The notes: generated by a model not told the origin, from the letters alone. 64,000 nt of DNA from Bryobacterales bacterium (GCA_965226185.1 CBDDCT010000007.1:173625-237624), one strand, 5' to 3'. Counted from the first letter of the stretch, positions 1 to 64,000 are shown. Program-made: numbers and translations.

Positions 1-389
1 TAGGGCGGCAAGTAATCCAGCTCAAAGCCAGGTGCGTTTTCCTCGCGCCACGCTTTGTGCAGTCGGGCATGGTGGTACCTGGCGTTGTCAGCGATGACCG
101 CCACGCGGCGCCCTCCAATGCGGCTCACCTGCTGGAGTTGCTTCATGAATTCCCAAAAGGTCCCGGCATTGAATTTCCCCGTCTCGCGACAAGACCAAAA
201 CCGACCATCGCGTAGTCGCACGGCACCAAAATATCCGACGCTTCGCCGGGTCGGATGATGCAGCAGGATGGGATCCTTCGTCTCCGGAGGCACCCACATC
301 CGACAACGCGAGCCGTGCTGCTGAAAGTGCACTTCGTCGCTGGCCCAAAGGTCGACGGCCGGGTCGGCCATCAGCGCTTGGAGTTTTTT
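1..389 (-). CDS. IS630-family transposase ORFB (DDE domain), partial; runs off the window start; reached by a -1 frameshift from ORFA
   Basis: Minus-strand translation of 1..374 gives LMADPAVDLWASDEVHFQQHGSRCRMWVPPETKDPILLHHPTRRSVGYFGAVRLRDG...VIADNARYHHARLHKAWREENAPGFELDYLPPY, a classic IS630/Tc1-mariner DDE region. The frame opens immediately after the A8 run. Confidence 0.8.
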
Positions 390-913
390 TTATGCGTCTT
401 CTGCTGTTCCTCGTCGGCGCGAGCGATCTTGGGCCGCGGCTTGCGCAGCCGAAAGCCCAATTGCCGGAACAGACGCTGGCACTGACGCACGCCCACAGTG
501 ATGCCGTATTGTTGCTCGATCCAGACCGCCAACGTTTTGCCATCCCATAGATTTCCGCTCAGGCCTGCCTCCCGCGGCGTCTGACGAAGAGCAGCGTTGA
601 TCTCTTCGAGCTGCTGCTCATTCAACCGCGGGGGCCGCCCGGCCCGCTCTCCCTCGCGCAAGCCCGCCAAGCCTTTCTGCTCGAAACGACCCACCCAATA
701 TTCCACCGACCGTGGTGCGTCGCCCAGCAGCCTGGCCACCTGTGGGCAGGTCATTCCTTGGGCCACCAGCAGCACGCCGTGGAGGCGGTGGTCGTAGCGG
801 GAATCCAGGGAGCGTCGGATCTCATCCTGCAATCCAAGAACGATGTTTTCAGCGTCAGCAATGCGAAGTGGTCTCATTTCCCCATGAGAGCACAGCCTGC
901 ATACTATGCGCAA
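371..913 (-). CDS. IS630-family transposase ORFA (HTH DNA-binding part)
   Basis: 180-aa ORF with an HTH-containing N-terminus. It ends KKTHKKNSKR just after the A8 run, and the DDE frame continues in the -1 frame. Confidence 0.8.
   Translation of the reverse strand: MRIVCRLCSHGEMRPLRIADAENIVLGLQDEIRRSLDSRYDHRLHGVLLVAQGMTCPQVARLLGDAPRSVEYWVGRFEQKGLAGLREGERAGRPPRLNEQQLEEINAALRQTPREAGLSGNLWDGKTLAVWIEQQYGITVGVRQCQRLFRQLGFRLRKPRPKIARADEEQQKTHKKNSKR
384..391 (-). other. A8 slippery run (A_AAA_AAA on the minus strand); putative programmed -1 ribosomal frameshift site joining ORFA to ORFB
   Basis: TTTTTTTT on the plus strand at 384-391. Reading ORFA then slipping -1 on the A-run enters the DDE frame exactly here. 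Confidence 0.6.
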
Positions 914-917
914 TAAC

Positions 918-1208
918 TTATGACGTTATGTTTAGATCCTCGGATGGGGGAGCCAGCAAGCCCTCGGTCTCTGGTTTGTTCCCTCTCTGGGGACTTCGAG
1001 CAGAGGGGAGGCCGTCTTCTTCCATGGCTGGCAGCGGTGGGAGGCCTTCCCGCTGTAGCCGCTGGATCTCTTCAGCCGGGAATCGCCATTGCGAGCCGGT
1101 GAAGTCGGCATCAACCAGACCCGCCTCCGCCAACCGCCGGAGAGCATGAGCTGACACTCCCAAAACCTTTGCAGCCTGCCCTGATCGATATACAGTTCCA
1201 ACCGCCAT
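918..1208 (-). CDS. small excisionase/MerR-type HTH DNA-binding protein
   Basis: 96 aa with AKVLGVSAHALRRLAEAGLV, an HTH_17/excisionase-like motif. Its 3' end abuts the IS630 terminus. Confidence 0.5.
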   Translation of the reverse strand: MAVGTVYRSGQAAKVLGVSAHALRRLAEAGLVDADFTGSQWRFPAEEIQRLQREGLPPLPAMEEDGLPSARSPQRGNKPETEGLLAPPSEDLNITS

Positions 1209-1235
1209 TTCAAACCCCCTTTAACCGTTGATCCC

Positions 1236-1323
1236 TCCACGGTCCGTGCCCGAATCGACGAAATATCGACAAACCATGGACGAAATCCACGGTTCGTGCC
1301 CGTTTAGTGCCCGGTCCGTGAAC
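1236..1323. repeat. cluster of short direct repeats (tccacggtccgtgcccg / tccacggttcgtgcccg / gtgcccggtccgtgaac) upstream of the HTH gene
   Basis: Imperfect 16-17-bp direct repeats seen at 1236-1252, 1285-1302 and 1307-1323. This could be an operator-like array. Confidence 0.4.
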
Positions 1324-1558
1324 AGTCGTGAACGAACCATGCACAGACGCTGGAATTGTGTGCTGTTTCCTTTTGTTCTAACAGCTAATCCCGCAAGTGA
1401 ATACACAATCCGGCTGGAATCCAGCCTCTGACCCCTGTTAAAAACCTTCTGGCCAATTTGGCATGCTAGATGAGTCCCTAAGGGCCGTTGGATCATTTCA
1501 CGGTCATCTGCCTTCCGAAGGGGGAAACGTAACTACCTGAGGAACCTTCTGTTGCCGT

Positions 1559-3212
1559 CAATCATCCTAAAAACGGCGGTTGAATAGGCGGTCCAGGGGG
1601 CAAGTGGTTGATACTGTGGTGGATGGCGAAACCACGACGCACAAAGCGGCTTCACCCGTTGGGGGAGCCCCAAAACGCAATCACAAAGCAGAGCAGTGGC
1701 AGCCGGGCGGTGGACACCTACGGCGGCAAGGTGCACCTGCGCTGGGACGCCGAGGCGGCGGTGACCGCCTACGGGCAGATGCCCTACTTCATCGAGTTCC
1801 TCAAAACCGCCGGGTTGTTCGACGACTGGGTCGCCGATTGTCCGCTCGACTACCGCAGCCCCAATGCGCCGGCGGAGCGCGACGTGTTGGGCACCCTGCT
1901 GCTGAGCCTGCTGGCCGGACATCGCCGCTATGCGCACATCAGCTCGATCCGCGGCGACGGGGTCAACCCGCGGTTGCTGGGGATGAGCAAGGTCGTCAGC
2001 GAAGACTCGGCGCGGCGGGCGTTTCAAGGGGCCGACGAGAAGGCCTGCGGCGACTGGCTGCGCGAGCATCCGCGGCGGAGCTACGAGGCGCTGCTGGAAG
2101 AGCCTTGGATCCTCGACGTCGACTCCAGCGTCAAGCCGCTCTACGGGCGCCAGCAGGGCGCCAAGCGCGGTTACAACCCGGGCAAGCCGGGTCGCCCTTC
2201 GCATGTCTATCACACTTACTTCGTGGCCAACCCGCGGCTGCTGCTGGAGGTGGAAATGCAGCCGGGCAACCAGACGGCGTCCTCGTATGCGCAGCCGGAG
2301 TTGTGGAAGTTTCTCGACGGCTTGGCGCCTGAGCAGCGGCCGGCGCTGCTGCGCGGCGATATCGGCTGGGGGACGGAGCGGATGATGCTGGGCGCCGAAC
2401 AGCGCGAGCTTCCTTACTTATTCAAGTTGCGGCAGAGCCGGGGCGTGAAGGGACTGTTGGAGAGGCTGTTTCGCAGCGAGGAATGGGAGCCGGCGGGAAG
2501 AGGCTGGCAAGGGATTCGCACCGAGTTGCGGCTCCAAGGCTGGAGCCGGCCCCGGCCGCTGGTGGTGTTGCGGCGCCAGATTCGCAACGATCTGGCGCTC
2601 ACTCAGCCCGACCCGGCTGCGCCGAAGCAATTGTCGCTGGGCTGGGCCGAGGTGGTCGACCACGGCGTGCTCTACGAGTACGCGCTGCTGGTGACCTCAC
2701 TCGACGAGGAGGTGGCGACGATCGCGCAGCACTATCGCGAGCGGGCGGACGCGGAGAACAACTTTGACGAATTGAAGAACCAGTGGAGCTGGTCGGGTTT
2801 CACGACCCAGGACCTGCTGCGTTGTCAGGTGCTGGCGCGCATCGCGGCGCTGGTGTACAACTGGTGGACGCTGTTTACGCGGCTGGCGATCCCCGCCAAG
2901 CATGGCGAGGCGATCACGACGCGGCCGCTGCTGCTGCACGGCATTGCCCGGCGGACGCGCCATGGCCACCAAACGACCGTGACGATTACGAGCTTGCACG
3001 CCAGGGCGCGGCGGATGAAGGCGGCTTTGCAGCGGGCCAGCGCCTTTCTGCAATGGCTGCGAGCAACTGCGGAGCAGTTGACCCGAGCCCAACGCTGGCG
3101 ACTGATCCTGAGCTGGATTTTCCGCCAATTCCTCCGCGGCAGAGTCCTCGGCGCCCCCTTGTATGTCACCGATGCGCCCTCCTAACTGCCGTTTTTAGGT
3201 TGATCGGCAAAC
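1559..3212 (+). mobile_element. IS element (IS1380/IS4-superfamily-like), ~1.65 kb, with ~22-bp terminal inverted repeats
   Basis: Left aatcatcctaaaaacggcggtt (about 1559) matches the reverse complement of right aactgccgtttttaggttgatc (about 3188-3210). It contains a single transposase ORF. Confidence 0.6.
1608..3185 (+). CDS. DDE transposase (IS1380-like; motifs GYNPGKPGRPSH, DAENNFDELKNQW, LVYNWW)
   Basis: 525-aa ORF with IS1380/IS4-type signature blocks. The family assignment is from motif memory only. Confidence 0.75.
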   Translation: MILWWMAKPRRTKRLHPLGEPQNAITKQSSGSRAVDTYGGKVHLRWDAEAAVTAYGQMPYFIEFLKTAGLFDDWVADCPLDYRSPNAPAERDVLGTLLLSLLAGHRRYAHISSIRGDGVNPRLLGMSKVVSEDSARRAFQGADEKACGDWLREHPRRSYEALLEEPWILDVDSSVKPLYGRQQGAKRGYNPGKPGRPSHVYHTYFVANPRLLLEVEMQPGNQTASSYAQPELWKFLDGLAPEQRPALLRGDIGWGTERMMLGAEQRELPYLFKLRQSRGVKGLLERLFRSEEWEPAGRGWQGIRTELRLQGWSRPRPLVVLRRQIRNDLALTQPDPAAPKQLSLGWAEVVDHGVLYEYALLVTSLDEEVATIAQHYRERADAENNFDELKNQWSWSGFTTQDLLRCQVLARIAALVYNWWTLFTRLAIPAKHGEAITTRPLLLHGIARRTRHGHQTTVTITSLHARARRMKAALQRASAFLQWLRATAEQLTRAQRWRLILSWIFRQFLRGRVLGAPLYVTDAPS

Positions 3213-3522
3213 AACGCACGGATGGATGAAACCGACCCAGGCTGAGGGCGGGTGCAACATACCTCCAGTCGAAACGAGAGAACCGGGGAGGAATCTTTAA
3301 CACGTTAAAGATCTAAGGACGAAACCCGGCCCGAGATGGCAGCGGCAATTCAGCCGGACAGTAAACGCTGCGCCGGTAGGGAGGATCTATCTGGCATAAT
3401 TGACGTATTCCTGTCGGAAGTGCCTGGGATCTTGGCTGAGGATGTCAAGACCCATGGTCTGCACCTACGTGCTGAACCGCGGTGGTCAAGGGGTCCGCAG
3501 CCCACTCGACAGGCACAAGGCG

Positions 3523-6376
3523 TTACGGCTCGAACCGCTCGTCCTCTTCCTTCTTCCGCCACTCGGCGGCTGTCGCTTCACTAGACGCCAATTCTCTTTT
3601 CGCCCATCTGCGTATCACTGGTTCGGAGTGATTCAAAAACGCCTTGGCAGTCCTGGCGTGTGCTTCATGTTGGGATGAGATCTCTCCGCTGAATACCTGC
3701 AGGTCGTGCCGCCCAGTCGAAAACCTATCGAAGACTCGCTCATCCTCTCCATAAGCGGAGAGAACTTGTTCGGTCAGCTCTGGAACGACGGGCTTGCCGT
3801 CTGCAGTCACCGATGGAGACGGTAAGTGGTAGGCAATCGCGCGGGCCCCTTCAACTCCCGCGTCACCAAGCCAGTCCAAGATCACATCGACCGGCAGCGA
3901 GGTGAATATTCCTCTTCTCGGGCCAATCAACCACCGCCAACCCTGATCAGGATCAAGAATCGCCTCTCCAATGATCTTCATAACTATCTGAGAGTGACGA
4001 GCGGCAAGTTTCGCAAGAACTGAGGTGGCATAGTCACTCTTTTTCAGATCCTCGCCCGCGATTGAGCTGGCCGCGACCGACGCGGTCCACTCCGGCTCGG
4101 TTTCGGAGAGCAAGGAGAGAGACTCCTTCCACCAGAAACCAGAGCCATCGTCAATTTTGGCACTGCGTTCCAGGGTTCCCTTGATCGTCGAAAGCGTCGC
4201 GGCGTCCTCTTTGGGTGGTTCTCCTCGTGCGACTTGAGCCTTCAGCCTGCTACCAATGAACTCGGTCGCCTGTTTTAGCTGGGCCACTGGGCACCCCGGA
4301 GGAGCCAACACCCTCAGCGCAGCGGCGAACTGCTCGGTGGAAGCGGAATTGAGGACATTTCCGTAATGCAGGTATTGAAGGTAACCGGGCGATAGCTTCC
4401 CGGTCGCAACAAGACGCACAAGGCGCGTTATAGGGTCAGTGACTTCCAGCCCGGCAACTATGATTTCGGCAGCCATCTCGGGGTCTTCGTCTTCTAACCG
4501 ATCAAGAGTCGCGTTGATCAAACTCTGCTGCGCGGGGGAACTATTTAGGAGACTGCCGACATAGCCACGGATAAGAGCTGAAGACCGTGATCGCCGTGAA
4601 CCGGCCAAGATGACATCGAAGAACGCAGCGTTGGAATCTTTCTGGCCTAAGGAAAAACCAAGCGACGACGCACTTCGAGCTTCCTCCGAACACAGATAGC
4701 CCACGGTTGATTCAAGGAGAGAGGGATTCGTGACCATCTCGTCCACCAGCGGTTCGATCTCCGACCCCTGGCTGTGAACGTTTTCCCGAATGCCATGGTG
4801 CCAAACATCCTTGCCCACGACGCTCCGCAAGCGCCCAGCAAAGTCCTTGGGGATCAGGTCTTTTCGCCAATCTCTTACCCTTTGGCAATACTCAACGAAC
4901 GCCGGTGCCGGATTCGCTCCTTTCCCGCACTCGTACTGGAGGTAATCGTCGATCTGTTCCAACCACGGTGCGAGTAGAGCCTCTGACATCCGGTGTTTTT
5001 CGAGGATGCTCCCCAGACGGTCAAGCTGCCCCCACGACAAAAGGGCCCTCAGATGAACGATGAGGTAATTCCAAGCTGCGGATGCCAGCGGATCATCCTT
5101 GCTCAAAAGTTCCTGTATTAGTGCCATTCCTGCTGAAAGGCACGCATCCCATTCCTCTTGCGTTTTCGGTGTCCAATCAGCGGGTGGGATCCTACCGCCA
5201 ACAAGGCTCGGGGAGCTCATCCGAGTAACATGGGCTACCATCAAGTGGTCGAGCCCACCAAGCGCTAGGTCCCTTTCGGTGGGATCACTCGACAAAACAA
5301 CCTCTCGAAAAAGCGGAAAGCGATCGAGGAACGGCACGGCAGTTCCGGGAAGATAGACGCGGAACAACTGCCTCCAAATACCTGTGGCATTGTTCCCAAT
5401 ACCGGGTTCGGTTTCCGCCAGAGCCAGCTTCCGCAAGATGAGCTCCGCGCTTGGGAAGTATTCCGGAAAGGGGGCCAACCGCTCGGCTGCCCAGACGATG
5501 CTTCGGCGCACTCCGGTTCCCCCGAATTCGCTCCCCTTGATCGCGAGCAATTGCTCATTTGAGGCTTCCCTGACCAGCCTTTCCAACTGCGGGAGATAGG
5601 TGGTGGGATCTGTCTCAAGCAGGCCGAGAAGCTGGTCTACCTTGTTTTCATCAGCCAGATCGGTGGGAACAAGGTCCGCAACTCTTTTCCAAAAGTGTGC
5701 GCTCACAAAAGAACGCACCTCCTGGTTGGCTAAGCCACGAACTCGTAATTCGAACGAGGAGAGCAATAGCTGAGGTATGCGATCGAGAAATTTCCGAGGG
5801 TTCGGTTCGGCCCACCTTGTCCAAGCGTGTTGAAAAGCGATCTCGGCGATTATCTGAGGCGTCACGTATACATAACGCGGAGTCGAGGCCAGGAATCCGG
5901 GAGCGTCCTTTAACCGACTCGCGGCGTTACGTATTGACGCAGGATCGACGCCAGTGAGTTCCGCCAGGCACTCCAGTTGCTCCGCGACGTCGTCTTCCCA
6001 ACCGACACGATGCAGTAACGCCACGGCTTCAACAACCTGCTGGTCTTCTTTCAGCCGGTCGCGGTAGTAATCCTCAAGAAGGGCTAGCCCGGGGCCCAGA
6101 CTGCCTGCGTGGTCCATCTGGGAATCGAGCTTGCAGAGGTCCGCGGCGAGCCGAATGTAACCATCAGAGCTGTGTGCGTAAGTGCGTCTCCTCTCGTGGG
6201 GAACCATCGTGAAGTTGTTCTCAAGGATCTTTTCTACGGACGGAACCGGGATCTTCTCAAGCCAAATACCAGGGGCTCCGCCTGGTGAGGGTTCTCCCGC
6301 GTTATCGATCGCAATTACTCTGATGTTCGATCCACTACCCTGGACGATTTTTCGAAGAGCTTCCCGCCCTTGAACC
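3523..6376 (-). pseudogene. C-terminal ~950 codons of an IS-disrupted Mrr-nuclease/P-loop NTPase gene (long alpha-helical region, no recognisable catalytic motif)
   Basis: The 894-aa ORF (3523..6207) has an open frame extending to 6390, where it meets the IS4 inverted repeat. It joins in frame to 7793..8640 once the IS and one TSD copy are removed. Confidence 0.75.
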
Positions 6377-7792
6377 CACTGCTGTCCAAATTAGCTGAGC
6401 GGAGCGGGTTCGGCTGCTGAAAACACGCCAGAAAGCCCCGCCAGGAGGCCGATCTGGGAACCAGGTTGCCGGTTTGGACAAGATAGAAATCATGCTGCTG
6501 TCCCAATTAGGCCTCCATTCCCGCCAGTAATAATTGCTGTGGCGACTCGGGTTCGCTGCCCGGCGGCGGGTGAAACGGTTCGTCCAGCCAGGCGAACAAT
6601 TCGCGGTGCACAAACAACTGCTGCCGCAACAAAGCGACCAGATTGGACAAGCTCCAGCCCCAACGCGCCCGCAGCTTTAAGTACCGCAGCAGCAAGATCG
6701 CGATCAGCGCCGTCCAGATCTGGATCTTCAGCGCGTTCGCCGAGGTGCCCACGAAGGTCTTCACCCGCAAGTTCTGCTTGAGAGCCTTGAAAAACAGCTC
6801 CACTTGCCAGCGGTCTTGATAAATGGCGGCAATCGTTGCGGCCGCCAACCCCAGGTGATTCGTCAAGAACACGAGCGTGCGCTGCTGCTTGGCGTCGAAG
6901 TATTCGATGCGGCGGAACACTACCTCGGAGCCGCTGGCGGCCAGCGAGGGAAAGAAGATCACTTCGTCGCGGCGCACGCCTCCGGGACGGCGCGGCAACG
7001 GGCGCTGTTCGAGAACCTCGTAGTTGGCCCCGCGTTTCAATCGTGTGACAAAGAAAACGCCCCGCTCGCTCAGCTCGGCGAACCAGTCGTAGTCGTTGTA
7101 ACCGCGGTCGAAGACCACGATCGTGCCGCGGTCGAACGACATTTTGCGGGCCGGCGCCAGGTCGGGCGTCTTGGCGTCGGTGACCACGCAGAAGCTGGGC
7201 AGGTAGCCGTCGTGATCGAGTACCAGATGGAGCTTGACGGCGCCCTTGGTGCGCTGGAACTGGGCCCAATCAAACAGCGAGGCGCACAGATCGATGACGC
7301 TGGCGTCCAGACTCAGCAGCTTGTTTTTGAAACGGAACTTGTGGCCCGGCGCCGCGCCGCGGCACTTCGCCAGCAGTTGATGAAAGACCGTTTCGTAGAT
7401 CTGCCAAGGGCGTTGCCGGTTGGCGTAGGCCAGCGTCGAGCGCGGCGGTGCGGCGGACAAGCCCAGGTGCCGCAGCTTGCCTTCGCTGGCCGCCAGACCG
7501 CCGCAAATCTCACGCAACGACTGGGCGCGGCCGAGCTGGCAGAACAGCATGGCGACGAACTGTCCCCAGCAAGTGAAGCCGCGGGCGTGGCGCTCCCCGC
7601 GATGCTGGCGGACGGCCTGTTCAAACTCCGAACGCGGGAACAGCTTTAACAATTGAGAGAAAATACTGCATACTTGACTCATGGCGGGGCCTCCTCGGGC
7701 GGGTTGGTTCATAGGCCTGAACCCAATCCCAACCTAACAGAGGTTCCGCCTCCCCGGCTTACCAATTCAAAACGCTAATTTGGACAAGAGTG
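6377..7792 (-). mobile_element. IS4-family insertion sequence (~1.4 kb) with 9-bp target-site duplication CCTTGAACC
   Basis: Inverted repeats cactgctgtccaaattagc (left) and cactcttgtccaaattagc (right, reverse complement). Direct repeat ccttgaacc at 6368-6376 and 7793-7801. Confidence 0.85.
6507..7712 (-). CDS. IS4-family DDE transposase
   Basis: 401 aa. The N-terminus FSQLLKLFPRSEFEQAVRQHRGERHARGFTCWGQFVAMLFCQL and the blocks SLDASVIDL and FDRGYNDYDWF are typical of IS4 transposases. Confidence 0.85.
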   Translation of the reverse strand: MNQPARGGPAMSQVCSIFSQLLKLFPRSEFEQAVRQHRGERHARGFTCWGQFVAMLFCQLGRAQSLREICGGLAASEGKLRHLGLSAAPPRSTLAYANRQRPWQIYETVFHQLLAKCRGAAPGHKFRFKNKLLSLDASVIDLCASLFDWAQFQRTKGAVKLHLVLDHDGYLPSFCVVTDAKTPDLAPARKMSFDRGTIVVFDRGYNDYDWFAELSERGVFFVTRLKRGANYEVLEQRPLPRRPGGVRRDEVIFFPSLAASGSEVVFRRIEYFDAKQQRTLVFLTNHLGLAAATIAAIYQDRWQVELFFKALKQNLRVKTFVGTSANALKIQIWTALIAILLLRYLKLRARWGWSLSNLVALLRQQLFVHRELFAWLDEPFHPPPGSEPESPQQLLLAGMEA

Positions 7793-8640
7793 CCTTGAAC
7801 CGAACACTCGTCAGCCACCAGGATCGCCGCCATACGTCCTTGATTCACGAGCCAGGCGCCTATTTCTTGAGCTTTCTTCTCGTCGTTCGTGACGACGACG
7901 AGTTGCGAGGCTCCATCAGTCTGCCGAATTGCCTCAAACACTAGTCTGGTCTTGCCAACGCCCGCCGAACCCTGGACAGTCAGGATCGGGTCTGCCGGAG
8001 GAACTGGAAAACAAACGTGAGTTCGAATGGCTTGAAGGTACTGTTCCCATCCTGGCGGCACGACATACTCGGGCGTGACAGATGTCTCACTTTTTTCCCA
8101 CGCTTGCCAGTGCAGAGCAATCGTCACTGGCCATTCGAAGAAGCTTCCCACAACACCGGGCAGCCTGTTGGCCCAATCAGCCAGGTCGGAAGCACTCAAC
8201 ACATAGCAGGTCTTTGCTGAGGGATTGATGCTCGTGGCTTTTTCATTGAGCGCCTTCTCTAGCTTTTCCTTCTTCTCCGGAGTCAGTTCGCTGCAGACAC
8301 AAATTCGGTATCCGTACCCTTCTTTCACAAGCTGCGCTGCATAGCGCTTCTCAATTTCCTTACAGACAGAATCCTCTGTGATTCCTTTGGACCCTACAGC
8401 CTTGTATTGCCAGGCGCTGGGGCACCTCAGCCTTCCCGTTTTATCTACATCCGCCCCCTGATTTATTTGGGCATCTACACCCCCATCCCCGACGTTCTGC
8501 TGCCGACTAGTACTAATTGCGGAGTCTGGAATACCGTATTTGAAGCTCTGGGCTCGGAGTAGCGTATTGACAAAGCCCGCGAATGGCTCGCCACCTCCGC
8601 CGCGGAGCGACCGGAGTTCAGTAGGAGTTATAGTCCACAA
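7759..8640 (-). pseudogene. N-terminal part of the disrupted gene: Mrr_cat-like PD-(D/E)xK nuclease domain + P-loop NTPase (Walker A GSAGVGKT, Walker B AILVADE). The last 10 codons and the stop are IS-derived
   Basis: FAGFVNTLLRAQSF...GDGGVDAQI...AWQYKAVGSKGITEDSVCKEI matches the Mrr restriction-endonuclease catalytic layout (DGGxD ... QxK). Walker A/B motifs lie at aa ~217 and ~272. The TTG start is from the ORF track. Confidence 0.7.
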
Positions 8641-8974
8641 GCGTCACTCTAGTTCTTGCGCCGGGGCTCTCGCAGCTACCAGGTTGCACAGGAGCGCAAA
8701 GACGGCAACCCCTGGGCGCAAAATGGTGACTCCCGCCCTCGGCAGCATGCCATAGTGATGGAGTCTCGAAGAATCACGAACCAGCGTCATATGTCTACGG
8801 CAACGCTGCGCTGGCGGTAAGCTGCACAAAGCGTCGGGGCCAATCCTGGTGGCCCAGCTATCACATTTACGTCGCTACGCCGACGCCTTCGAATGCAATT
8901 GCAGTGACCTGATTGTCAAACGTAATTCTGTCCGCTACGTTAGCTTAGCCAGACGTACGAGGTACAACTACGTT

Positions 8975-10548
8975 CTAGCCAGGATTTCCATTTTGGCCCT
9001 GGCACGGCCACAGTATACGCGCGCGCTGCTCCGAATCCCACGTCTTTTCGCGCTGAACCTTGCACATCACCTCCGCCGGTAGGCGCCAGGGCTCGGCCGT
9101 CCGCTCACAGACGTTGATTGAGCGGGCGGAACGGCGCGCCAGCCGACACTGCTCCCTGCGAAACCTTTTGGGAGCCAAAAGCTGTTGATCCTCGCCCCGG
9201 GCAACGCTACCCGCTCGGCACAGGTAGCGCCAAGATCCTCCTCAGCATCTCGCCGAACAGCCGCCGGTTCAGATGCCCCTCCGCCAGCAGCAACCAGTAA
9301 TAGCGAGCATGCGTGACCAACCGACCGCCGGTCTTCATTAGCCGCTGCTGCAAGCTCGTCAGCGACCAGTTCTTGATCCGTTGCGGCAGCCCGAGCCTGC
9401 GCCATAGGTTCCCCAGGTTGTAGGCCAGCACGCTGAGTTGTAGCCGCACTTCGTCGGCCCGAAAGCGATGGCACGAAAGCCGCGTCCAGTGGGTGGCCTG
9501 TTTACCTTCTTTGATCCACTGCTCGGCGGTGCCGCGTTTGTTGTAGAACCGCACCACCGAGCGGCTGGGCAGGGTCATGTTCGTGACGATGAAGCCGATT
9601 CCAAGCGGGAACAGTTCGCCAGCGTGGTGCTCAACCTTTGCTACGATGCGCCGCGGCTTGCTCCAACTCGCGGCCTGATAGCGGAAGCTCTTGTAGCGCA
9701 CCAAGGGTTTCCGGCTCGGCCTTCCCGGCGGACGAAACAGGATGTCTTCGATCTCCAACTCCAGGCTCTTGTTGGCTGGAATGCGGATGGCGTACTGCAC
9801 TCCGCGTTCCTCCGCAGCCTCATAAATTTCCGGCTTGGCAAAGGCCGCATCGCCCTGGAAAGCGACCTGCTTGCCTTCGGCCTGCTGTCGTTCGATCTCC
9901 GGCAGCAATAGTTCATCCCAGTCCTCGGCGCTGTGGACATTCCCTGAGCGCAGCTTCGCCGCCAGACAGTCGCCGTGCTGGTTGAACAACAACAGCGGGT
10001 GGTAGCAGACCGACTCGAAATGGCCGTTGTAAGCGCTCCCTTCCTGTTGCCCATGGACGGGGCTCTCGGTCGAATCCATGTCCAGCACGACGCGCTCGGA
10101 TTCCTCGCCGGCTTCGGCTCGCCCGACCAGCTCCCGGTTCAACGCCATCAGCCCCAGCAAGTTGTCTTCGCTCGTCAGCGTTCCCGTCTCGAATACATGC
10201 AAGGTCGAGGTCAAGGCCGCGCCGCGATCCCAGTTCTTCTTCGAGCCGATCAAGCGGAAGGTCGGATCGGCCGAGACGCGCACGGCGTCGTTGAGGTCCT
10301 CGTAACCCGCCAAGCGGCTGTAGATCGAGTGACGCAGCAGATCGGCCAGCGGGAACTTCTTGTTTGAGCCCTGCGCGAATCCGTCAGGTGCTCATCGATC
10401 AGCTTGCCGAGACCGAGCCGTTCGTCCAGTTCGCGAACCAAATCAGGCCACCGTCGGAAGTGACCTGCGATCCCTGGAAATCGACTTTCAACAAACCATT
10501 GAAACTTAGCTGGAATGGCTTGGTTTGTTTTTCACGCATTGGGTGTTG
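8975..10548 (-). mobile_element. IS1380-family element, type 2, copy A (degenerate)
   Basis: Shares its ends with the copy at 28903..30466 (ccaggatttccattttgg... on one side, ...cattgggtgttga on the other). Its transposase carries at least 2 frameshifts. Confidence 0.7.
9207..10520 (-). pseudogene. IS1380-family transposase, frameshifted (fragments 9207..10313, 10250..10441 and an N-terminal piece to about 10520)
   Basis: About 85% identical to the intact 443-aa copy (29127..30458). It has a 1-nt deletion after GGLI and a second frame change before LAGYEDLND. Confidence 0.75.
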
Positions 10549-10817
10549 AGGGTGTTGACCTCCCTGGCGTCCTGATTAGGCTTGAACCCCTATCAATAAA
10601 GACGCTGAAGGGCGCTGGAAGGTCGGGAGGTCATACATCAAATTGAAAATGCGGACCTAAGTCCAAGCGCGGTGAGGCCCAGCCCGACTACGCTTGACGC
10701 GCTGTCCAAGCGGTTCTCCGCAATGTAAGTTATCGCCTGTTCCCACACGAACCAGATCCGCTCTCTATGTTACTTTAGCAGTCCCTTCCGGTCACGACCG
10801 GGCCGTGTTGCGCGGCT

Positions 10818-11720
10818 TCAATGTGTCATGGCGTAGACGATATAGTTGATCCCAAAACGGTAGGCGAGCGCCGTCATGGGCTCGGGGTATTCGGGCATGT
10901 CGGCGTGTTCCCAGGCGTCGCCAATATCCATGTTGAAGTTGACGGCGACGAGCAGGCGCCCTTCGTCGTCGTAGATGCCGCGCCAGCGCGGTCCTATTTC
11001 CTGCGGCTCCACGACGATACTGCCGCCGGGACCTCTGCGGAGATGGCGCAGCCCGGGGATCTGCGTACGCTGGTCCAAATCGTAGAGAACGTGCAGCACC
11101 GCGCTCTCCTCGTCGATCTCGACAATCGAGCGTTCGGGAAACACCCGCTTCATCGACTCCCTGAAAACCGACCATTGTTGGGGACCGTAGAAGTCATCCA
11201 CGACCAGAAACCCGCCCCGCAGCAAGTACTCCCGCAGGCGGTCCGTTTCATCGTCACTTAATTGCCAGTAACCGACCTGCGTGGCATAGACCCATGGGTA
11301 GTCGAAAACCCGGTCGTCGGTCAAAGGCACGTGCCGGCCTTCGCCGATATCGATTCCAGTCAAGCGGCGCAGGCCCTGGGCGAAGTGAATCTCGGCGGCG
11401 GGCCAGTCTTGCCTCCACCAGGGCCGGCCGAATCCGCCGCGAGCCCAAGAATGATTGACGTACTCCAGGCGAATGAAATGGAATTCGGCGTTCGTGCCGG
11501 CGCTCGCGGATTGTTCCCAGGTTTGGGTCCACGTTTGGCCCCTGGTTTGGCCCCACGCCTGGCTCCACGTCACGGGAAGCAAGCCTCCAACCCCGAGTGA
11601 AAGCAGCAAAGCGAGGGCTGTGCCGAAACCCACGCGACTCTTGCCCATGAGCTGCATTATAGAGCGGGCGGAGTGCGGGGAGCCGCCAGGCGAGTGGCTG
11701 TAACCGCGGCGTCGAGGCAA
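10818..11720 (-). CDS. DUF4159-like secreted protein
   Basis: Signal-peptide-like N-terminus (MQLMGKSRVGFGTALALLLSLGVGG). The block DYPWVYATQVGYWQLSDDETDRLREYLLRGGFLVVDDFYG resembles DUF4159 family proteins. Confidence 0.55.
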   Translation of the reverse strand: MPRRRGYSHSPGGSPHSARSIMQLMGKSRVGFGTALALLLSLGVGGLLPVTWSQAWGQTRGQTWTQTWEQSASAGTNAEFHFIRLEYVNHSWARGGFGRPWWRQDWPAAEIHFAQGLRRLTGIDIGEGRHVPLTDDRVFDYPWVYATQVGYWQLSDDETDRLREYLLRGGFLVVDDFYGPQQWSVFRESMKRVFPERSIVEIDEESAVLHVLYDLDQRTQIPGLRHLRRGPGGSIVVEPQEIGPRWRGIYDDEGRLLVAVNFNMDIGDAWEHADMPEYPEPMTALAYRFGINYIVYAMTH

Positions 11721-11785
11721 TCGGCACGACGCGGTATGTCAGGACCGCACGAATCATTTGGCGCCCCGTATGATACGATTTACGC

Positions 11786-14773
11786 GTGCGAAAAACCGCT
11801 CTTTGCTTCACTCTCCTGGGCCTGGTGGCGGTCCTGTGCCCGCCGCCTCTCGAATCTCAAACAACACCGGAGGACACCGTTGCCGGCCTGCGCGTGGCCG
11901 ACGGCCTTGAGATCACTTTGTGGGCGGCGGAACCCGATGTCATCAACCCGACCAACCTCGACATTGACGAGCGCGGACGTATCTGGATCACCGAAGCGGT
12001 GAATTATCGCAGGCACCTCTTCCAGCAGCCTGACTACCGGGATGAAGGCGACCGCATCACGATTCTCGAAGATACCGACGGGGACGGCAGGGCCGACAAG
12101 GTGAAAGTCTTCGACCAGGACCCGCGGCTGCGCTCACCGCTGGGCATTGCCGTGCTCGGCGACAGGGTAATCGTTTCACAGTCCCCCGACGTGATTGTCT
12201 ACACCAAGGACGAGGAAGACAACATCGTGAGCCGCGAGGTTTTCCTGACCGGCTGGGGCGGAGAGGACCATGACCACGGCGTTCACGCCATCGTGTACGG
12301 GCCGGACGGCAACTACTACTTCAACAACGGGGACCGCGGCCTGGACGTCACCGACCGCGGCGGGCAACGCGTGGTATCGGGACCCGACGAGAAATACTAC
12401 GGCGGCAGTGCATTGCGAGTGCGACCGGACGGAACGGGACTCGAAATCGTGGGACACAATTTTCGCAACCCTTACGAGCTGACGGTCGATTCTTTCGGCA
12501 ACATATGGCAGTCGGACAACGACGACGACGGCAACGAGTGGGTTCGCATCAATTACGTCATGGAGGGGGGCAACCATGGCTACTGGGGCCCCGGCGGGAA
12601 ACGCTGGCGGGAGGACCGCGGGACCCACTTCCACCAGGAGGATCCTGGCGTCGTTCCGACGCTGCTGAGGACCGGTGCGGGATCGCCTTCTGGAATCACG
12701 ATTTACGAAGGCAATTTACTGCCGAGGCGTTACTGGCGCAAGCCGCTGCATGTCGATAACGGACCGCGCGTGCTGCGCGCCTACCATGTCGAGCGCGCCG
12801 GCGCCGGGTTCCAGGCGTCGATGGAAACGGTTGTCGATGGCGCCGATACGTGGTTCCGTCCCGCTGATTTGGCGGTAGCCCACGATGGAAGCGTGTTCAT
12901 CGCCGACTGGTATGACGCCGTCGTTGGCGGGCATCAAATGAAGGACACCGAGCGCGGGCGCATCTATCGCCTGGCGCCTCCCGGCCACAAAACGCCCAGT
13001 CCAATAGTTGACCTTTCGGCGGCGGGCGGCAGGACCGAAGCGCTGGCTTCTCCCTCGCAGTCGCTGAGGTTCGCGGCGCATTCGAAGTTTCTCGAAATGG
13101 GAGCCGGCGGAGTTGCCGAGCTGGCTGGTTTACTGGACTCCGGCAACAAGATTTTGCGGGCGCGAGTGCTATGGTTGCTCGGCGCGGCGGGTGAACTCGG
13201 ACTTGCGCGGGTGCTCGAGGAGCGAAAATCCAGCGACCCGGAATTCCGTGTGCTGGCCGTTCGCCTTTTGAAGCGCTATCACCCGGATTTTCCCTCGGTC
13301 GTGGAAGCGCTCGCTCGTGATGAAAACCCTCAAGTACGCCGCGAAACAGCTTTAGGTTTGCGTGGTGTTTCGAGCGGCAAAGCCCGCGAACTGTTGGTCG
13401 AGCTGGCGAGCCGGTACGACGGCAAGGACCGCTGGTATTTAGAAGCGGTGGCCATCGGCGCGCAGGGTCAAGAGAACGCCATTTACGACGATCTGCTCGA
13501 AGTCTTTTCGAATTCCTGGAGCGACCGGCTCGGCAGGCTGCTGTGGGTGTTGCGTCCTTCAAAGGCTGTCGAGTTCCTTCAAACGGTGGCCGCGGACGAT
13601 TCGCTCAGCGTGACGGATCGCGTCGGGGCGGTGGAGGCTCTCGGTGCGCAAGCGTCCCCGGAGGTTGGCGTTTTTCTTGCCCGTCTCGCCGCCGGGCAAG
13701 GTCCCGGCCCGCTGCGGGCCAAGGCCGCCGAGAGACTGATCAAACAGATGTTCAGCCAGTGGACTGAGTTGAGGCGATCGGACGTTGTCGTGCCTGCCAT
13801 CCGGGCGGCTTTGAACGTGCCCGCCACCAAGGAGAAAGTTCAAGAAAAAGCGCTCGACCTGGTGGGCGATATGCAGGACACCCGATACAGCGCCGAGGTC
13901 GCCGAGTTGGCGCGTTCGAGTGATTCCAGCGCGGAACTCCGTGCCATGGCGATCGAAACCATGGGAAAACTCGACGGTCCGGCAGCGGCTGAGACGCTGG
14001 AAGAGCTAACCAGCACTGGACCAACCGATTTGCGCCTGGCGGCGGTCCGCGGGTTGGGAGCTCTTGAAGCGAGCCGCTCGGTCCCCAGCTTGAACAAGCT
14101 GCTGCTCAGCGACGCGCCGAACGAGGTTCGCAGCGAGGCCGTTCGCGTGCTGGCCAGGTCGAAGGAAGGCGCCACGCTGTTGCTCGACATGGCGGAGGCC
14201 AGTCGTCTGCCCTCCGCGTTGCGGGCAACCGCGGTCATCGCGGTCAACAGCAACCGTGACGTGCGCGGCCGGGCCCAAAAAGTGTTGCCGATGTTCACGA
14301 CCAAGAGTCAGGAAACGATGCTGAGCCCGCGGGCATTGCTGTTGCGGATGGCGATTCGTCCCGAGCTGGGGAAGAAGGTGTTCTTCGGTGACGGGCAGTG
14401 CTCGACTTGCCACAACACGGCAGGTGGCTCGGAGAAAATGGGCCCCGACCTCGGAACCATCGGCGACAAGATGGGCCGCGCCGCCTTGCTAGACGCGATG
14501 ATCAACCCCAGCGCCGGGATCGCGCCCGAGTACGTGACCTGGATACTGAAGACCAAGCCGGCCGGTGAAGTGCGCGGCATGATCGTGTCGAATAGCGAGG
14601 ACGAGATAACCGTGCGTGAGCTCTCCGGCAACCGGCGCGCTTTCGCCGTCACGGATGTCACAGAGAGAAAGCGGGACCCGGAATCCGCAATGCCCAACTT
14701 GGTTGGCGTGCTCGATGACCAGGATCTGGCCGACCTGGTGGGTTACATGGAGGAGTTGAGGGCGAAGCCGTGA
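11786..14773 (+). CDS. PVC-type heme-binding CxxCH protein (membrane-bound dehydrogenase-like N-domain + HEAT/PBS-lyase repeats + C-terminal cytochrome c)
   Basis: 995 aa with a signal peptide. CSTCH heme motif near the C-terminus and HEAT-like repeats in the middle. Architecture typical of Acidobacteria/PVC genomes. Confidence 0.7.
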   Translation: MRKTALCFTLLGLVAVLCPPPLESQTTPEDTVAGLRVADGLEITLWAAEPDVINPTNLDIDERGRIWITEAVNYRRHLFQQPDYRDEGDRITILEDTDGDGRADKVKVFDQDPRLRSPLGIAVLGDRVIVSQSPDVIVYTKDEEDNIVSREVFLTGWGGEDHDHGVHAIVYGPDGNYYFNNGDRGLDVTDRGGQRVVSGPDEKYYGGSALRVRPDGTGLEIVGHNFRNPYELTVDSFGNIWQSDNDDDGNEWVRINYVMEGGNHGYWGPGGKRWREDRGTHFHQEDPGVVPTLLRTGAGSPSGITIYEGNLLPRRYWRKPLHVDNGPRVLRAYHVERAGAGFQASMETVVDGADTWFRPADLAVAHDGSVFIADWYDAVVGGHQMKDTERGRIYRLAPPGHKTPSPIVDLSAAGGRTEALASPSQSLRFAAHSKFLEMGAGGVAELAGLLDSGNKILRARVLWLLGAAGELGLARVLEERKSSDPEFRVLAVRLLKRYHPDFPSVVEALARDENPQVRRETALGLRGVSSGKARELLVELASRYDGKDRWYLEAVAIGAQGQENAIYDDLLEVFSNSWSDRLGRLLWVLRPSKAVEFLQTVAADDSLSVTDRVGAVEALGAQASPEVGVFLARLAAGQGPGPLRAKAAERLIKQMFSQWTELRRSDVVVPAIRAALNVPATKEKVQEKALDLVGDMQDTRYSAEVAELARSSDSSAELRAMAIETMGKLDGPAAAETLEELTSTGPTDLRLAAVRGLGALEASRSVPSLNKLLLSDAPNEVRSEAVRVLARSKEGATLLLDMAEASRLPSALRATAVIAVNSNRDVRGRAQKVLPMFTTKSQETMLSPRALLLRMAIRPELGKKVFFGDGQCSTCHNTAGGSEKMGPDLGTIGDKMGRAALLDAMINPSAGIAPEYVTWILKTKPAGEVRGMIVSNSEDEITVRELSGNRRAFAVTDVTERKRDPESAMPNLVGVLDDQDLADLVGYMEELRAKP

Positions 14774-14818
14774 GCGGCGCCCAGGAAATGCGGGCTGGTT
14801 TGGCGGTTGGAAAACGGC

Positions 14819-15637
14819 CTACAACGGGAGTCGCCCCAGCCGTCCACTATTGTTGCGGCGGTTCCGGTCCGGGTCCGGGCCGGAGTTGATTTCCACGTTC
14901 ACTCCCGGCTTACGGAGCGCATCGCGAAAAGTCAGCTCTTCGTCAGTGAAGAAAAGGTTTCGGGCAAGCACCATATCGAGCTGAGTGCCTTTTTCGAGAA
15001 TGGCATCAGGTCCGCGCGAAAGCAGCACGCCCGCCAGGCCGGCGGCAGCGCCCGCGGCGGCTCCTACTCCGGCTCCAAAACCTGCCCGCCCCCCCGCCGC
15101 GCCCGCGATTACGCCGATCGACGTACCCGCGGCGGTCGTCTCGCCCACCGTCCGGGCATCGGCGCCTTTATTGCTCTCACTGGTGATCTTGCCCTCGTCG
15201 CGGTCAAAGCCCTCAGGCGAGCGGCCATCCAGCGCTCCCACGCGACCGATCAGGTCTCGAATGATTCCGTTGGGAAGAATCATCTGCTCGAAGCGCAGAA
15301 ACAGCTCGCCGCGTCCCTTGACCCGCCCCGGTCTCTTCGCACTGGTGACGCTGCCCGAAACGTAGGTTCCTGGCGGGATGACGATTCTTCCATCGACCAC
15401 CACGGGGTATACCGACTCTAGGTAGATGCGATCGCCCGGAGCAGCGTGTTTCGTGCTGATGCTGTTGATCAGAACGAGAGGGACGTGCGTGCCTTCTGGA
15501 ATCGTGATACTGGCAGCCGGGGGTTGCTCGCGTTGCTTGAGGCCCTCGGGCTCGGCAGGAGTTTCCGCGCTCTGTTGGGCCATCAGCGCGGCCGCTGTCA
15601 GCACCAATACCAAACCCTCGCTCAAGATTCTTCTCAT
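14819..15637 (-). CDS. TrbI/VirB10-like domain protein with a glycine-zipper segment, secreted
   Basis: IPEGTHVPLVL...PGDRIY...IVIPPGTYVSGSV...GELFLRFEQMILPNGIIRDL...glycine-rich...LEKGTQLDMVLARNLFF parallels the VirB10 C-terminal domain layout. Stand-alone gene. Confidence 0.5.
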   Translation of the reverse strand: MRRILSEGLVLVLTAAALMAQQSAETPAEPEGLKQREQPPAASITIPEGTHVPLVLINSISTKHAAPGDRIYLESVYPVVVDGRIVIPPGTYVSGSVTSAKRPGRVKGRGELFLRFEQMILPNGIIRDLIGRVGALDGRSPEGFDRDEGKITSESNKGADARTVGETTAAGTSIGVIAGAAGGRAGFGAGVGAAAGAAAGLAGVLLSRGPDAILEKGTQLDMVLARNLFFTDEELTFRDALRKPGVNVEINSGPDPDRNRRNNSGRLGRLPL

Positions 15638-15860
15638 AGCGAAAACCCTTTCGACATTGTACCTCTCAGTTCGGTACTCGGCGTGGCGGCATCCGCGGCC
15701 CGAGCAAGCACGCCCCCTGTGTATAGGAACACAGCAAGAGAGATATTGTTGCGCTTGCGGTGATTTTCTTGGGGCGGAATCCAGCCGCTGAGCCGAGTGA
15801 AGGGTGTTGGAGCGATAGAAAACAGGAGCAGAAACCTCTGTTCACGCCCGCGCCCCCAAC

Positions 15861-16841
15861 GTGAGCCTGAAGGTCAAATATTGCCCGGCTGCTACCGGCA
15901 TCATTGGTATAATCGAGGAGTTGCACCACCCCTCCCGTACTTTTCCCCTGACAGCCAGGTCCCCGCTAGTTTTGGCGCTCTTGGTGTGTATTGGGGCCAC
16001 AACGGCTTGCATCGTCCGCACGCGAACGGAAAGAGTGCGTCCCGTTGCTCTGCGAACAGCAACGATCGAGGAATTAACCGAGAAACTGCGGGTCTTCGGC
16101 GGCATTCAAACCATGAAATCGACCGTCGATCTGCGGCTTTCGGTGGCCCTCGATGAGCAGGCGGAAGGGGAAAGGAAGATCCGAGATTTTACGGAAGTTC
16201 GCGGTTTCATCTTGATCCGGCGGCCATCATCGATTCGAATGATCGCGGAGTTGCCTGTCCTCAAAACCAGGGCCTTCGACATGGTCTCGGACGGCAAGAA
16301 TTTCAAGGTTCACATTCCGCAAAAGAAACGTTTTCTCGTGGGGAACGCCGCATCGGAGGCAACGTCGGAGAATAGAGTCGACCGGGTCCGTCCACAGCAT
16401 CTTCTGGAAGCCCTGCTGATTGATCCGCCTCGCGAGAATGAAAAACATCAGTTCCTGGAAAACCTGCTGGAAGGCCGCCACTCTTACCAGATCATCCATT
16501 TGCTGACAAACGGCGCCGCGGGCAAGCTGAACCTTTCCCGCAAGCTGTGGTTTGACCGTGCGGGGTCGGAAATCGTCCGGCAACAAGTGTTCGACGCGAA
16601 GGCTGATTTGGTGACCGACGTCTACTACAGTGAATGGGCGCTGGAAGAGTCGCTGCCGTTTCCGGGAACAATTTTTCTGTCCCGTCCCAAAGATGGCTAT
16701 GAACTTGAAGTTCGAATCACCAAAGCCGGGCTGAACGAAACCATTCCCGAAAGAGCCTTTGTATTGGAACCGCCCAACGGCGTGGACGTCGAACGAATAG
16801 GGGAAGACCCCGAGCAAAACGAAGGAAAGCCTGCCCCATGA
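15861..16841 (+). CDS. putative lipoprotein (LolA-like / outer-membrane lipoprotein-sorting domain guess) upstream of the FtsX-ABC pair
   Basis: Lipobox-like LVLALLVCIGATTAC. Operonic with the following permease (16838) and ATPase genes. Confidence 0.35.
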   Translation: MSLKVKYCPAATGIIGIIEELHHPSRTFPLTARSPLVLALLVCIGATTACIVRTRTERVRPVALRTATIEELTEKLRVFGGIQTMKSTVDLRLSVALDEQAEGERKIRDFTEVRGFILIRRPSSIRMIAELPVLKTRAFDMVSDGKNFKVHIPQKKRFLVGNAASEATSENRVDRVRPQHLLEALLIDPPRENEKHQFLENLLEGRHSYQIIHLLTNGAAGKLNLSRKLWFDRAGSEIVRQQVFDAKADLVTDVYYSEWALEESLPFPGTIFLSRPKDGYELEVRITKAGLNETIPERAFVLEPPNGVDVERIGEDPEQNEGKPAP

Positions 16842-17935
16842 TCAACCACATGGTGGTGCGGAATCTGCTGCACCGGCCTATCCGAACTGCCCTGAGCGTG
16901 CTTGCCGTCGCCGTGGAAGTGGCGATGATCCTGATGATCGTCGGAGTCTCGGAGGGCTTGCTGTGGGAATCACAGCAGCGCAGCCACGGCGTCGGCGCCG
17001 ACATTGTCATTCGCCCGTCCACCAGCAGCGCGGCGATGAGGCTCAGCACGGCCGACATACCCGAGAAGCTGGTGGACAAACTCACGCAAACGTTCCCCGA
17101 AATCGAGATCGCCACCGGGACGACACTGACGTCGTTAGGCAATCTTCAAACGATCACCGGCGTCGACTGGGAACGCTTCGAGCGAATGGCAGGCGGAGTC
17201 CGCTATTTCGAAGGCGGACCCATGGCAGGCGCCTACGACGCCATCGTCGATGAAGTGTTCGCCAAGTACAAGAAAGCCGAGGTCGGAGACAAACTGGACC
17301 TGCTGAACCACGAGTTTCGTATCGCGGGGATCGTCGAGACGGGCAAGATGTCACGGATCTTCATCCCCATCGAGACCATGCAGGAACTGATGGGCTGGCA
17401 GGGACGGCTCAGCCAGGTCTATCTCAAGCTCGATGATCCGGCCGCCACGCAGCAGGTGATCGGGAAGATTCGGGCCTTGCTGCCGACCTACCCCGTCTAT
17501 GCACTCGAGGAACTGCTTTCTCAAGCCTCGGCCGACCTTCGCTCGATGTCGTCGCAATTCATCAACGTCATCATCGGCATCGCGGTGCTCATCGGTTTCA
17601 TGGTGGTGCTGCTGTCGATGTATACGGCGATCCTCGAGCGCACCCGGGAGATCGGAATCCTCAAGTCCATGGGAGCCTCCAGGAGCTATATCATCCGCAT
17701 CGTCATGCGCGAAACAATCATCGTGTGCGCGGCCGGAATCTTGGCAGGCTACGGCTTCAGCTACGGGGCGAAGGCGGCCATCGAAGCTTATTATCCCCTT
17801 GTCACGGTGTTGATCCTGCCGGCATGGCTGTTCTGGGGAGCTGTCATCGCCGTGATCGGATCGCTGCTGGGGGCTTTTTACCCGGCAACCAAAGCGGCCC
17901 GCCAAGATCCCATCGAAGCCCTCGCCTACGACTAA
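16838..17935 (+). CDS. ABC transporter permease, FtsX-like (MacB/LolC-type)
   Basis: 365 aa. N-terminal TM helix, large periplasmic loop and C-terminal FtsX 3-TM block (ILKSMGASRSYIIRIVMRE...). Its start overlaps the upstream gene's stop. Confidence 0.9.
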   Translation: MINHMVVRNLLHRPIRTALSVLAVAVEVAMILMIVGVSEGLLWESQQRSHGVGADIVIRPSTSSAAMRLSTADIPEKLVDKLTQTFPEIEIATGTTLTSLGNLQTITGVDWERFERMAGGVRYFEGGPMAGAYDAIVDEVFAKYKKAEVGDKLDLLNHEFRIAGIVETGKMSRIFIPIETMQELMGWQGRLSQVYLKLDDPAATQQVIGKIRALLPTYPVYALEELLSQASADLRSMSSQFINVIIGIAVLIGFMVVLLSMYTAILERTREIGILKSMGASRSYIIRIVMRETIIVCAAGILAGYGFSYGAKAAIEAYYPLVTVLILPAWLFWGAVIAVIGSLLGAFYPATKAARQDPIEALAYD

Positions 17936-17947
17936 TCGAGACAAAAC

Positions 17948-18628
17948 GTGACTACCGAGCCGATCATTGAAGTCGTCGGACTGACGAAGCTCTACCACAT
18001 GGGGGGCATCGACGTCCCGGCGCTGCGCGGGGTGGACTTCGAAGCCCAACCCGGAGAATTCGTCGCCGTTCTGGGGCCTTCGGGCTCTGGAAAATCCACG
18101 CTATTCCATATCATTGGGGGCCTGACGCCGCCGACTGACGGACATGTCAAAGTCGCCGGAAAGGATTTGGCGGCCATGACCGACTCCCAGCGCACGGCCA
18201 TGCGACGAACGCAAGTGGGCTTTGTTTTCCAGAGATTCAATTTGCTGCCGACGCTCAGCGCCGCCGAGAACATCGCGATCGCAAAAGACATCGCCGGCAA
18301 TCGCAATCAGGATAAGGACTTTGAAGACGTACTCCAAATCCTGGGCATCCGGAATCGCCTTCACCACAAGCCCTACGCCCTCTCAGGCGGCGAACAGCAG
18401 AGGGTGGCGATCGCCCGGGCGATCGTCAATCGCCCGCGGATTCTGCTCGCCGACGAACCCACCGGAAACCTCGACTCCCAAAATTCCGAAACGGTTCTCA
18501 ATACTCTGAAGGAACTCAACCAACGGTTCGGCCAAACCATTCTGATGATCACGCACAACCCCGAGGCGGCAAGCTTTTGCACCCACAGGATGGTGCACAT
18601 GCGCGACGGGCGGATCGTCGACGGATGA
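17948..18628 (+). CDS. ABC transporter ATP-binding protein (MacB/LolD-type)
   Basis: Walker A GPSGSGKST, signature LSGGEQQRVAIARA, Walker B LLADEPTGNLD. Confidence 0.95.
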   Translation: MTTEPIIEVVGLTKLYHMGGIDVPALRGVDFEAQPGEFVAVLGPSGSGKSTLFHIIGGLTPPTDGHVKVAGKDLAAMTDSQRTAMRRTQVGFVFQRFNLLPTLSAAENIAIAKDIAGNRNQDKDFEDVLQILGIRNRLHHKPYALSGGEQQRVAIARAIVNRPRILLADEPTGNLDSQNSETVLNTLKELNQRFGQTILMITHNPEAASFCTHRMVHMRDGRIVDG

Positions 18629-18666
18629 GGGCCGCCGCCGATTGGCATTCGGCAACGCGAAACAGA

Positions 18667-18701
18667 GCCGCGGGCGCGAGCCCGCGGTCAAGACTCATTT
18701 T
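18667..18701 (+). terminator. candidate intrinsic terminator after the ABC operon
   Basis: Perfect GC hairpin gccgcgggc-gcga-gcccgcggt followed by caagactcatttt. Confidence 0.4.
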
Positions 18702-18815
18702 CGCCTGTGCGCCCGTTTGCGCCGCAAGAAGCGAGATTTCGGTGATATCGGGCGATCTCGGCCACACCCTTACGGGTGTGGCTCTGTTGAGGCGAAGGAG
18801 TCGAAGGAGAGATTG

Positions 18816-20048
18816 CTAGAGTAGCCGGAAGTTCACTTCCACATTCGCGCGAACTCTGACCGGGACGTTGTCTTTCTTGCCCGGCACGAACTTCCACTGC
18901 TGCACGGCATCAATGGCCTTTTTGTCGAGACCCAGGCCGAGGCTGCGAATCACGCGGATGTTGTGCGCCTTGCCGTCCTGCCAGACTTCGATCGCCAGGA
19001 CGACCGTTCCCTGATACTTGGCCTTGCGGGCTTCCTCGGAGTATTCGGGCTCGACTTTGTAGGTCAGCCGCGGCGGCGAGACACCCCCGCCAATGCGGAA
19101 GACGCCACCGCCGATACCGCCGCCCGAACCAGGCCCTACGCCGGGTCCGCGGCCCGAGCCGACTCCGGTTCCCCTGCCGCTGCCGATGCCGCCGCCCGAA
19201 CCAGGCCCGGCCGAGGGCGGTCCGATATTGCCGAACGGATCTCCGAACATATTCATGTCAATCCTCGGAGCCTGAGCGTATTCTTGAACGATGACGGTGG
19301 GCTCGACCGAGAGCTTGGGGTCGGGGTTCCTGATGATGGGCGTCGGAGGCGTCAACTGCCTCGAGTCGAACCGAGGCAGCTTGCCTTTGCTTTGCGGCAG
19401 AGGCGAGTTCTGGCCGCCGCCGCCGCCGCCGCCGCTGTCTTTGCCGTCCGGCGGGTTTCTCAGTTCCACCATGTAAGGGGATATGTCAAAGTCCAGAACC
19501 AGGTTGATGGAATCACCGGTGATATCCTGGAGCGGGTTCGCCGCCGATATCAGAAACGCTACTGTCACGATCAAGACATGACTGACGGCCGACGCGGAAA
19601 TACCCTCTCGCTTGTGGTCATAAGCGCCCCAGATGCTCTTTATCGGGAGCGGCTTGGAAGTGAGCTTCAGCGGCGGAAGATTCTTTTGCGCCTTCGCCGT
19701 ACGAATGTAGCGGGGCAGCGATTGAAACCATCCTTCATGGATGGTCGGGAGGACCAGCCTGGCGAGCTTGACTTCATCGTCGCCCCGCATCAGCGGTTTG
19801 CCGCGGTAAACCGGCAGCGGCCGCTGCTTGCCCAGCAGTTCTTTGACCTGCCGCCGGAACGAAGAATACCAGGGCTCGAAAACCGAGTCCGTTAGCAGCG
19901 TTCCGAGCCGGACGTCGGCGGCGGCGCTATTCGAAGCCGTATCCATGGATGTATCCGCCGGGGATGGATCCGCAAGCGGTTCAGTAGCTGCCATAACTCC
20001 GTGTTGGGATTCTTGAGTTTCCGTCAGGTCCGTAGCTGGTGGGGGCAT
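18816..20048 (-). CDS. TonB family energy transducer
   Basis: Pro/Gly-rich linker (PGPGSGGGIGSG...). C-terminal TonB domain PRLTYKVEPEYSEEARKAKYQGTVVLAIEVWQDGKAHNIRVIRSLGLGLDKKAIDAVQQWKFVP. Confidence 0.85.
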   Translation of the reverse strand: MPPPATDLTETQESQHGVMAATEPLADPSPADTSMDTASNSAAADVRLGTLLTDSVFEPWYSSFRRQVKELLGKQRPLPVYRGKPLMRGDDEVKLARLVLPTIHEGWFQSLPRYIRTAKAQKNLPPLKLTSKPLPIKSIWGAYDHKREGISASAVSHVLIVTVAFLISAANPLQDITGDSINLVLDFDISPYMVELRNPPDGKDSGGGGGGGQNSPLPQSKGKLPRFDSRQLTPPTPIIRNPDPKLSVEPTVIVQEYAQAPRIDMNMFGDPFGNIGPPSAGPGSGGGIGSGRGTGVGSGRGPGVGPGSGGGIGGGVFRIGGGVSPPRLTYKVEPEYSEEARKAKYQGTVVLAIEVWQDGKAHNIRVIRSLGLGLDKKAIDAVQQWKFVPGKKDNVPVRVRANVEVNFRLL

Positions 20049-20416
20049 GGCGCGCGTCGAGAGAACTAATTGATTGACGATGCACCGCGCCGGTCCGTTT
20101 CAAGGAATCTCAGTTCCTGGCGGAGATTCCCCGCCAAGCCACACTCTTCCCTACTAATCAATTTACCATGTTAGCCTCAGGTCTCCGGCAATGCTAAGGC
20201 AAGTGGATATGGCCTTGACATTTGTTAATTCCGCGGCCGGATTCGATCGGTGACTGAGACTGCGCTTGAACGGTTTGTAGCGGCGGAGCCCCGACCGTCA
20301 GGGAGGGGTTGCCGCTTGGACGCGCGGAATCCGGCAGCGGCCACGCTCCCTCTTTGGTTGCGGCTCGTCCGCGTTAGGACAATCGGCAGCGCTGGCGGTT
20401 CCAGCGAGAACTTTCC

Positions 20417-20854
20417 TTGAAACGATGTACACGCCGTCGGCATGAGATAATGCCACCGGGATCGAGATCCATGATGACCTCCGCCATCAAACTCGCCGAG
20501 AAATTCGAGCTTTTCAACGATAATTGGACACCGAAGATCGTCGCCTCCGCCAATGGCCAGCTTGTCAAATTGGCGAAGTTCCAGGGTGAATTCGTCTGGC
20601 ACGCTCACGCCGGCGAGGACGAGATATTCTTCATCGTCAAGGGCGCCGTGGTGATTCATCTGCGGGAAGGCGGCCAAGAGCGCCAGGTCCGTTTGGGCGA
20701 GGGCGATTTGTTCGTTGTTCCCCAGGGAGTCGAGCACATGCCGGCCGCCGACGGCGAGGCGCACGTGCTCGTGATCGAACCGGCCGCGACAAAGCACACC
20801 GGGGACTCGCGGACAGACCAAACCGTGGCCGTCGCCGATCAAGAATGGATCTGA
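20417..20854 (+). CDS. cupin domain protein
   Basis: VWHAHAGEDEIFFIVKGAVVIHLREGG...GDLFVVPQGVEHMP cupin motifs. The real start is probably at MMTSAIKL (about 20471). Confidence 0.75.
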   Translation: MKRCTRRRHEIMPPGSRSMMTSAIKLAEKFELFNDNWTPKIVASANGQLVKLAKFQGEFVWHAHAGEDEIFFIVKGAVVIHLREGGQERQVRLGEGDLFVVPQGVEHMPAADGEAHVLVIEPAATKHTGDSRTDQTVAVADQEWI

Positions 20855-20956
20855 CGGCAACCCCGCGCGGCGGTCTCTTGGGCAAGAAGGACAACGAGCC
20901 TGCTGCCCCTGCCATTCGCTGAATTCTTCCTATCAGTTGCATGTTTTCCCCAGGCG

Positions 20957-21811
20957 ATGGAAGATGAAGAGACCGGCGGTTTTATGGCGAACGTGAAAAT
21001 GTGCCCGAATTGCAGGGCCTTCATCGATCTCAAAAATAAGGTGTGCGAGTACTGCGGCGCCGAGGTCGGAGCGCGCAGATCGGCGCCGGCGGTTCCTTCT
21101 GCAATCAGCAGCCTTGTCCCGCAAGATAACTTCACAACGATCATCCTTTTGCTTGTGAACTTCGGGCTGTTCGTAGCGACATTGCTGATGACGATGAAGT
21201 CCGCCTCCGGCGGCGGCGGGTTGTTCGCCGGCATCGACATGCGGGTGCTGCGTCTTTTCGGCGCCAAGGACACCTTTTTCATCGTGCAGGGTGAATGGTG
21301 GAGGCTAGTGACGGCTGGGTTTTTGCACGCCGGAGTCTTTCACATCTTCATGAACTCATGGGTCCTGTTCGACCTCGGAATGATGGCCGAGCAGACGTTC
21401 GGGACCTCCCGGTTTCTGGTCATCTACTTCGTGTCGAGCGTCTTTGGTTTCATCGCCAGCATGTACTGGTCGCCCTACGCGATCTCCGTTGGCGCCTCCG
21501 CGGCGGTCTGCGGCCTCATTGGCGCCATGATCGCGCACGGCTACCGCAGCGGGAGTGGTTTCGGATCGTTCTACATCCGCTGGGCGGTGCTAATCATCGT
21601 GATTGGGATGATGCCAGGCTTCCACATTGACAACGCCGCCCACATTGGCGGGATGGCAGCCGGTTTCGTGATCGCTTATTTCGCCGGCACCCCGCGGCCT
21701 GACAGTGCCGGAGAGCCTCTGTGGACGGTCGCGGCCGGCGCATCGCTGGCGGTCGTCGCGGCGTCGTTCTATCTTGCCTATCAGTCGCTCAGCGCTACGC
21801 CGTACTTGTAG
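20957..21811 (+). CDS. rhomboid family intramembrane serine protease with N-terminal zinc ribbon
   Basis: CPNCRAF...CEYCGAE zinc ribbon. TM core with GASAAVCGLIGA (catalytic Ser) and AAHIGGMAAGF (His). Confidence 0.8.
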   Translation: MEDEETGGFMANVKMCPNCRAFIDLKNKVCEYCGAEVGARRSAPAVPSAISSLVPQDNFTTIILLLVNFGLFVATLLMTMKSASGGGGLFAGIDMRVLRLFGAKDTFFIVQGEWWRLVTAGFLHAGVFHIFMNSWVLFDLGMMAEQTFGTSRFLVIYFVSSVFGFIASMYWSPYAISVGASAAVCGLIGAMIAHGYRSGSGFGSFYIRWAVLIIVIGMMPGFHIDNAAHIGGMAAGFVIAYFAGTPRPDSAGEPLWTVAAGASLAVVAASFYLAYQSLSATPYL

Positions 21812-21836
21812 CTGATCTCCGGACCGCCACCGCATC

Positions 21837-22300
21837 TTGTTTCCTTGGAAAAAAGACGGCATAAGGCTGCCGCAACGGATCAAGAGCTGGTCGCTGACGA
21901 GCTTCGAGCAGCGACTGATGAAGACCGGCGGTCGGCTGCTCAAGCACGCCCGCTACTACTGGTTGCTGCTGGCCCAGGGGCGTCTGAAACGGCGGCTGTT
22001 CGGTGACATGCCGCACACGATCTGGGCGCTGCCGCTGCCGAGCGGGTAGCGTTGACCGGGCGAGGATCAACAGTTTTCGGCTCCAAAAAGGTTTCGCGGG
22101 GGGCAGTGTCGGCCAGAGCGCCCCTCAGCTGGCTCCATCAACGTCTGTGAACGGATGGACCAGCCCTGGCTCCTGCCGGCGGAGGTGATGTGCAGGATTC
22201 AGCGCGAAAAGAAGTGGTATTCGGGGCAGCGCGGCTGCATACTGTGACCGTGCCAGGGCCAAAATGGAAATCCTGGCTGAAAGCCCCGTGTCGCTGCCGA
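21837..22300 (+). mobile_element. IS1380-family type 2 remnant (3' end only): C-terminal 70 aa of the transposase plus the terminal sequence
   Basis: 21837..22049 encodes ...RIKSWSLTSFEQRLMKTGGRLLKHARYYWLLLAQGRLKRRLFGDM, the same C-terminus as ORFs 9207 and 29127. The 22050-22295 end sequence is the reverse complement of the 8975/28903 ends. Confidence 0.7.
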
Positions 22301-22399
22301 CTGGCGTTGACAAAGGCATTCTGATTAGGTGATCCGTATGCACTATCTAGTGAAGCCGCTGAAATAGTCGCTGATGCTTTTAGAGCAAATTCAGAGCTC

Positions 22400-23128
22400 T
22401 CATAGTCCATAGCCGCAGTGGCGGAAGCAAGCTTGAACGTGGTGCGGAGCAACGGTGGCGAGGGCGTCGGTGAGGCCTTGTTCGAGGGCGGAAAGCGTGC
22501 GGGCTTGGGCAGCCCGCAGGTGTTGCTTGATCTGGGCCCAGCACTGTTCGATGGGGTTGAAGTCGGGTGAGTAGGGCGGCAAGTAGAGCAACTCAGCGCC
22601 GCGTGATTCGATCTGCTCGCGCACCCCGGCGACCTTGTGCGCCGCCAGATTGTCCATCACCACGACATCGCCGGGTTGGAGTTGCGGAGCCAACACCCGC
22701 TCCAGATAAGTGAGGAAGATCTCGCTGTCGGTCGCCGCCTCGATGCTCATCGCGGCCAGCCATCCGGAAGACCGAATCGCCCCCAAGATGCTGAGTGTTC
22801 GCCAATGCCCCGCAGGCACGCCTTGGCGCACACGGCGGCCCCCAAGAGCACGTCCGCAGCGGCGGGTCATGCTGGTGGTGATGCCGCTTTCGTCCAGGAA
22901 AATCAACCGATCCGGGTCGATCCGGCTCACCTGTTCACGCCAGAGCGCGCGACGCCGCGCGACGGCGGCGACATCCTGCTCGGCGGCGTAGACCGACTTT
23001 TTTTTAAGCGCAGCCCCATCTCGCGCAACACACTCCACAGCCGTCCGATACTGGCCTTCAACCCCAATTCGCCGCGCAGCCGCGACTGCAACTGCTGCAA
23101 GGTCAGATCCGGCTGCTCCTCGATCCAC
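22400..23128 (-). CDS. IS630-family transposase ORFB (DDE). An A8 slippery site at 22998-23005 allows a -1 frameshift fusion to ORFA
   Basis: ...[46 protein letters not shown] block. TTTTTTTT on the plus strand at 22998-23005; the ORFA frame plus a -1 slip enters the ORFB frame. Confidence 0.8.
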
Positions 23129-23352
23129 TCATACAGCCGCCGCCGTATTTCGTCGCTGAACTTGCTGCGGGGACCGCGCGGCCCTGACGGTGGCCGCACC
23201 CAGCTGCCGCTGCGGTAAAACGCCGCCGACACCTTCCTGGCCCAGCCCTCGCTGACGTGGAACCGCTGGGCCAACGCCGACAGGCTTCCGTCTCCCTGCT
23301 GATGCGCCTCGATCAATTTCTGACGCAGATCATCCGAGTAAGCTCTCGCCAT
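22927..23352 (-). CDS. IS630-family transposase ORFA (HTH), second distinct copy
   Basis: 141 aa, [41 protein letters not shown] (HTH). Ends in the A8-run region. Confidence 0.8.
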
Positions 23353-23383
23353 CGTCCTTGCGCCGAAGTTTCGCCAGTGCCGT

Positions 23384-23998
23384 TTATATTATAGTTGAAA
23401 CTGCTCTAATCAGTCCCATGGACGTTGGGAACTCAAGGATGGAAAGAACTTTGGAGGAGAGGTCCACAGTGCATACAGAGGCGCCATCCATTTCCAAGGA
23501 CAGATCCAGACGAGTATGCGCGAGTTTGCTTAGTTGCCGTTGAACTTCTTCATTACTGCCGGGCCTATCAAGCACGGCAAGCAGCTCTGCCCGGCCCCAA
23601 CGGAACAACTCATAGCGGGTCTCAATCACCTGATCAATTACTTGGCAGATTTGCAGCAGGATCTGATCACCACCCTTGCTGCCGTGTCGATCGTAAATCG
23701 ACTGAAGTCCCACCAAGATGATAGGCATTGCGAAAAGCCGCTGACCTGTGACATAGGAGGCCGTCAATCTCCGTTGGGCTGCCGCCCGGAGCGGAAGTCC
23801 AGTGGCCGCATCCTCCTCGGCCGTCGCAGGGCCGGCTCCAGCTTGCGGGTCGATCAATGGTACGTTGAGAGTGTTGAGTGAATTTTCGGTCTCCTCCTTT
23901 TGACGGCGGGTTTCCTCGCTAATGGCTGTGAGGCATTGTGACAGGTCCGCTTTGATCGCACCCAACTCATGAAGGGCCGATTCCAACCTTTGTCTCAA
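23384..23998 (-). CDS. degenerate GGDEF-like domain protein (RWGRAE in place of GGDEF/GGEEF)
   Basis: YDRHGSKGGDQILLQICQVI...ELFRWGRAELLAVL resembles a diguanylate cyclase core with a degenerate active site. The N-terminus is unclear. The C-terminus lies at the IS630 boundary. Confidence 0.35.
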   Translation of the reverse strand: MRQRLESALHELGAIKADLSQCLTAISEETRRQKEETENSLNTLNVPLIDPQAGAGPATAEEDAATGLPLRAAAQRRLTASYVTGQRLFAMPIILVGLQSIYDRHGSKGGDQILLQICQVIDQVIETRYELFRWGRAELLAVLDRPGSNEEVQRQLSKLAHTRLDLSLEMDGASVCTVDLSSKVLSILEFPTSMGLIRAVSTII

Positions 23999-25022
23999 CC
24001 GCCTTTAAGGCGTTGAGCCTGGCATCTTCGGCCGGCGAAATCTTTGAGACTGTGTCCGTAAGCATCTAGACCATGCCGTTGACCTGCTGGTGTCGCCTGT
24101 GCAAATACTCGGACGTTCTCCGGCAACAGCACCGCAAGGAACGGAGGGCGTTGTTCCCGGCGCCCACCAAGGACTCGATGAGCGGACAGTCCCGGCACGT
24201 CTCTTCGATCGTCTTAATCTCTGACTGAAAGTTTGCCTAGCCGGCTGGATCTCCTTTTACCGCATCCACCCGCATCCCTTCGAGAAATGCCGCTACCGGT
24301 TTGACTAAATCGCTGGTTACGCCGCTCTGTTTGGAAGACCAACACTGTCGATTAGATTGGCGCACGAACCTCTCAATTTTCTTATCGGGTCAGCTTTCGA
24401 CAGTCTGAACGAGGGTATATTTCATGGGGTCCCGAGGGGCTATTGCGCACGCCCGGCGGCAGGAGGCCATCGGCCAGCTTGCATCCGCACAGCCGTCATA
24501 CATGCCATCGAGGGGGAGAAAGATGGCAAGACGGCGAAGATGTCAGGGGGTTCGGGGACGGGGAAGTGTGAAAGAATCGGGGACTGCCACAAGCGGCAAG
24601 TCCCAAGTCCTTGTTTATCAGTAAACCATTTGGCCGCGGCTGGCTGTCCAGCATTTTTTCACACCTTCCTGTCCCCTTTTTTCGCGTCCTCGGACTTGCA
24701 CCACGGGCTGCTCGCGCCTTCTGGTGCACGTGGGAGGCTTCAATCGCGGCTCCGCATCCGAGCGGCCAGCGTCCGGTTCACCGGTGGTTGCGGGAGCAAC
24801 CAGCGATGCCAGTGCCTGGTTCGTCGCAAAGTACTCTCAAGCTCTGCTACACGAATGCTGCGATAGGTCCCGCTTGTCGGACAGGCTTGAACCAGCCGCC
24901 TGGATCAGCCCTACGCCGTCAGAACTAAGCCGCTCGCGCGGCGGACGCTACGCGTGAGGGGTTCATCAGCATTGGCGGGACGCTGGGAGTAAGGTTGGGA
25001 CACCAACGAAGGAGGTGTCCCA

Positions 25023-25919
25023 ATGACCCAATTACGCAGGAAGATGCTGGAGGAACTCCAGCGTCGCAACTACGCTCAGACCACGATCAAGAACTGCCTC
25101 GGCACCGTCGAGAGCTTCGCCAAGCACTTCGGCCGTCCGCCGGATCAGCTCGGCCTGGACGAGATCCGGACCTACCAGGTGTACTTGCTGAAGGCAAGGA
25201 AGATGGGCGTCCGCACCGTCGGCCTCCACACAGCAGGCCTGCGGTTCTTCTTCTGCAAAACGTTAAGGCGGAACTATCCAGTCGAGGAGTTCCCCTACCC
25301 GAAGAAGCCGCGAGAGCTGCCGATCATCCTGACCCAACAAGAAGCGGTGCGGCTGATCGAGTCGGCCAGCAACCTGTTTCATCGCGCCATGCTGATGACG
25401 CTCTACTCGACCGGGATGCGGCGGGCGGAGCTGTGCAACCTGAAAGTGGAGAACATCGACAGCGAGCGCATGCTCGTCCACATCCGTCACGGCAAAGGAG
25501 GCCGCGATCGGTCTGTCCCGTTGAGCCCGAAACTGCTCGATACGCTACGCGAGTACTACCGCTGGATGAAGCCCAAGACGTATCTGTTTCCCGGCACGAT
25601 CAGGAACTGGCGAGTCGACAAGCCGATCACCCCCAAGGTGCTGTGGCTAGCGTGCCGGGAAGCGGCCGAACGAGCGGGGATCGACAAACCCGTTCGGCCT
25701 CATTTGCTGCGGCACAGCTTCGCCACACATCTGCTCGAACAGGGCGCCGATCTGCCAACGCTACAAGCGCTCCTTGCTCACGCCGAGCTGAAGGCGACGT
25801 CGATCTATCTGCATCTATCCGAGCGCCATCTCAAGGCGGCCGGCACGCCGATCGACCAAGCGGAGTTCTCCAGCCCTGACAGAGTCAAGCGATCCAAGAA
25901 GCTACATAAGAAGAAGTGA
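25023..25919 (+). CDS. tyrosine recombinase (phage-integrase family), first ORF of an IS91-like element
   Basis: Core-binding-like N-terminus. Catalytic box HLLRHSFATHLLEQGADLPTLQALLAHAELKATSIYLH. Overlaps the next ORF by ATGA. Confidence 0.85.
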   Translation: MTQLRRKMLEELQRRNYAQTTIKNCLGTVESFAKHFGRPPDQLGLDEIRTYQVYLLKARKMGVRTVGLHTAGLRFFFCKTLRRNYPVEEFPYPKKPRELPIILTQQEAVRLIESASNLFHRAMLMTLYSTGMRRAELCNLKVENIDSERMLVHIRHGKGGRDRSVPLSPKLLDTLREYYRWMKPKTYLFPGTIRNWRVDKPITPKVLWLACREAAERAGIDKPVRPHLLRHSFATHLLEQGADLPTLQALLAHAELKATSIYLHLSERHLKAAGTPIDQAEFSSPDRVKRSKKLHKKK

Positions 25920-27094
25920 AACGGCCGCCACTCGAGGTGGCCGATATCATTCGCGCGGCAGGCGAAGACTTCATCCGTCAACATCGATCGCGGCTGAACG
26001 GGCTGCACTTGAAAGTGCTCTCAGCCATCGAACGCTGTCGTACGGCGGCGCTGGGCGGACATCGCGACCGCTGCACTCGCTGTGGCTTCACCGCGGCCAT
26101 CTCGTATAACTCATGCCGCAACCGCCATTGCCCCAAGTGCCAGACCGGCGCGCGGGACAAATGGCTCGCCGCTCGTGAGAAAGAGCTGCTGCCGGTTTCC
26201 TACGTGCATGTGGTCTTCACTGTTCCGCGGCAGCTGGCGGAGTTGATGTTCCACAACAAGCGACTTCTCTATGGCCTGTTGTTCCGTGCCAGTGCGGACA
26301 GCCTTTTGGAAATCGCCGCTGATCCCAAGCACCTCGGCGCCCAGATCGGCTTCCTCAGCGTGCTGCATAGCTGGGGACAGAATCTGATGCACCATCCACA
26401 CCTCCACTGTGTGATTCCGGCGGGTGGTCTCTCGCCCGATCACAAAGCCTGGGTTCGTCCACGGTATCGATTCTTTCTGCCGGTGAAGGCGCTCAGCCGC
26501 GTCTTTCGCGGCAAGTTCGTCGCCGCTCTCAAGCGCGCTTATCGCAATGGCGAACTCTGTCTTCCCGGCGCGCTGAAGCCCTTGACGCAGCAGAAGGCCT
26601 TCCGCGCGTTTGTGCGATCGCTGTTCCGCCAAGACTGGGTCGTTTACGCCAAGCCTCCCTTCGGCGGGCCGCGGTATGTCCTCAACTACTTAGCCCGCTA
26701 CACCCACCGGGTCGCGATCTCCAATCATCGCTTGGTTGCTTTCGCCCAAGGCAAGGTCACCTTTCGCTGGAAAGACTACGCCCGCGGCAGCAAGCGACGG
26801 CTGATGACGCTCACGGCCGAAGAGTTCCTTCGGAGGTTCCTGCAGCACGTGCTGCCGCGCGGCTTCATTCGTATCCGCTTCTTCGGCTTCCTCGCCGCCC
26901 GCAAACGTGGGGCGTTGTTGCCGCTATGTCAACAACTACTGGAAACCAACCAAGCGACGACAGCCAAACCCTCGGCGTCCGGCCCGACTTGCCTTCCAGC
27001 CACTTGGACGTGTCCAAGCTGTGGCGGTGCGATGGTCGTGGTCGAGCGACTCGACGCCTGGCAGCTGGAGCAGGAGTACTTTGACACGTCCTAA
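25916..27094 (+). CDS. IS91-family (HUH/Y2 rolling-circle) transposase
   Basis: Zn-finger CTRCGF...CRNRHCPKCQ, HUH-like HPHLHCVIPAGG, and YLARYTHRVAISNHRL tyrosine motif region. Confidence 0.8.
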   Translation: MKRPPLEVADIIRAAGEDFIRQHRSRLNGLHLKVLSAIERCRTAALGGHRDRCTRCGFTAAISYNSCRNRHCPKCQTGARDKWLAAREKELLPVSYVHVVFTVPRQLAELMFHNKRLLYGLLFRASADSLLEIAADPKHLGAQIGFLSVLHSWGQNLMHHPHLHCVIPAGGLSPDHKAWVRPRYRFFLPVKALSRVFRGKFVAALKRAYRNGELCLPGALKPLTQQKAFRAFVRSLFRQDWVVYAKPPFGGPRYVLNYLARYTHRVAISNHRLVAFAQGKVTFRWKDYARGSKRRLMTLTAEEFLRRFLQHVLPRGFIRIRFFGFLAARKRGALLPLCQQLLETNQATTAKPSASGPTCLPATWTCPSCGGAMVVVERLDAWQLEQEYFDTS

Positions 27095-27656
27095 CTCCAC
27101 CCAACTGCCGGTCACGCCAGCGTGTCCTTCGACGCGCGCGCCGGGAGTGCGTCTGCCACTCGGATCCGAGCGCCGAACCTGCCGGAATCTCCGCCAAACA
27201 GCACTCTTGCGAGCCTCGGCCACCGCCAGCAACGCGGCGTTCCAGCTCGTCCGTCGGTCTTGCCAACTCCAAACGCCTGCCCCGAGGCCAAGAAACTCGA
27301 TTCAAATCCCATAGCTTGGACGCAGACTGAACGCGTCCGCCGCCCCAGCGGCTTCCTTCAAACGCCCTTATCCAAAGCAACCCGGCGATCACGATCGTCG
27401 ACCTTGCTCGCAGCTTGTCCCGCCGGGTTCCTCCAGATAAGGTCCTAACGTTAGTGGGGATCTATGTGATATAGTTGCCGTATTTCCGGCGGTAGCGCGA
27501 GACCCACCCCCACCGCAGATTGTCCGTCGCCATTGGGATAGGAGGGGAGAAGGTGTACCCTGTGCGAGCCGGAGGTGCTAGAACAGTCTGATCTACGACA
27601 CAGCACGCCTGTGCGGAGGACTCTGGACGAGAATCCTGCGATGGAGGTCCCGCGAA

Positions 27657-28898
27657 GTGGCTGATACGGGTAAATACTTGGAATCCCTGTACAAGCTGCT
27701 TGGTTCTGAAGTTCAGTTGGACGACACCATGAGAGCCTTGAGCTTCGCGGTAAGGGCACTGCGCCCCCCCGTGGTCGGCGCCCTCCAGGTGACTTGCTCG
27801 GATGAGTCCGAAAAGGAGTGCTGCGATGCGTTTCAACGCCGATTCGTTCAGCAGTTCCTACCGAGCCTCAAGTTCGGCGGTCATTTCCCCTTTCGCACAG
27901 CAAACCTTGGTGGTCGTTACGAATGGGGTTCCATCCGAATCGCTGAGAACCATTTTGCTGCTCAGCCGAAGAAGAACGCGTTCAAGGTAATGGTGGTCAA
28001 GATTAATGCGCATGTATCCGTCGTCAAAGGTACTGACGGTCCTGTGTACGGCGAAATGGAACGTTATCAGCAGGCATCACAGTTTTGCGGCACACTTCAA
28101 GCCATGCTCGAAGGCGCCGATCAACCTTTCCGCGACGAAATGTATGCCACGTTTCATTCTGACGGAAAGGACCTGCTGAAGATTATCCTTAACCCCGAAC
28201 AGGTGGACTCCCGTGTAAGGAATCTTTACGCCGCGGCACTCAGCGCCCGGCTGCAGGCCCGTAAAGCCGTCATCGATATTCAGTCCTACGAGGTTCCGCA
28301 CCCTACCATCTATCTCGTGCTCGCATGTTCTACGCTCAACCGCCAGCCGGGGAGCGACACGGAGGTTGTCTGCGGTGTATACGCAGCCGATTTCCTCTCG
28401 AAACCACCAGTTGTTAGCTACCGAGGGCTAGGCGACGACCCGGCGGAATATCGCCTCGAAGATGGTCTGCATCGACTCCAGATTCGAGATGGTGAAGTGC
28501 ACACCTCACGGGATGCGCGGGATCACCGTCAACTCGTCTTAACGGAATGGAGAAAGCACGGGAAGAACCCCTTCCGCAAAGACGCTCGCATCGAGTCGCT
28601 CCGAGCTCGGGTCGTGAAAGACAAACATCGCCTGCACCCTTACGCGCCAGCTATTTTGAAGAGCCTGTTGGCAGTGCTGTTGGAACTATCTCCAATACCT
28701 GCCGCGGTCCTGCTCTTCAGCCAAGGCATGATTGAGATTCACCACGTCTACCGTCTCCATAAAATCTCTCGGGAAGTGGGCGACGATGAGGATACCAGAC
28801 AGATTCTTGCCGACTTCCACAGAAGGGTCGAGTCGCTACCTCCAGAGAGAGCCCAGAAGATCATTGAAGTTCTGCTTCACGAGTACAGTAAGATATGA
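27657..28898 (+). CDS. hypothetical protein, 413 aa, no recognisable domain (orphan between IS91-like and IS1380-like elements)
   Basis: Long ORF with good coding character. The Cys cluster CSDESEKECC and ...SQFCGT are the only notable motifs. Confidence 0.6.
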   Translation: MADTGKYLESLYKLLGSEVQLDDTMRALSFAVRALRPPVVGALQVTCSDESEKECCDAFQRRFVQQFLPSLKFGGHFPFRTANLGGRYEWGSIRIAENHFAAQPKKNAFKVMVVKINAHVSVVKGTDGPVYGEMERYQQASQFCGTLQAMLEGADQPFRDEMYATFHSDGKDLLKIILNPEQVDSRVRNLYAAALSARLQARKAVIDIQSYEVPHPTIYLVLACSTLNRQPGSDTEVVCGVYAADFLSKPPVVSYRGLGDDPAEYRLEDGLHRLQIRDGEVHTSRDARDHRQLVLTEWRKHGKNPFRKDARIESLRARVVKDKHRLHPYAPAILKSLLAVLLELSPIPAAVLLFSQGMIEIHHVYRLHKISREVGDDEDTRQILADFHRRVESLPPERAQKIIEVLLHEYSKI

Positions 28899-28902
28899 AC
28901 CA

Positions 28903-30466
28903 GGATTTCCATTTTGACCCTGGTACGGCGACAGTATACACCCGCGCTGCCCCGAATACCACGTCTTTCCGCGCTGAACCCTGCACATCACCTCCGCCGC
29001 TAGGCGCCAGGGCTCATCCATCCGCTCACAGACGTTGATTGAGCGGGCTGAACGGCGCTCCGGCCGACACTGCTCCTTGAAAAACTTTTTTGGAGCCGAA
29101 AACTGTTGATCCTCGCCCGGTCAACGCTACCCGCTCGGCAGCGGCAGCGCCCAGATCCTGTGCAGCATGTCAGCGAACAGCCGCCGGTTCAGATGCCCCT
29201 CGGCCAGCAGCAGCCAATAATACCGGGCGTGCTTGACCAGCCGACCGCCGGTCTTCATCAGCCGCTGTTGCAAGCTCGTCAGCGACCAGCTCTTGATCCT
29301 GTGCGGCAGCCCAAGCCGCCGCCACAAGTTGCCCAGGTTGTAGGCCAGCACGCTCAGTTGCAGTCGCACTTCGTTGGCCCGGAAGCGATGGCACGAAAGC
29401 CGCGTCCAGTGCGTGGCCTGTTTGCCTTCTTTGATCCACTGCTCGGCCGTGCCGCGCTTGTTGTAGAAGCGCACTACCGACCGGCTTGGCAAGCTCATGT
29501 TGGTCACGATAAATCCGACCCGCGGGAACAGCTCACCGAGATGATGCTCGACCTTGGCCACAATGCGTCGCGGCTTCGACCAACTCTGCGCCTGATAGCG
29601 GAAGCTCTTGTAGCGCACCAAGGGCTTGCGACCCGGCCTGCCCGGCGGGCGAAACAAGATGTCTTCGATCGCTAATTCCAAGCTCTTGTTGGCCGGAATG
29701 CGAATGGCGTACTGCACTCCGCGTTCCTCCGAAAACTCATAAATCTCCGGCTTGGCAAAGGCCGCATCGCCCCGGAAGGTGACCTGTTTGCCCGCAGCCT
29801 GTTGGCGCTCGATCTCGGGCAGCAGCAACTCGTTCCAGTCCTCAGCGCTGTGCACGTTGCCGGGACGCAGCTTGGCGGCCAGACAATCGCCGTGCTGGTT
29901 GAACAACAACAACGGGTGGTAGCAGACCGACTCGAAATGGCCGTTGTAGGCACTGCCCTCTTGCTGGCCGTGGACAGGGCTTTCGGTCGAATCCATGTCG
30001 AGAACGACGCGCTCGGAGTCGTCTTGCGTCTCGGCTTGCGCCACCAGCTCGCGGTTCACAGCCATCAGCCCCAGCAAGTTCTCCTCGCTCGCCAGCATCT
30101 CCGTCTCGAAGCTCTGCAGTCGCGAGGTCAGTGCCCCGCCGCGATCCCAGTTCTTCTGCGAGCCGATCAAGCGAAAGGTCGGATCGGCGGATACTCGCAC
30201 GGCGTCATTGAGGTCCTCGTAGCCGGCCAGCCGAGAGTAGACTGACTGCCGCAGCAGATCGGCGAACGGGAACTTTTTGTTCGAGCCTTGCCGTGGGTCA
30301 CTGAGATGTTCGTCGATCAGCTTCCCGAGCCCGAGTCGCTCGTCCAGCTCGCGGACGAGAATGAGCCCGCCATCGGAAGTGACGCGCGATCCTTGGAAAT
30401 CGACTTTCAATAAGCCGTTGAAGCTTAGCTGGAACGGCTTGTTTTCTTTTTCACCCATTGGGTGTT
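28903..30466 (-). mobile_element. IS1380-family element type 2, copy B (intact)
   Basis: Intact 443-aa transposase 29127..30458. The ends are shared with copy A and the remnant at 22050-22295. Confidence 0.75.
29127..30458 (-). CDS. IS1380-family DDE transposase (intact)
   Basis: YNGHFESVCYHPLLLFNQHGD, FRGDAAFAKPEIYE, FYNKRGTAEQWIKEGK, LQLSVLAYNLGNLW signature blocks. Confidence 0.8.
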   Translation of the reverse strand: MGEKENKPFQLSFNGLLKVDFQGSRVTSDGGLILVRELDERLGLGKLIDEHLSDPRQGSNKKFPFADLLRQSVYSRLAGYEDLNDAVRVSADPTFRLIGSQKNWDRGGALTSRLQSFETEMLASEENLLGLMAVNRELVAQAETQDDSERVVLDMDSTESPVHGQQEGSAYNGHFESVCYHPLLLFNQHGDCLAAKLRPGNVHSAEDWNELLLPEIERQQAAGKQVTFRGDAAFAKPEIYEFSEERGVQYAIRIPANKSLELAIEDILFRPPGRPGRKPLVRYKSFRYQAQSWSKPRRIVAKVEHHLGELFPRVGFIVTNMSLPSRSVVRFYNKRGTAEQWIKEGKQATHWTRLSCHRFRANEVRLQLSVLAYNLGNLWRRLGLPHRIKSWSLTSLQQRLMKTGGRLVKHARYYWLLLAEGHLNRRLFADMLHRIWALPLPSG

Positions 30467-30697
30467 GATCTCCTCAGCGCCTTGATTGCTTTTCAACCCG
30501 CATAAATAAAGGCGTCCGAGGTCACCCGATGGTTAGCAGAACCGAAACTAAAGTGGAAATCCGGGATGAACTGTTTGGAAGGCGGATCATACCCGAAAGC
30601 CTCGCGATGAGCCACCGTGGTCTGATCTTCGGTTTGCGTGTCTGGTCCGTATTTGAATATGGCCAGATTAACTAGAACCTTTCAGAGGAACTGACTG

Positions 30698-31261
30698 ATG
30701 GAATGGCTAACCAACCTCACCTTTGAATTGCTGCTCTTTTATACGATCGCAGTCGTAGCATCACTCATTCTACTTATACAGCTCGCAGCAATGGCGTTGG
30801 GTCTTGGCGATGATTTGGACGTCGATATGGACGATTTGGATCATCCGAGCGGCCTTAGCATCCTCTCCGTCCGCTCGATCACGGGCTTCTTCGGAGGCTT
30901 CGGATGGACTGGCGTGATCGCACTCGAAAAGGGCTTGTCCGTGCTTGCAGCCACCGGACTAGGGGCAGTCGTGGGTTTCGTACTCATGCTCTCTGTGGCC
31001 TACGTCATGAAGGCGCTCTATTCGCTGGGAGAAAGTGGAACCATCGATTTACGGAATGCGATTGGGCAGATCGGCACTGTCTATTTGCCCATACCGCCTA
31101 ACCAATCTGGACCGGGACGGGTACGCATCATGATTCAAGGACGTCTGAAGGTGATACTCGCCTACACGAAAACGAGCGAAAAGATCCTTAGTGAGAAAAA
31201 GGTGAAGGTCTCAGCTCTATTAGATCAACGTATTGGTCGAGCCTTTGGGCTTAGAAACTGA
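30698..31261 (+). CDS. NfeD-like membrane protein (YqiJ/YuaF-type, TM helices + C-terminal OB beta-barrel)
   Basis: Two hydrophobic segments followed by GTVYLPIPPNQSGPGRVRIMIQGRLKVILAYT. Directly precedes the flotillin gene. Confidence 0.65.
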   Translation: MEWLTNLTFELLLFYTIAVVASLILLIQLAAMALGLGDDLDVDMDDLDHPSGLSILSVRSITGFFGGFGWTGVIALEKGLSVLAATGLGAVVGFVLMLSVAYVMKALYSLGESGTIDLRNAIGQIGTVYLPIPPNQSGPGRVRIMIQGRLKVILAYTKTSEKILSEKKVKVSALLDQRIGRAFGLRN

Positions 31262-31288
31262 GCGAGAAAGGGAGGCGCAGAATACAAC

Positions 31289-32713
31289 ATGACCATGGCT
31301 CTTGTTTTGGGGTTTTGTTTTGTCGTCCTGTTTTTTGCATCAACTATCTTCATCGTATCGCGATACCGACGGTGCCCGTCCAATCAGGTCCTCGTCGTGT
31401 ATGGAAAGGTCGGCGGTAAACCAGAAGACCGAATGTCAGCGAGATGCTATCACGGTGGCGCGGCGTTCGTTGTCCCTGTCTTCCAGGACTCTCAGTTTCT
31501 GGATCTAACTCCCATCCCGATTGAAATCAACCTCCAGGGCGCCCTTTCGCGCCAGAACATTCGGGTCAATACGCCTTCCACTTTTACGGTAGGTGTGTCG
31601 ACTGAACCGGGAGTGATGGAGAACGCGGCTGAGCGAATCTTGGGTCTTCCTAGAAAGGAGGTTGAAGACCTGGCCCGAGACATCATTTTCGGTCAGATGC
31701 GCGTAGTGATTGCCACGATGGATATCGAAGAGATCAACACCGATCGGGAGAAACTTATTGAGAACATCTTCAGCGGTGTGGAAGTGGAAATTAACAAGGT
31801 GGGCCTTCACCTGATCAATGTGAATGTCCACGATATTACGGATGAGTCTGAGTACATCGCAGCTCTGGGTAAAGAGGCGGCGGCGCGGGCTGTCAACGAA
31901 GCCAAGATCAAAGTGGCGGAACAGGAGCGCGATGGCGAAATTGGTAAGGCCAACGCAGACCGGGAACGCCGTATTGAGGTAGCGGCCGCCAATGCTACAG
32001 CGGTGGAAGGGGAGAACGAGGCCGGTGTAAAGGTCGCCCAATCCAATGCCGACCGTCGGAAGAAGGAAGCGGAAGCTGAGCGGCAAGCGACGGCTGCCGA
32101 GAAGGTGACGGTCGCCCAGGCCCTGCAGGAGGCATATGCGGCCGAAGAAGCCGCTGAACGCGAGCGTGCCAAGAGAGAAGAGGCCACTCAAGAAGCGAAT
32201 GTGCTTGTCACTGCTAAAATCGAGAAGAAACGAATTGAAACGTTGGCGGAGGCGGAGGCGGAAAAGATCCGGCGGCTCAAGAAAGGTGAAGCGGACGGCG
32301 TGCTTTCCATGATGGGAGCGGAAGGCTTGATGGCGATACTGACACGCAAGGCCGAAGGCTTCAGTCAGATAGTACGCGCAGCCGCGAACAATCCAGAATT
32401 GGCTTCCTTGCTGATGGTAACTGAGCAGCTGCCGAAGCTAGTGGCAGAACAAGTCAAGGCGATCTCGAACTTGAAGATTGACTCGGTAACTGTGTGGGAC
32501 TCGGGAGGCAACTCCTCGGGCAAAACTAATACGGCAGAGTTTGTCTCCGGCCTGATTGGCTCGCTCCCGCCGCTCCATGAGTTGGCCAAAAACGTGGGGA
32601 TCAAATTGCCGGAGTATCTCGGCCAAAAGGCAACTGAGAAAAAGGCGCCCGATGTCGTGGAAGAGCAGCCGCACCTGAATTATGCACTGCGGGGTGCACC
32701 GGAGGAGGGCTGA
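31289..32713 (+). CDS. flotillin-like SPFH/band-7 protein (YqiK/FloA-like). The 3' end is replaced by the IS-X terminus
   Basis: N-terminal TM helix, SPFH domain and EA-rich coiled-coil (AEQERDGEIGKANADRERRIEVAAANA...). The last 12 codons (LNYALRGAPEEG*) are encoded by the IS-X left end. Confidence 0.85.
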   Translation: MTMALVLGFCFVVLFFASTIFIVSRYRRCPSNQVLVVYGKVGGKPEDRMSARCYHGGAAFVVPVFQDSQFLDLTPIPIEINLQGALSRQNIRVNTPSTFTVGVSTEPGVMENAAERILGLPRKEVEDLARDIIFGQMRVVIATMDIEEINTDREKLIENIFSGVEVEINKVGLHLINVNVHDITDESEYIAALGKEAAARAVNEAKIKVAEQERDGEIGKANADRERRIEVAAANATAVEGENEAGVKVAQSNADRRKKEAEAERQATAAEKVTVAQALQEAYAAEEAAERERAKREEATQEANVLVTAKIEKKRIETLAEAEAEKIRRLKKGEADGVLSMMGAEGLMAILTRKAEGFSQIVRAAANNPELASLLMVTEQLPKLVAEQVKAISNLKIDSVTVWDSGGNSSGKTNTAEFVSGLIGSLPPLHELAKNVGIKLPEYLGQKATEKKAPDVVEEQPHLNYALRGAPEEG

Positions 32714-34474
32714 GCCGCCAGGGGCCATTTGGGGGACCCCCGAAAACATGGGGTAATAAGGTAGGCTGGCAAAGATTTCAGCTTCGCCAGTCAACCCCAA
32801 GGAGGTCACCCAAATGGTTACCAAGCGAAAACAGCATAGCTCCCGAAGGCCCGTCAAACAAGGCCGGGGCGCGAGGGCCCCGCGGCCCAATAAAATCGGG
32901 GCTGCCACGCCTTATCACTTCCGCGGCAAGAATCTGACTCCCTACGGCGGCTTGCTGCCCGTCGCCACCCTGCTCGAAAAACTCGGCTTCCAGGCGCTGC
33001 TGGAAGAAACCATCACGAACAAACGAATCACCCGTGTGATGAGCCTCTACCAGTTTGTGCTGGCCCTCGTGCTGGGCCTCTATGTCGGCTTTGCGCGGCT
33101 GAACCAACTCCGCTTCATCGCCCGCGACCCCATCTTGACCGGCATCTTGCAAGTGACGCGTCTGCCGCCGCAGTCCACGCTGTGGCGCTTTCTGGCCTCG
33201 CTGCACCTCAACGTGGCGAAGCAGATCCTTTCCATTCAGCGCCAGCTGCGGGAACGAGTCTGGGCCGCGGCCCAGGTGAAATTGGAGACGGTGACGCTGG
33301 ACACCGACACCACCGTGCACACGCTCTACGGCCGCCAGATGGGCGGGCGCAAGAGTTACAACCCCAAGAACAAGGGCAAGCGCAGCTACCAGCCGATACT
33401 GACTTTCCTGGCCGAGACGCGCGAATACCTGATGGGCGGGTTGCGCAACGGCGACCGGCCCACGGGCCGGCAGATCGCCGCCCACCTCGAGAGCGCCTTT
33501 CGGGCTTTGCCGCACGGCGTGAAGAAAATCCTGGCGCGGGCCGATTCCGGGTTTTATTGCTGGGAGGCGGTGGAGGCCTATGAAAAGGCGGCTTGTCAGT
33601 TCGTCATCGTGGCGCGCAAGACCAGGCGGCTGGTCGAGCAGTTGCAGCAAGCGGCCTGGAAGCCCTCGCCCCACAGCGATGCGGATGCGGAATGCGAATT
33701 CCTCTACCAGCCGCAGGGCTGGGCGCGGGCCTGTCGTTTCCTGGCGCTGCGTTACGAAAACGAACCCGCGGCCGGCGCGGCCGAGCAATACCAGCTGTTT
33801 GCCACCAGCGCTTACACCTACCGCGTGTTTGTCACCAACCTGGCCGAACCGATCGCGGCGGTGGTGTGGTTTTACAATCAGCGCGCCGCAGCCGAGAACC
33901 TCATCAAGGAGGCCAACAACGACGCCGGGCTGGCGGCCCATCCCTCGCGCCGCTTTGACATGAACCGCAATCACTTTCAGCTGGCCATGCTGGCCTACAA
34001 CCTCAACTGCTGGCTGCTGCTGTTCAACCGCGAAGCCCAAGCCAGCGTGGAGACACTGCGGCACACCACCCTGGCGACGGCGCGGCTGCGCTTTCTGTTC
34101 GTGGCGGCCAAGATCTGGCGGCACGCCGGCAGAACGGGTGTCAGCTACAGCGATCATTATGAGGAAAAGGGCCTGTTTGAACGGCTGATGCGGCGGCTGC
34201 GGGCGATGGGGCCACCGGGATCGAGCTTCGCGCCGGTGGTGGAGGGTGCGCTGAGTTGAGGGGCGCTCCATGCATAAAATTTCATGCACTCGCCGCAACG
34301 TACTGGGAACACGCCGCTTGCCCGCCCGCTTTTGCCCGCCGGGATTGGCAGGCGGCTCAAACAGGGAGGGAAACAGAGGAAAAGACGACTTGCTAAATCA
34401 CTGAGTTGACACGACTGCCGCTACCGCCACAACTCCATCGGCGATGGCTACGCCGAATCGGTGCATAATTCAGG
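32674..34474 (+). mobile_element. IS-X (IS1380-family type 1) copy 1, 1,801 bp, IRs CCTGAATTATGCAC / GTGCATAATTCAGG; no target-site duplication
   Basis: Identical to 48573..50373. Flanks are ccgca / ttgct, so no TSD. Confidence 0.85.
32814..34259 (+). CDS. IS1380-family DDE transposase (IS-X)
   Basis: SYNPKNKGKRSYQPIL, RADSGFYCWE, FYNQRAAAENLIKEANNDAGL, FQLAMLAYNLNCW match the ISEcp1/IS1380 signature blocks. Confidence 0.85.
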   Translation: MVTKRKQHSSRRPVKQGRGARAPRPNKIGAATPYHFRGKNLTPYGGLLPVATLLEKLGFQALLEETITNKRITRVMSLYQFVLALVLGLYVGFARLNQLRFIARDPILTGILQVTRLPPQSTLWRFLASLHLNVAKQILSIQRQLRERVWAAAQVKLETVTLDTDTTVHTLYGRQMGGRKSYNPKNKGKRSYQPILTFLAETREYLMGGLRNGDRPTGRQIAAHLESAFRALPHGVKKILARADSGFYCWEAVEAYEKAACQFVIVARKTRRLVEQLQQAAWKPSPHSDADAECEFLYQPQGWARACRFLALRYENEPAAGAAEQYQLFATSAYTYRVFVTNLAEPIAAVVWFYNQRAAAENLIKEANNDAGLAAHPSRRFDMNRNHFQLAMLAYNLNCWLLLFNREAQASVETLRHTTLATARLRFLFVAAKIWRHAGRTGVSYSDHYEEKGLFERLMRRLRAMGPPGSSFAPVVEGALS

Positions 34475-34497
34475 TTGCTACAATAACGTGTTCCGAG

Positions 34498-34989
34498 GTG
34501 GCAAAGCAAAACGTCATTATTTATCCTGGGTCCTTTGATCCGCTGACAAACGGACATCTGGATCTGATCAACCGCGCGGCACGGCTGTTTGATCAGGTGA
34601 TCATCGCGGTCCTCAAACACGACTCGAAGCAGCCGCTTTTTTCTCCCCAAGAGCGTTTGGAAATGATCGAGGAGGCTGTTTCCGGACTGCCGAACGCGCA
34701 GGCCGGTAGCTTTGACAATCTGCTGGTCGACTATGCCCGCCAAAGAGGCGCGCAAATGATCTTACGCGGGATTCGGGCTGTATCCGACTACGAGTACGAG
34801 CTTCAGATGGCATTGATGAACCGCAAGCTGGACCCCGAGCTGGAAACAATTTTCATGCTACCGGCCGAGGCCTACAGCTATCTCAGCTCCCGCCTGGTGA
34901 AAGAAGTCTGGCGGCTAGGAGGTGACATCCGGGACCTGGTGCCGCCGCTCGTGGAGGCGCGTTTGAGAGAGAAAGGAAGCAGCTTTTAG
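34498..34989 (+). CDS. coaD: phosphopantetheine adenylyltransferase
   Basis: (M)AKQNVIIYPGSFDPLTNGHLDLI matches CoaD MQKRAIYPGTFDPITNGH. Start is GTG at about 34498. The upstream Met of the track ORF (34444) is IS-derived. Confidence 0.85.
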   Translation: MAKQNVIIYPGSFDPLTNGHLDLINRAARLFDQVIIAVLKHDSKQPLFSPQERLEMIEEAVSGLPNAQAGSFDNLLVDYARQRGAQMILRGIRAVSDYEYELQMALMNRKLDPELETIFMLPAEAYSYLSSRLVKEVWRLGGDIRDLVPPLVEARLREKGSSF

Positions 34990-34995
34990 ATAACT

Positions 34996-36171
34996 ATGGA
35001 ACTCACACAAAGAGTCAAGGGAATCAGCGAATCGGCCACGATGGCAGTGACGGCGGAGGCGGGGCGCCTGAAGGCCTCCGGCGTGGACGTCGTGGCCTTC
35101 GGAGCGGGCGAGCCGGATTTTCCGACCCCCGACAATATCAAGCGGGCCGCGATCCGGGCCCTGGATGACAATTTCACCAAATACACCCCGGCGGGCGGCA
35201 TTCCGGATCTAAAGAAAGCGATCTGCGAATATCACGCGAAGAACTTCGGCAGCTCTTACGATCCTTCCGAATGCATTGTTTGCGTAGGCGGCAAGCACGT
35301 CATTTTCAACACGATGGCGGCATTAATTGATGAAGGTGATGAAGTGGTTTTGCCGACCCCTTACTGGGTCACGTTTTTCGACGTCGTGAACTATCACGGC
35401 GGCTCGTGCATAAAGGTCGTCACCAGCGAAGAGGATGGCTTCCGGCTGACAGCCTCCGCCATCGAAAATGCCTTAACAGACAGGACCAAGCTCGTTGTCA
35501 TCAATTCGCCCAACAACCCCAGCGGTGCAGTGCTGTCGCGGGAGGAGTTTGAAAAAATTTACGCCCTGACATCGAGCCGCGGCGTCATGCTGCTGACCGA
35601 CGAGTGCTATTGCAAACTTGTTTACGACAGCGAACCGTTTTCGATTGCCTCGCTCGATGGCGCCAAGTCCAACGTGGTGGTAGCGGGGTCCCTCTCAAAG
35701 ACTTACGCCATGACAGGTTGGCGGGTGGGCTACGCTTTGGCGCCAAAAGAGCTAATCGGCGCCATCAACAAGCTACAAAGCCATTCCACCTCCAACGTCA
35801 CATCGATCGCCCAGAAGGCGGCGATCGAGGCCCTGACGGGCCCCCAGGACTCGGTCGGACAGATGCTCGGGGAGTACCGCCGCCGCCGTGACTATGCGGT
35901 CCAGGCGCTCCGGGATATTCCTGGCTTGAGCTGTCCCGTGCCGGGTGGCGCGTTCTACGTCTACCCAAACATCAGTTGTTGCTTTGGTAAAAGCGGAATC
36001 AACAGCGCGCTGGACTTTTCAGCCGCGCTTCTGAAGCAGGCTCATGTGGCGGTCGTGCCGGGTGAAGCGTTTGGAACGAACGAGCATGTGCGGCTCTCCT
36101 ACGCGACTTCCATGCATGAACTGGAACGAGGTATCGCCCGGATACGGAACTTCATCGCCGAGCTGTCTTGA
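34996..36171 (+). CDS. PLP-dependent aminotransferase, class I (aspartate/aromatic type)
   Basis: GSLSKTYAMTGWRVGYALAP with the PLP-lysine context. 391 aa. Confidence 0.85.
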   Translation: MELTQRVKGISESATMAVTAEAGRLKASGVDVVAFGAGEPDFPTPDNIKRAAIRALDDNFTKYTPAGGIPDLKKAICEYHAKNFGSSYDPSECIVCVGGKHVIFNTMAALIDEGDEVVLPTPYWVTFFDVVNYHGGSCIKVVTSEEDGFRLTASAIENALTDRTKLVVINSPNNPSGAVLSREEFEKIYALTSSRGVMLLTDECYCKLVYDSEPFSIASLDGAKSNVVVAGSLSKTYAMTGWRVGYALAPKELIGAINKLQSHSTSNVTSIAQKAAIEALTGPQDSVGQMLGEYRRRRDYAVQALRDIPGLSCPVPGGAFYVYPNISCCFGKSGINSALDFSAALLKQAHVAVVPGEAFGTNEHVRLSYATSMHELERGIARIRNFIAELS

Positions 36172-37319
36172 CCGATCTCTACCCACTCAAGCTGCCGGCC
36201 TTGTTCCGCGAGAAGATTTGGGGCAAGCGTGACCTGGCGCCTCTGCTCCCGCGGCAAGAGCCGTCTCCTATTGGGGAGTTGTGGTTCAGTTTCGAAGAGA
36301 ACCAGATTGCCAACGGGCCGCTGCGGGGACGAACCCTCGGCAGCTTGATGAGGGAGTTTGGTCCGCGCTTGATGGGGACTTCCTATCAGCCTGTTGCGAT
36401 GAGCCGGCGATCGGCTGGGCAGGCTCGGCGGGCGGCGCCGGAAAACGAGCAAGCTTACTTCCCGATTCTTGCGAAATTCATCTTTGCGTCGGAGCAGTTG
36501 TCGGTTCAGGTACACCCGGCGGATGAGTATGCGCTGGAGCATGAGGGTGGTCCGGGCAAGACCGAGATTTGGTATGTCGTGCATGCCGAGCCTGCCGCGC
36601 GATTGGCGATCGGCCTGACACGAAAGCTATCCGCCGATGAACTGCGCCGGGCCGCGGAAACCGGAGAAATCAAGAACTATCTGAACTGGATCGAAGTCCG
36701 CCAGGGGCAGGTCTTTTTCGTTCCGCCCGGAACGCTGCACACAATCGGCCCGGGGCTTATCTTGTGTGAGATCCAGCAGAACTCCGACCTGACCTACCGT
36801 TTTTATGATTTCGGCCGTCTCGGGGTCGACGGCAAGCCGAGGGCTCTGCACATCGAGCGCGCGGTGGCCGTCACCCGCCAGGAGCCTTATCCCGGACCGC
36901 AAGAGCCCTTTCGCTTTCCGCCCGCAAGCTCTCCCGACGACGAGTGGCGCCGAGAATTGCTCGTGGCCTGCCCGCATTTCGCCGTGGAGCGAATCGTATA
37001 TGTGAAGCCCGTTTCCTGCATCGCGGATCCGGAACGAGCCCACCTGCTGCTGTTCACAGCCGGCGAAGGGCGGTTAACGGCAAGCGCCTCGCCCGGGGAG
37101 GGGTCCGCTGGCGGCGCGGGCGACTCGACGGAAGACCATGCCTATCAGGCAGCAGATGCCTATCTAATCCCAGCGGATGCGGGGCCCCTCACCCTTATTC
37201 CCAGTTCCGCCACGACGATGATTCGAAGCTATCTGCCCGATCTCGCGGACCTGCAAAAGCAGCTCGATGAAGCCGGCGCCGCTGCTCACCAGATTCGCCG
37301 GCTAATCTTGTCAAGTTGA
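36168..37319 (+). CDS. manA: mannose-6-phosphate isomerase, type I (cupin)
   Basis: QVHPADEYALEHEGGPGKTEIWYVVHAEP and FVPPGTLHTIGPG motifs of class I PMI. Overlaps the aminotransferase stop. Confidence 0.75.
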   Translation: MTDLYPLKLPALFREKIWGKRDLAPLLPRQEPSPIGELWFSFEENQIANGPLRGRTLGSLMREFGPRLMGTSYQPVAMSRRSAGQARRAAPENEQAYFPILAKFIFASEQLSVQVHPADEYALEHEGGPGKTEIWYVVHAEPAARLAIGLTRKLSADELRRAAETGEIKNYLNWIEVRQGQVFFVPPGTLHTIGPGLILCEIQQNSDLTYRFYDFGRLGVDGKPRALHIERAVAVTRQEPYPGPQEPFRFPPASSPDDEWRRELLVACPHFAVERIVYVKPVSCIADPERAHLLLFTAGEGRLTASASPGEGSAGGAGDSTEDHAYQAADAYLIPADAGPLTLIPSSATTMIRSYLPDLADLQKQLDEAGAAAHQIRRLILSS

Positions 37320-37412
37320 GCCGCGCCCGGTCTCCAATAGCAGGGCGACTGACCAACGCGGACCAACGGACGAACGGCTCAACCGGGGGGACCGGACTGG
37401 TAAAATAGCTCC

Positions 37413-37507
37413 GGAAGCTAGACTTGGCCGGTGCTGGGTCCGGACTTCAAATCCGGTGTTTGCTGTTATGCAGCAAGGGTGGGTTCGACTCCCACTAGCT
37501 TCCGCCA
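37413..37507 (+). tRNA. selC: tRNA-Sec (anticodon UCA), 95 nt including CCA
   Basis: 8-bp acceptor stem GGAAGCUA/UAGCUUCC, anticodon loop cUUCAaa, long variable arm UUUGCUGUUAUGCAGCAAG, T-arm GGUGGGUUCGACUCCCAC, 3' GCCA. Confidence 0.85.
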
Positions 37508-37982
37508 GATTATCTTCATATTTATCAATAGGATATTGTGGTCCGCAATAATTCCAGCTTAGGCATTGTCAAGTTAACAACCTGAAGGCTGTTTTGCCCT
37601 GGAAATCGTCCGAGGTTTCTCCTTTTCAGCAAACACACGTCGCCTTCTTCTAGCCAACAAAAGCTCGCTCTCTCAGGAGTCGATGATGGACCGCTTTGAG
37701 ATGATGACGTCCAACTCGGAACAGGTTGTGAATGGGCCGTGGACGCAGAGAAACCGTTAGAGTTGTGGCGCTGAGTTGAATCGACGCATTTGGCGTTCCT
37801 GCTCTCGGTTGTGCTGGTGGGAAACTTCAGCTCGGTTGTTTTCATACTTGCCGGTTCGATGGGTAACGGATGGGAAAACCTCTCGGTGGGCAGCCGGATA
37901 GCTTCGAAGCTTGTCGGCAACGAGTGGCGCTGTTGCACGAATCGACCCCGGCGCGAGTCAGGCCGCTTTCCCAACCCCTCGT

Positions 37983-38954
37983 TCACGACACGACGGCGTA
38001 GGACTTCGGCCTGCCGAGCTCGGCCATCCGGTTGAGGATGTGACACCCGATCGTGGCCTCTCTCATTTGCGCGTCGCTGTTCCTCGCCTGTAGTTTGCCT
38101 CCGAGCACTGACTTGTATCGGAAGAACCCGTTCTCAACGCGCGCCTGCTGTCGGTAGCCTGACTCCTTCTGCCACTCTCGTCGTCCGACCTTACGAATCC
38201 TCTGAAGAGCCGCTTCTCGCTGCTCCCACGGTCCGTCCGTGGGGCCAGCCGACACCGCACAGCGACGTGGGGGGATCACGATCACGACGTCCGCTGTTCC
38301 GGCTGCACCGACCCGCTCGTAGATCGACCTGTGGTCGTAGGCCCCGTCCGCCGTGAAACGCCGGATTGGAGCCTCGATCTGGTTCAGCAGATCAGGGACG
38401 GCGGAGGCGTCGTCCCCGCTACTCGTCGTGAGTTCGGCTGCCACAATGAACCCCTCGTCATCCACTCCGATGTGCAGCTTCCGCCAGTCCCGGCGTTTCT
38501 TTGATGCCTTGTACTTGTGCACGTTCCATTCGCCCGAACCCAGGATCCTGAGCCCCATGGAATCGACGATCAAGTGGATCGGACCGTCATGGGCTCGGGT
38601 CAGCGGTGGCAGCTTAACGATTCGGTTCCGGCGCGAGAGTGTGGTGTGGTCGGGGGCCTTGAGGTCGAGGCCCATCAAGTTGAGCAGCGAGCCCAGGAAA
38701 CCTTCGGTCTGGCGAAGCGGCAGGCCGAAGACGACCCGCAGGGTCAATGCGGTCAAGATCGCCAGGTTCGAGTTCCGCCGCTGGCCTCCGCGCAGACCGT
38801 TCTTCGCGGGTGTCCAGGCGGCAATCGCCTCCTCGCTCAGCCAGATCGTGACGTCGCCGCGGCTCCTGAGACCACGCTCGTACTCCTTCCAGTTCTGGAT
38901 TCTGTACTTCGTCTTGTACTGGCGGTTGACTCGGCTGGACTTCGATGCGGCCAT
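37983..38954 (-). CDS. IS5-family transposase (IS427/IS1031-like group)
   Basis: MAASKSSRVNRQYKTKYRIQNWKEYERGLRSRGDVTIWLSEEA is the classic IS5-family N-terminus. DDE blocks present. Confidence 0.9.
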   Translation of the reverse strand: MAASKSSRVNRQYKTKYRIQNWKEYERGLRSRGDVTIWLSEEAIAAWTPAKNGLRGGQRRNSNLAILTALTLRVVFGLPLRQTEGFLGSLLNLMGLDLKAPDHTTLSRRNRIVKLPPLTRAHDGPIHLIVDSMGLRILGSGEWNVHKYKASKKRRDWRKLHIGVDDEGFIVAAELTTSSGDDASAVPDLLNQIEAPIRRFTADGAYDHRSIYERVGAAGTADVVIVIPPRRCAVSAGPTDGPWEQREAALQRIRKVGRREWQKESGYRQQARVENGFFRYKSVLGGKLQARNSDAQMREATIGCHILNRMAELGRPKSYAVVS

Positions 38955-39311
38955 GACGTCGCCCCCTCGATTTCCATGATGGATCAGTACCGCGAGCCGG
39001 GGTTACGCGGGAGCCAACGCCGATTCATGCACCAACGCCTGTAATCGCAGCAATCGCGGACGCATGGCCGCTCCTCCTACGAGAAGTAGGCCACGTTCGC
39101 TTGCCTTATATCTCTTTAATTATGCGCGCTTATATACCTGTAACTGTAAACAATACGGGCTCTCCCCGGAATAGTTTCAGGGCGGCCCGACGGTTTTTGG
39201 GAGCGCACTCCCTGGTAGTGATGCGTCGCCGAGCGTGGCAAAGCAGTGCGGATTGCGGTTTCCTTGCGTGCCCGGGGGGGGCTTCCCTGGGGTGAGAACG
39301 CGGGGGCGTTC

Positions 39312-39890
39312 TCAGCCTCTCAAGGGCGAGGATACATAACAACGACCGTCCAGCGCTTCCTGGACGGCCTCAGCCAGGTCCGTATGCGCGCGCGTTTTAA
39401 GGACGTAGCCCAGAGCCCCTGTAGCCAGTGCCTTGTCCACGAGCATCCGGTCCTCGTGGATGGTCAGGAACACAACTTTTTGTTTGGGATCTTTCTTGTT
39501 CAGACGCCTGACTGCCTCAAGGCCGTTAAGCACCGGCATCGAGATATCCACAATCATGACGTCGGGCTGGAACTTTTCCGCAGCCGCCAGAAGTGACTGG
39601 CCGTCGTTGACTGTGCCCACTACGTCGAACTGAGGTTGCAGCAGTTTCGAAACATACTCAAGCACCACTTGGTGATCATCGGCCAACAGCACGCGAGGCC
39701 GCTTCGCACCCTCTCTCAAGGGACTCCGGACAGTCAAATGCTCCCGCCTTCTCTCAGACACGCAGTTTATTCTTACAGCCGCCGACGCCGGACTGATGCT
39801 GGAAAAACTTCCAGGTTCCCAGTAAATATTTTCTGGGCAGACGAGCCATGGAGCGCCGTTAAGGCGAGATGAGACCATGCTTAATGGCAT
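39312..39890 (-). CDS. response regulator, receiver domain (no output domain recognised)
   Basis: RVLLADDHQVVLEYVSKLL...PDVMIVDISMPVLNGLEAVRRL...KVVFLTIHED is a REC domain. Confidence 0.8.
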   Translation of the reverse strand: MPLSMVSSRLNGAPWLVCPENIYWEPGSFSSISPASAAVRINCVSERRREHLTVRSPLREGAKRPRVLLADDHQVVLEYVSKLLQPQFDVVGTVNDGQSLLAAAEKFQPDVMIVDISMPVLNGLEAVRRLNKKDPKQKVVFLTIHEDRMLVDKALATGALGYVLKTRAHTDLAEAVQEALDGRCYVSSPLRG

Positions 39891-40491
39891 GCTGGATCAA
39901 CTCAGCCGTGGTGCGGAGGTTCAGTTTTTTCATGGCGTTGTACTTATGAAACTCCGCCGTTCTGGTGGAAATATTCAAAAGGACAGCGATTTCCTTGCTC
40001 GTCCGGCCTTCCGCCACCAACTGCATCACCTCTCGCTCCCGAGAGGTCAGATCTCGGGCCAGCGCGTCGGGCCCTTCCACGAGGTTTCCGAGCATATCTT
40101 TGGTGATCAGCGGACTCACATAGTGGCGCCCTGCCAGGACTTGTCGAATCGCCTGAACGAGCTCTTCCGCGATGGAGTGCTTCACAAGGTAACCCGCGGC
40201 TCCCGCCCGCATAGCTTCGGCGGCAAAGCTCCCATCCAAGTGCATGGTCAAAAAGATGACTTTGGCTCGAGAGTCGGTCTTCTTGAGCTGACGGACAGCT
40301 TCAAGTCCGTTCAACGATGGCATCGAAATGTCCACCAAGATCACGTCAGGCCGGAGCTTCTTGGCGGCCGACAACAGCGCCCGTCCATCCCCTACCGCGC
40401 CCACCACCTCGAACTCGGTTTCCAAGAGGCGGCGCAAACCATCAATCACGATGGCGTGATCATCCGCCAGTAATATCCTAGGACGGTTCAC
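39859..40491 (-). CDS. NarL/FixJ-family response regulator (REC + LuxR-type HTH)
   Basis: REC domain plus REREVMQLVAEGRTSKEIAVLLNISTRTAEFHKYNAMKKL. Confidence 0.9.
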   Translation of the reverse strand: MNRPRILLADDHAIVIDGLRRLLETEFEVVGAVGDGRALLSAAKKLRPDVILVDISMPSLNGLEAVRQLKKTDSRAKVIFLTMHLDGSFAAEAMRAGAAGYLVKHSIAEELVQAIRQVLAGRHYVSPLITKDMLGNLVEGPDALARDLTSREREVMQLVAEGRTSKEIAVLLNISTRTAEFHKYNAMKKLNLRTTAELIQHAIKHGLISP

Positions 40492-42860
40492 GTTCCTCTG
40501 AACTCAGCGGAAAGCAGGCTTTCAACTTAGTGCCCGCTCCAAGTTTAGATTCTATTGAAAAGCGGCCTTTCAGCAAGCGGGTTCTCTCCTCCATACTGAT
40601 CAATCCCAAACCTGGCTTGCCTTTACTGAGCTTAACGTCAAAGCCCGCGCCACGATCGGTCACGGAAACCTGTATGCCATCTCCAGTCCCCATGAGCGTC
40701 ACCTCAGCTGCTCTCGATCCGGAATGTTTCGCGACATTGCCGAGAGCTTCCTGTGTGATGCGGTAGACCGACAGCGCAACCTCGGCGGGGAAAGACTCAG
40801 GTTCATTGCGGACGTTGAACCCAGTCTTAATGTCTTCGCGCTTGCTGAACTCGGCACAGTAAGTTTGTAACGCCGGAATCAACCCAAGGTATACCAGTTC
40901 AGCGGGATGAAGCTCGTGAGACAAGCGGCGGACCTCATTCGAGAGTTCTACCGTCTCATGCTGAATATGAGCAAGCTCCTCACCGACTTGGGCAGCACCC
41001 CGCGGCAGCTCTTGCGTAATCCTTCCCAACCCGACCGCTAACATGGCCAGCCGTTGATTCAAGCCATCGTGAAGCTCCCTGGCAATTCGCTGGCGCTCCT
41101 CCTCCTGCCCCCTCAGGAGTGCCCCTGCCAACAACGAAAGCCTCTGCTGCTCTCGCAGTCCTTCCTCTGCTTGTTTGCGTTCGGTCAAGTCGGTAACAAA
41201 AGCCACTCCCGCCAGCCCGTCTTCCGTTTCAAAATAGCTCAGGCTAACCTCAGCCGGGAATTCCGTGCCGTCTTTACGAAGGCCGAATAGTTCCAGGCCG
41301 AAACCCATCGAGCGGTTCCGAGGATGGGAGAAATACTCTGCCCGCTGGGGCACGTGCTGGTCACGGAACCGCTGCGGGAGCAGCATCTCGATCGTCCGCC
41401 CGAGCAACTCTCCCCGCGAATAACCGAACATCTTTTCGGCCTGCGAATTGGCAAGAGAGATTCGTCCTTCCCTGCCGACTGCTAAGATCGCCTGCGCCGC
41501 GTTCTCAAGCAGCGATTGGGCCTTCATTTCGGTCGTCCGCAGGTCGCGCTCGGCCCCTAGGCGCTCAATCTCAACTCCGGCTCGTGACGCAAAAGTTTTT
41601 AGCACCGATTCGGCGCTCGGAACTTGTTCCATCGGCTGACGATTCATGACCCCCATGGTTCCAAGAACATTGCCAACCGAATCCAACACCGGAATCGCGT
41701 AATAGCTTTCGCCCCCCAGGTCTTTCAACCAGGGATCATTAGGAAACCGCTCCCGAACGCGGCTAGGGAAATCAGCTGTTTGTTTCCTGACGATGACTTG
41801 CTCGCAAGGTGTATCCGCGATTTCGTAATCAAAGGTTTCTCCATAGTCCTCGCCGACCCAAAAGGAAATCAGGCGTGCTCGTTTCCTCCCATCAACCAGC
41901 TCAGAGACAAAGGCGAACTGAACATGGAACGCCTTTGCCAGGTGCTGAACCAAGGAGCGGAAGAAGGCCTCACCAGCCGCTGAAGATGTGCCCTCGCTGG
42001 TCGACAGCAGGGTCAACTGCGCCTGCTTGCCGTCGTGGATGTCTTGGTTGGAGCCGGCTATTCGGACCGCAGTCCCCGTTTCGTCCCAAATCGCCTGGCC
42101 TCGCGCTCGGAACCAGCGGTAGTGCCCTGATTTTATGCGCAGGCGGTACTCGGCGTCGTAAGGCACGCGGTCTTCAAGGTGAGCCCGTAACGACTCGATG
42201 GCATAGGCTCGGTCATCCGGGTGAAGTATCGATTTGAACGTTTCCAGACCGGTCTCGATTTCTTCAACTTCATACCCCAGCAACTCATACAATCGCGGCG
42301 ACCACCAATTCTCGCCGGTAGTGAGGTCCAAGTCCCAAATACCGTCGTTCGCCCCCTGGACTGCCAGCTGGAACCTTTCCTCGCTATTCCGCAGCGCCTG
42401 CAGGGCCTGCTCGCGCTCGGTGACATCCTGAACCATGCAGCGTATGCCCACGACCGTGCCGTCATCGGACTTGTCCGGATAGTAGCTGTGCTCGTAGTAC
42501 CTCTTGGCCTCTGGGTGAGCGGGAGTCTCGATGTAGGCTTCGCCCCGAATGATCGCTTGCCCGGTTTCGAGCACCTGACGCAGCTGTGACAGCACAGGCG
42601 CCGGCGAGCCCAGCACGTCATTGATTGTCCGTCCCAGGTGCTCCTTCGATGGTCAGTCCATTGATTGCGGCCAGCCAGTCGTTGATGCTCAGGTAGCGCA
42701 GATCCGCATCCAAGCGGCAAAGGCCGATCGGCAGCTCTTTGTAATCGCGATCGCTCACCATTTCTTCAAACCGACGACCTACAATTATAGCCCCGGGGCC
42801 GCCTATCGATGCCTTCCAAACTTTCGCCCGGCATCTCGCAAAGGAGTTCCGGTAAGACAA
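40478..42860 (-). pseudogene. PAS-domain sensor histidine kinase (HisKA_3 + HATPase) with a frameshift near 42620-42630
   Basis: The 712-aa ORF 40478..42616 carries the H-box ELHDGLNQRLAMLAV and an ATPase domain. ORF 42618..42860 (other frame) continues the N-terminal PAS domain (...LSINDWLAAINGLTIEGAPG | RTINDVLGSPAPV). Confidence 0.7.
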
Positions 42861-43114
42861 AAATCGTGCCTGGAGAGAGGATCGAGACCCGGGCCCCCCG
42901 GGGCCGTACTCCCGTCCATCGTCACCGCTATCGACGGTACAAAATCTCGGTGATCTCGGGGATCTCCGTCAGCCCCAAACGCCATCCCCTGGGCCTCTGC
43001 TACCAGCTTTGGTTCCAGAATATCGGGCAGCTGGAAGTCTGCGAGTTCTCGCGGGTATCGGCATCGTGCTGGGAGATTGCAGTGCTCCTCGAGGACGGCT
43101 GCCGGGGTGAAACA

Positions 43115-43162
43115 ACGCGGCTCAGCCCTCCTCAGGTGCACCCCGCAGCGCATAATTCAGGT
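43115..43162 (-). repeat. solo IS-X terminal fragment (~47 bp, 3 mismatches)
   Basis: gcggctcagccctcctcaggtgcaccccgcagcgcataattcagg is the reverse complement of the IS-X left end (cctgaattatgcactgcggggtgcaccggaggagggctgagccgc). Confidence 0.7.
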
Positions 43163-43236
43163 GACATACTCCTTCAACTCGTCTCCGTGACCGCGGCCTC
43201 AAACGGCCGCCATGTGGTCTATTTTCGCTCCGGCGA

Positions 43237-44046
43237 TTACACTTCGCCGGGTCCCTGATTCTCCATGAAAAACGCAAGCTCATAAACGTGGCAAGGCTTC
43301 AAATCACCCCGCAGCAGATGCCGCAAGACGTGCAATGCCGCATAACCTAATTGGTCGGCATCACGGAACCCCGGGACCAGTTGCCCTTCAAACGGCGCCA
43401 GGATACGCCGGTCCCGGAACTCTTCGAGCCCGTCCACCTGAAAACGCTCCGTCGCCGGGTCCCATAGACGGAAGTGCAGTTCGACAACAGGAGGTATTTC
43501 CGGATCGAAGTAGTCGCCTTTCCACAGCCACCCGGTTTTGCGGGCCAGGGGAGGCAAGTGGTCCGCTCTCAGCCGCCCTTTGCCACCCATGGACTCAAAA
43601 CCCAGTTCCACGAGTGCTTGATGGGCCCTTTGGACCTCCGCCGGGGAGCACAACAAATCGAGGTCGTATTGAGCCCGCAGCAGAGGACTGGGCACGAATC
43701 GCGGCGCCTGCAGAAAACCCTTTAGAAGGATGTGGTCGATTCCGAGTGACCGCAAGCGGCCGGCTATCTGAAAATACTCCTGTTTCAGCTTCGCGAATCT
43801 CCGGCTGTTTGCTTCGAAATTACTCTCTGTGCGCCGGCGGACGAATTCAGGCAAGTTCTCCCGGCGCCTGGACGCCAAAAGGAGAGTCAACCCGGAGCGG
43901 TCGCAGTACTCGAGAGCTTGACGCCATTGGACGTCGGAGAGCCTTTGGAGGTGTTCCGCCGAGGAGTGATGGAACCCGAGGGCGCGCAGAACGCCCGCCG
44001 CGCCCGCCGGAAGGCCAGTGAGCCGATGCCATCGAACAGGAGACAC
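43237..44046 (-). CDS. nucleotidyltransferase family protein (NTP_transf_5-like, uncharacterised)
   Basis: 269 aa. Family assigned from general sequence character only. Confidence 0.4.
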   Translation of the reverse strand: MSPVRWHRLTGLPAGAAGVLRALGFHHSSAEHLQRLSDVQWRQALEYCDRSGLTLLLASRRRENLPEFVRRRTESNFEANSRRFAKLKQEYFQIAGRLRSLGIDHILLKGFLQAPRFVPSPLLRAQYDLDLLCSPAEVQRAHQALVELGFESMGGKGRLRADHLPPLARKTGWLWKGDYFDPEIPPVVELHFRLWDPATERFQVDGLEEFRDRRILAPFEGQLVPGFRDADQLGYAALHVLRHLLRGDLKPCHVYELAFFMENQGPGEV

Positions 44047-44277
44047 CTCCCCACTTTACGACGCCCGCCCGCGAGAAAGCCCGGCTACGGCGAATCGCCG
44101 CTCGATGCTCGGTCATGGGTTCAGCGCGGAGGCGAAACGGCGGCCGATTGGGCCAGCATCGAAGTGGTATCGTGTGTAGTTTGACGTTCACGGCGCAAAG
44201 CTTTTCGCCTGGACGGACGATCATGAAGGCGGCAAGAGCCCTCTTGTTGCGCCAGACCCCAGATTTTCAAATCCTAC

Positions 44278-45606
44278 ATGTCCACCAGAAAGCTCGCGTT
44301 TCTATCGATTCTATTGTTGCTGACGCTCGTCGCCACAACCACGGAAGCCTGGGCGGCCGGGGACGAGCACAGCGGCCACATCAAGGTAGCGAACGTCCTT
44401 TTCACCCTTGTGATTCTGTTGCTTGCCGCGAAACTCGGAGGCGAGCTTTTCGAGCGCTGGAATCAGCCGGCCGTGTTGGGGGAACTGGTCTTCGGCGTGA
44501 TTCTCGGAAATCTCAGTCTGATCGGATTTTCCGCTCTGGATCCCATCAAGACCCATGCAGGCATCGCCTTTGTGGCGGAGATCGGAGTCATTCTGCTGCT
44601 CTTCGAGGTCGGGCTCGAATCCAACCTGGACGAGCTGCTAGCGGTCGGATCTTCGGCGGCGATCGTGGCCGTCTTGGGCGTTGTGGTCCCGGTTGCGCTG
44701 GGCTATGGAGTGTCCTACTGGTTTCTGCCGGATTCAGCCTGGTACGTACACATGTTCGTGGGCGCGACACTCGCGGCGACCAGCGTCGGAATCACGGCGC
44801 GTGTTCTCAAAGACATCGGCAAGATGAACACCCCGGAGGCCCGCATTATCCTCGGGGCGGCGGTGGTGGATGACGTTCTGGGCCTGATCATCCTCGCGGT
44901 CGTCAGCGGGCTGGTGACATCGATCGGCGCCGGCGGAAGCTCGGAGATTTCGCTGATACCGGTTCTTACGATTATCGGTAAAGCCGTTGCCTTTCTGGCC
45001 GTTGCCGTGGTCGCCGGGCGGGCCCTGGCGGGCAAGGTTTTGCATCTCGGATCGTTCGCCCGCGTTGCGGGAATGCCGATTATTCTGACGGTTTCCTACT
45101 GCTTCGTGGTGGCCGGCATTGCGGAAGTCATGGGCCTGGCCCCCATTGTCGGCGCCTTCGCCGCCGGGCTGGTTCTCGACAACGCCCACTATAAGGGCTA
45201 CGCATCGATGCGCGAACGAAACATCGAAGAACTGCTGGCGCCCATCAGCACGACGCTGGTGCCGATTTTCTTCGTTTTGATGGGCCTCAAAGTGGATCTC
45301 GCCACTTTTGGATCTTCCAGTGTTCTGCAGTTCGCCGCTGTTTTGAGTCTGGCCGCCATCGCCGGCAAACAAATCTGTTCGCTCGGCGTTTTGGAGAAAG
45401 GCCTCAACCGCCTCGTCGTTGGCGTGGGAATGATTCCGCGCGGAGAGGTTGGGCTCATCTTCGCGGGTATCGGAGCCTCTCTTTTCGTGGCCGGCGAGCC
45501 GGTCTTTTCCTCGGAAACCTTCTCGGCGATAGTCGTGATGGTGATGGTGACAACGCTCGCGACGCCGCCGCTGCTCAAAGCCCTGTTCGGCAATTCGAAG
45601 AAGTAG
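44278..45606 (+). CDS. cation:proton antiporter (CPA1/CPA2, Na+/H+ exchanger family)
   Basis: 442 aa, 11-12 TM helices, signal-like N-terminus, ...NQPAVLGELVFGVILGN... typical of the Na_H_Exchanger family. Confidence 0.85.
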   Translation: MSTRKLAFLSILLLLTLVATTTEAWAAGDEHSGHIKVANVLFTLVILLLAAKLGGELFERWNQPAVLGELVFGVILGNLSLIGFSALDPIKTHAGIAFVAEIGVILLLFEVGLESNLDELLAVGSSAAIVAVLGVVVPVALGYGVSYWFLPDSAWYVHMFVGATLAATSVGITARVLKDIGKMNTPEARIILGAAVVDDVLGLIILAVVSGLVTSIGAGGSSEISLIPVLTIIGKAVAFLAVAVVAGRALAGKVLHLGSFARVAGMPIILTVSYCFVVAGIAEVMGLAPIVGAFAAGLVLDNAHYKGYASMRERNIEELLAPISTTLVPIFFVLMGLKVDLATFGSSSVLQFAAVLSLAAIAGKQICSLGVLEKGLNRLVVGVGMIPRGEVGLIFAGIGASLFVAGEPVFSSETFSAIVVMVMVTTLATPPLLKALFGNSKK

Positions 45607-45873
45607 CACGTTTGACGGCCCATGATGGAGGCACGGTCTCGGCAACTATTGGCGGCGCCCAGGCCGAAAACAGAGCCGCGCCCGCAAGGGTGCGGTCGAG
45701 AGTAGTCCGTGCGTCGGGGCCGCCATCGCAATGCGGTCACTGCCAGACTGGACCGCACCCTTTCGGGCGCGGCTCTGTTCAGAACCCTCGCTCGAAGCTG
45801 AGCGCCTCAAAGGCGGTGGGTTTCGACCTGGCGATTGAAAGTAAAATCGAGACCACCCATAGGAGTTCGAACC

Positions 45874-46248
45874 ATGACTGAAGCGAATACTCTCTACACC
45901 CGGCTTGGAGGCTACGACGCGATCGCCTCAGTCGCCGACAATCTTCTCCCCAGGCTGATGTCCGATCCGCAACTGGGACGATTCTGGGAACATCGAGGAG
46001 AAGACGGTCTTCAGCGTGAAAAGCAATTACTGGTTGATTTCCTGTGCGCGAGCGCCGGAGGCCCCCTTCTCTACACCGGCCGTGACATGAAGATATCGCA
46101 CACGGGAATGAGGATCAGCGAGAGCGACTGGTCACTCTTCTTGGGCCATCTTAACGCTACGCTTGACCATTTCACGGTGCCTGCACAAGAGCGGAGTGAG
46201 GTGCTTGCCTTTGTAGACAGCACAAAGACTGATATCGTCGAGTGCTGA
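45874..46248 (+). CDS. glbN: group 1 truncated haemoglobin (2/2 Hb)
   Basis: MTEANTLYTRLGGYDAIASVADNLLPRLMSDPQLGRFWEHRGEDGLQREKQLLVDFLCASAGGPLLYTGRDMKISHTGMRISESDW. RBS AGGAG before the ATG at 45874. Confidence 0.85.
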   Translation: MTEANTLYTRLGGYDAIASVADNLLPRLMSDPQLGRFWEHRGEDGLQREKQLLVDFLCASAGGPLLYTGRDMKISHTGMRISESDWSLFLGHLNATLDHFTVPAQERSEVLAFVDSTKTDIVEC

Positions 46249-46304
46249 TCCATCCTCGAACCCCAGCCGCGATCGGGCGGCTTCGAACTCCCTGAAACAT
46301 TCCA

Positions 46305-46568
46305 ATCCCTCCAGGCCGGCAGCTTTTCGAGTCTACTGGACTAAGGTGCGGACCCTTACTGGCGTTACCGTTGGCCGCGGTTTTTTCAGCCGCATTCAAA
46401 TGGAGGCGTGGCAGCGCGTGAGCGGTGCGCAAATCGTCGCTGCCTGCGATATCGACCGAAACAAGGCTGAATCTATTGCGGCCGACTTTGGGCTGCGCCC
46501 CTATAGCGACGCGGCGGCGATGATCGAGGCCGAACGGCCCGATTTCGTCGATATCGCCACGCGACCGG
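46305..46568 (+). pseudogene. duplicated 5' fragment (first ~75 codons + upstream) of the Gfo/Idh/MocA oxidoreductase gene at 58243
   Basis: About 88% identical over ~260 bp to 58205-58470 (MRTLTGVTVGRGFFSRIQMEAWQRV... vs MRILTGVTVGCGFFSRIQMEAWQRV...). Homology stops abruptly at about 46568. Confidence 0.8.
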
Positions 46569-46723
46569 GCTTTTCTTAGGGCAGTCTGGAAGCTTTCCTG
46601 TTTCATCCAGCGATAAATGGATGCTTCACTCACATTTGCTCTCTTTGCCGCTCTATCGATCGTATTCGTTAGCAAAAGAGCTTCAATGGACTTGTTCTGT
46701 TTGGTTGTAAGTTGTTCATTCAT
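46560..46723 (-). CDS. orphan HTH-domain N-terminal fragment (MNEQLTTKQNKSIEALLLTNTIDRAAKRANVSEASIYRWMKQESFQTALRKA)
   Basis: HTH-like 52 aa, lower-GC DNA. The reading frame then runs antisense into the duplicated oxidoreductase fragment, so only the N-terminal piece is likely real. Confidence 0.3.
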
Positions 46724-47133
46724 AAGGGTTGACTTTTCTCAATGAGAGTATTTGAGAGTCTGTGAGAGGTTTTCTGGCTTTTGGGTCCCGCCGGGGCCGT
46801 GGAATGGTTGTCCTCTCCTTTCTGTTGCAACTGAGTCATTGTTGGTTTTGCCGCTCTTAGGATAACAAGCCGATCTTGGGATTCCTTGCGGGCGGCGGGT
46901 AATTCTGTTGAAAACAAAGGGACTATATTTATGATTTATCCGTGACTGAGTTGGGGTGATTTGCGGTTCTGGGGGGGAGCGGTGTTTTGGGGCCAAAGTG
47001 GCGCGCCGGTAGCCGGTTCGGCCGTTGGGTGGGGCGTTCGCTGGTCAGCGACTCGTCGCCGCTTTGCGTAGGAGCCTTGAGCATCGAGAGGGAGTTAGGG
47101 CTGGACCGGGTGAGAGTCGGCCGGTACCATTTC

Positions 47134-47184
47134 GGACGCGAATGCTGGTCGGACGCGAATGCTGGTCGGACGCGAATGCTGGCA
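47134..47184. repeat. 17-bp tandem repeat x3 (ggacgcgaatgctggtc)
   Basis: Seen directly, inside a ~1.1-kb stretch (46580-47700) without a convincing ORF. Confidence 0.8.
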
Positions 47185-47701
47185 CGGCACGCTCCCAGGG
47201 TAGCCGGCCGGCGCTGCTGAAGGCGTTGAAGAGGTTTGGGGCAGCGGATTGCTGAGGAGTTGGGTTCGTTTTGGTCGTGTTTCCCTTTCGCTGCTCGGTT
47301 GGCTTTGTCCTGCGTCCATCGAAAAGTCGTAGCGTTCCCGCTTTCCCCGTCCCCATCAGCCCCGGGCGTCGGCTTAAGCCGCAGCAAGGCGGTCGGCCAC
47401 CTTCCGGTGGGGATAGTCACCGTGTTTTCGTGGCAGGCTGCAGGCGATTCCGCAAGAGTTGACAATAAAACCCGGTGACTTTCCCCATCAGCCCTAAGTT
47501 TTGATTTTTTCACACCTTCCCGTCCCCGAACTCCCAGCGCTACTTCCCCCGGACTTCCCACGTGATATACTGAAGCGCACGACCCGACCGCTCATTGCGA
47601 TCGAGCGAGTGCCTTCGAATTCGCGCTCCTACTTCCTAGTCGGGGTCCCTTGGACCTCAATCCACTTACCAGCTTCTATCGCCTGGAGGAACTGATTTTC
47701 T

Positions 47702-48572
47702 GTGGCTACTGTTGACAACGCACGGATAAAAACCGCCTTCGCTTGGCAGTACGGGTCAAAGCTGGAACAGTTGGGGCACTTACTAGCCGAAACATCGGGG
47801 CCGGTTGTAGCAATCTCACGCAAGGGTCCCCGTTTGCTTGAGTTGGCAGCTAGGGAGAATCTCATCCCCAAAGCAATTCTCGAAAGAGTCACAAGCGAAC
47901 GTGCTCTAGCACTCGACCTGTCTTCAGCCACAGGTTTAGGTTCGCTGGTTGTGTTCGACGACATCTGCATTTTCGGGTCCACTTTCCGGAGGATTGCCGA
48001 CGTAGCCACTGAAGTGTTCGGTGAATCTAGGGTCCGAGGGGCACTTTTTGCTGTAGGAAGCCAGGCAAGGGAAGAAAACATCAGGCTCGCGACTCACCGC
48101 GTATTTGGGCTGCCCGCTGATCATTTCTGTCAATTTATCAACAGCGAAATAGCCGCTTTCAATGCACTTGACAAACCGTACGATATCGACCACCCGATCT
48201 TGTACGTGGACCTTCTAAACGAGGTCACGACTGCGGCATTGGAGAAGGTCTTCCTGACGGCGGCGTCTGCTTCCGGCGGGTATCCAACGTTCCACCGATT
48301 TGCCCGAGCTGATCACGGCATCGAAGAGCGTGCGGCCTGGACGTTACTGGCAGCCGAGAAGGGAAACAGAACTGGGAAACGGCGTACGGTGTCTCTCCGC
48401 AAGGTGCGGTGCTATTACAATCGAGCCCGACAACGACTTGCGATTGTTCCAATTGCACCTGAACAAGACACATTAGAAGGTTTGGAGCTAAGAGTGGCAA
48501 GCTTGCCTTCAATCGTACAAGAGCCTTGGCGCGACTTTCGATCTGCGCTCCTTGACAGCGACAAGTATTCCA
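47702..48572 (+). pseudogene. 5' part (290 codons) of a split ~931-codon gene; N-terminal type I phosphoribosyltransferase-like domain. The current stop is supplied by IS-X
   Basis: PVVAISRKGPRLLELA...SLVVFDDICIFGSTFRRIADVA resembles the PRTase hood/PRPP-binding loop. The stop TGA at 48575-77 lies inside the IS-X left end. Confidence 0.75.
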
Positions 48573-50373
48573 CCTGAATTATGCACTGCGGGGTGCACCG
48601 GAGGAGGGCTGAGCCGCCAGGGGCCATTTGGGGGACCCCCGAAAACATGGGGTAATAAGGTAGGCTGGCAAAGATTTCAGCTTCGCCAGTCAACCCCAAG
48701 GAGGTCACCCAAATGGTTACCAAGCGAAAACAGCATAGCTCCCGAAGGCCCGTCAAACAAGGCCGGGGCGCGAGGGCCCCGCGGCCCAATAAAATCGGGG
48801 CTGCCACGCCTTATCACTTCCGCGGCAAGAATCTGACTCCCTACGGCGGCTTGCTGCCCGTCGCCACCCTGCTCGAAAAACTCGGCTTCCAGGCGCTGCT
48901 GGAAGAAACCATCACGAACAAACGAATCACCCGTGTGATGAGCCTCTACCAGTTTGTGCTGGCCCTCGTGCTGGGCCTCTATGTCGGCTTTGCGCGGCTG
49001 AACCAACTCCGCTTCATCGCCCGCGACCCCATCTTGACCGGCATCTTGCAAGTGACGCGTCTGCCGCCGCAGTCCACGCTGTGGCGCTTTCTGGCCTCGC
49101 TGCACCTCAACGTGGCGAAGCAGATCCTTTCCATTCAGCGCCAGCTGCGGGAACGAGTCTGGGCCGCGGCCCAGGTGAAATTGGAGACGGTGACGCTGGA
49201 CACCGACACCACCGTGCACACGCTCTACGGCCGCCAGATGGGCGGGCGCAAGAGTTACAACCCCAAGAACAAGGGCAAGCGCAGCTACCAGCCGATACTG
49301 ACTTTCCTGGCCGAGACGCGCGAATACCTGATGGGCGGGTTGCGCAACGGCGACCGGCCCACGGGCCGGCAGATCGCCGCCCACCTCGAGAGCGCCTTTC
49401 GGGCTTTGCCGCACGGCGTGAAGAAAATCCTGGCGCGGGCCGATTCCGGGTTTTATTGCTGGGAGGCGGTGGAGGCCTATGAAAAGGCGGCTTGTCAGTT
49501 CGTCATCGTGGCGCGCAAGACCAGGCGGCTGGTCGAGCAGTTGCAGCAAGCGGCCTGGAAGCCCTCGCCCCACAGCGATGCGGATGCGGAATGCGAATTC
49601 CTCTACCAGCCGCAGGGCTGGGCGCGGGCCTGTCGTTTCCTGGCGCTGCGTTACGAAAACGAACCCGCGGCCGGCGCGGCCGAGCAATACCAGCTGTTTG
49701 CCACCAGCGCTTACACCTACCGCGTGTTTGTCACCAACCTGGCCGAACCGATCGCGGCGGTGGTGTGGTTTTACAATCAGCGCGCCGCAGCCGAGAACCT
49801 CATCAAGGAGGCCAACAACGACGCCGGGCTGGCGGCCCATCCCTCGCGCCGCTTTGACATGAACCGCAATCACTTTCAGCTGGCCATGCTGGCCTACAAC
49901 CTCAACTGCTGGCTGCTGCTGTTCAACCGCGAAGCCCAAGCCAGCGTGGAGACACTGCGGCACACCACCCTGGCGACGGCGCGGCTGCGCTTTCTGTTCG
50001 TGGCGGCCAAGATCTGGCGGCACGCCGGCAGAACGGGTGTCAGCTACAGCGATCATTATGAGGAAAAGGGCCTGTTTGAACGGCTGATGCGGCGGCTGCG
50101 GGCGATGGGGCCACCGGGATCGAGCTTCGCGCCGGTGGTGGAGGGTGCGCTGAGTTGAGGGGCGCTCCATGCATAAAATTTCATGCACTCGCCGCAACGT
50201 ACTGGGAACACGCCGCTTGCCCGCCCGCTTTTGCCCGCCGGGATTGGCAGGCGGCTCAAACAGGGAGGGAAACAGAGGAAAAGACGACTTGCTAAATCAC
50301 TGAGTTGACACGACTGCCGCTACCGCCACAACTCCATCGGCGATGGCTACGCCGAATCGGTGCATAATTCAGG
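48573..50373 (+). mobile_element. IS-X copy 2 (identical to copy 1), 5-bp TSD TTCCA
   Basis: Direct repeat ttcca at 48568-72 and 50374-78. Transposase ORF 48713..50158 is identical to 32814..34259. Confidence 0.9.
48713..50158 (+). CDS. IS1380-family DDE transposase (IS-X), identical second copy
   Basis: 481 aa, identical to ORF 32814..34259. Confidence 0.85.
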   Translation: MVTKRKQHSSRRPVKQGRGARAPRPNKIGAATPYHFRGKNLTPYGGLLPVATLLEKLGFQALLEETITNKRITRVMSLYQFVLALVLGLYVGFARLNQLRFIARDPILTGILQVTRLPPQSTLWRFLASLHLNVAKQILSIQRQLRERVWAAAQVKLETVTLDTDTTVHTLYGRQMGGRKSYNPKNKGKRSYQPILTFLAETREYLMGGLRNGDRPTGRQIAAHLESAFRALPHGVKKILARADSGFYCWEAVEAYEKAACQFVIVARKTRRLVEQLQQAAWKPSPHSDADAECEFLYQPQGWARACRFLALRYENEPAAGAAEQYQLFATSAYTYRVFVTNLAEPIAAVVWFYNQRAAAENLIKEANNDAGLAAHPSRRFDMNRNHFQLAMLAYNLNCWLLLFNREAQASVETLRHTTLATARLRFLFVAAKIWRHAGRTGVSYSDHYEEKGLFERLMRRLRAMGPPGSSFAPVVEGALS

Positions 50374-50539
50374 TTCCAACAAATTTTCGAAACTCCGGAA
50401 CCGTTCTGTCGCAACTTGGACCAACTACCTGCTTGAACTATGTGCACTCAGAGCCGAGGTCGACCGTCTTCGGCGCACTCTTGCGGTCGCCGGTCTTGCC
50501 CCTCGCTCCGCCAAAGTCGTCATTGATCGGTTTGATTTA
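50374..50539 (+). pseudogene. middle 54 codons of the split gene (between IS-X copy 2 and MITE M1)
   Basis: In frame with both flanks after excision: NKFSKLRNRSVATWTNYLLELCALRAEVDRLRRTLAVAGLAPRSAKVVIDRFDL. Confidence 0.7.
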
Positions 50540-51069
50540 CCTGAATTATGCACAGATTCACTTTGCGAGTGTGGCTGCGTTCGTAGCGGGTTGGCGGTCG
50601 TCGTGAGGTGGTAGCTCGGCAACTGGTCTTTTGGCTTCTCCGTCCCCGGTTTCCCTTCCCGCCCAGATTCCGCGTCGTCAAAACCTCGCTCGGAAGTGAC
50701 GTGTTTCCAGTGCGTTACGGCTAGTGCATAAAATTTTATGCATAGCGCATAGCCAGGCTCTCAGATCAGCGCCCTCCCGACCACCGGCAGAAAGCCGCCG
50801 TAGGGAGTCGGCTTCTTGCCGCGGAAGTGGTAAGGCGTCGAAGCCCCGATTTTATTGGGTCGCGAGGCCGTCACGGCTGGGCCTTGTTGGACGGGCCTTT
50901 GGGAGCTATGCTGTTTTCGTCTGGTAACCATGTGGGTGACCTCCTTGGGGTTGGCTGGCGAAGCTGGGATCTTTGCCAGCCTACCTTTTTACCCCATGTT
51001 TTCGGGGGTTCCCAATGGTCCCTTGCGGCTCAGCCCTCCTCAGGTCCACGCCGCAGTGCATAATTCAGG
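50540..51069 (-). mobile_element. IS-X-derived MITE (M1, ~530 bp): both IS-X ends plus the first ~57 transposase codons, internal deletion; 4-bp TSD TTTA
   Basis: Ends cctgaattatgcac / gtgcataattcagg. Internal sequence about 90% identical to the IS-X termini. ttta at 50536-39 and 51070-73. Confidence 0.85.
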
Positions 51070-52837
51070 TTTACAGCTACTTGTGGGATCGGACCTCGCA
51101 ACCAAACTGAAGCCAAACCTTGAGTCGTACCTAAACACCGGGGAGGCACACGTTGCCGTGACGATTCCACAGCGAACAAAAACTCCCGTCGTCAGACCCC
51201 AAATCCCTCAAAAATATGAGAAGAAATACAACGCGGCCCTGAAACACCTTGTTCGGAACTCCACGGACACTGAAGAAGTACTAGCGACAATATTTAAGGC
51301 GCAACACGTCGGCATTGAGCTGCCGAGCCGGGAAGTTGATCCTGCCGGAGATCGACTCGAGTTTGGCGTGCCACTCTCATATCTCCGGCGAGCTGTCGAA
51401 AGGCAGCTCGGAGAAGTCAGCGGCCCTGACCTACACAGGGCTTTGGACTCCCTCATCGATTGGGGGGTCATAGTGCCTCGGTACCTCTCACAGGACGTCG
51501 ATGGAAACGGAGTCTGGTACCGGAGCTTTCGCGTGGGTGAAGGCCAGGCAATGGTGCCAGCGCATATCACCAAGGAGTGCTTCAACATACTAAGCAAGGT
51601 CATCGGTGACGACGCTCTACCAGAACTCCTGACTGAGAAGTTCTTCGTTCTGGCATGCCATCTTGCCAACGTGTTCGACGATCCGGCCTTCGTTTCTGCC
51701 CCCAAGATCAAGCGCGGTTTCCACCTCTACGGGGCGAGACCACGCGTAACGGTGGGTGGAAAGAGTTTCTGGCTGGTCGACTGGGCATGTCAGAAGCGCA
51801 TCCTAGAGCGCCACAAACGCGCTAAGAAGCCCCACTATAAACTTCATAGCAGCACAAGGACGTACTTCCCGAGCGATGAAAATCCTTTGAGCCATTCTAT
51901 GCGTCTAACTATACCGGCATTGGCTCGATGGACAAAGGAGGCACTGGAGACAAAGCGCCTTGGCTCCAAGTTTTTGGTCGCCGTTACTACAGTTGAGTCA
52001 CCTTGGGCATATAAGCAGGCACTCGAAGCTGAACTTCGAGGTTGGGCGCATCACGAAGAGTGGGGCGTAATCGCAGCTGTACATTCATTGGACGACCTTG
52101 TGGAACAAGCGGATGACGCAAGTCTTCACCGGGCCGGCATTATATTGGCTGGGCTTGCTAATTGGATAGCGCAAGCTGAGGTAAAGGATGAACTGAGAGC
52201 CGGCTTCGAAGAATTTATTGCGCGTGCGAATGGACGTTGGCCAGACACGTCATTCGACGATACTGCTTCTACATGGCGCGAGTTGATCCGGAAGTCACTT
52301 GAAGAGCGCGGCGACGAGCGAGCAAGACCGGCACATGTGGTAGAGGAGCTTGTTAAGCCTACAATCACTGTAGCAGGCCGCCTTACTAGCTTGTTGCGTA
52401 ACATTCTTTCTGAGTTCGCCGAGTCGCACCTTGAGTGTGCGCAGCCCGCTCTCTTTCGCGAGTCAAAAGACGAGAGAGCAAAGCCAGTATCCGAGTCTTC
52501 CGAGGAACTGACCAGATCGATTGAGGAATTACCGATTCAGATTCGTTCGCAGTTCTCTGGCGCCATCGGCCACCTTGGGGGAGTTGCGCGGGCTCGAACT
52601 CTCCAGTCTGCCGTTGAAAGCGTCCGCCCGATGGCACTTGTCATAGCTCGGGGCGTAGATGAAGTTCTGAATTGTCATCCTGATATTTCGGATGAGCCTT
52701 TGGACCCACTTGAGTCTGGGTTATACGTATTGTTCTGGGATGTGCGTAAGTCCACTCAGAACAAAACAAGAGAACCACTAACCCGGATTTCTCATCGCGG
52801 GGTTGGCGGAAGGCCGCCTTTTGTGGCACAAACATAA
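51070..52837 (+). pseudogene. 3' part (~588 codons) of the split gene; no recognisable domain. The 3' end lies ~40 bp from another IS1380-like transposase gene
   Basis: Residues 73-660 of track ORF 50855..52837. The first 72 residues of that ORF are MITE-derived antisense read-through. Confidence 0.7.
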
Positions 52838-52879
52838 TGATTACAATATGTTTCAGCCAGCAAGAAAGCGACCCCTGCC

Positions 52880-54295
52880 ATGACAGAGTGTACCCAAACC
52901 AGCTTCACCTTCGCCGACCATGGCCGCCGCCAGGTGGTAGCCTGTTTCGACGGCGGCATGATCACCTCCGACGGCGGCGCCATGCTGTTGCGCCAGACCG
53001 AACAGCGCAGCGGCATCGTGCGGCAGTTCGCCGCCTGCTTCCGTGATCACCGCCAGCCCGCGCAAGTCGAACACAGCGTGCGCGAGCTGGTCTCGCAGCG
53101 CGTCTACGGGCTGGCGCTGGGTTATGAGGACCTCAACGATCACGATCAGCTGCGCTCCGACCCGCTGCTGGCCCTGCTGAGCGGCAAACAAGACCTCGAA
53201 GGCAAGCAGCGCCGCCGAGCCCAAGACCGCGGCAAGGCGGGCGCCGGCAAGAGCACTCTCAACCGCCTGGAGTTGACCCCGGCCAAGGCCGGCGCGCAAA
53301 GCCGTTACAAGAAGATCGTTCTCGACACGGGCGCGGCCGACCGTCTGCTGACCTCGCTCTACATTCAATCGCAGCCGTGCCAGCCCGAGCGCATCGTGCT
53401 CGATCTCGACGCCACCGACGACGCGCTGCACGGCCGCCAAGAGGGGCGCTTTTTTCACGGCTACTACGGACACTATTGCTACCTGCCGCTCTACATTTTC
53501 GCCGGGGACCAGTTGCTGTGCGCGCGCCTGCGGCCGTCCAACATCGACGCCTCGGCGGGGTCGCTCGAAGAGGTCCGGCGCATCGTCGAACAACTGCGGC
53601 GGGTGTGGCCCGAGGTCGAGATCCTGCTGCGGGCCGACAGCGGTTTTTGCCGCGACGAGATCATGAGCTGGTGCGAGAACCAGGGCGTGGATTACGTGTT
53701 CGGACTGGCGAAAAACGAGCGTTTAGAGCGCCTGATCAAGAGACGGATGAAGCTGGCGCGGCGGCGTTTCGCCAAGAGGGGCAAGGCGGCCCGGGCGTTC
53801 GGGGATTTCCGCTACCGCACGCGAACCAGCTGGGCGCGGGGGCGCAGGGTGGTGGCCAAGGCGGAGTATCTGGCGAAGGGCGAAAACCCGCGTTTCGTGG
53901 TGACGTCGCTGACGCCCAAGCAAGCGGCGGCGCAACACTTATACGAGACGATCTACTGCGCCCGCGGAGAGATGGAGAACCGCATCAAGGAGCAGCAGCT
54001 GGGGCTGTTCGCCGACCGCACCTCGACCGCGCTATTGCGGTCGAATCAGATCCGCTTATATTTTTCATCGATCGGGTACTGTTTGCTGGAGACGCTGCGG
54101 CGGCTGGGGTTGGCGGGGACGAAGATGGCGCGGGCGCAATGCACGACGATCCGGCTGCGGTTGTTGAAGATCGGAGCGCGCATCCGGATCACGGCGCGCA
54201 AAGTGTGGATTTCGCTGGCGACGGGATACGCCTGGGCGGGGGTGTTCGCCCAAGCGTATGAGAATCTCGAACGGGGGGAGCCGCGGCGCTGCTGA
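52880..54295 (+). CDS. IS1380-family DDE transposase (third type)
   Basis: FHGYYGHYCYLPLYIFAGDQLLCARLRPSNIDASAG, LRADSGFCRDEIMSWCE and CARGEMENRIKEQQLGLFADRTS blocks parallel ORF 29127. Confidence 0.8.
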   Translation: MTECTQTSFTFADHGRRQVVACFDGGMITSDGGAMLLRQTEQRSGIVRQFAACFRDHRQPAQVEHSVRELVSQRVYGLALGYEDLNDHDQLRSDPLLALLSGKQDLEGKQRRRAQDRGKAGAGKSTLNRLELTPAKAGAQSRYKKIVLDTGAADRLLTSLYIQSQPCQPERIVLDLDATDDALHGRQEGRFFHGYYGHYCYLPLYIFAGDQLLCARLRPSNIDASAGSLEEVRRIVEQLRRVWPEVEILLRADSGFCRDEIMSWCENQGVDYVFGLAKNERLERLIKRRMKLARRRFAKRGKAARAFGDFRYRTRTSWARGRRVVAKAEYLAKGENPRFVVTSLTPKQAAAQHLYETIYCARGEMENRIKEQQLGLFADRTSTALLRSNQIRLYFSSIGYCLLETLRRLGLAGTKMARAQCTTIRLRLLKIGARIRITARKVWISLATGYAWAGVFAQAYENLERGEPRRC

Positions 54296-54708
54296 AAACG
54301 GCAAGGCGAGTTCAAGTAATACTTGAAGCACACAGGGCTCGACAGGGGCGGCAATCGAGGTTTGCCCAAAAACAGACGAAAAACGCCTCGGCCAGGGTCG
54401 CGGACAGCATGCCGGGCCGTTTCTGCCCCACGGCGGCCCCGCCGAGAGGCGATGCCGCCTCAAGACCATGAAATCCCATCCCGCGCGCCCCGCCAACCCC
54501 GTTTTCGGGAATCGATGAGAAATGCGGGCTAACACGTCGGATCCAGGAGGTAAACTCGTCCGTCTACAGGGCGTTCGGGGAACCACTTCTAGAGTTCGAC
54601 CACGAATCAAAAGATGATGGTAATGTTGCCATTTGCGACAGTTTTGAGACAGTAATCGGCGTTGCGAAAATTGTTGCAAACGGTTTCGCAACAGAGTACT
54701 GCGTCAAG

Positions 54709-55059
54709 ATGGGGTGCGATACGAATGCAGACGGCACACTGACCCGTGGGCGTTCTAGCAGTCGACTGGCTGGCCGAGCTTTCGAGTACGCGGCCAGAAT
54801 GATGTCATTCTACGGTGAAATCCACAAGGATGCTGGTGCGTGGACCTCAGACGATAGTAGGGATCACAACGGGGTCCACGGTCGTCCCGAAGACCCACAG
54901 GATGGCACATCATATCTGGTACTTTCAGAGCAGGCGTACCGATTGGCTGAAGAACAGACTAACGCAGGGCTGACTGAATTCACAAGGCTGTCCGGCTGGT
55001 ACAAACCGCGGGTTTTTGGGGCCTATAAACGACGGGTCTACGTTCGACAAATGGCTTAG
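54709..55059 (+). CDS. hypothetical protein (116 aa)
   Basis: ORF only. Confidence 0.3.
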   Translation: MGCDTNADGTLTRGRSSSRLAGRAFEYAARMMSFYGEIHKDAGAWTSDDSRDHNGVHGRPEDPQDGTSYLVLSEQAYRLAEEQTNAGLTEFTRLSGWYKPRVFGAYKRRVYVRQMA

Positions 55060-55145
55060 AAAGTCTAAGAGATTAAGAGATGAGGGACAGCCACCGGGGG
55101 AGATGAGGTCGCGGTAGGGATGCCGGTCGCCCGGCACCCCCCGCA

Positions 55146-55184
55146 CAGATCCGTACGTGAGCGTTGACTCATACGGCTCTTACC
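55146..55184 (-). ncRNA. candidate group II intron domain V (catalytic AGC triad), probably an ORF-less intron or 3' fragment
   Basis: Minus strand reads GAGCCGUAUG-AGUCAACGCU-CACGUACGG-AUCU. The two stem halves are identical to the canonical DV (GAGCCGUAUG...CACGUACGGUUC) at 19/19 positions. Confidence 0.45.
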
Positions 55185-55838
55185 TCGGATAGTGGCGTCA
55201 GCGCAAGCCCGACAACAGCTTCCGCTCCGCACGCCGTCCAGCGCTTGGGGCACGGCCTGTCCGCCTCTGTGTGCGGTCCGTGGCGCACCCGACGACGTTC
55301 TCCTCGGTCCCGGCCCTTCCCTCCAGATCCTCCGCCGACGGTTGCCCGTCCTTGTTCGGACTCTTCGCGGGTACTACGGCCCGGTCCGACTCCTCGGTGG
55401 CGTACGCGTGGGGCGTGCGGCTGTCGCCTTCCCCCACCGGCCTGCCACTTCGCGGCAGGCGCCTCCGAGGTCTCGCGGTTCTCGCGCGAGGAGTTTCCTG
55501 ACGTGCACGGGGTCCCCGACCGCGCCGGGTCCGACCGCCGCTTGCGATAGCGCGGCGGTTGATGTTGCCTTCCCCTTCTATCGATAGGGTCGGCACCCGA
55601 AACTAGGTATTTCGCGGCTCGATAGGCGGCCCGCCAGTGCCTTTGTCAACGCTTCACCCGCGATGTCGCCACCGCCGGCGCATGACTCGAGGTCAGCGTG
55701 CGAGTGACCTTTTGAGCGAAATGGCGAGCAGGTACCTGCAATCGGAGTGAGATCGGGCAGCATACGATAACCGGTCCGGGTATGGCGTCCTATGGCTGCA
55801 CTTATTGACTTGACGGGAATGAGAGGGCGGGGAAAGAA

Positions 55839-56516
55839 ATGAGATCGCGTCAACGGCCGGTGCTGATCCGCTCTCTTTTGCTGCTAGCGCTTCTGGGGGT
55901 GCATGGGTGTCCGTCGCCGCGGAGCGGCTCCGCGTGGGACGGGATACGTGCGCGGCGTCAAGCAGCGCTCGCCGACTACATGGAGACTCACCGGAAAAGC
56001 TGGCAGTGGTTTGCCGACGCACCCCTCGGAGATTTCGGCGTGCCTTGGCTGATGCTGAAGGTCATGCCGCTGGTGGCCGAGGACATCTGGGGTGATGGCT
56101 CGGACGGCATGCAGCGTTTCGGGCTGTTCGCCGACTCGAGGCAAGGCGCCGGCTGGCCGGCTCCTCGAGGTATCGGGTGGACCGGCCTTTTCCCCCGGGA
56201 GAACCAGCCGCTGCGCGGACTTGATATCGCTGCCGTCACTTGTGCATCCTGCCACACTGGCCGCGTCAAAGGGGCGAATGGCGAGATTACTTACCTCGAT
56301 GGCGGCGTGAATACGACGTTCCAGCTGGTGAAGTATTGGGCGGCAATCGTTCAGACGGCGGACAAGGTCGCGGGCTCGATCTCCGATCCGGAGAAGAAGA
56401 AGGAAAGGATAGCGGCGGTTTTCGGTGAGGCCATATCGAAGGCGGCAGATGCGAAACCAAGCTTCTTCTACGGGGACGTGACCTACAAAGGACACCGGTT
56501 CGATAGCACGTGGGAC
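55839..56516 (+). pseudogene. secreted c-type cytochrome-like protein (CASCH heme motif) interrupted by MITE M2. The 3' remnant (33 codons) is at 57046..57150
   Basis: Signal peptide, DIAAVTCASCHTGRVKG. ORF track 55839..56555 ends in the MITE-coded LNYALRRGPEEG. After excision the frame continues WEKKQIELFESQKLEAAELLLNKAAMIEMMAGNL*. Confidence 0.75.
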
Positions 56517-57045
56517 CTGAATTATGCACTGCGGCGTGGACCTGAGGAGGGCTGAGCCGCAAGGGACCATTGGGAACCCCCGAAAACATGGGGTAAAAAG
56601 GTAGGCTGGCAAAGATCCCAGCTTCGCCAGCCAACCCCAAGGAGGTCACCCACATGGTTACCAGACGAAAACAGCATAGCTCCCAAAGGCCCGTCCAACA
56701 AGGCCCAGCCGTGACGGCCTCGCGGCCCAATAAAATCGGGGCTTCGACGCCTTACCACTTCCGCGGCAGGAAGCCGACTCCCTACGGCGGCTTGCTGCCG
56801 GTGGTCGGGAGGGCGCTGATCTGAGAGCCTGGCTATGCGCTATGCATAAAATTTTATGCACTAGCCGTAACACACTGGAAACACGTCACTTCCGAGCGAG
56901 GTTTTGACGACGCGGATTCTGGGCGGGAAGGGAAACCGGACACGGAGAAGTCAAAAGGCCAGTTGCCGAGCTACCACCTCACGACGACCGCCAACCCGCT
57001 ACGAACGCAGCCACACTCGCAAAGTGAATCTGTGCATAATTCAGG
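56517..57045 (+). mobile_element. IS-X-derived MITE (M2, ~529 bp), 5-bp TSD TGGGA
   Basis: Same structure as M1 in the opposite orientation. tggga at 56512-16 and 57046-50. Confidence 0.85.
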
Positions 57046-57779
57046 TGGGAGAAAAAGCAAATCGAGCTGTTCGAGTCACAAAAGCTCGAAGCCGCGGAAC
57101 TGCTGCTGAACAAAGCGGCAATGATCGAAATGATGGCGGGGAATTTGTAAGAGGCTAACTATCAGGATATCTATCCCGACAAGGCTGATTTCCTGAAAGG
57201 GCCGCCCGGACAGGGCGACGCTACCGGAATTCCGGCCGCGGCGAATCTGCCGAAAGGACAAAAGGCAGCGGCGGCTCGAGGACAGAAAGCGCCGACGGCG
57301 AGTGAGGCGAAAAAAGCTGGACTGCAGCCCCCGCGGGCGTCAATGACAGACTTCATGAGCGTTTGGCGGCAGGACTTGCGCCAGCCTGAGTGGGACGCTG
57401 AGGGCAAGGCGCTGGTCCACGGCGGCCATGCCACGCCTCACGACGTTCTTTTCTTGCAGGACCCTTTCATTCCCGACAACATGCCGGTTTATCCCGGCCC
57501 TCCTGGTGGTAACAAGCGTTCCGTTCAATTATCCGGCTCAGTCCTTGCTAACTCATTGGACGGGGCGGTGTTCAGCTCTCAATGCGACCCGGAGGAGTGT
57601 CTCTGACGGCGGATAGGCGGTGAGAAAGGTGTCGTAGGGTCGGGAACTGGCGCGGTGGCCCGTCAGGACGCTGGCTTGGCTGTATCCGGGGTTTCCCCCT
57701 GCGTGCCCGTTGAGCCCTGTCCGTGGCTCCGTTTCCAGCTCCCGCCACCTCGCACGTAGCGTGCGAATTTCCCGCACAA

Positions 57780-58069
57780 CGCGCTCCTGCACACTTCGTG
57801 TCAGAGCTTATGGGACCTAATTCCTCACTGCAGGCCTTCAACTCCTCCACGCTGCCGAACGCCCGGCGGCGGATCGCCTTCTGGCTCAGCTCGCCGAACC
57901 AGCGCTCGAGCAGGTTTAGCCAACTTGAGCTGGCCGGGACAAAGTGAAGCTCGAAGCGCGGGTGGCGCTGCAACCAGCCCCGCACTTTCTCATGCTTATG
58001 CGTCCCATAGTTGTCCAGGATTAAATGCAGCGGGACGTCGCCGGGAAACTCATTGACGAGAGTGCGCAA
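57780..58069 (-). pseudogene. IS630-family transposase remnant (C-terminal DDE fragment)
   Basis: LILDNYGTHKHEKVRGWLQRHPRFELHFVPASSSWLNLLERWFGELSQKAIRRRAFGSVEELK. No N-terminal part is present. Confidence 0.75.
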
Positions 58070-58242
58070 GAACCTCAGAAACTCCTGCTGCCGGTGGCGT
58101 TCGGAGAGCGAAAGTTTTCAAGGGGAAGCCCTACCCACAGGCTACGACAGACCCGGTAAGTTGTTCATTTATTTATTGGAAACTACACTGGAATATTCAA
58201 ATCCCTACAGGGCAGGGAGCTTTTCGAGTTTAATGGACTAAG

Positions 58243-59259
58243 GTGCGGATCCTTACCGGCGTTACCGTTGGCTGCGGTTTTTTCAGCCGCATTCAAATGG
58301 AGGCGTGGCAGCGCGTGGACCGCGCGCGAATCGCCGCGGCTTGCGATATCGACCGAAACAAAGCTGAATCTTTCGCGGCCGACTTTGGGCTGCGTCCCTA
58401 TAGCGACGCGGCGACGATGATCGAGGCCGAACGGCCCGACTTCGTCGATATCGCCACGCGCCCGTCGACTCATCCGGCCCTTGTCGAACTGGCCGCGGGC
58501 CAGGGAACCGATCTCCTGCTCCAGAAACCCATGGCGGAGACCTGGGCGCAGGCGCGCCGGATCGCAAACACCGCCAAGAAAGCCGGGCCGCGGCTCATGA
58601 TAAACGAGAACTGGCGCTGGCAAGCATGGTACCGAACGATCGCCGGGCTGATCCGCGCGGGCCGCATCGGCAAGCCGTTCTTCTATCGAATGGAGGTCCG
58701 CAATCGGGACGGTGTCGGCGATCAGCCGTTCCCCAATCAGCCCTACTTCGCCGGGATGCCCCGGTTTCTGCTGATGGAAACTCTGGTCCATCATCTCGAC
58801 ACGGCGCGCTATTTGATGGGTGACATCGAAGAAGTCTATTGCCGAACCGCCAAGCTGAACGCCGTCATCGCGGGCGAGGATCTCGCCATGATCTCCGTTC
58901 GGCACGCCAATGGCGTGCTCGGAATTATCGATGGCAACCGCATGACGAAGCCAGACGAAGCGGGAGAAGTCATGGGAAGCTCGCGCTTCGAGGGATCTGA
59001 AGCGACGATTCAACTGCGCGGCGGCGGTGACGTCTGGCTGGCTGGCGAGCAAGTCTTTTCGGGACGAGGCCTGACCGGATACAAGGGCGATAGCTGCCGC
59101 GCCACGCAGCAGCATTTCATCGACTGCCTTCTCTCGGAAGCGGAATTCGAGACGGAGGGCGCCAGTTACCTTAACACGACCGTAGCCGCTGTCGAGGCGT
59201 GCTATCGCTCGGCCGCCGAGAATCGCCCCGTCTCCATTGAAGAGATTATTTCCGCTTAG
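58243..59259 (+). CDS. Gfo/Idh/MocA family oxidoreductase
   Basis: 338 aa with an N-terminal Rossmann region (GCGFFSRIQMEAW...CDIDRNKAESFAADFGL) and a C-terminal alpha/beta domain. Confidence 0.8.
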   Translation: MRILTGVTVGCGFFSRIQMEAWQRVDRARIAAACDIDRNKAESFAADFGLRPYSDAATMIEAERPDFVDIATRPSTHPALVELAAGQGTDLLLQKPMAETWAQARRIANTAKKAGPRLMINENWRWQAWYRTIAGLIRAGRIGKPFFYRMEVRNRDGVGDQPFPNQPYFAGMPRFLLMETLVHHLDTARYLMGDIEEVYCRTAKLNAVIAGEDLAMISVRHANGVLGIIDGNRMTKPDEAGEVMGSSRFEGSEATIQLRGGGDVWLAGEQVFSGRGLTGYKGDSCRATQQHFIDCLLSEAEFETEGASYLNTTVAAVEACYRSAAENRPVSIEEIISA

Positions 59260-59302
59260 CGTGTCCAGCCAATTAGGATCGATCGGCTCGGCTCTTGCGT
59301 CG

Positions 59303-61837
59303 CTAGTCGGCGGGCGTGACTAACAGCGGATGCCCCAGCGTATCGCCGCTGGCCTGGAAGCCGTTGTGGTCGACGTCGACAAAGATTGGATTCGTGTAGG
59401 CCGTCGGGCGCATGCGGGCGGTCGGACTGCGGCCCCAACCCTTGCTGAGGTCGGAGTTCTCACCGACCGCCACGACGATCAAGTGCGCGTCCCGCTGAAG
59501 TTCGACTCGCACCGTTTCATCAAAGCGCACCACGCCCGCCGCGAACATCCGCGGATGGCTGTTCCGGCGAAAGTTGTATTCGGTGGGCTGGCGGCCGTTG
59601 ACGAGTATTTGCACCCGGTCAACCTCCATCCAGTTTGCAGCCTGAACGCGAATCTTCAGCTCGACAGATCCCTCGCTGATCATGCTGGAACCGATCGGAA
59701 GTCCGTCGCCGGTAGTGACTTCCAAAAACGGACCGTTGGTGATCATCATCCGCCCCGCCTTTGAATTGCGGATGATCTCGGCGGGATCAATCTCACCCGG
59801 TTTATCGGTGGTGCTGGGAACATAGGTCCGCCAGTCACCCACGCCGCCGCCGAAGATACGATGCGCGTCGCTCACCGAGACGCACCAAACCCGCCGCCCC
59901 TGATTGAGCATTTGCAGCCAGCCAAACGTTCGGTTCTGACTAACGCTGGTGCTGCCATCCGAACTCGTTCTTAAATACGTCGGGCTGAGATTGAGGATCT
60001 CCGTGCTCCACACTTCGGCGGCATCGATTAGGTTCTCGAAGCCTTCGAATCCGCCATCGGGAACGCCGTCCCTGTCGCGGTCAAAGAAAACAGTTCCTAC
60101 TGTCGGATGATTGGCCTGAACCCAGCGGTCGGGGCCGCCGCCAAAGAACGGGATCTTGTTCCTTATGTTGGCGTTGGTATCGTAGCGCGAGCCTTGATCG
60201 AGACTCGGCGTGCCCCAGTGGCGCAGTACCAGGGCGTTGATGCGCGGGTCGTAGTTCCAAACGGGAGCGCCGCCGTTTTGGGCCAATGGATCCGCTCTGA
60301 GCGGAAAGGAATTGAAGTGCTGTCCGCTGCCCGTCAATTCCATTCCAACGACGGTCCGGATGACGCTGGTCAATCCCAGGCGGTCGATGTGCGGCTGCCA
60401 GTCGTAGATACGATTGTGTTCCGTGGTCGGCGCGAATTCGATCTGCTCGGCGGCTAGGTTGATCACGCGGTCGTCGGTGTTGCAGTAGTTGTCACCGCTT
60501 GGTGTTGAGTGCGAGTGGTAATCCGTGCTGATCCAGCCGCTGGTGTCGACACTGCGCTCGAGCCGCGCCTTTACATCGACGGTTTCTCCCTTTCCAACGT
60601 CGACCTGCCGCTCGGTCAAATCGTATTCGGGCCCGTGAGTGACGCGAAGCAGGTACTTGCCGGGAGGGACTTGCTGGAACACGTGTCCATCGTGGGTCTG
60701 ATACTGGTGATCATTTCCGTGAACCCGGTAGTGGGTTCCGAAGTTGGGAGTCTGGGTCCCCTCAATGCCAATGAATTGCACCTTGGCGGGCGAGAGCTGA
60801 CCCTGCTCGTCACGGATTTCAATCCGCACGGCGGATGCCTTGGTGGCACTGAGGTCAAGCGTTGCCGCCCTGCCGCGTGATACCGAAAAACTTTGTTTCA
60901 GGGGCTCTCGGCCCATATCCTCCATCGCCAGCTCATAATCTCCCGCGGGAAGGCGCCATTTGAAGGCGCCCTCGGCGTCCGGATAGCCCGGCAGTGGCTC
61001 TCCCTTCACTGGGACCAGTAAACTGGCGCGAACGGCCGCTTCCCCATCGGGGTCCTTCACGCTTCCCGATACTTCACCGGCGGCCCCCGCGAGGCTTGCC
61101 ACCACCCCGTATGCGCCTAGAGGCGAATCGGCTGCTGCTACCGCTATGCGGTAAGTCTTCTGCTGGCCGGGCGCGAGTTCAACGTTCTCTTCGAGAGGAT
61201 CACTTCCCGCGGCCACTCCCCAGGCATAACCGCGCTTGTCAAATGGATCAATGCTGTCTCCGACGCGGATACCCGACACATTCCATTCCGTTGACAATCC
61301 TTTCCAAGCAGCCGGCGGAGTGATCGTCTTGGTCTCGCGGCCCTCGTTGCGGTAAGTAGAGGTCACCAGAACATACTGCCAGTCGTTCTCAAGCCGGTAT
61401 TCGTGGCGCGTATAGAGGCCTTCTCCCTTCGCGGCCGTCCGCACCGCCTCGATCACAGCCGTGCCGTTCGAGCCGTCCTCGACAATCTGAACGTAGGAAA
61501 TCTCGCCGCCTTCCGCTCCTGGACGCAAGACAGTCAACTGGTCGTTCGAGGCCCCTCGCAAATCAAGATCGTAAAGGCAACCCTGCAGCACGTAGGCGTA
61601 CTCGGTCGTCATGTTGGCGCGGCGCAGGGGCTGGCTGCCGGAGATGAGCGCCTCGATCTTATTGTTGCGAAGGACAAAATCGCCAACGATGCCGTCTGCT
61701 TCTTTCCCTTTCGGAAGCAGGCGGGTGTTGTGGCGTCCGATCTCGACGGCTTCGACGGGATCGCGCTGGGCGACCAGGGCCCAGACAAACAATGCAACGA
61801 AAACGAATAGAAGCGGGATCCTTTGGGTAACGCTCAC
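59303..61837 (-). CDS. secreted PHP-domain metallohydrolase (CehA/McbA-like) with N-terminal carboxypeptidase-regulatory-like beta-sandwich region
   Basis: Signal peptide. PHP motifs DYHSHSTPSGD and ...TTEHN. 844 aa. Confidence 0.45.
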   Translation of the reverse strand: MSVTQRIPLLFVFVALFVWALVAQRDPVEAVEIGRHNTRLLPKGKEADGIVGDFVLRNNKIEALISGSQPLRRANMTTEYAYVLQGCLYDLDLRGASNDQLTVLRPGAEGGEISYVQIVEDGSNGTAVIEAVRTAAKGEGLYTRHEYRLENDWQYVLVTSTYRNEGRETKTITPPAAWKGLSTEWNVSGIRVGDSIDPFDKRGYAWGVAAGSDPLEENVELAPGQQKTYRIAVAAADSPLGAYGVVASLAGAAGEVSGSVKDPDGEAAVRASLLVPVKGEPLPGYPDAEGAFKWRLPAGDYELAMEDMGREPLKQSFSVSRGRAATLDLSATKASAVRIEIRDEQGQLSPAKVQFIGIEGTQTPNFGTHYRVHGNDHQYQTHDGHVFQQVPPGKYLLRVTHGPEYDLTERQVDVGKGETVDVKARLERSVDTSGWISTDYHSHSTPSGDNYCNTDDRVINLAAEQIEFAPTTEHNRIYDWQPHIDRLGLTSVIRTVVGMELTGSGQHFNSFPLRADPLAQNGGAPVWNYDPRINALVLRHWGTPSLDQGSRYDTNANIRNKIPFFGGGPDRWVQANHPTVGTVFFDRDRDGVPDGGFEGFENLIDAAEVWSTEILNLSPTYLRTSSDGSTSVSQNRTFGWLQMLNQGRRVWCVSVSDAHRIFGGGVGDWRTYVPSTTDKPGEIDPAEIIRNSKAGRMMITNGPFLEVTTGDGLPIGSSMISEGSVELKIRVQAANWMEVDRVQILVNGRQPTEYNFRRNSHPRMFAAGVVRFDETVRVELQRDAHLIVVAVGENSDLSKGWGRSPTARMRPTAYTNPIFVDVDHNGFQASGDTLGHPLLVTPAD

Positions 61838-61926
61838 GGGTCTCTCCTTACGATCGGCGGCGGCCGACCTTCAAATGCTCCCCACAGTCTAGCCGGATCT
61901 TCGGGAGCCGGGGAGGATAATCACCG

Positions 61927-62640
61927 TTACTGCTTGCCGACTTCGTAGACGAAGATCGTATGCTGGCGCGTGTCCCCTTCGACCGTTTCGGTTTTGACCG
62001 GAGTCCAGCCCATGATTTGGAAGTCGTGGGAGACGACGCGCGCTCCCGGCTTGAGGTCCCGCTCCAGCTTGGGGCGCAATTGCCTATTGGAGGAAGACAG
62101 CAGGTACAGAGTTACGACCGAAGCCGTGCTGAGATCAACCTCCATGAGGTGGGCATGCATGACGCTGGCGCGGTCACTGATGTTGAGTTCTTTTATCCTG
62201 GCATTCGCCCGCTCGGCAAGATCCGAATCCAGTTCCACTCCGACCGCGTTTGCGCCATATTCCTGCGCGGCAGTGATGACGATGCGGCCGTCTCCGGAGC
62301 CAAGATCATAAACTATATCCCCGCTCTTGACTTCCCCCAGTTTCAACATGCGGTGAACCACCTTGATCGGCGTGGGCACGTAGGGGGCCATGCTTCGAGG
62401 ATCGTAGGTCTCCTTCTGGGCGCCGGCGGGCAGCGCGGCCGTGAGGATCAGGCCAGCCAGCCAGATCCCTCTCCAGGATGCCGCCATCGTTTGTTCGCAG
62501 CTCCGATGCAATCGATTCGTCCATTGTGTTTGACGTAAGCTTGAGAACATTGCTTGCTCCATGAAGAGTAGCCTTGCACAGAATATACTCCAATCTGATT
62601 GAAACCGCGGCAACCGGACGAAGCCGTGAGAACTCCGCAA
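61927..62640 (-). CDS. class I SAM-dependent methyltransferase (exported?)
   Basis: VYDLGSGDGRIVITAA...VGVELD motif I. Hydrophobic N-terminal segment. Confidence 0.75.
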   Translation of the reverse strand: MRSSHGFVRLPRFQSDWSIFCARLLFMEQAMFSSLRQTQWTNRLHRSCEQTMAASWRGIWLAGLILTAALPAGAQKETYDPRSMAPYVPTPIKVVHRMLKLGEVKSGDIVYDLGSGDGRIVITAAQEYGANAVGVELDSDLAERANARIKELNISDRASVMHAHLMEVDLSTASVVTLYLLSSSNRQLRPKLERDLKPGARVVSHDFQIMGWTPVKTETVEGDTRQHTIFVYEVGKQ

Positions 62641-62652
62641 CCGGCCGCCTGG

Positions 62653-62748
62653 ATTCCCAGCGCGTTTCTACCCTTGGGACGGTGCTGGAGCCCTCGCGGA
62701 AATCCCAGCGCGTTTCTACCCTTGGGACGGTGCTGGAGCCCTCGCGGA
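62653..62748. repeat. 48-bp tandem duplication (2 units) immediately upstream of the methyltransferase gene
   Basis: tcccagcgcgtttctacccttgggacggtgctggagccctcgcgga occurs twice, at 62655-62700 and 62703-62748. Confidence 0.85.
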
Positions 62749-63024
62749 TTCAGGCCGGTCATCCACGAGATCGATCGTGAGTATGAAATGGCACCGTCGT
62801 GCGGATTGTGGCTCTTTGCTCCATAATCTAACACTATCCTATGGCGTAACTGGGTACGTTTTCTCGCAAATTTCCCAAGAAGACCAATTCACTCAGAAAC
62901 CGGCGCCGGAAGAAGCACCAGGCGCGTTGGGCCGCCGTCACTTTGTTCTCGAGTTTGGATCTTTATACAACCGTTGATGTAACGCACTGCTTCCAGCCTT
63001 TTCCCGGGCAAGGTCCGACGGCAC

Positions 63025-63140
63025 GCAGCTCAGAGCCGCGGGTGTAAACCCGCGGTCCAAGGCCGCACCCGTTCGCGCACGCACCCGTTCGCGCAATTGA
63101 CCCCGCGCTCACGCGCGGGGCTCTGAGTGTCTGCTCACGC
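63025..63140. other. long imperfect palindrome plus 14-bp tandem duplication downstream of the deacetylase gene (terminator- or REP-like)
   Basis: ctcagagccgcgggtgtaaacccgcgg ... cgcgctcacgcgcggggctctgag, and cacccgttcgcgca x2. Confidence 0.35.
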
Positions 63141-63207
63141 TGCGTCGGTCCAGTTGGCGACTCACCGAAAGACCTCGGAGCATCGCTATTTGCAGTAAGC
63201 TCGGGCA

Positions 63208-64000
63208 TCACGCTTCCCGAAACGCGACCACCTCGATCCCTCTCTCGGCCACGGCCCGGTTGACCTCGGGAGAGATCAGTGCTTCGAGCTCTTTCTGGCG
63301 GGACGGCTTCAGTCTCGTCTCGGCAGCCAACAGTTCTTCGGTGCAATAGCCGGGATGGCACATGAACTCGGTCAAGCCCTCGGGCAGCGCGCGGATGAGC
63401 TTCACGAGCTCCGGAGCGTGGAAACGGCCCGTCACCTGGAAGCCGGCAAAGTGGTCGGTTGCGCGACAACCAAAGCTCGCCAGCTTGCGGCTGAAGTGCC
63501 CGCGGAGAGGGCGGATAGCTCCGCTGAGGAAGCGCGTCGTCCAGGCGGCTGAGCCGCGGGCCGCGGTCAGGGGCAGATCAAAAGGGCGCCGGACCCAAGG
63601 GATGTCATGGCTCCTGGCCACCCGCAAGACAGCCTCAAGGACCGGGGGCGCCAAGTGAGTGTGTTTGTGAGTATCCAGGTGGCTGAGCGACACTCCGGTG
63701 GCCTGAATCTTCTCGATCTGGGCGGCGAACTCTCGCTCGATCGCCTCCGCTCGCCAGCCCCAGGCCAGGCGGGCCACCAGACGCGGCGCCGACCCGGGCA
63801 AGTCTTGATCGGGCTGGGAGACCGCCCGGCCCGAGATCAGCATCAAATGGCAGCCCACATCCAAGCCGGGATTTTCGAGTGCCAGACGGACGGCATCGTC
63901 AAACGCCCGCCCGTTCGCCATCAGCGACGCCGATCGCAAAACACCCTTTTGGAAGGCCTCCACAATACCGGCGTTGACACCTTCGGTCAAACCGAAGTCG
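63208..64000 (-). CDS. YdjC/ChbG/HpnK-family carbohydrate deacetylase; the N-terminus runs off the window end
   Basis: ...LTEGVNAGIVEAFQKGVLRSASLMANG...LDTHKHTHL motifs of the YdjC-like family. The frame is open to position 64000. Confidence 0.7.
   Translation of the reverse strand, partial: DFGLTEGVNAGIVEAFQKGVLRSASLMANGRAFDDAVRLALENPGLDVGCHLMLISGRAVSQPDQDLPGSAPRLVARLAWGWRAEAIEREFAAQIEKIQATGVSLSHLDTHKHTHLAPPVLEAVLRVARSHDIPWVRRPFDLPLTAARGSAAWTTRFLSGAIRPLRGHFSRKLASFGCRATDHFAGFQVTGRFHAPELVKLIRALPEGLTEFMCHPGYCTEELLAAETRLKPSRQKELEALISPEVNRAVAERGIEVVAFREA

What the first reader, a model, noticed from the sequence alone, without database searches (positions are those of the whole stretch)
47702..52837. 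A ~931-codon gene with an N-terminal phosphoribosyltransferase-like domain is split into three pieces by an IS-X copy and an IS-X MITE
ORF 47702..48577 ends with a stop that lies inside the IS-X left end. Removing IS-X copy 2 (48573..50373) plus one copy of its 5-bp TSD TTCCA continues the frame through the 166-bp spacer (...DKYS-NKFSKLRNRSVATWTNYLLELCALRAEVDRLRRTLAVAGLAPRSAKVVIDRFDL). Removing MITE M1 (50540..51069) plus its TSD TTTA joins this exactly to residue 73 of ORF 50855..52837 (L-QLLVGSDLATKLKPNLESYLNTG...). This gives one 290+54+587-codon ORF. The N-terminus carries a type I PRTase PRPP-loop (VVFDDICIFGSTF) and hood-like segment. The remaining ~700 aa have no recognisable domain, and the 3' end sits next to yet another IS1380-like element, so it may be truncated a third time. 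PRTase domains fused to large uncharacterised C-terminal regions have been reported in bacterial conflict systems; the function here is unknown.
Basis: partly seen in the sequence, partly recalled or inferred. Interest (0 to 1): 0.75.

Follow-up and report, generated by a model that had tools for sequence, protein, structure and literature searches.

The report
Transposon-shattered PRTase–cyclase fusion gene
A foreign 1,088-codon gene, whose protein joins a phosphoribosyltransferase-like head to a nucleotide-cyclase tail, has been cut into four pieces by three separate jumping-gene insertions; its intact relatives look like an undescribed modular family of microbial immune proteins.

The parts
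47685..47689 (+). GGAGG Shine-Dalgarno-like motif, 12 nt upstream of the GTG start
   Evidence: Read directly from the sequence. An in-frame stop lies immediately upstream of the GTG.
47702..48572 (+). Gene piece 1: codons 1-290 plus 1 nt. Holds the PRTase-like domain (aa 1-165 = 47702-48196; PRPP loop D86-T94 = 47957-47983), an alpha/beta subdomain (aa 166-255) and the start of the helical middle region
48573..50373 (+). IS-X copy 2. It is 1,801 bp and belongs to the IS1380 family (transposase 48713-50158). Terminal inverted repeats are CCTGAATTATGCAC. The 5-bp target duplication TTCCA lies at 48568-72 and 50374-78
   Evidence: Sequence. It is 1801/1801 identical to the copy at 32674-34474. 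NCBIfam NF033539 scores 250 bits against a cutoff of 180.
50379..50539 (+). Gene piece 2: the rest of codon 291 through codon 344 (...NKFSKLRNRS...VVIDRFDL)
50540..51069 (-). MITE M1, 530 bp. It is a non-autonomous deletion derivative of IS-X in inverted orientation. The target duplication TTTA lies at 50536-39 and 51070-73
   Evidence: It has the same 14-bp termini as IS-X. MITE positions 247-530 are 89.5% identical to IS-X positions 286-1, and there is no transposase ORF. It is 98.3% identical to a second copy at 56516-57045.
51074..52782 (+). Gene piece 3: codons 345-913 plus 2 nt. Holds the helical and winged-helix-like middle region and the first 29 residues of the cyclase domain (from 52694; metal-binding Asp D900 = 52739-52741)
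52783..54528 (+). Third insertion: a 1,746-bp IS1380-family element (transposase 52880-54295). Imperfect inverted repeats are CCGGATTTCTCATCG and CCCGCATTTCTCATCG. The target duplication CTAAC lies at 52778-82 and 54529-33
   Evidence: One search gives the ends, the duplication and frame restoration. NF033539 scores 392 bits against a cutoff of 180. It is the only copy in the window.
54534..55059 (+). Gene piece 4: the rest of codon 914 through codon 1088, plus the stop. This is the remainder of the class III cyclase-like domain (D942 = 54616-54618; R1002; R1073)
   Evidence: The junction gives LTRRIQEVN, matching the homologues' LTRRIxEVN in sequence and spacing.

Best explanation
What it is:
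- The locus is a recently inactivated, horizontally acquired gene for a 1,088-aa, three-part protein of an uncharacterised family.
- (i) The N-terminal domain has a type I phosphoribosyltransferase fold. It keeps the PRPP-binding loop (D86 D87 x4 G92 S93 T94) and an HGPRT-like beta-strand/RKG/helix element at the position of the pyrophosphate loop.
- (ii) The roughly 630-aa middle region consists of helical bundles and two winged-helix-like units. It has no specific structural relative.
- (iii) The C-terminal domain is a class III nucleotidyl-cyclase homology domain. Both metal-binding aspartates (D900, D942), the transition-state arginine (R1002) and a C-terminal arginine (R1073) are invariant or nearly so.

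How it was inactivated (shown):
- Three independent IS1380-family insertions cut the gene into four pieces: IS-X, a MITE derived from IS-X, and a second IS. Each has its own target-site duplication.
- In-silico excision restores a full-length ORF in which every family-invariant residue is intact.
- The gene therefore died recently and has no function in this genome now.

How intact relatives probably work (inferred):
- They are stand-alone, modular defence or abortive-infection proteins.
- The PRTase-plus-middle part (about 830 aa) is the constant core. It probably senses or is regulated by PRPP or a nucleotide, and may itself be catalytic.
- The C-terminal position is an interchangeable output module. 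It is a nucleotide cyclase in most members, including this one, and an Mrr-type nuclease or a cytidine/dCMP deaminase in others.
- On activation the cyclase would convert an NTP into a cyclic nucleotide. That would either drain the pool or produce a signal or toxic nucleotide that halts the infected cell.
For: Shown:
- Exact frame restoration at three junctions, each with a target duplication.
- Collinearity with 24 intact homologues, including conserved motifs rebuilt across junctions 2 and 3.
- The same three insertions occur in an independent assembly that is 99.98% identical.
- The IS-X copies are 100% identical, so transposition was recent.
- Both transposases score above the IS1380 cutoff.
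- The AF2 model has pLDDT 87.4 and pTM 0.77.
- A sequence profile of 28 C-terminal domains independently retrieves the Rv1900c and Ma1120 cyclases. It aligns D900 and D942 with their metal-binding aspartates and R1002 with their catalytic arginine.

Support for a defence role:
- C-terminal domain swapping occurs. P0052 is 33% identical over residues 10-827 but ends in an Mrr_cat domain (27.5 bits against a cutoff of 21). P0148 ends in a dCMP/cytidine deaminase domain (E 1e-14). Of members of at least 950 aa, 74 of 77 carry the cyclase.
- Short (~830 aa) relatives lie in a three-gene island with a tyrosine integrase, next to an LmuB-like SMC ATPase.
- There is no conserved neighbour in 11 foreign contexts.
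- In 4 of those 11, the neighbours are BrnT/A plus a NotI restriction-modification pair, a pAgo plus NACHT plus a conjugative coupling protein, a PIN_12 protein, or a PIN_3 toxin-antitoxin pair.
- The phyletic spread is patchy: Acidobacteriota, Magnetococcales, Bacteroidota, Halorubrum and Nitrososphaeria.
- GC3 is 0.545 against 0.71-0.75 for host genes.
- PRTases are established defence effectors in ShosTA, PsyrTA, type III retrons and Ophion (PMC11961720; bioRxiv 10.1101/2025.09.30.679545).
Against: - No experiment bears on any member.
- Seven of 11 foreign contexts look like housekeeping loci.
- No relative was found in PLSDB plasmids by tblastn, or in IMG/VR by pattern scan.
- This protein does not reach any Pfam, NCBIfam or PADLOC threshold.
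- The canonical cyclase asparagine is replaced (E998) and varies in the family. The substrate-specifying residues could not be identified, so product and even activity are uncertain.
- Class III cyclases are most often ordinary signalling enzymes.
- Known defence PRTases are toxins, which argues that the N-terminus rather than the C-terminus may be the killing module.
- The middle region gives only generic four-helix-bundle matches.
Confidence: 0.62

Rival explanations
1. The family and pseudogene status are as above, but the polarity is reversed. The N-terminal PRTase is the toxic effector, disrupting nucleotide metabolism as ShosT does. The C-terminal cyclase is the sensor or signal generator that controls it. 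This would be a one-polypeptide, Pycsar-like circuit in which a cyclic nucleotide made in cis or in trans switches on the PRTase.
For: - All characterised defence PRTases are effectors or toxins.
- The PRPP loop is invariant across the whole superfamily.
- Short relatives, whose only enzyme-like domain found here is the PRTase, sit beside an LmuB-like SMC ATPase in an arrangement resembling Lamassu, whose LmuA partner is the effector.
Against: - The cyclase position is filled in close relatives by an Mrr nuclease or a deaminase. These are typical effectors, not sensors.
- No cyclic-nucleotide-binding domain was detected.
- The general-base aspartate of 6-oxopurine PRTases (the D of the DTG motif) is not conserved here (read from A1).
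Confidence: 0.25
2. The protein is not an immune protein but a housekeeping signalling enzyme. It would be a class III adenylate/guanylate cyclase whose activity is tuned by a PRTase-like domain that senses PRPP or purine nucleotides. That is analogous to the PRPP-sensing PRTase-like domain of Bacillus subtilis PurR. The copy here would simply have decayed in an IS-rich region.
For: - Multidomain class III cyclases with N-terminal sensor domains are common in bacteria (general knowledge).
- Seven of 11 foreign contexts are housekeeping-like.
- No plasmid or viral homologues were found.
Against: - Replacement of the cyclase by an Mrr restriction-nuclease domain or a deaminase is hard to reconcile with a signalling role.
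- The gene shows a patchy, HGT-like distribution, foreign GC3, and different insertion sites even between two Magnetococcales MAGs.
- It lies next to toxin-antitoxin, restriction-modification, pAgo and NACHT genes in four contexts.
- De novo designed helical bundles score as high as the sensor domains, so the sensor-domain matches are generic.
Confidence: 0.17
3. The fragments are still functional as separate genes. For example, the 291-aa N-terminal PRTase piece or the 116-aa C-terminal ORF 54709..55059 could act alone, so the locus would not be a dead gene.
For: - Gene callers annotate 291-, 613- and 116-aa products in the sister assembly.
- Piece 1 contains the complete PRTase-like domain plus the alpha/beta subdomain and keeps the native start and Shine-Dalgarno motif.
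Against: - The breaks fall inside folded units. Junction 3 splits the cyclase domain between its two metal-binding aspartates, and junction 2 splits a conserved motif.
- Pieces 2-4 lack their own starts in the family frame.
- Among the 167 family proteins examined, those shorter than about 770 aa align to only part of the family profile, which points to incomplete or fragmentary sequences rather than natural split versions.
Confidence: 0.05

Closest known systems
Defence-associated PRTases: ShosT (Shosta), PsyrT, type III retron effectors (e.g. Retron-Eco11), Ophion OpnC
   Same: - Type I PRTase fold with the acidic pair and the G-x-T phosphate-binding loop.
- ShosT is the only PADLOC model touched by the family, over the PRPP-loop region (E 0.058 here, 4.5e-6 in P0112).
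- These PRTases act in phage defence by disturbing nucleotide metabolism.
   Different: - Those are small solo or two-domain toxins. They are held in check by a partner: the ShosA/PsyrA antitoxin, a reverse transcriptase with its msDNA, or rSAM/PHP proteins.
- This protein is 1,088 aa, has no conserved partner, carries a ~630-aa middle region and a second enzymatic domain, and does not reach any of their model thresholds.
Pycsar pyrimidine cyclases (PycC) and class III adenylyl/guanylyl cyclases (Rv1900c, Ma1120, soluble guanylyl cyclase)
   Same: - Both metal-binding aspartates and the catalytic arginine lie at equivalent positions.
   Different: - There is no adjacent effector with a cyclic-nucleotide-binding domain, as Pycsar requires.
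- The canonical asparagine is replaced and the specificity residues are unrecognisable.
- Pfam PF00211 and the PADLOC PycC models give no hit.
- The domain sits in a position that relatives fill with a nuclease or a deaminase.
Modular single-protein or Lamassu-type defence systems with swappable effectors (LmuA with Mrr, Cap4, Sir2 and other heads; Avs; dCTP-deaminase defence)
   Same: - A constant core with an interchangeable enzymatic end (cyclase, Mrr_cat or cytidine/dCMP deaminase).
- Short relatives are encoded next to an LmuB-like SMC ATPase on an island carrying an integrase.
   Different: - The core here is a PRTase-like domain plus helical and winged-helix-like modules, not an SMC partner-binding LmuA body or a STAND NTPase.
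- The long form has no SMC neighbour.
- No LmuA, Avs or dCTP-deaminase model matches it.
Bacillus subtilis PurR / PyrR-type regulatory PRTase-like domains (from general knowledge, not tested here)
   Different: - The domain order and size differ.
- No DNA-operator role is evident.
- The PRPP loop here keeps the full catalytic-type signature.
IS1380-family insertion sequences and their MITEs
   Same: - Both transposases score above the NF033539 cutoff.
- Element lengths are 1.75-1.80 kb.
- Ends begin with CC.
- Target duplications are 4-5 bp.
- The MITE shares its termini and 286 bp with IS-X.
   Different: Nothing unusual. These are ordinary members.

Membership tests
Type I phosphoribosyltransferase superfamily (N-terminal domain) | Five-stranded alpha/beta PRTase core fold | tested here: met
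   [not shown]
Type I phosphoribosyltransferase superfamily (N-terminal domain) | PRPP-binding loop: hydrophobic strand, two acidic residues, four residues, then G-x-T | tested here: met
   The sequence is LVVFDDICIFGST. D86, D87, G92 and T94 are invariant in 25 sequences. The DDxxxxG[ST]T pattern is present in most of the 167 relatives.
Type I phosphoribosyltransferase superfamily (N-terminal domain) | Pyrophosphate-binding loop after the first strand | tested here: inconclusive
   The conserved AISRKGPR motif lies at a strand-loop-helix position (R40, K41 and R44 are nearly invariant). It resembles the LKG loop of HGPRTs only by position; no structural superposition was available.
Type I phosphoribosyltransferase superfamily (N-terminal domain) | Pfam PF00156 gathering score | tested here: not met
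   This protein gives no hit. Distant members reach 23.8-24.7 bits against a cutoff of 26.3.
Type I phosphoribosyltransferase superfamily (N-terminal domain) | Phosphoribosyl transfer activity | not testable with these tools
   Needs biochemistry.
Class III nucleotidyl cyclase (cyclase homology domain; C-terminal domain) | Cyclase homology domain (CHD) fold | tested here: met
   [not shown]
Class III nucleotidyl cyclase (cyclase homology domain; C-terminal domain) | Two metal-binding aspartates (strand 1 FxDxxGS/T and the GD motif) | tested here: met
   D900 and D942 are invariant in 28 domains. HMMER aligns them to the FTDIVGST and GDG aspartates of Rv1900c and Ma1120.
Class III nucleotidyl cyclase (cyclase homology domain; C-terminal domain) | Transition-state Asn and Arg in the GxxVNxAAR helix | tested here: inconclusive
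   The arginine is present (R1002, conserved in at least 90%). The asparagine position is E998 and varies in the family. Rv1900c also lacks the asparagine at this position: its sequence is GVAVHIGAR in the alignment.
Class III nucleotidyl cyclase (cyclase homology domain; C-terminal domain) | Substrate-specifying residue pair (Lys/Asp for ATP, Glu/Cys for GTP) | tested here: inconclusive
   No conserved lysine lies four residues before D942; the sequence there is E-S-K-D-D. The product cannot be predicted.
Class III nucleotidyl cyclase (cyclase homology domain; C-terminal domain) | Pfam PF00211 gathering score | tested here: not met
   None of 25 members gives a hit at E <= 1.
Class III nucleotidyl cyclase (cyclase homology domain; C-terminal domain) | Head-to-tail dimer forming the active site | not tested
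   No multimer prediction was available.
Pycsar | Cyclase gene paired with an adjacent effector carrying a cyclic-nucleotide-binding domain (with TM or TIR) | tested here: not met
   There is no conserved neighbour in 11 foreign contexts. No cNMP-binding domain was found in the protein. PADLOC gives no PycC hit.
Shosta (ShosTA) | ShosT PRTase toxin with an adjacent DprA-like ShosA antitoxin | tested here: not met
   The ShosT model matches only at E 0.058, over 36 residues of the PRPP loop. No DprA-like neighbour was found in any context.
Lamassu | LmuB SMC-like ATPase encoded beside the effector protein | tested here: not met
   The window and all long-form contexts lack one. Only the ~830-aa relatives (L011) have an LmuB-like neighbour, at E 8e-7 over the N-terminal part only.
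IS1380 family (the two autonomous insertions) | IS1380 transposase, terminal inverted repeats and a 4-5 bp target duplication | tested here: met
   NF033539 scores 250 and 392 bits against a cutoff of 180.
MITE (non-autonomous derivative of IS-X) | Shares termini with the parent IS, lacks a transposase, has a target duplication and occurs in multiple copies | tested here: met
   The 14-bp termini are identical, and 286 bp are 89.5% identical to the IS-X left end. The element is 530 bp with no transposase ORF, and its duplication is TTTA. A second copy at 56516-57045 is 98.3% identical and has the duplication TGGGA.

The most novel reading that the evidence does not exclude
The PRTase-plus-middle module defines a large, unrecognised superfamily of prokaryotic immune proteins, with at least 1,099 clusters at 50% identity across bacteria and archaea. 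A phosphoribosyltransferase-fold domain would serve as the sensing or switching core, playing the role that STAND NTPases or SMC ATPases play elsewhere. It would drive interchangeable outputs. The commonest output, a class III cyclase, would make this the first stand-alone defence protein whose output is cyclic-nucleotide synthesis or NTP cyclisation, without a separate effector gene.
Probability: 0.3. Interest if true: 0.8.

Novelty: new variant of a known kind. Interest (0 to 1): 0.6.

Why it matters
**For this genome.** The locus is a clean, datable example of a costly foreign gene being hit three times by an expanding IS1380 population. It also corrects four spurious gene calls (291, 56, 613 and 116 aa) into one pseudogene.

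- It has a confident structure model and clear catalytic signatures at both ends.
- It shows the effector swapping (cyclase, Mrr nuclease, deaminase) typical of immune proteins.

**If intact members protect against phages.** They would add a new architecture to nucleotide-based immunity. They would also make testable the question of whether a PRTase fold can act as an infection sensor and whether a class III cyclase can be a terminal effector. Intact candidates for cloning are identified: P0007, P0015, P0052 and P0148.

Tried and rejected
- **Family libraries.** Pfam, NCBIfam and PADLOC scans of the 931-aa and 1,088-aa proteins and of 25 family members gave nothing above threshold. The only matches were chance-level ones such as DUF294 (E 0.013-0.016), plus the ShosT PRPP loop.
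- **Sequence profile against PDB.** The whole-protein profile gave only sub-significant PRPP-loop matches. This was resolved by structure.
- **AFDB50 fold search.** The library was not available.
- **Conserved partner gene.** None was found for the long form.
- **Homologues on plasmids and viral contigs.** PLSDB tblastn and an IMG/VR pattern scan found none.
- **GTDB species representatives.** Only 6 loci were found, all in MAGs, and the window's own genome is not among them.
- **Organism identity.** Exact-sequence look-ups returned no names.
- **Literature.** Searches for a PRTase-cyclase, PRTase-Mrr or Lamassu-PRTase architecture found no description.
- **Pycsar, Shosta and Lamassu membership.** Considered for this gene and rejected (see the membership test).
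- **Promoter and terminator scan upstream of the gene.** Nothing informative.

Full report
**1. The observation**

- IS-X copy 2 occupies 48573-50373. Its ends are CCTGAATTATGCAC...GTGCATAATTCAGG, flanked by TTCCA on both sides.
- The TGA that closes ORF 47702..48577 lies inside the IS.
- MITE M1 occupies 50540-51069 and is flanked by TTTA.
- Deleting each element with one duplication copy yields an open 931-codon frame with the quoted junction peptides.
- The 14-bp terminus occurs nine times in the window, against 0.03 expected.
- The two full IS-X copies (32674-34474 and 48573-50373) are identical at 1801/1801 positions.
- The MITE is an inverted internal-deletion derivative. Its positions 247-530 are 89.5% identical to IS-X positions 286-1.

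**2. The extension: a third insertion**

The apparent C-terminus (...LTRISHRGVGGRPPFVAQT*) is not native.
- Intact homologues read ...LTRRIxEVN... at this point and continue for about 170 more residues.
- In the window the same motif is split. CTAAC|CCGGATTTCTCATCG... lies at 52778-52797, and ...CGATGAGAAATGCGGG|CTAAC ACGTCGGATCCAG lies at 54513-54546.
- A 1,746-bp element (52783-54528) therefore sits here, with imperfect inverted repeats and a 5-bp CTAAC duplication.
- Removing it joins ...EPLT to RRIQEVN..., and the frame runs to a stop at 55057-55059.
- The complete gene is 47702-48572 + 50379-50539 + 51074-52782 + 54534-55059, which is 1,088 codons.
- Both transposases score above NCBI's IS1380 family cutoff, at 250 and 392 bits against 180.
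- An independent 7.23-Mb ENA assembly is 99.98% identical over 21.7 kb. It carries the same three insertions, annotated as separate 291-, 481-, 56-, 613-, 471- and 116-aa genes.

**3. Is it one gene elsewhere?**

Yes.
- A word-indexed search of 5.8 billion proteins returned 27 hits. Apart from the window's own fragment, the best are 1,048-1,115-aa proteins at 24-45% identity covering 92-98% of the query.
- The 25-sequence alignment is collinear from start to stop.
- Junction 2 rebuilds the conserved FD(L/I)QLLxG motif (D343 and L347 are invariant). Junction 3 rebuilds LTRRIxEVN with the family's exact spacing.
- Together with the 100%-identical IS-X copies, this indicates recent inactivation with no subsequent decay.

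**4. What the protein is**

- No Pfam, NCBIfam or PADLOC model reaches significance for it or for the 24 homologues.
- AlphaFold2 with the family alignment gives a confident model, with pLDDT 87.4 and pTM 0.77.

C-terminal domain, residues about 885-1088:
- Foldseek places it on class III adenylyl cyclases Ma1120 and Rv1900c (E 3e-4, TM 0.72-0.76).
- A profile built from 28 C-terminal domains retrieves the same cyclases by sequence alone (E 0.013). It aligns WDxRGS with FTDIVGST, DDGN with GDG, and GRAFEYAAR with GVAVHIGAR or GRNVAMAAR.
- D900 and D942 are invariant. S904, G994, R1002 and E1009 are at least 90% conserved, and R1073 is invariant in A1.
- The two-metal centre and the catalytic arginine are thus preserved. 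The canonical asparagine (E998 here) and the specificity residues are not, so the product cannot be predicted.

N-terminal domain, residues 1-165:
- Its PRPP loop is canonical in sequence and spacing (VVFDDICIFGST, with D86, D87, G92 and T94 invariant).
- A conserved AISRKGPR strand-loop-helix sits where HGPRTs have their pyrophosphate loop. This last equivalence is positional inference.
- More distant members reach Pfam Pribosyltran at E 1.6e-5 and PADLOC ShosT at E 4.5e-6.

Middle region, residues 256-882:
- It was modelled separately (pLDDT 88.2).
- Two helix-helix-hairpin units (445-498, and about 505-600) look winged-helix-like from the secondary-structure pattern only.

**5. The wider family**

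- A full HMMER profile search of 1.84 billion cluster representatives found 1,099 clusters at E <= 1e-3 and 320 at E <= 1e-30.
- Among the 167 proteins retrieved there are two length classes.
- Of those with at least 950 aa, 74 of 77 carry the cyclase domain. Of those with 770-949 aa, only 1 of 59 does. The shorter class matches only the first ~540-620 profile positions.

The three long exceptions:
- P0148 ends in a dCMP/cytidine deaminase domain (PF00383, E 1e-14). A near relative is annotated from a Nitrososphaeria MAG.
- P0052 is 33% identical to the window protein over residues 10-827 (BLASTP E 3e-112). It ends in an Mrr_cat restriction-endonuclease domain (27.5 bits against a cutoff of 21).
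- P0006 has an unassigned C-terminus.

A short member from Parabacteroides distasonis (WP_390562272.1) lies in a small island inserted between SusC/SusD loci. The island holds the 829-aa protein, a 782-aa protein whose N-terminus hits PADLOC LmuB at E 8e-7, a 343-aa protein and a tyrosine integrase.

The ~830-aa PRTase-plus-middle part is therefore a constant core. The C-terminal position is interchangeable among nucleotide- or nucleic-acid-attacking enzymes. That pattern is characteristic of defence proteins.

**6. Genomic context**

- The long form has no conserved neighbour in 11 foreign contexts.
- Four contexts contain defence or mobile genes directly alongside:
  - BrnT/BrnA upstream and a NotI endonuclease plus D12 methylase downstream.
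  - A divergent pAgo with its partner, a TraG/TrwB coupling protein and a NACHT protein.
  - A divergent PIN_12 protein.
  - A PIN_3 toxin-antitoxin pair and a DUF4351 protein.
- The other seven look like housekeeping loci, and two Magnetococcales MAGs carry the gene at different sites.
- Only six loci appeared among 185,579 GTDB species representatives, all in MAGs. None appeared in PLSDB or IMG/VR.
- In the window the gene has GC 0.536 and GC3 0.545, against GC3 0.71-0.75 for flanking host genes.
- It lies in an 11.6-kb segment bracketed by a 284-bp direct repeat (46286-46567 and 58181-58464, 89.8% identical). The repeat is a duplicated 5' end of the Gfo/Idh/MocA gene at 58243.
- This is the signature of an integrated island that carried a replacement target-gene end, although no integrase remains.

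**7. Mechanism**

- Shown: the gene structure, the three insertions, the two folds, the conserved catalytic residues, the domain swaps and the contexts.
- Inferred: intact members are stand-alone conflict proteins.
- I favour the model in which the C-terminal domain is the output, because nucleases and deaminases occupy the same position. The PRTase-plus-middle core would be the sensing or regulatory part, binding PRPP or a nucleotide.
- The reverse polarity has real support. [quoted passage not shown] Type III retrons and Ophion also use PRTases as effectors (bioRxiv 10.1101/2025.09.30.679545). This model is listed as the main rival.
- A purely housekeeping signalling-cyclase reading is less likely because of the Mrr and deaminase swaps and the HGT-like distribution.

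**8. Comparison with what is known, and novelty**

- The parts are familiar: defence PRTases, class III/Pycsar-like cyclases, swappable effectors and IS1380 elements.
- The protein fails the defining tests for Pycsar (no cNMP-binding effector partner), Shosta (no ShosA; model not matched) and Lamassu (no SMC neighbour for the long form).
- No paper in the searchable library describes the architecture.
- I therefore rate it a new variant of a known kind (a modular, nucleotide-centred defence protein) that is present here only as a fresh pseudogene.
- Interest is moderate to high for the family and low for the locus's present function.

Noticed in passing
window 55108-55711 (minus strand): A group II intron lies immediately downstream of the gene. 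Rfam RF02005 (domains 1-4) scores 148 bits at 55510-55711, and RF00029 (domains 5/6) scores 41 bits at 55108-55181. The element is only about 700 nt and has no intact reverse-transcriptase ORF. Its 3' end is about 45 nt from the gene's stop codon.
   Followed up: partly
window 46286-46567 and 58181-58464: A 284-bp direct repeat (89.8% identical) duplicates the upstream region and first ~74 codons of the Gfo/Idh/MocA gene at 58243-59259. It brackets an 11.6-kb low-GC3, IS-rich segment that contains the PRTase-cyclase gene. This looks like the two ends of an integrated island that brought a replacement 5' end for its target gene. No integrase remains.
   Followed up: partly
window 55839-57050: A second MITE copy (56516-57045, inverted relative to M1, 98.3% identical, target duplication TGGGA) interrupts another ORF. 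That ORF has a signal-peptide/lipoprotein-like start and a CxxCH haem motif, with a weak di-haem cytochrome c peroxidase match at E 3e-4. After excision the frame runs only 33 more codons, so the ORF is probably truncated again.
   Followed up: partly
window 32674-34474: IS-X copy 1 is 100% identical to copy 2 but its flanks do not match (..CCGCA | TTGCT..), so there is no target duplication. ORF 31289..32713 runs into its left end. This suggests a deletion or inter-IS recombination at that site.
   Followed up: no
window 43148-43161 (minus strand): A solitary IS-X terminus with one mismatch (CCTGAATTATGCGC) has no partner end nearby. It is possibly a further MITE or a remnant.
   Followed up: no
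window 48713-50158; protein cluster look-up: The exact IS-X transposase sequence occurs on 126 contigs, and its 90% cluster has 1,025 members, from genomes of 7-8.5 Mb. The IS is undergoing a large expansion in this lineage.
   Followed up: no
window 47132-47182: A perfect 17-bp x 3 tandem repeat (TCGGACGCGAATGCTGG) lies in the 1.1-kb non-coding stretch upstream of the gene.
   Followed up: no
window 46560-46723 (minus strand): A short HTH-like ORF start (MNEQLTTKQNKSIEALLLTNTIDRAAKRANVSEASIYRWMKQ...) sits at the left edge of the putative island. The rest of the called 183-aa ORF overlaps the duplicated Gfo/Idh/MocA fragment and is probably spurious. NCBIfam gives no match.
   Followed up: partly
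L011 8001-15225 (Parabacteroides distasonis-type contigs): Short (829-aa) relatives lacking the cyclase lie in a three-gene cassette inserted between SusC/SusD loci. The cassette holds an LmuB-like SMC ATPase (782 aa), a 343-aa protein and a tyrosine integrase. It may be an undescribed Lamassu-like system with a PRTase-bearing partner.
   Followed up: partly
[not shown]
   Followed up: no
window 37413-37507: The only tRNA gene found in the window is a tRNA-SeC (anticodon TCA).
   Followed up: no
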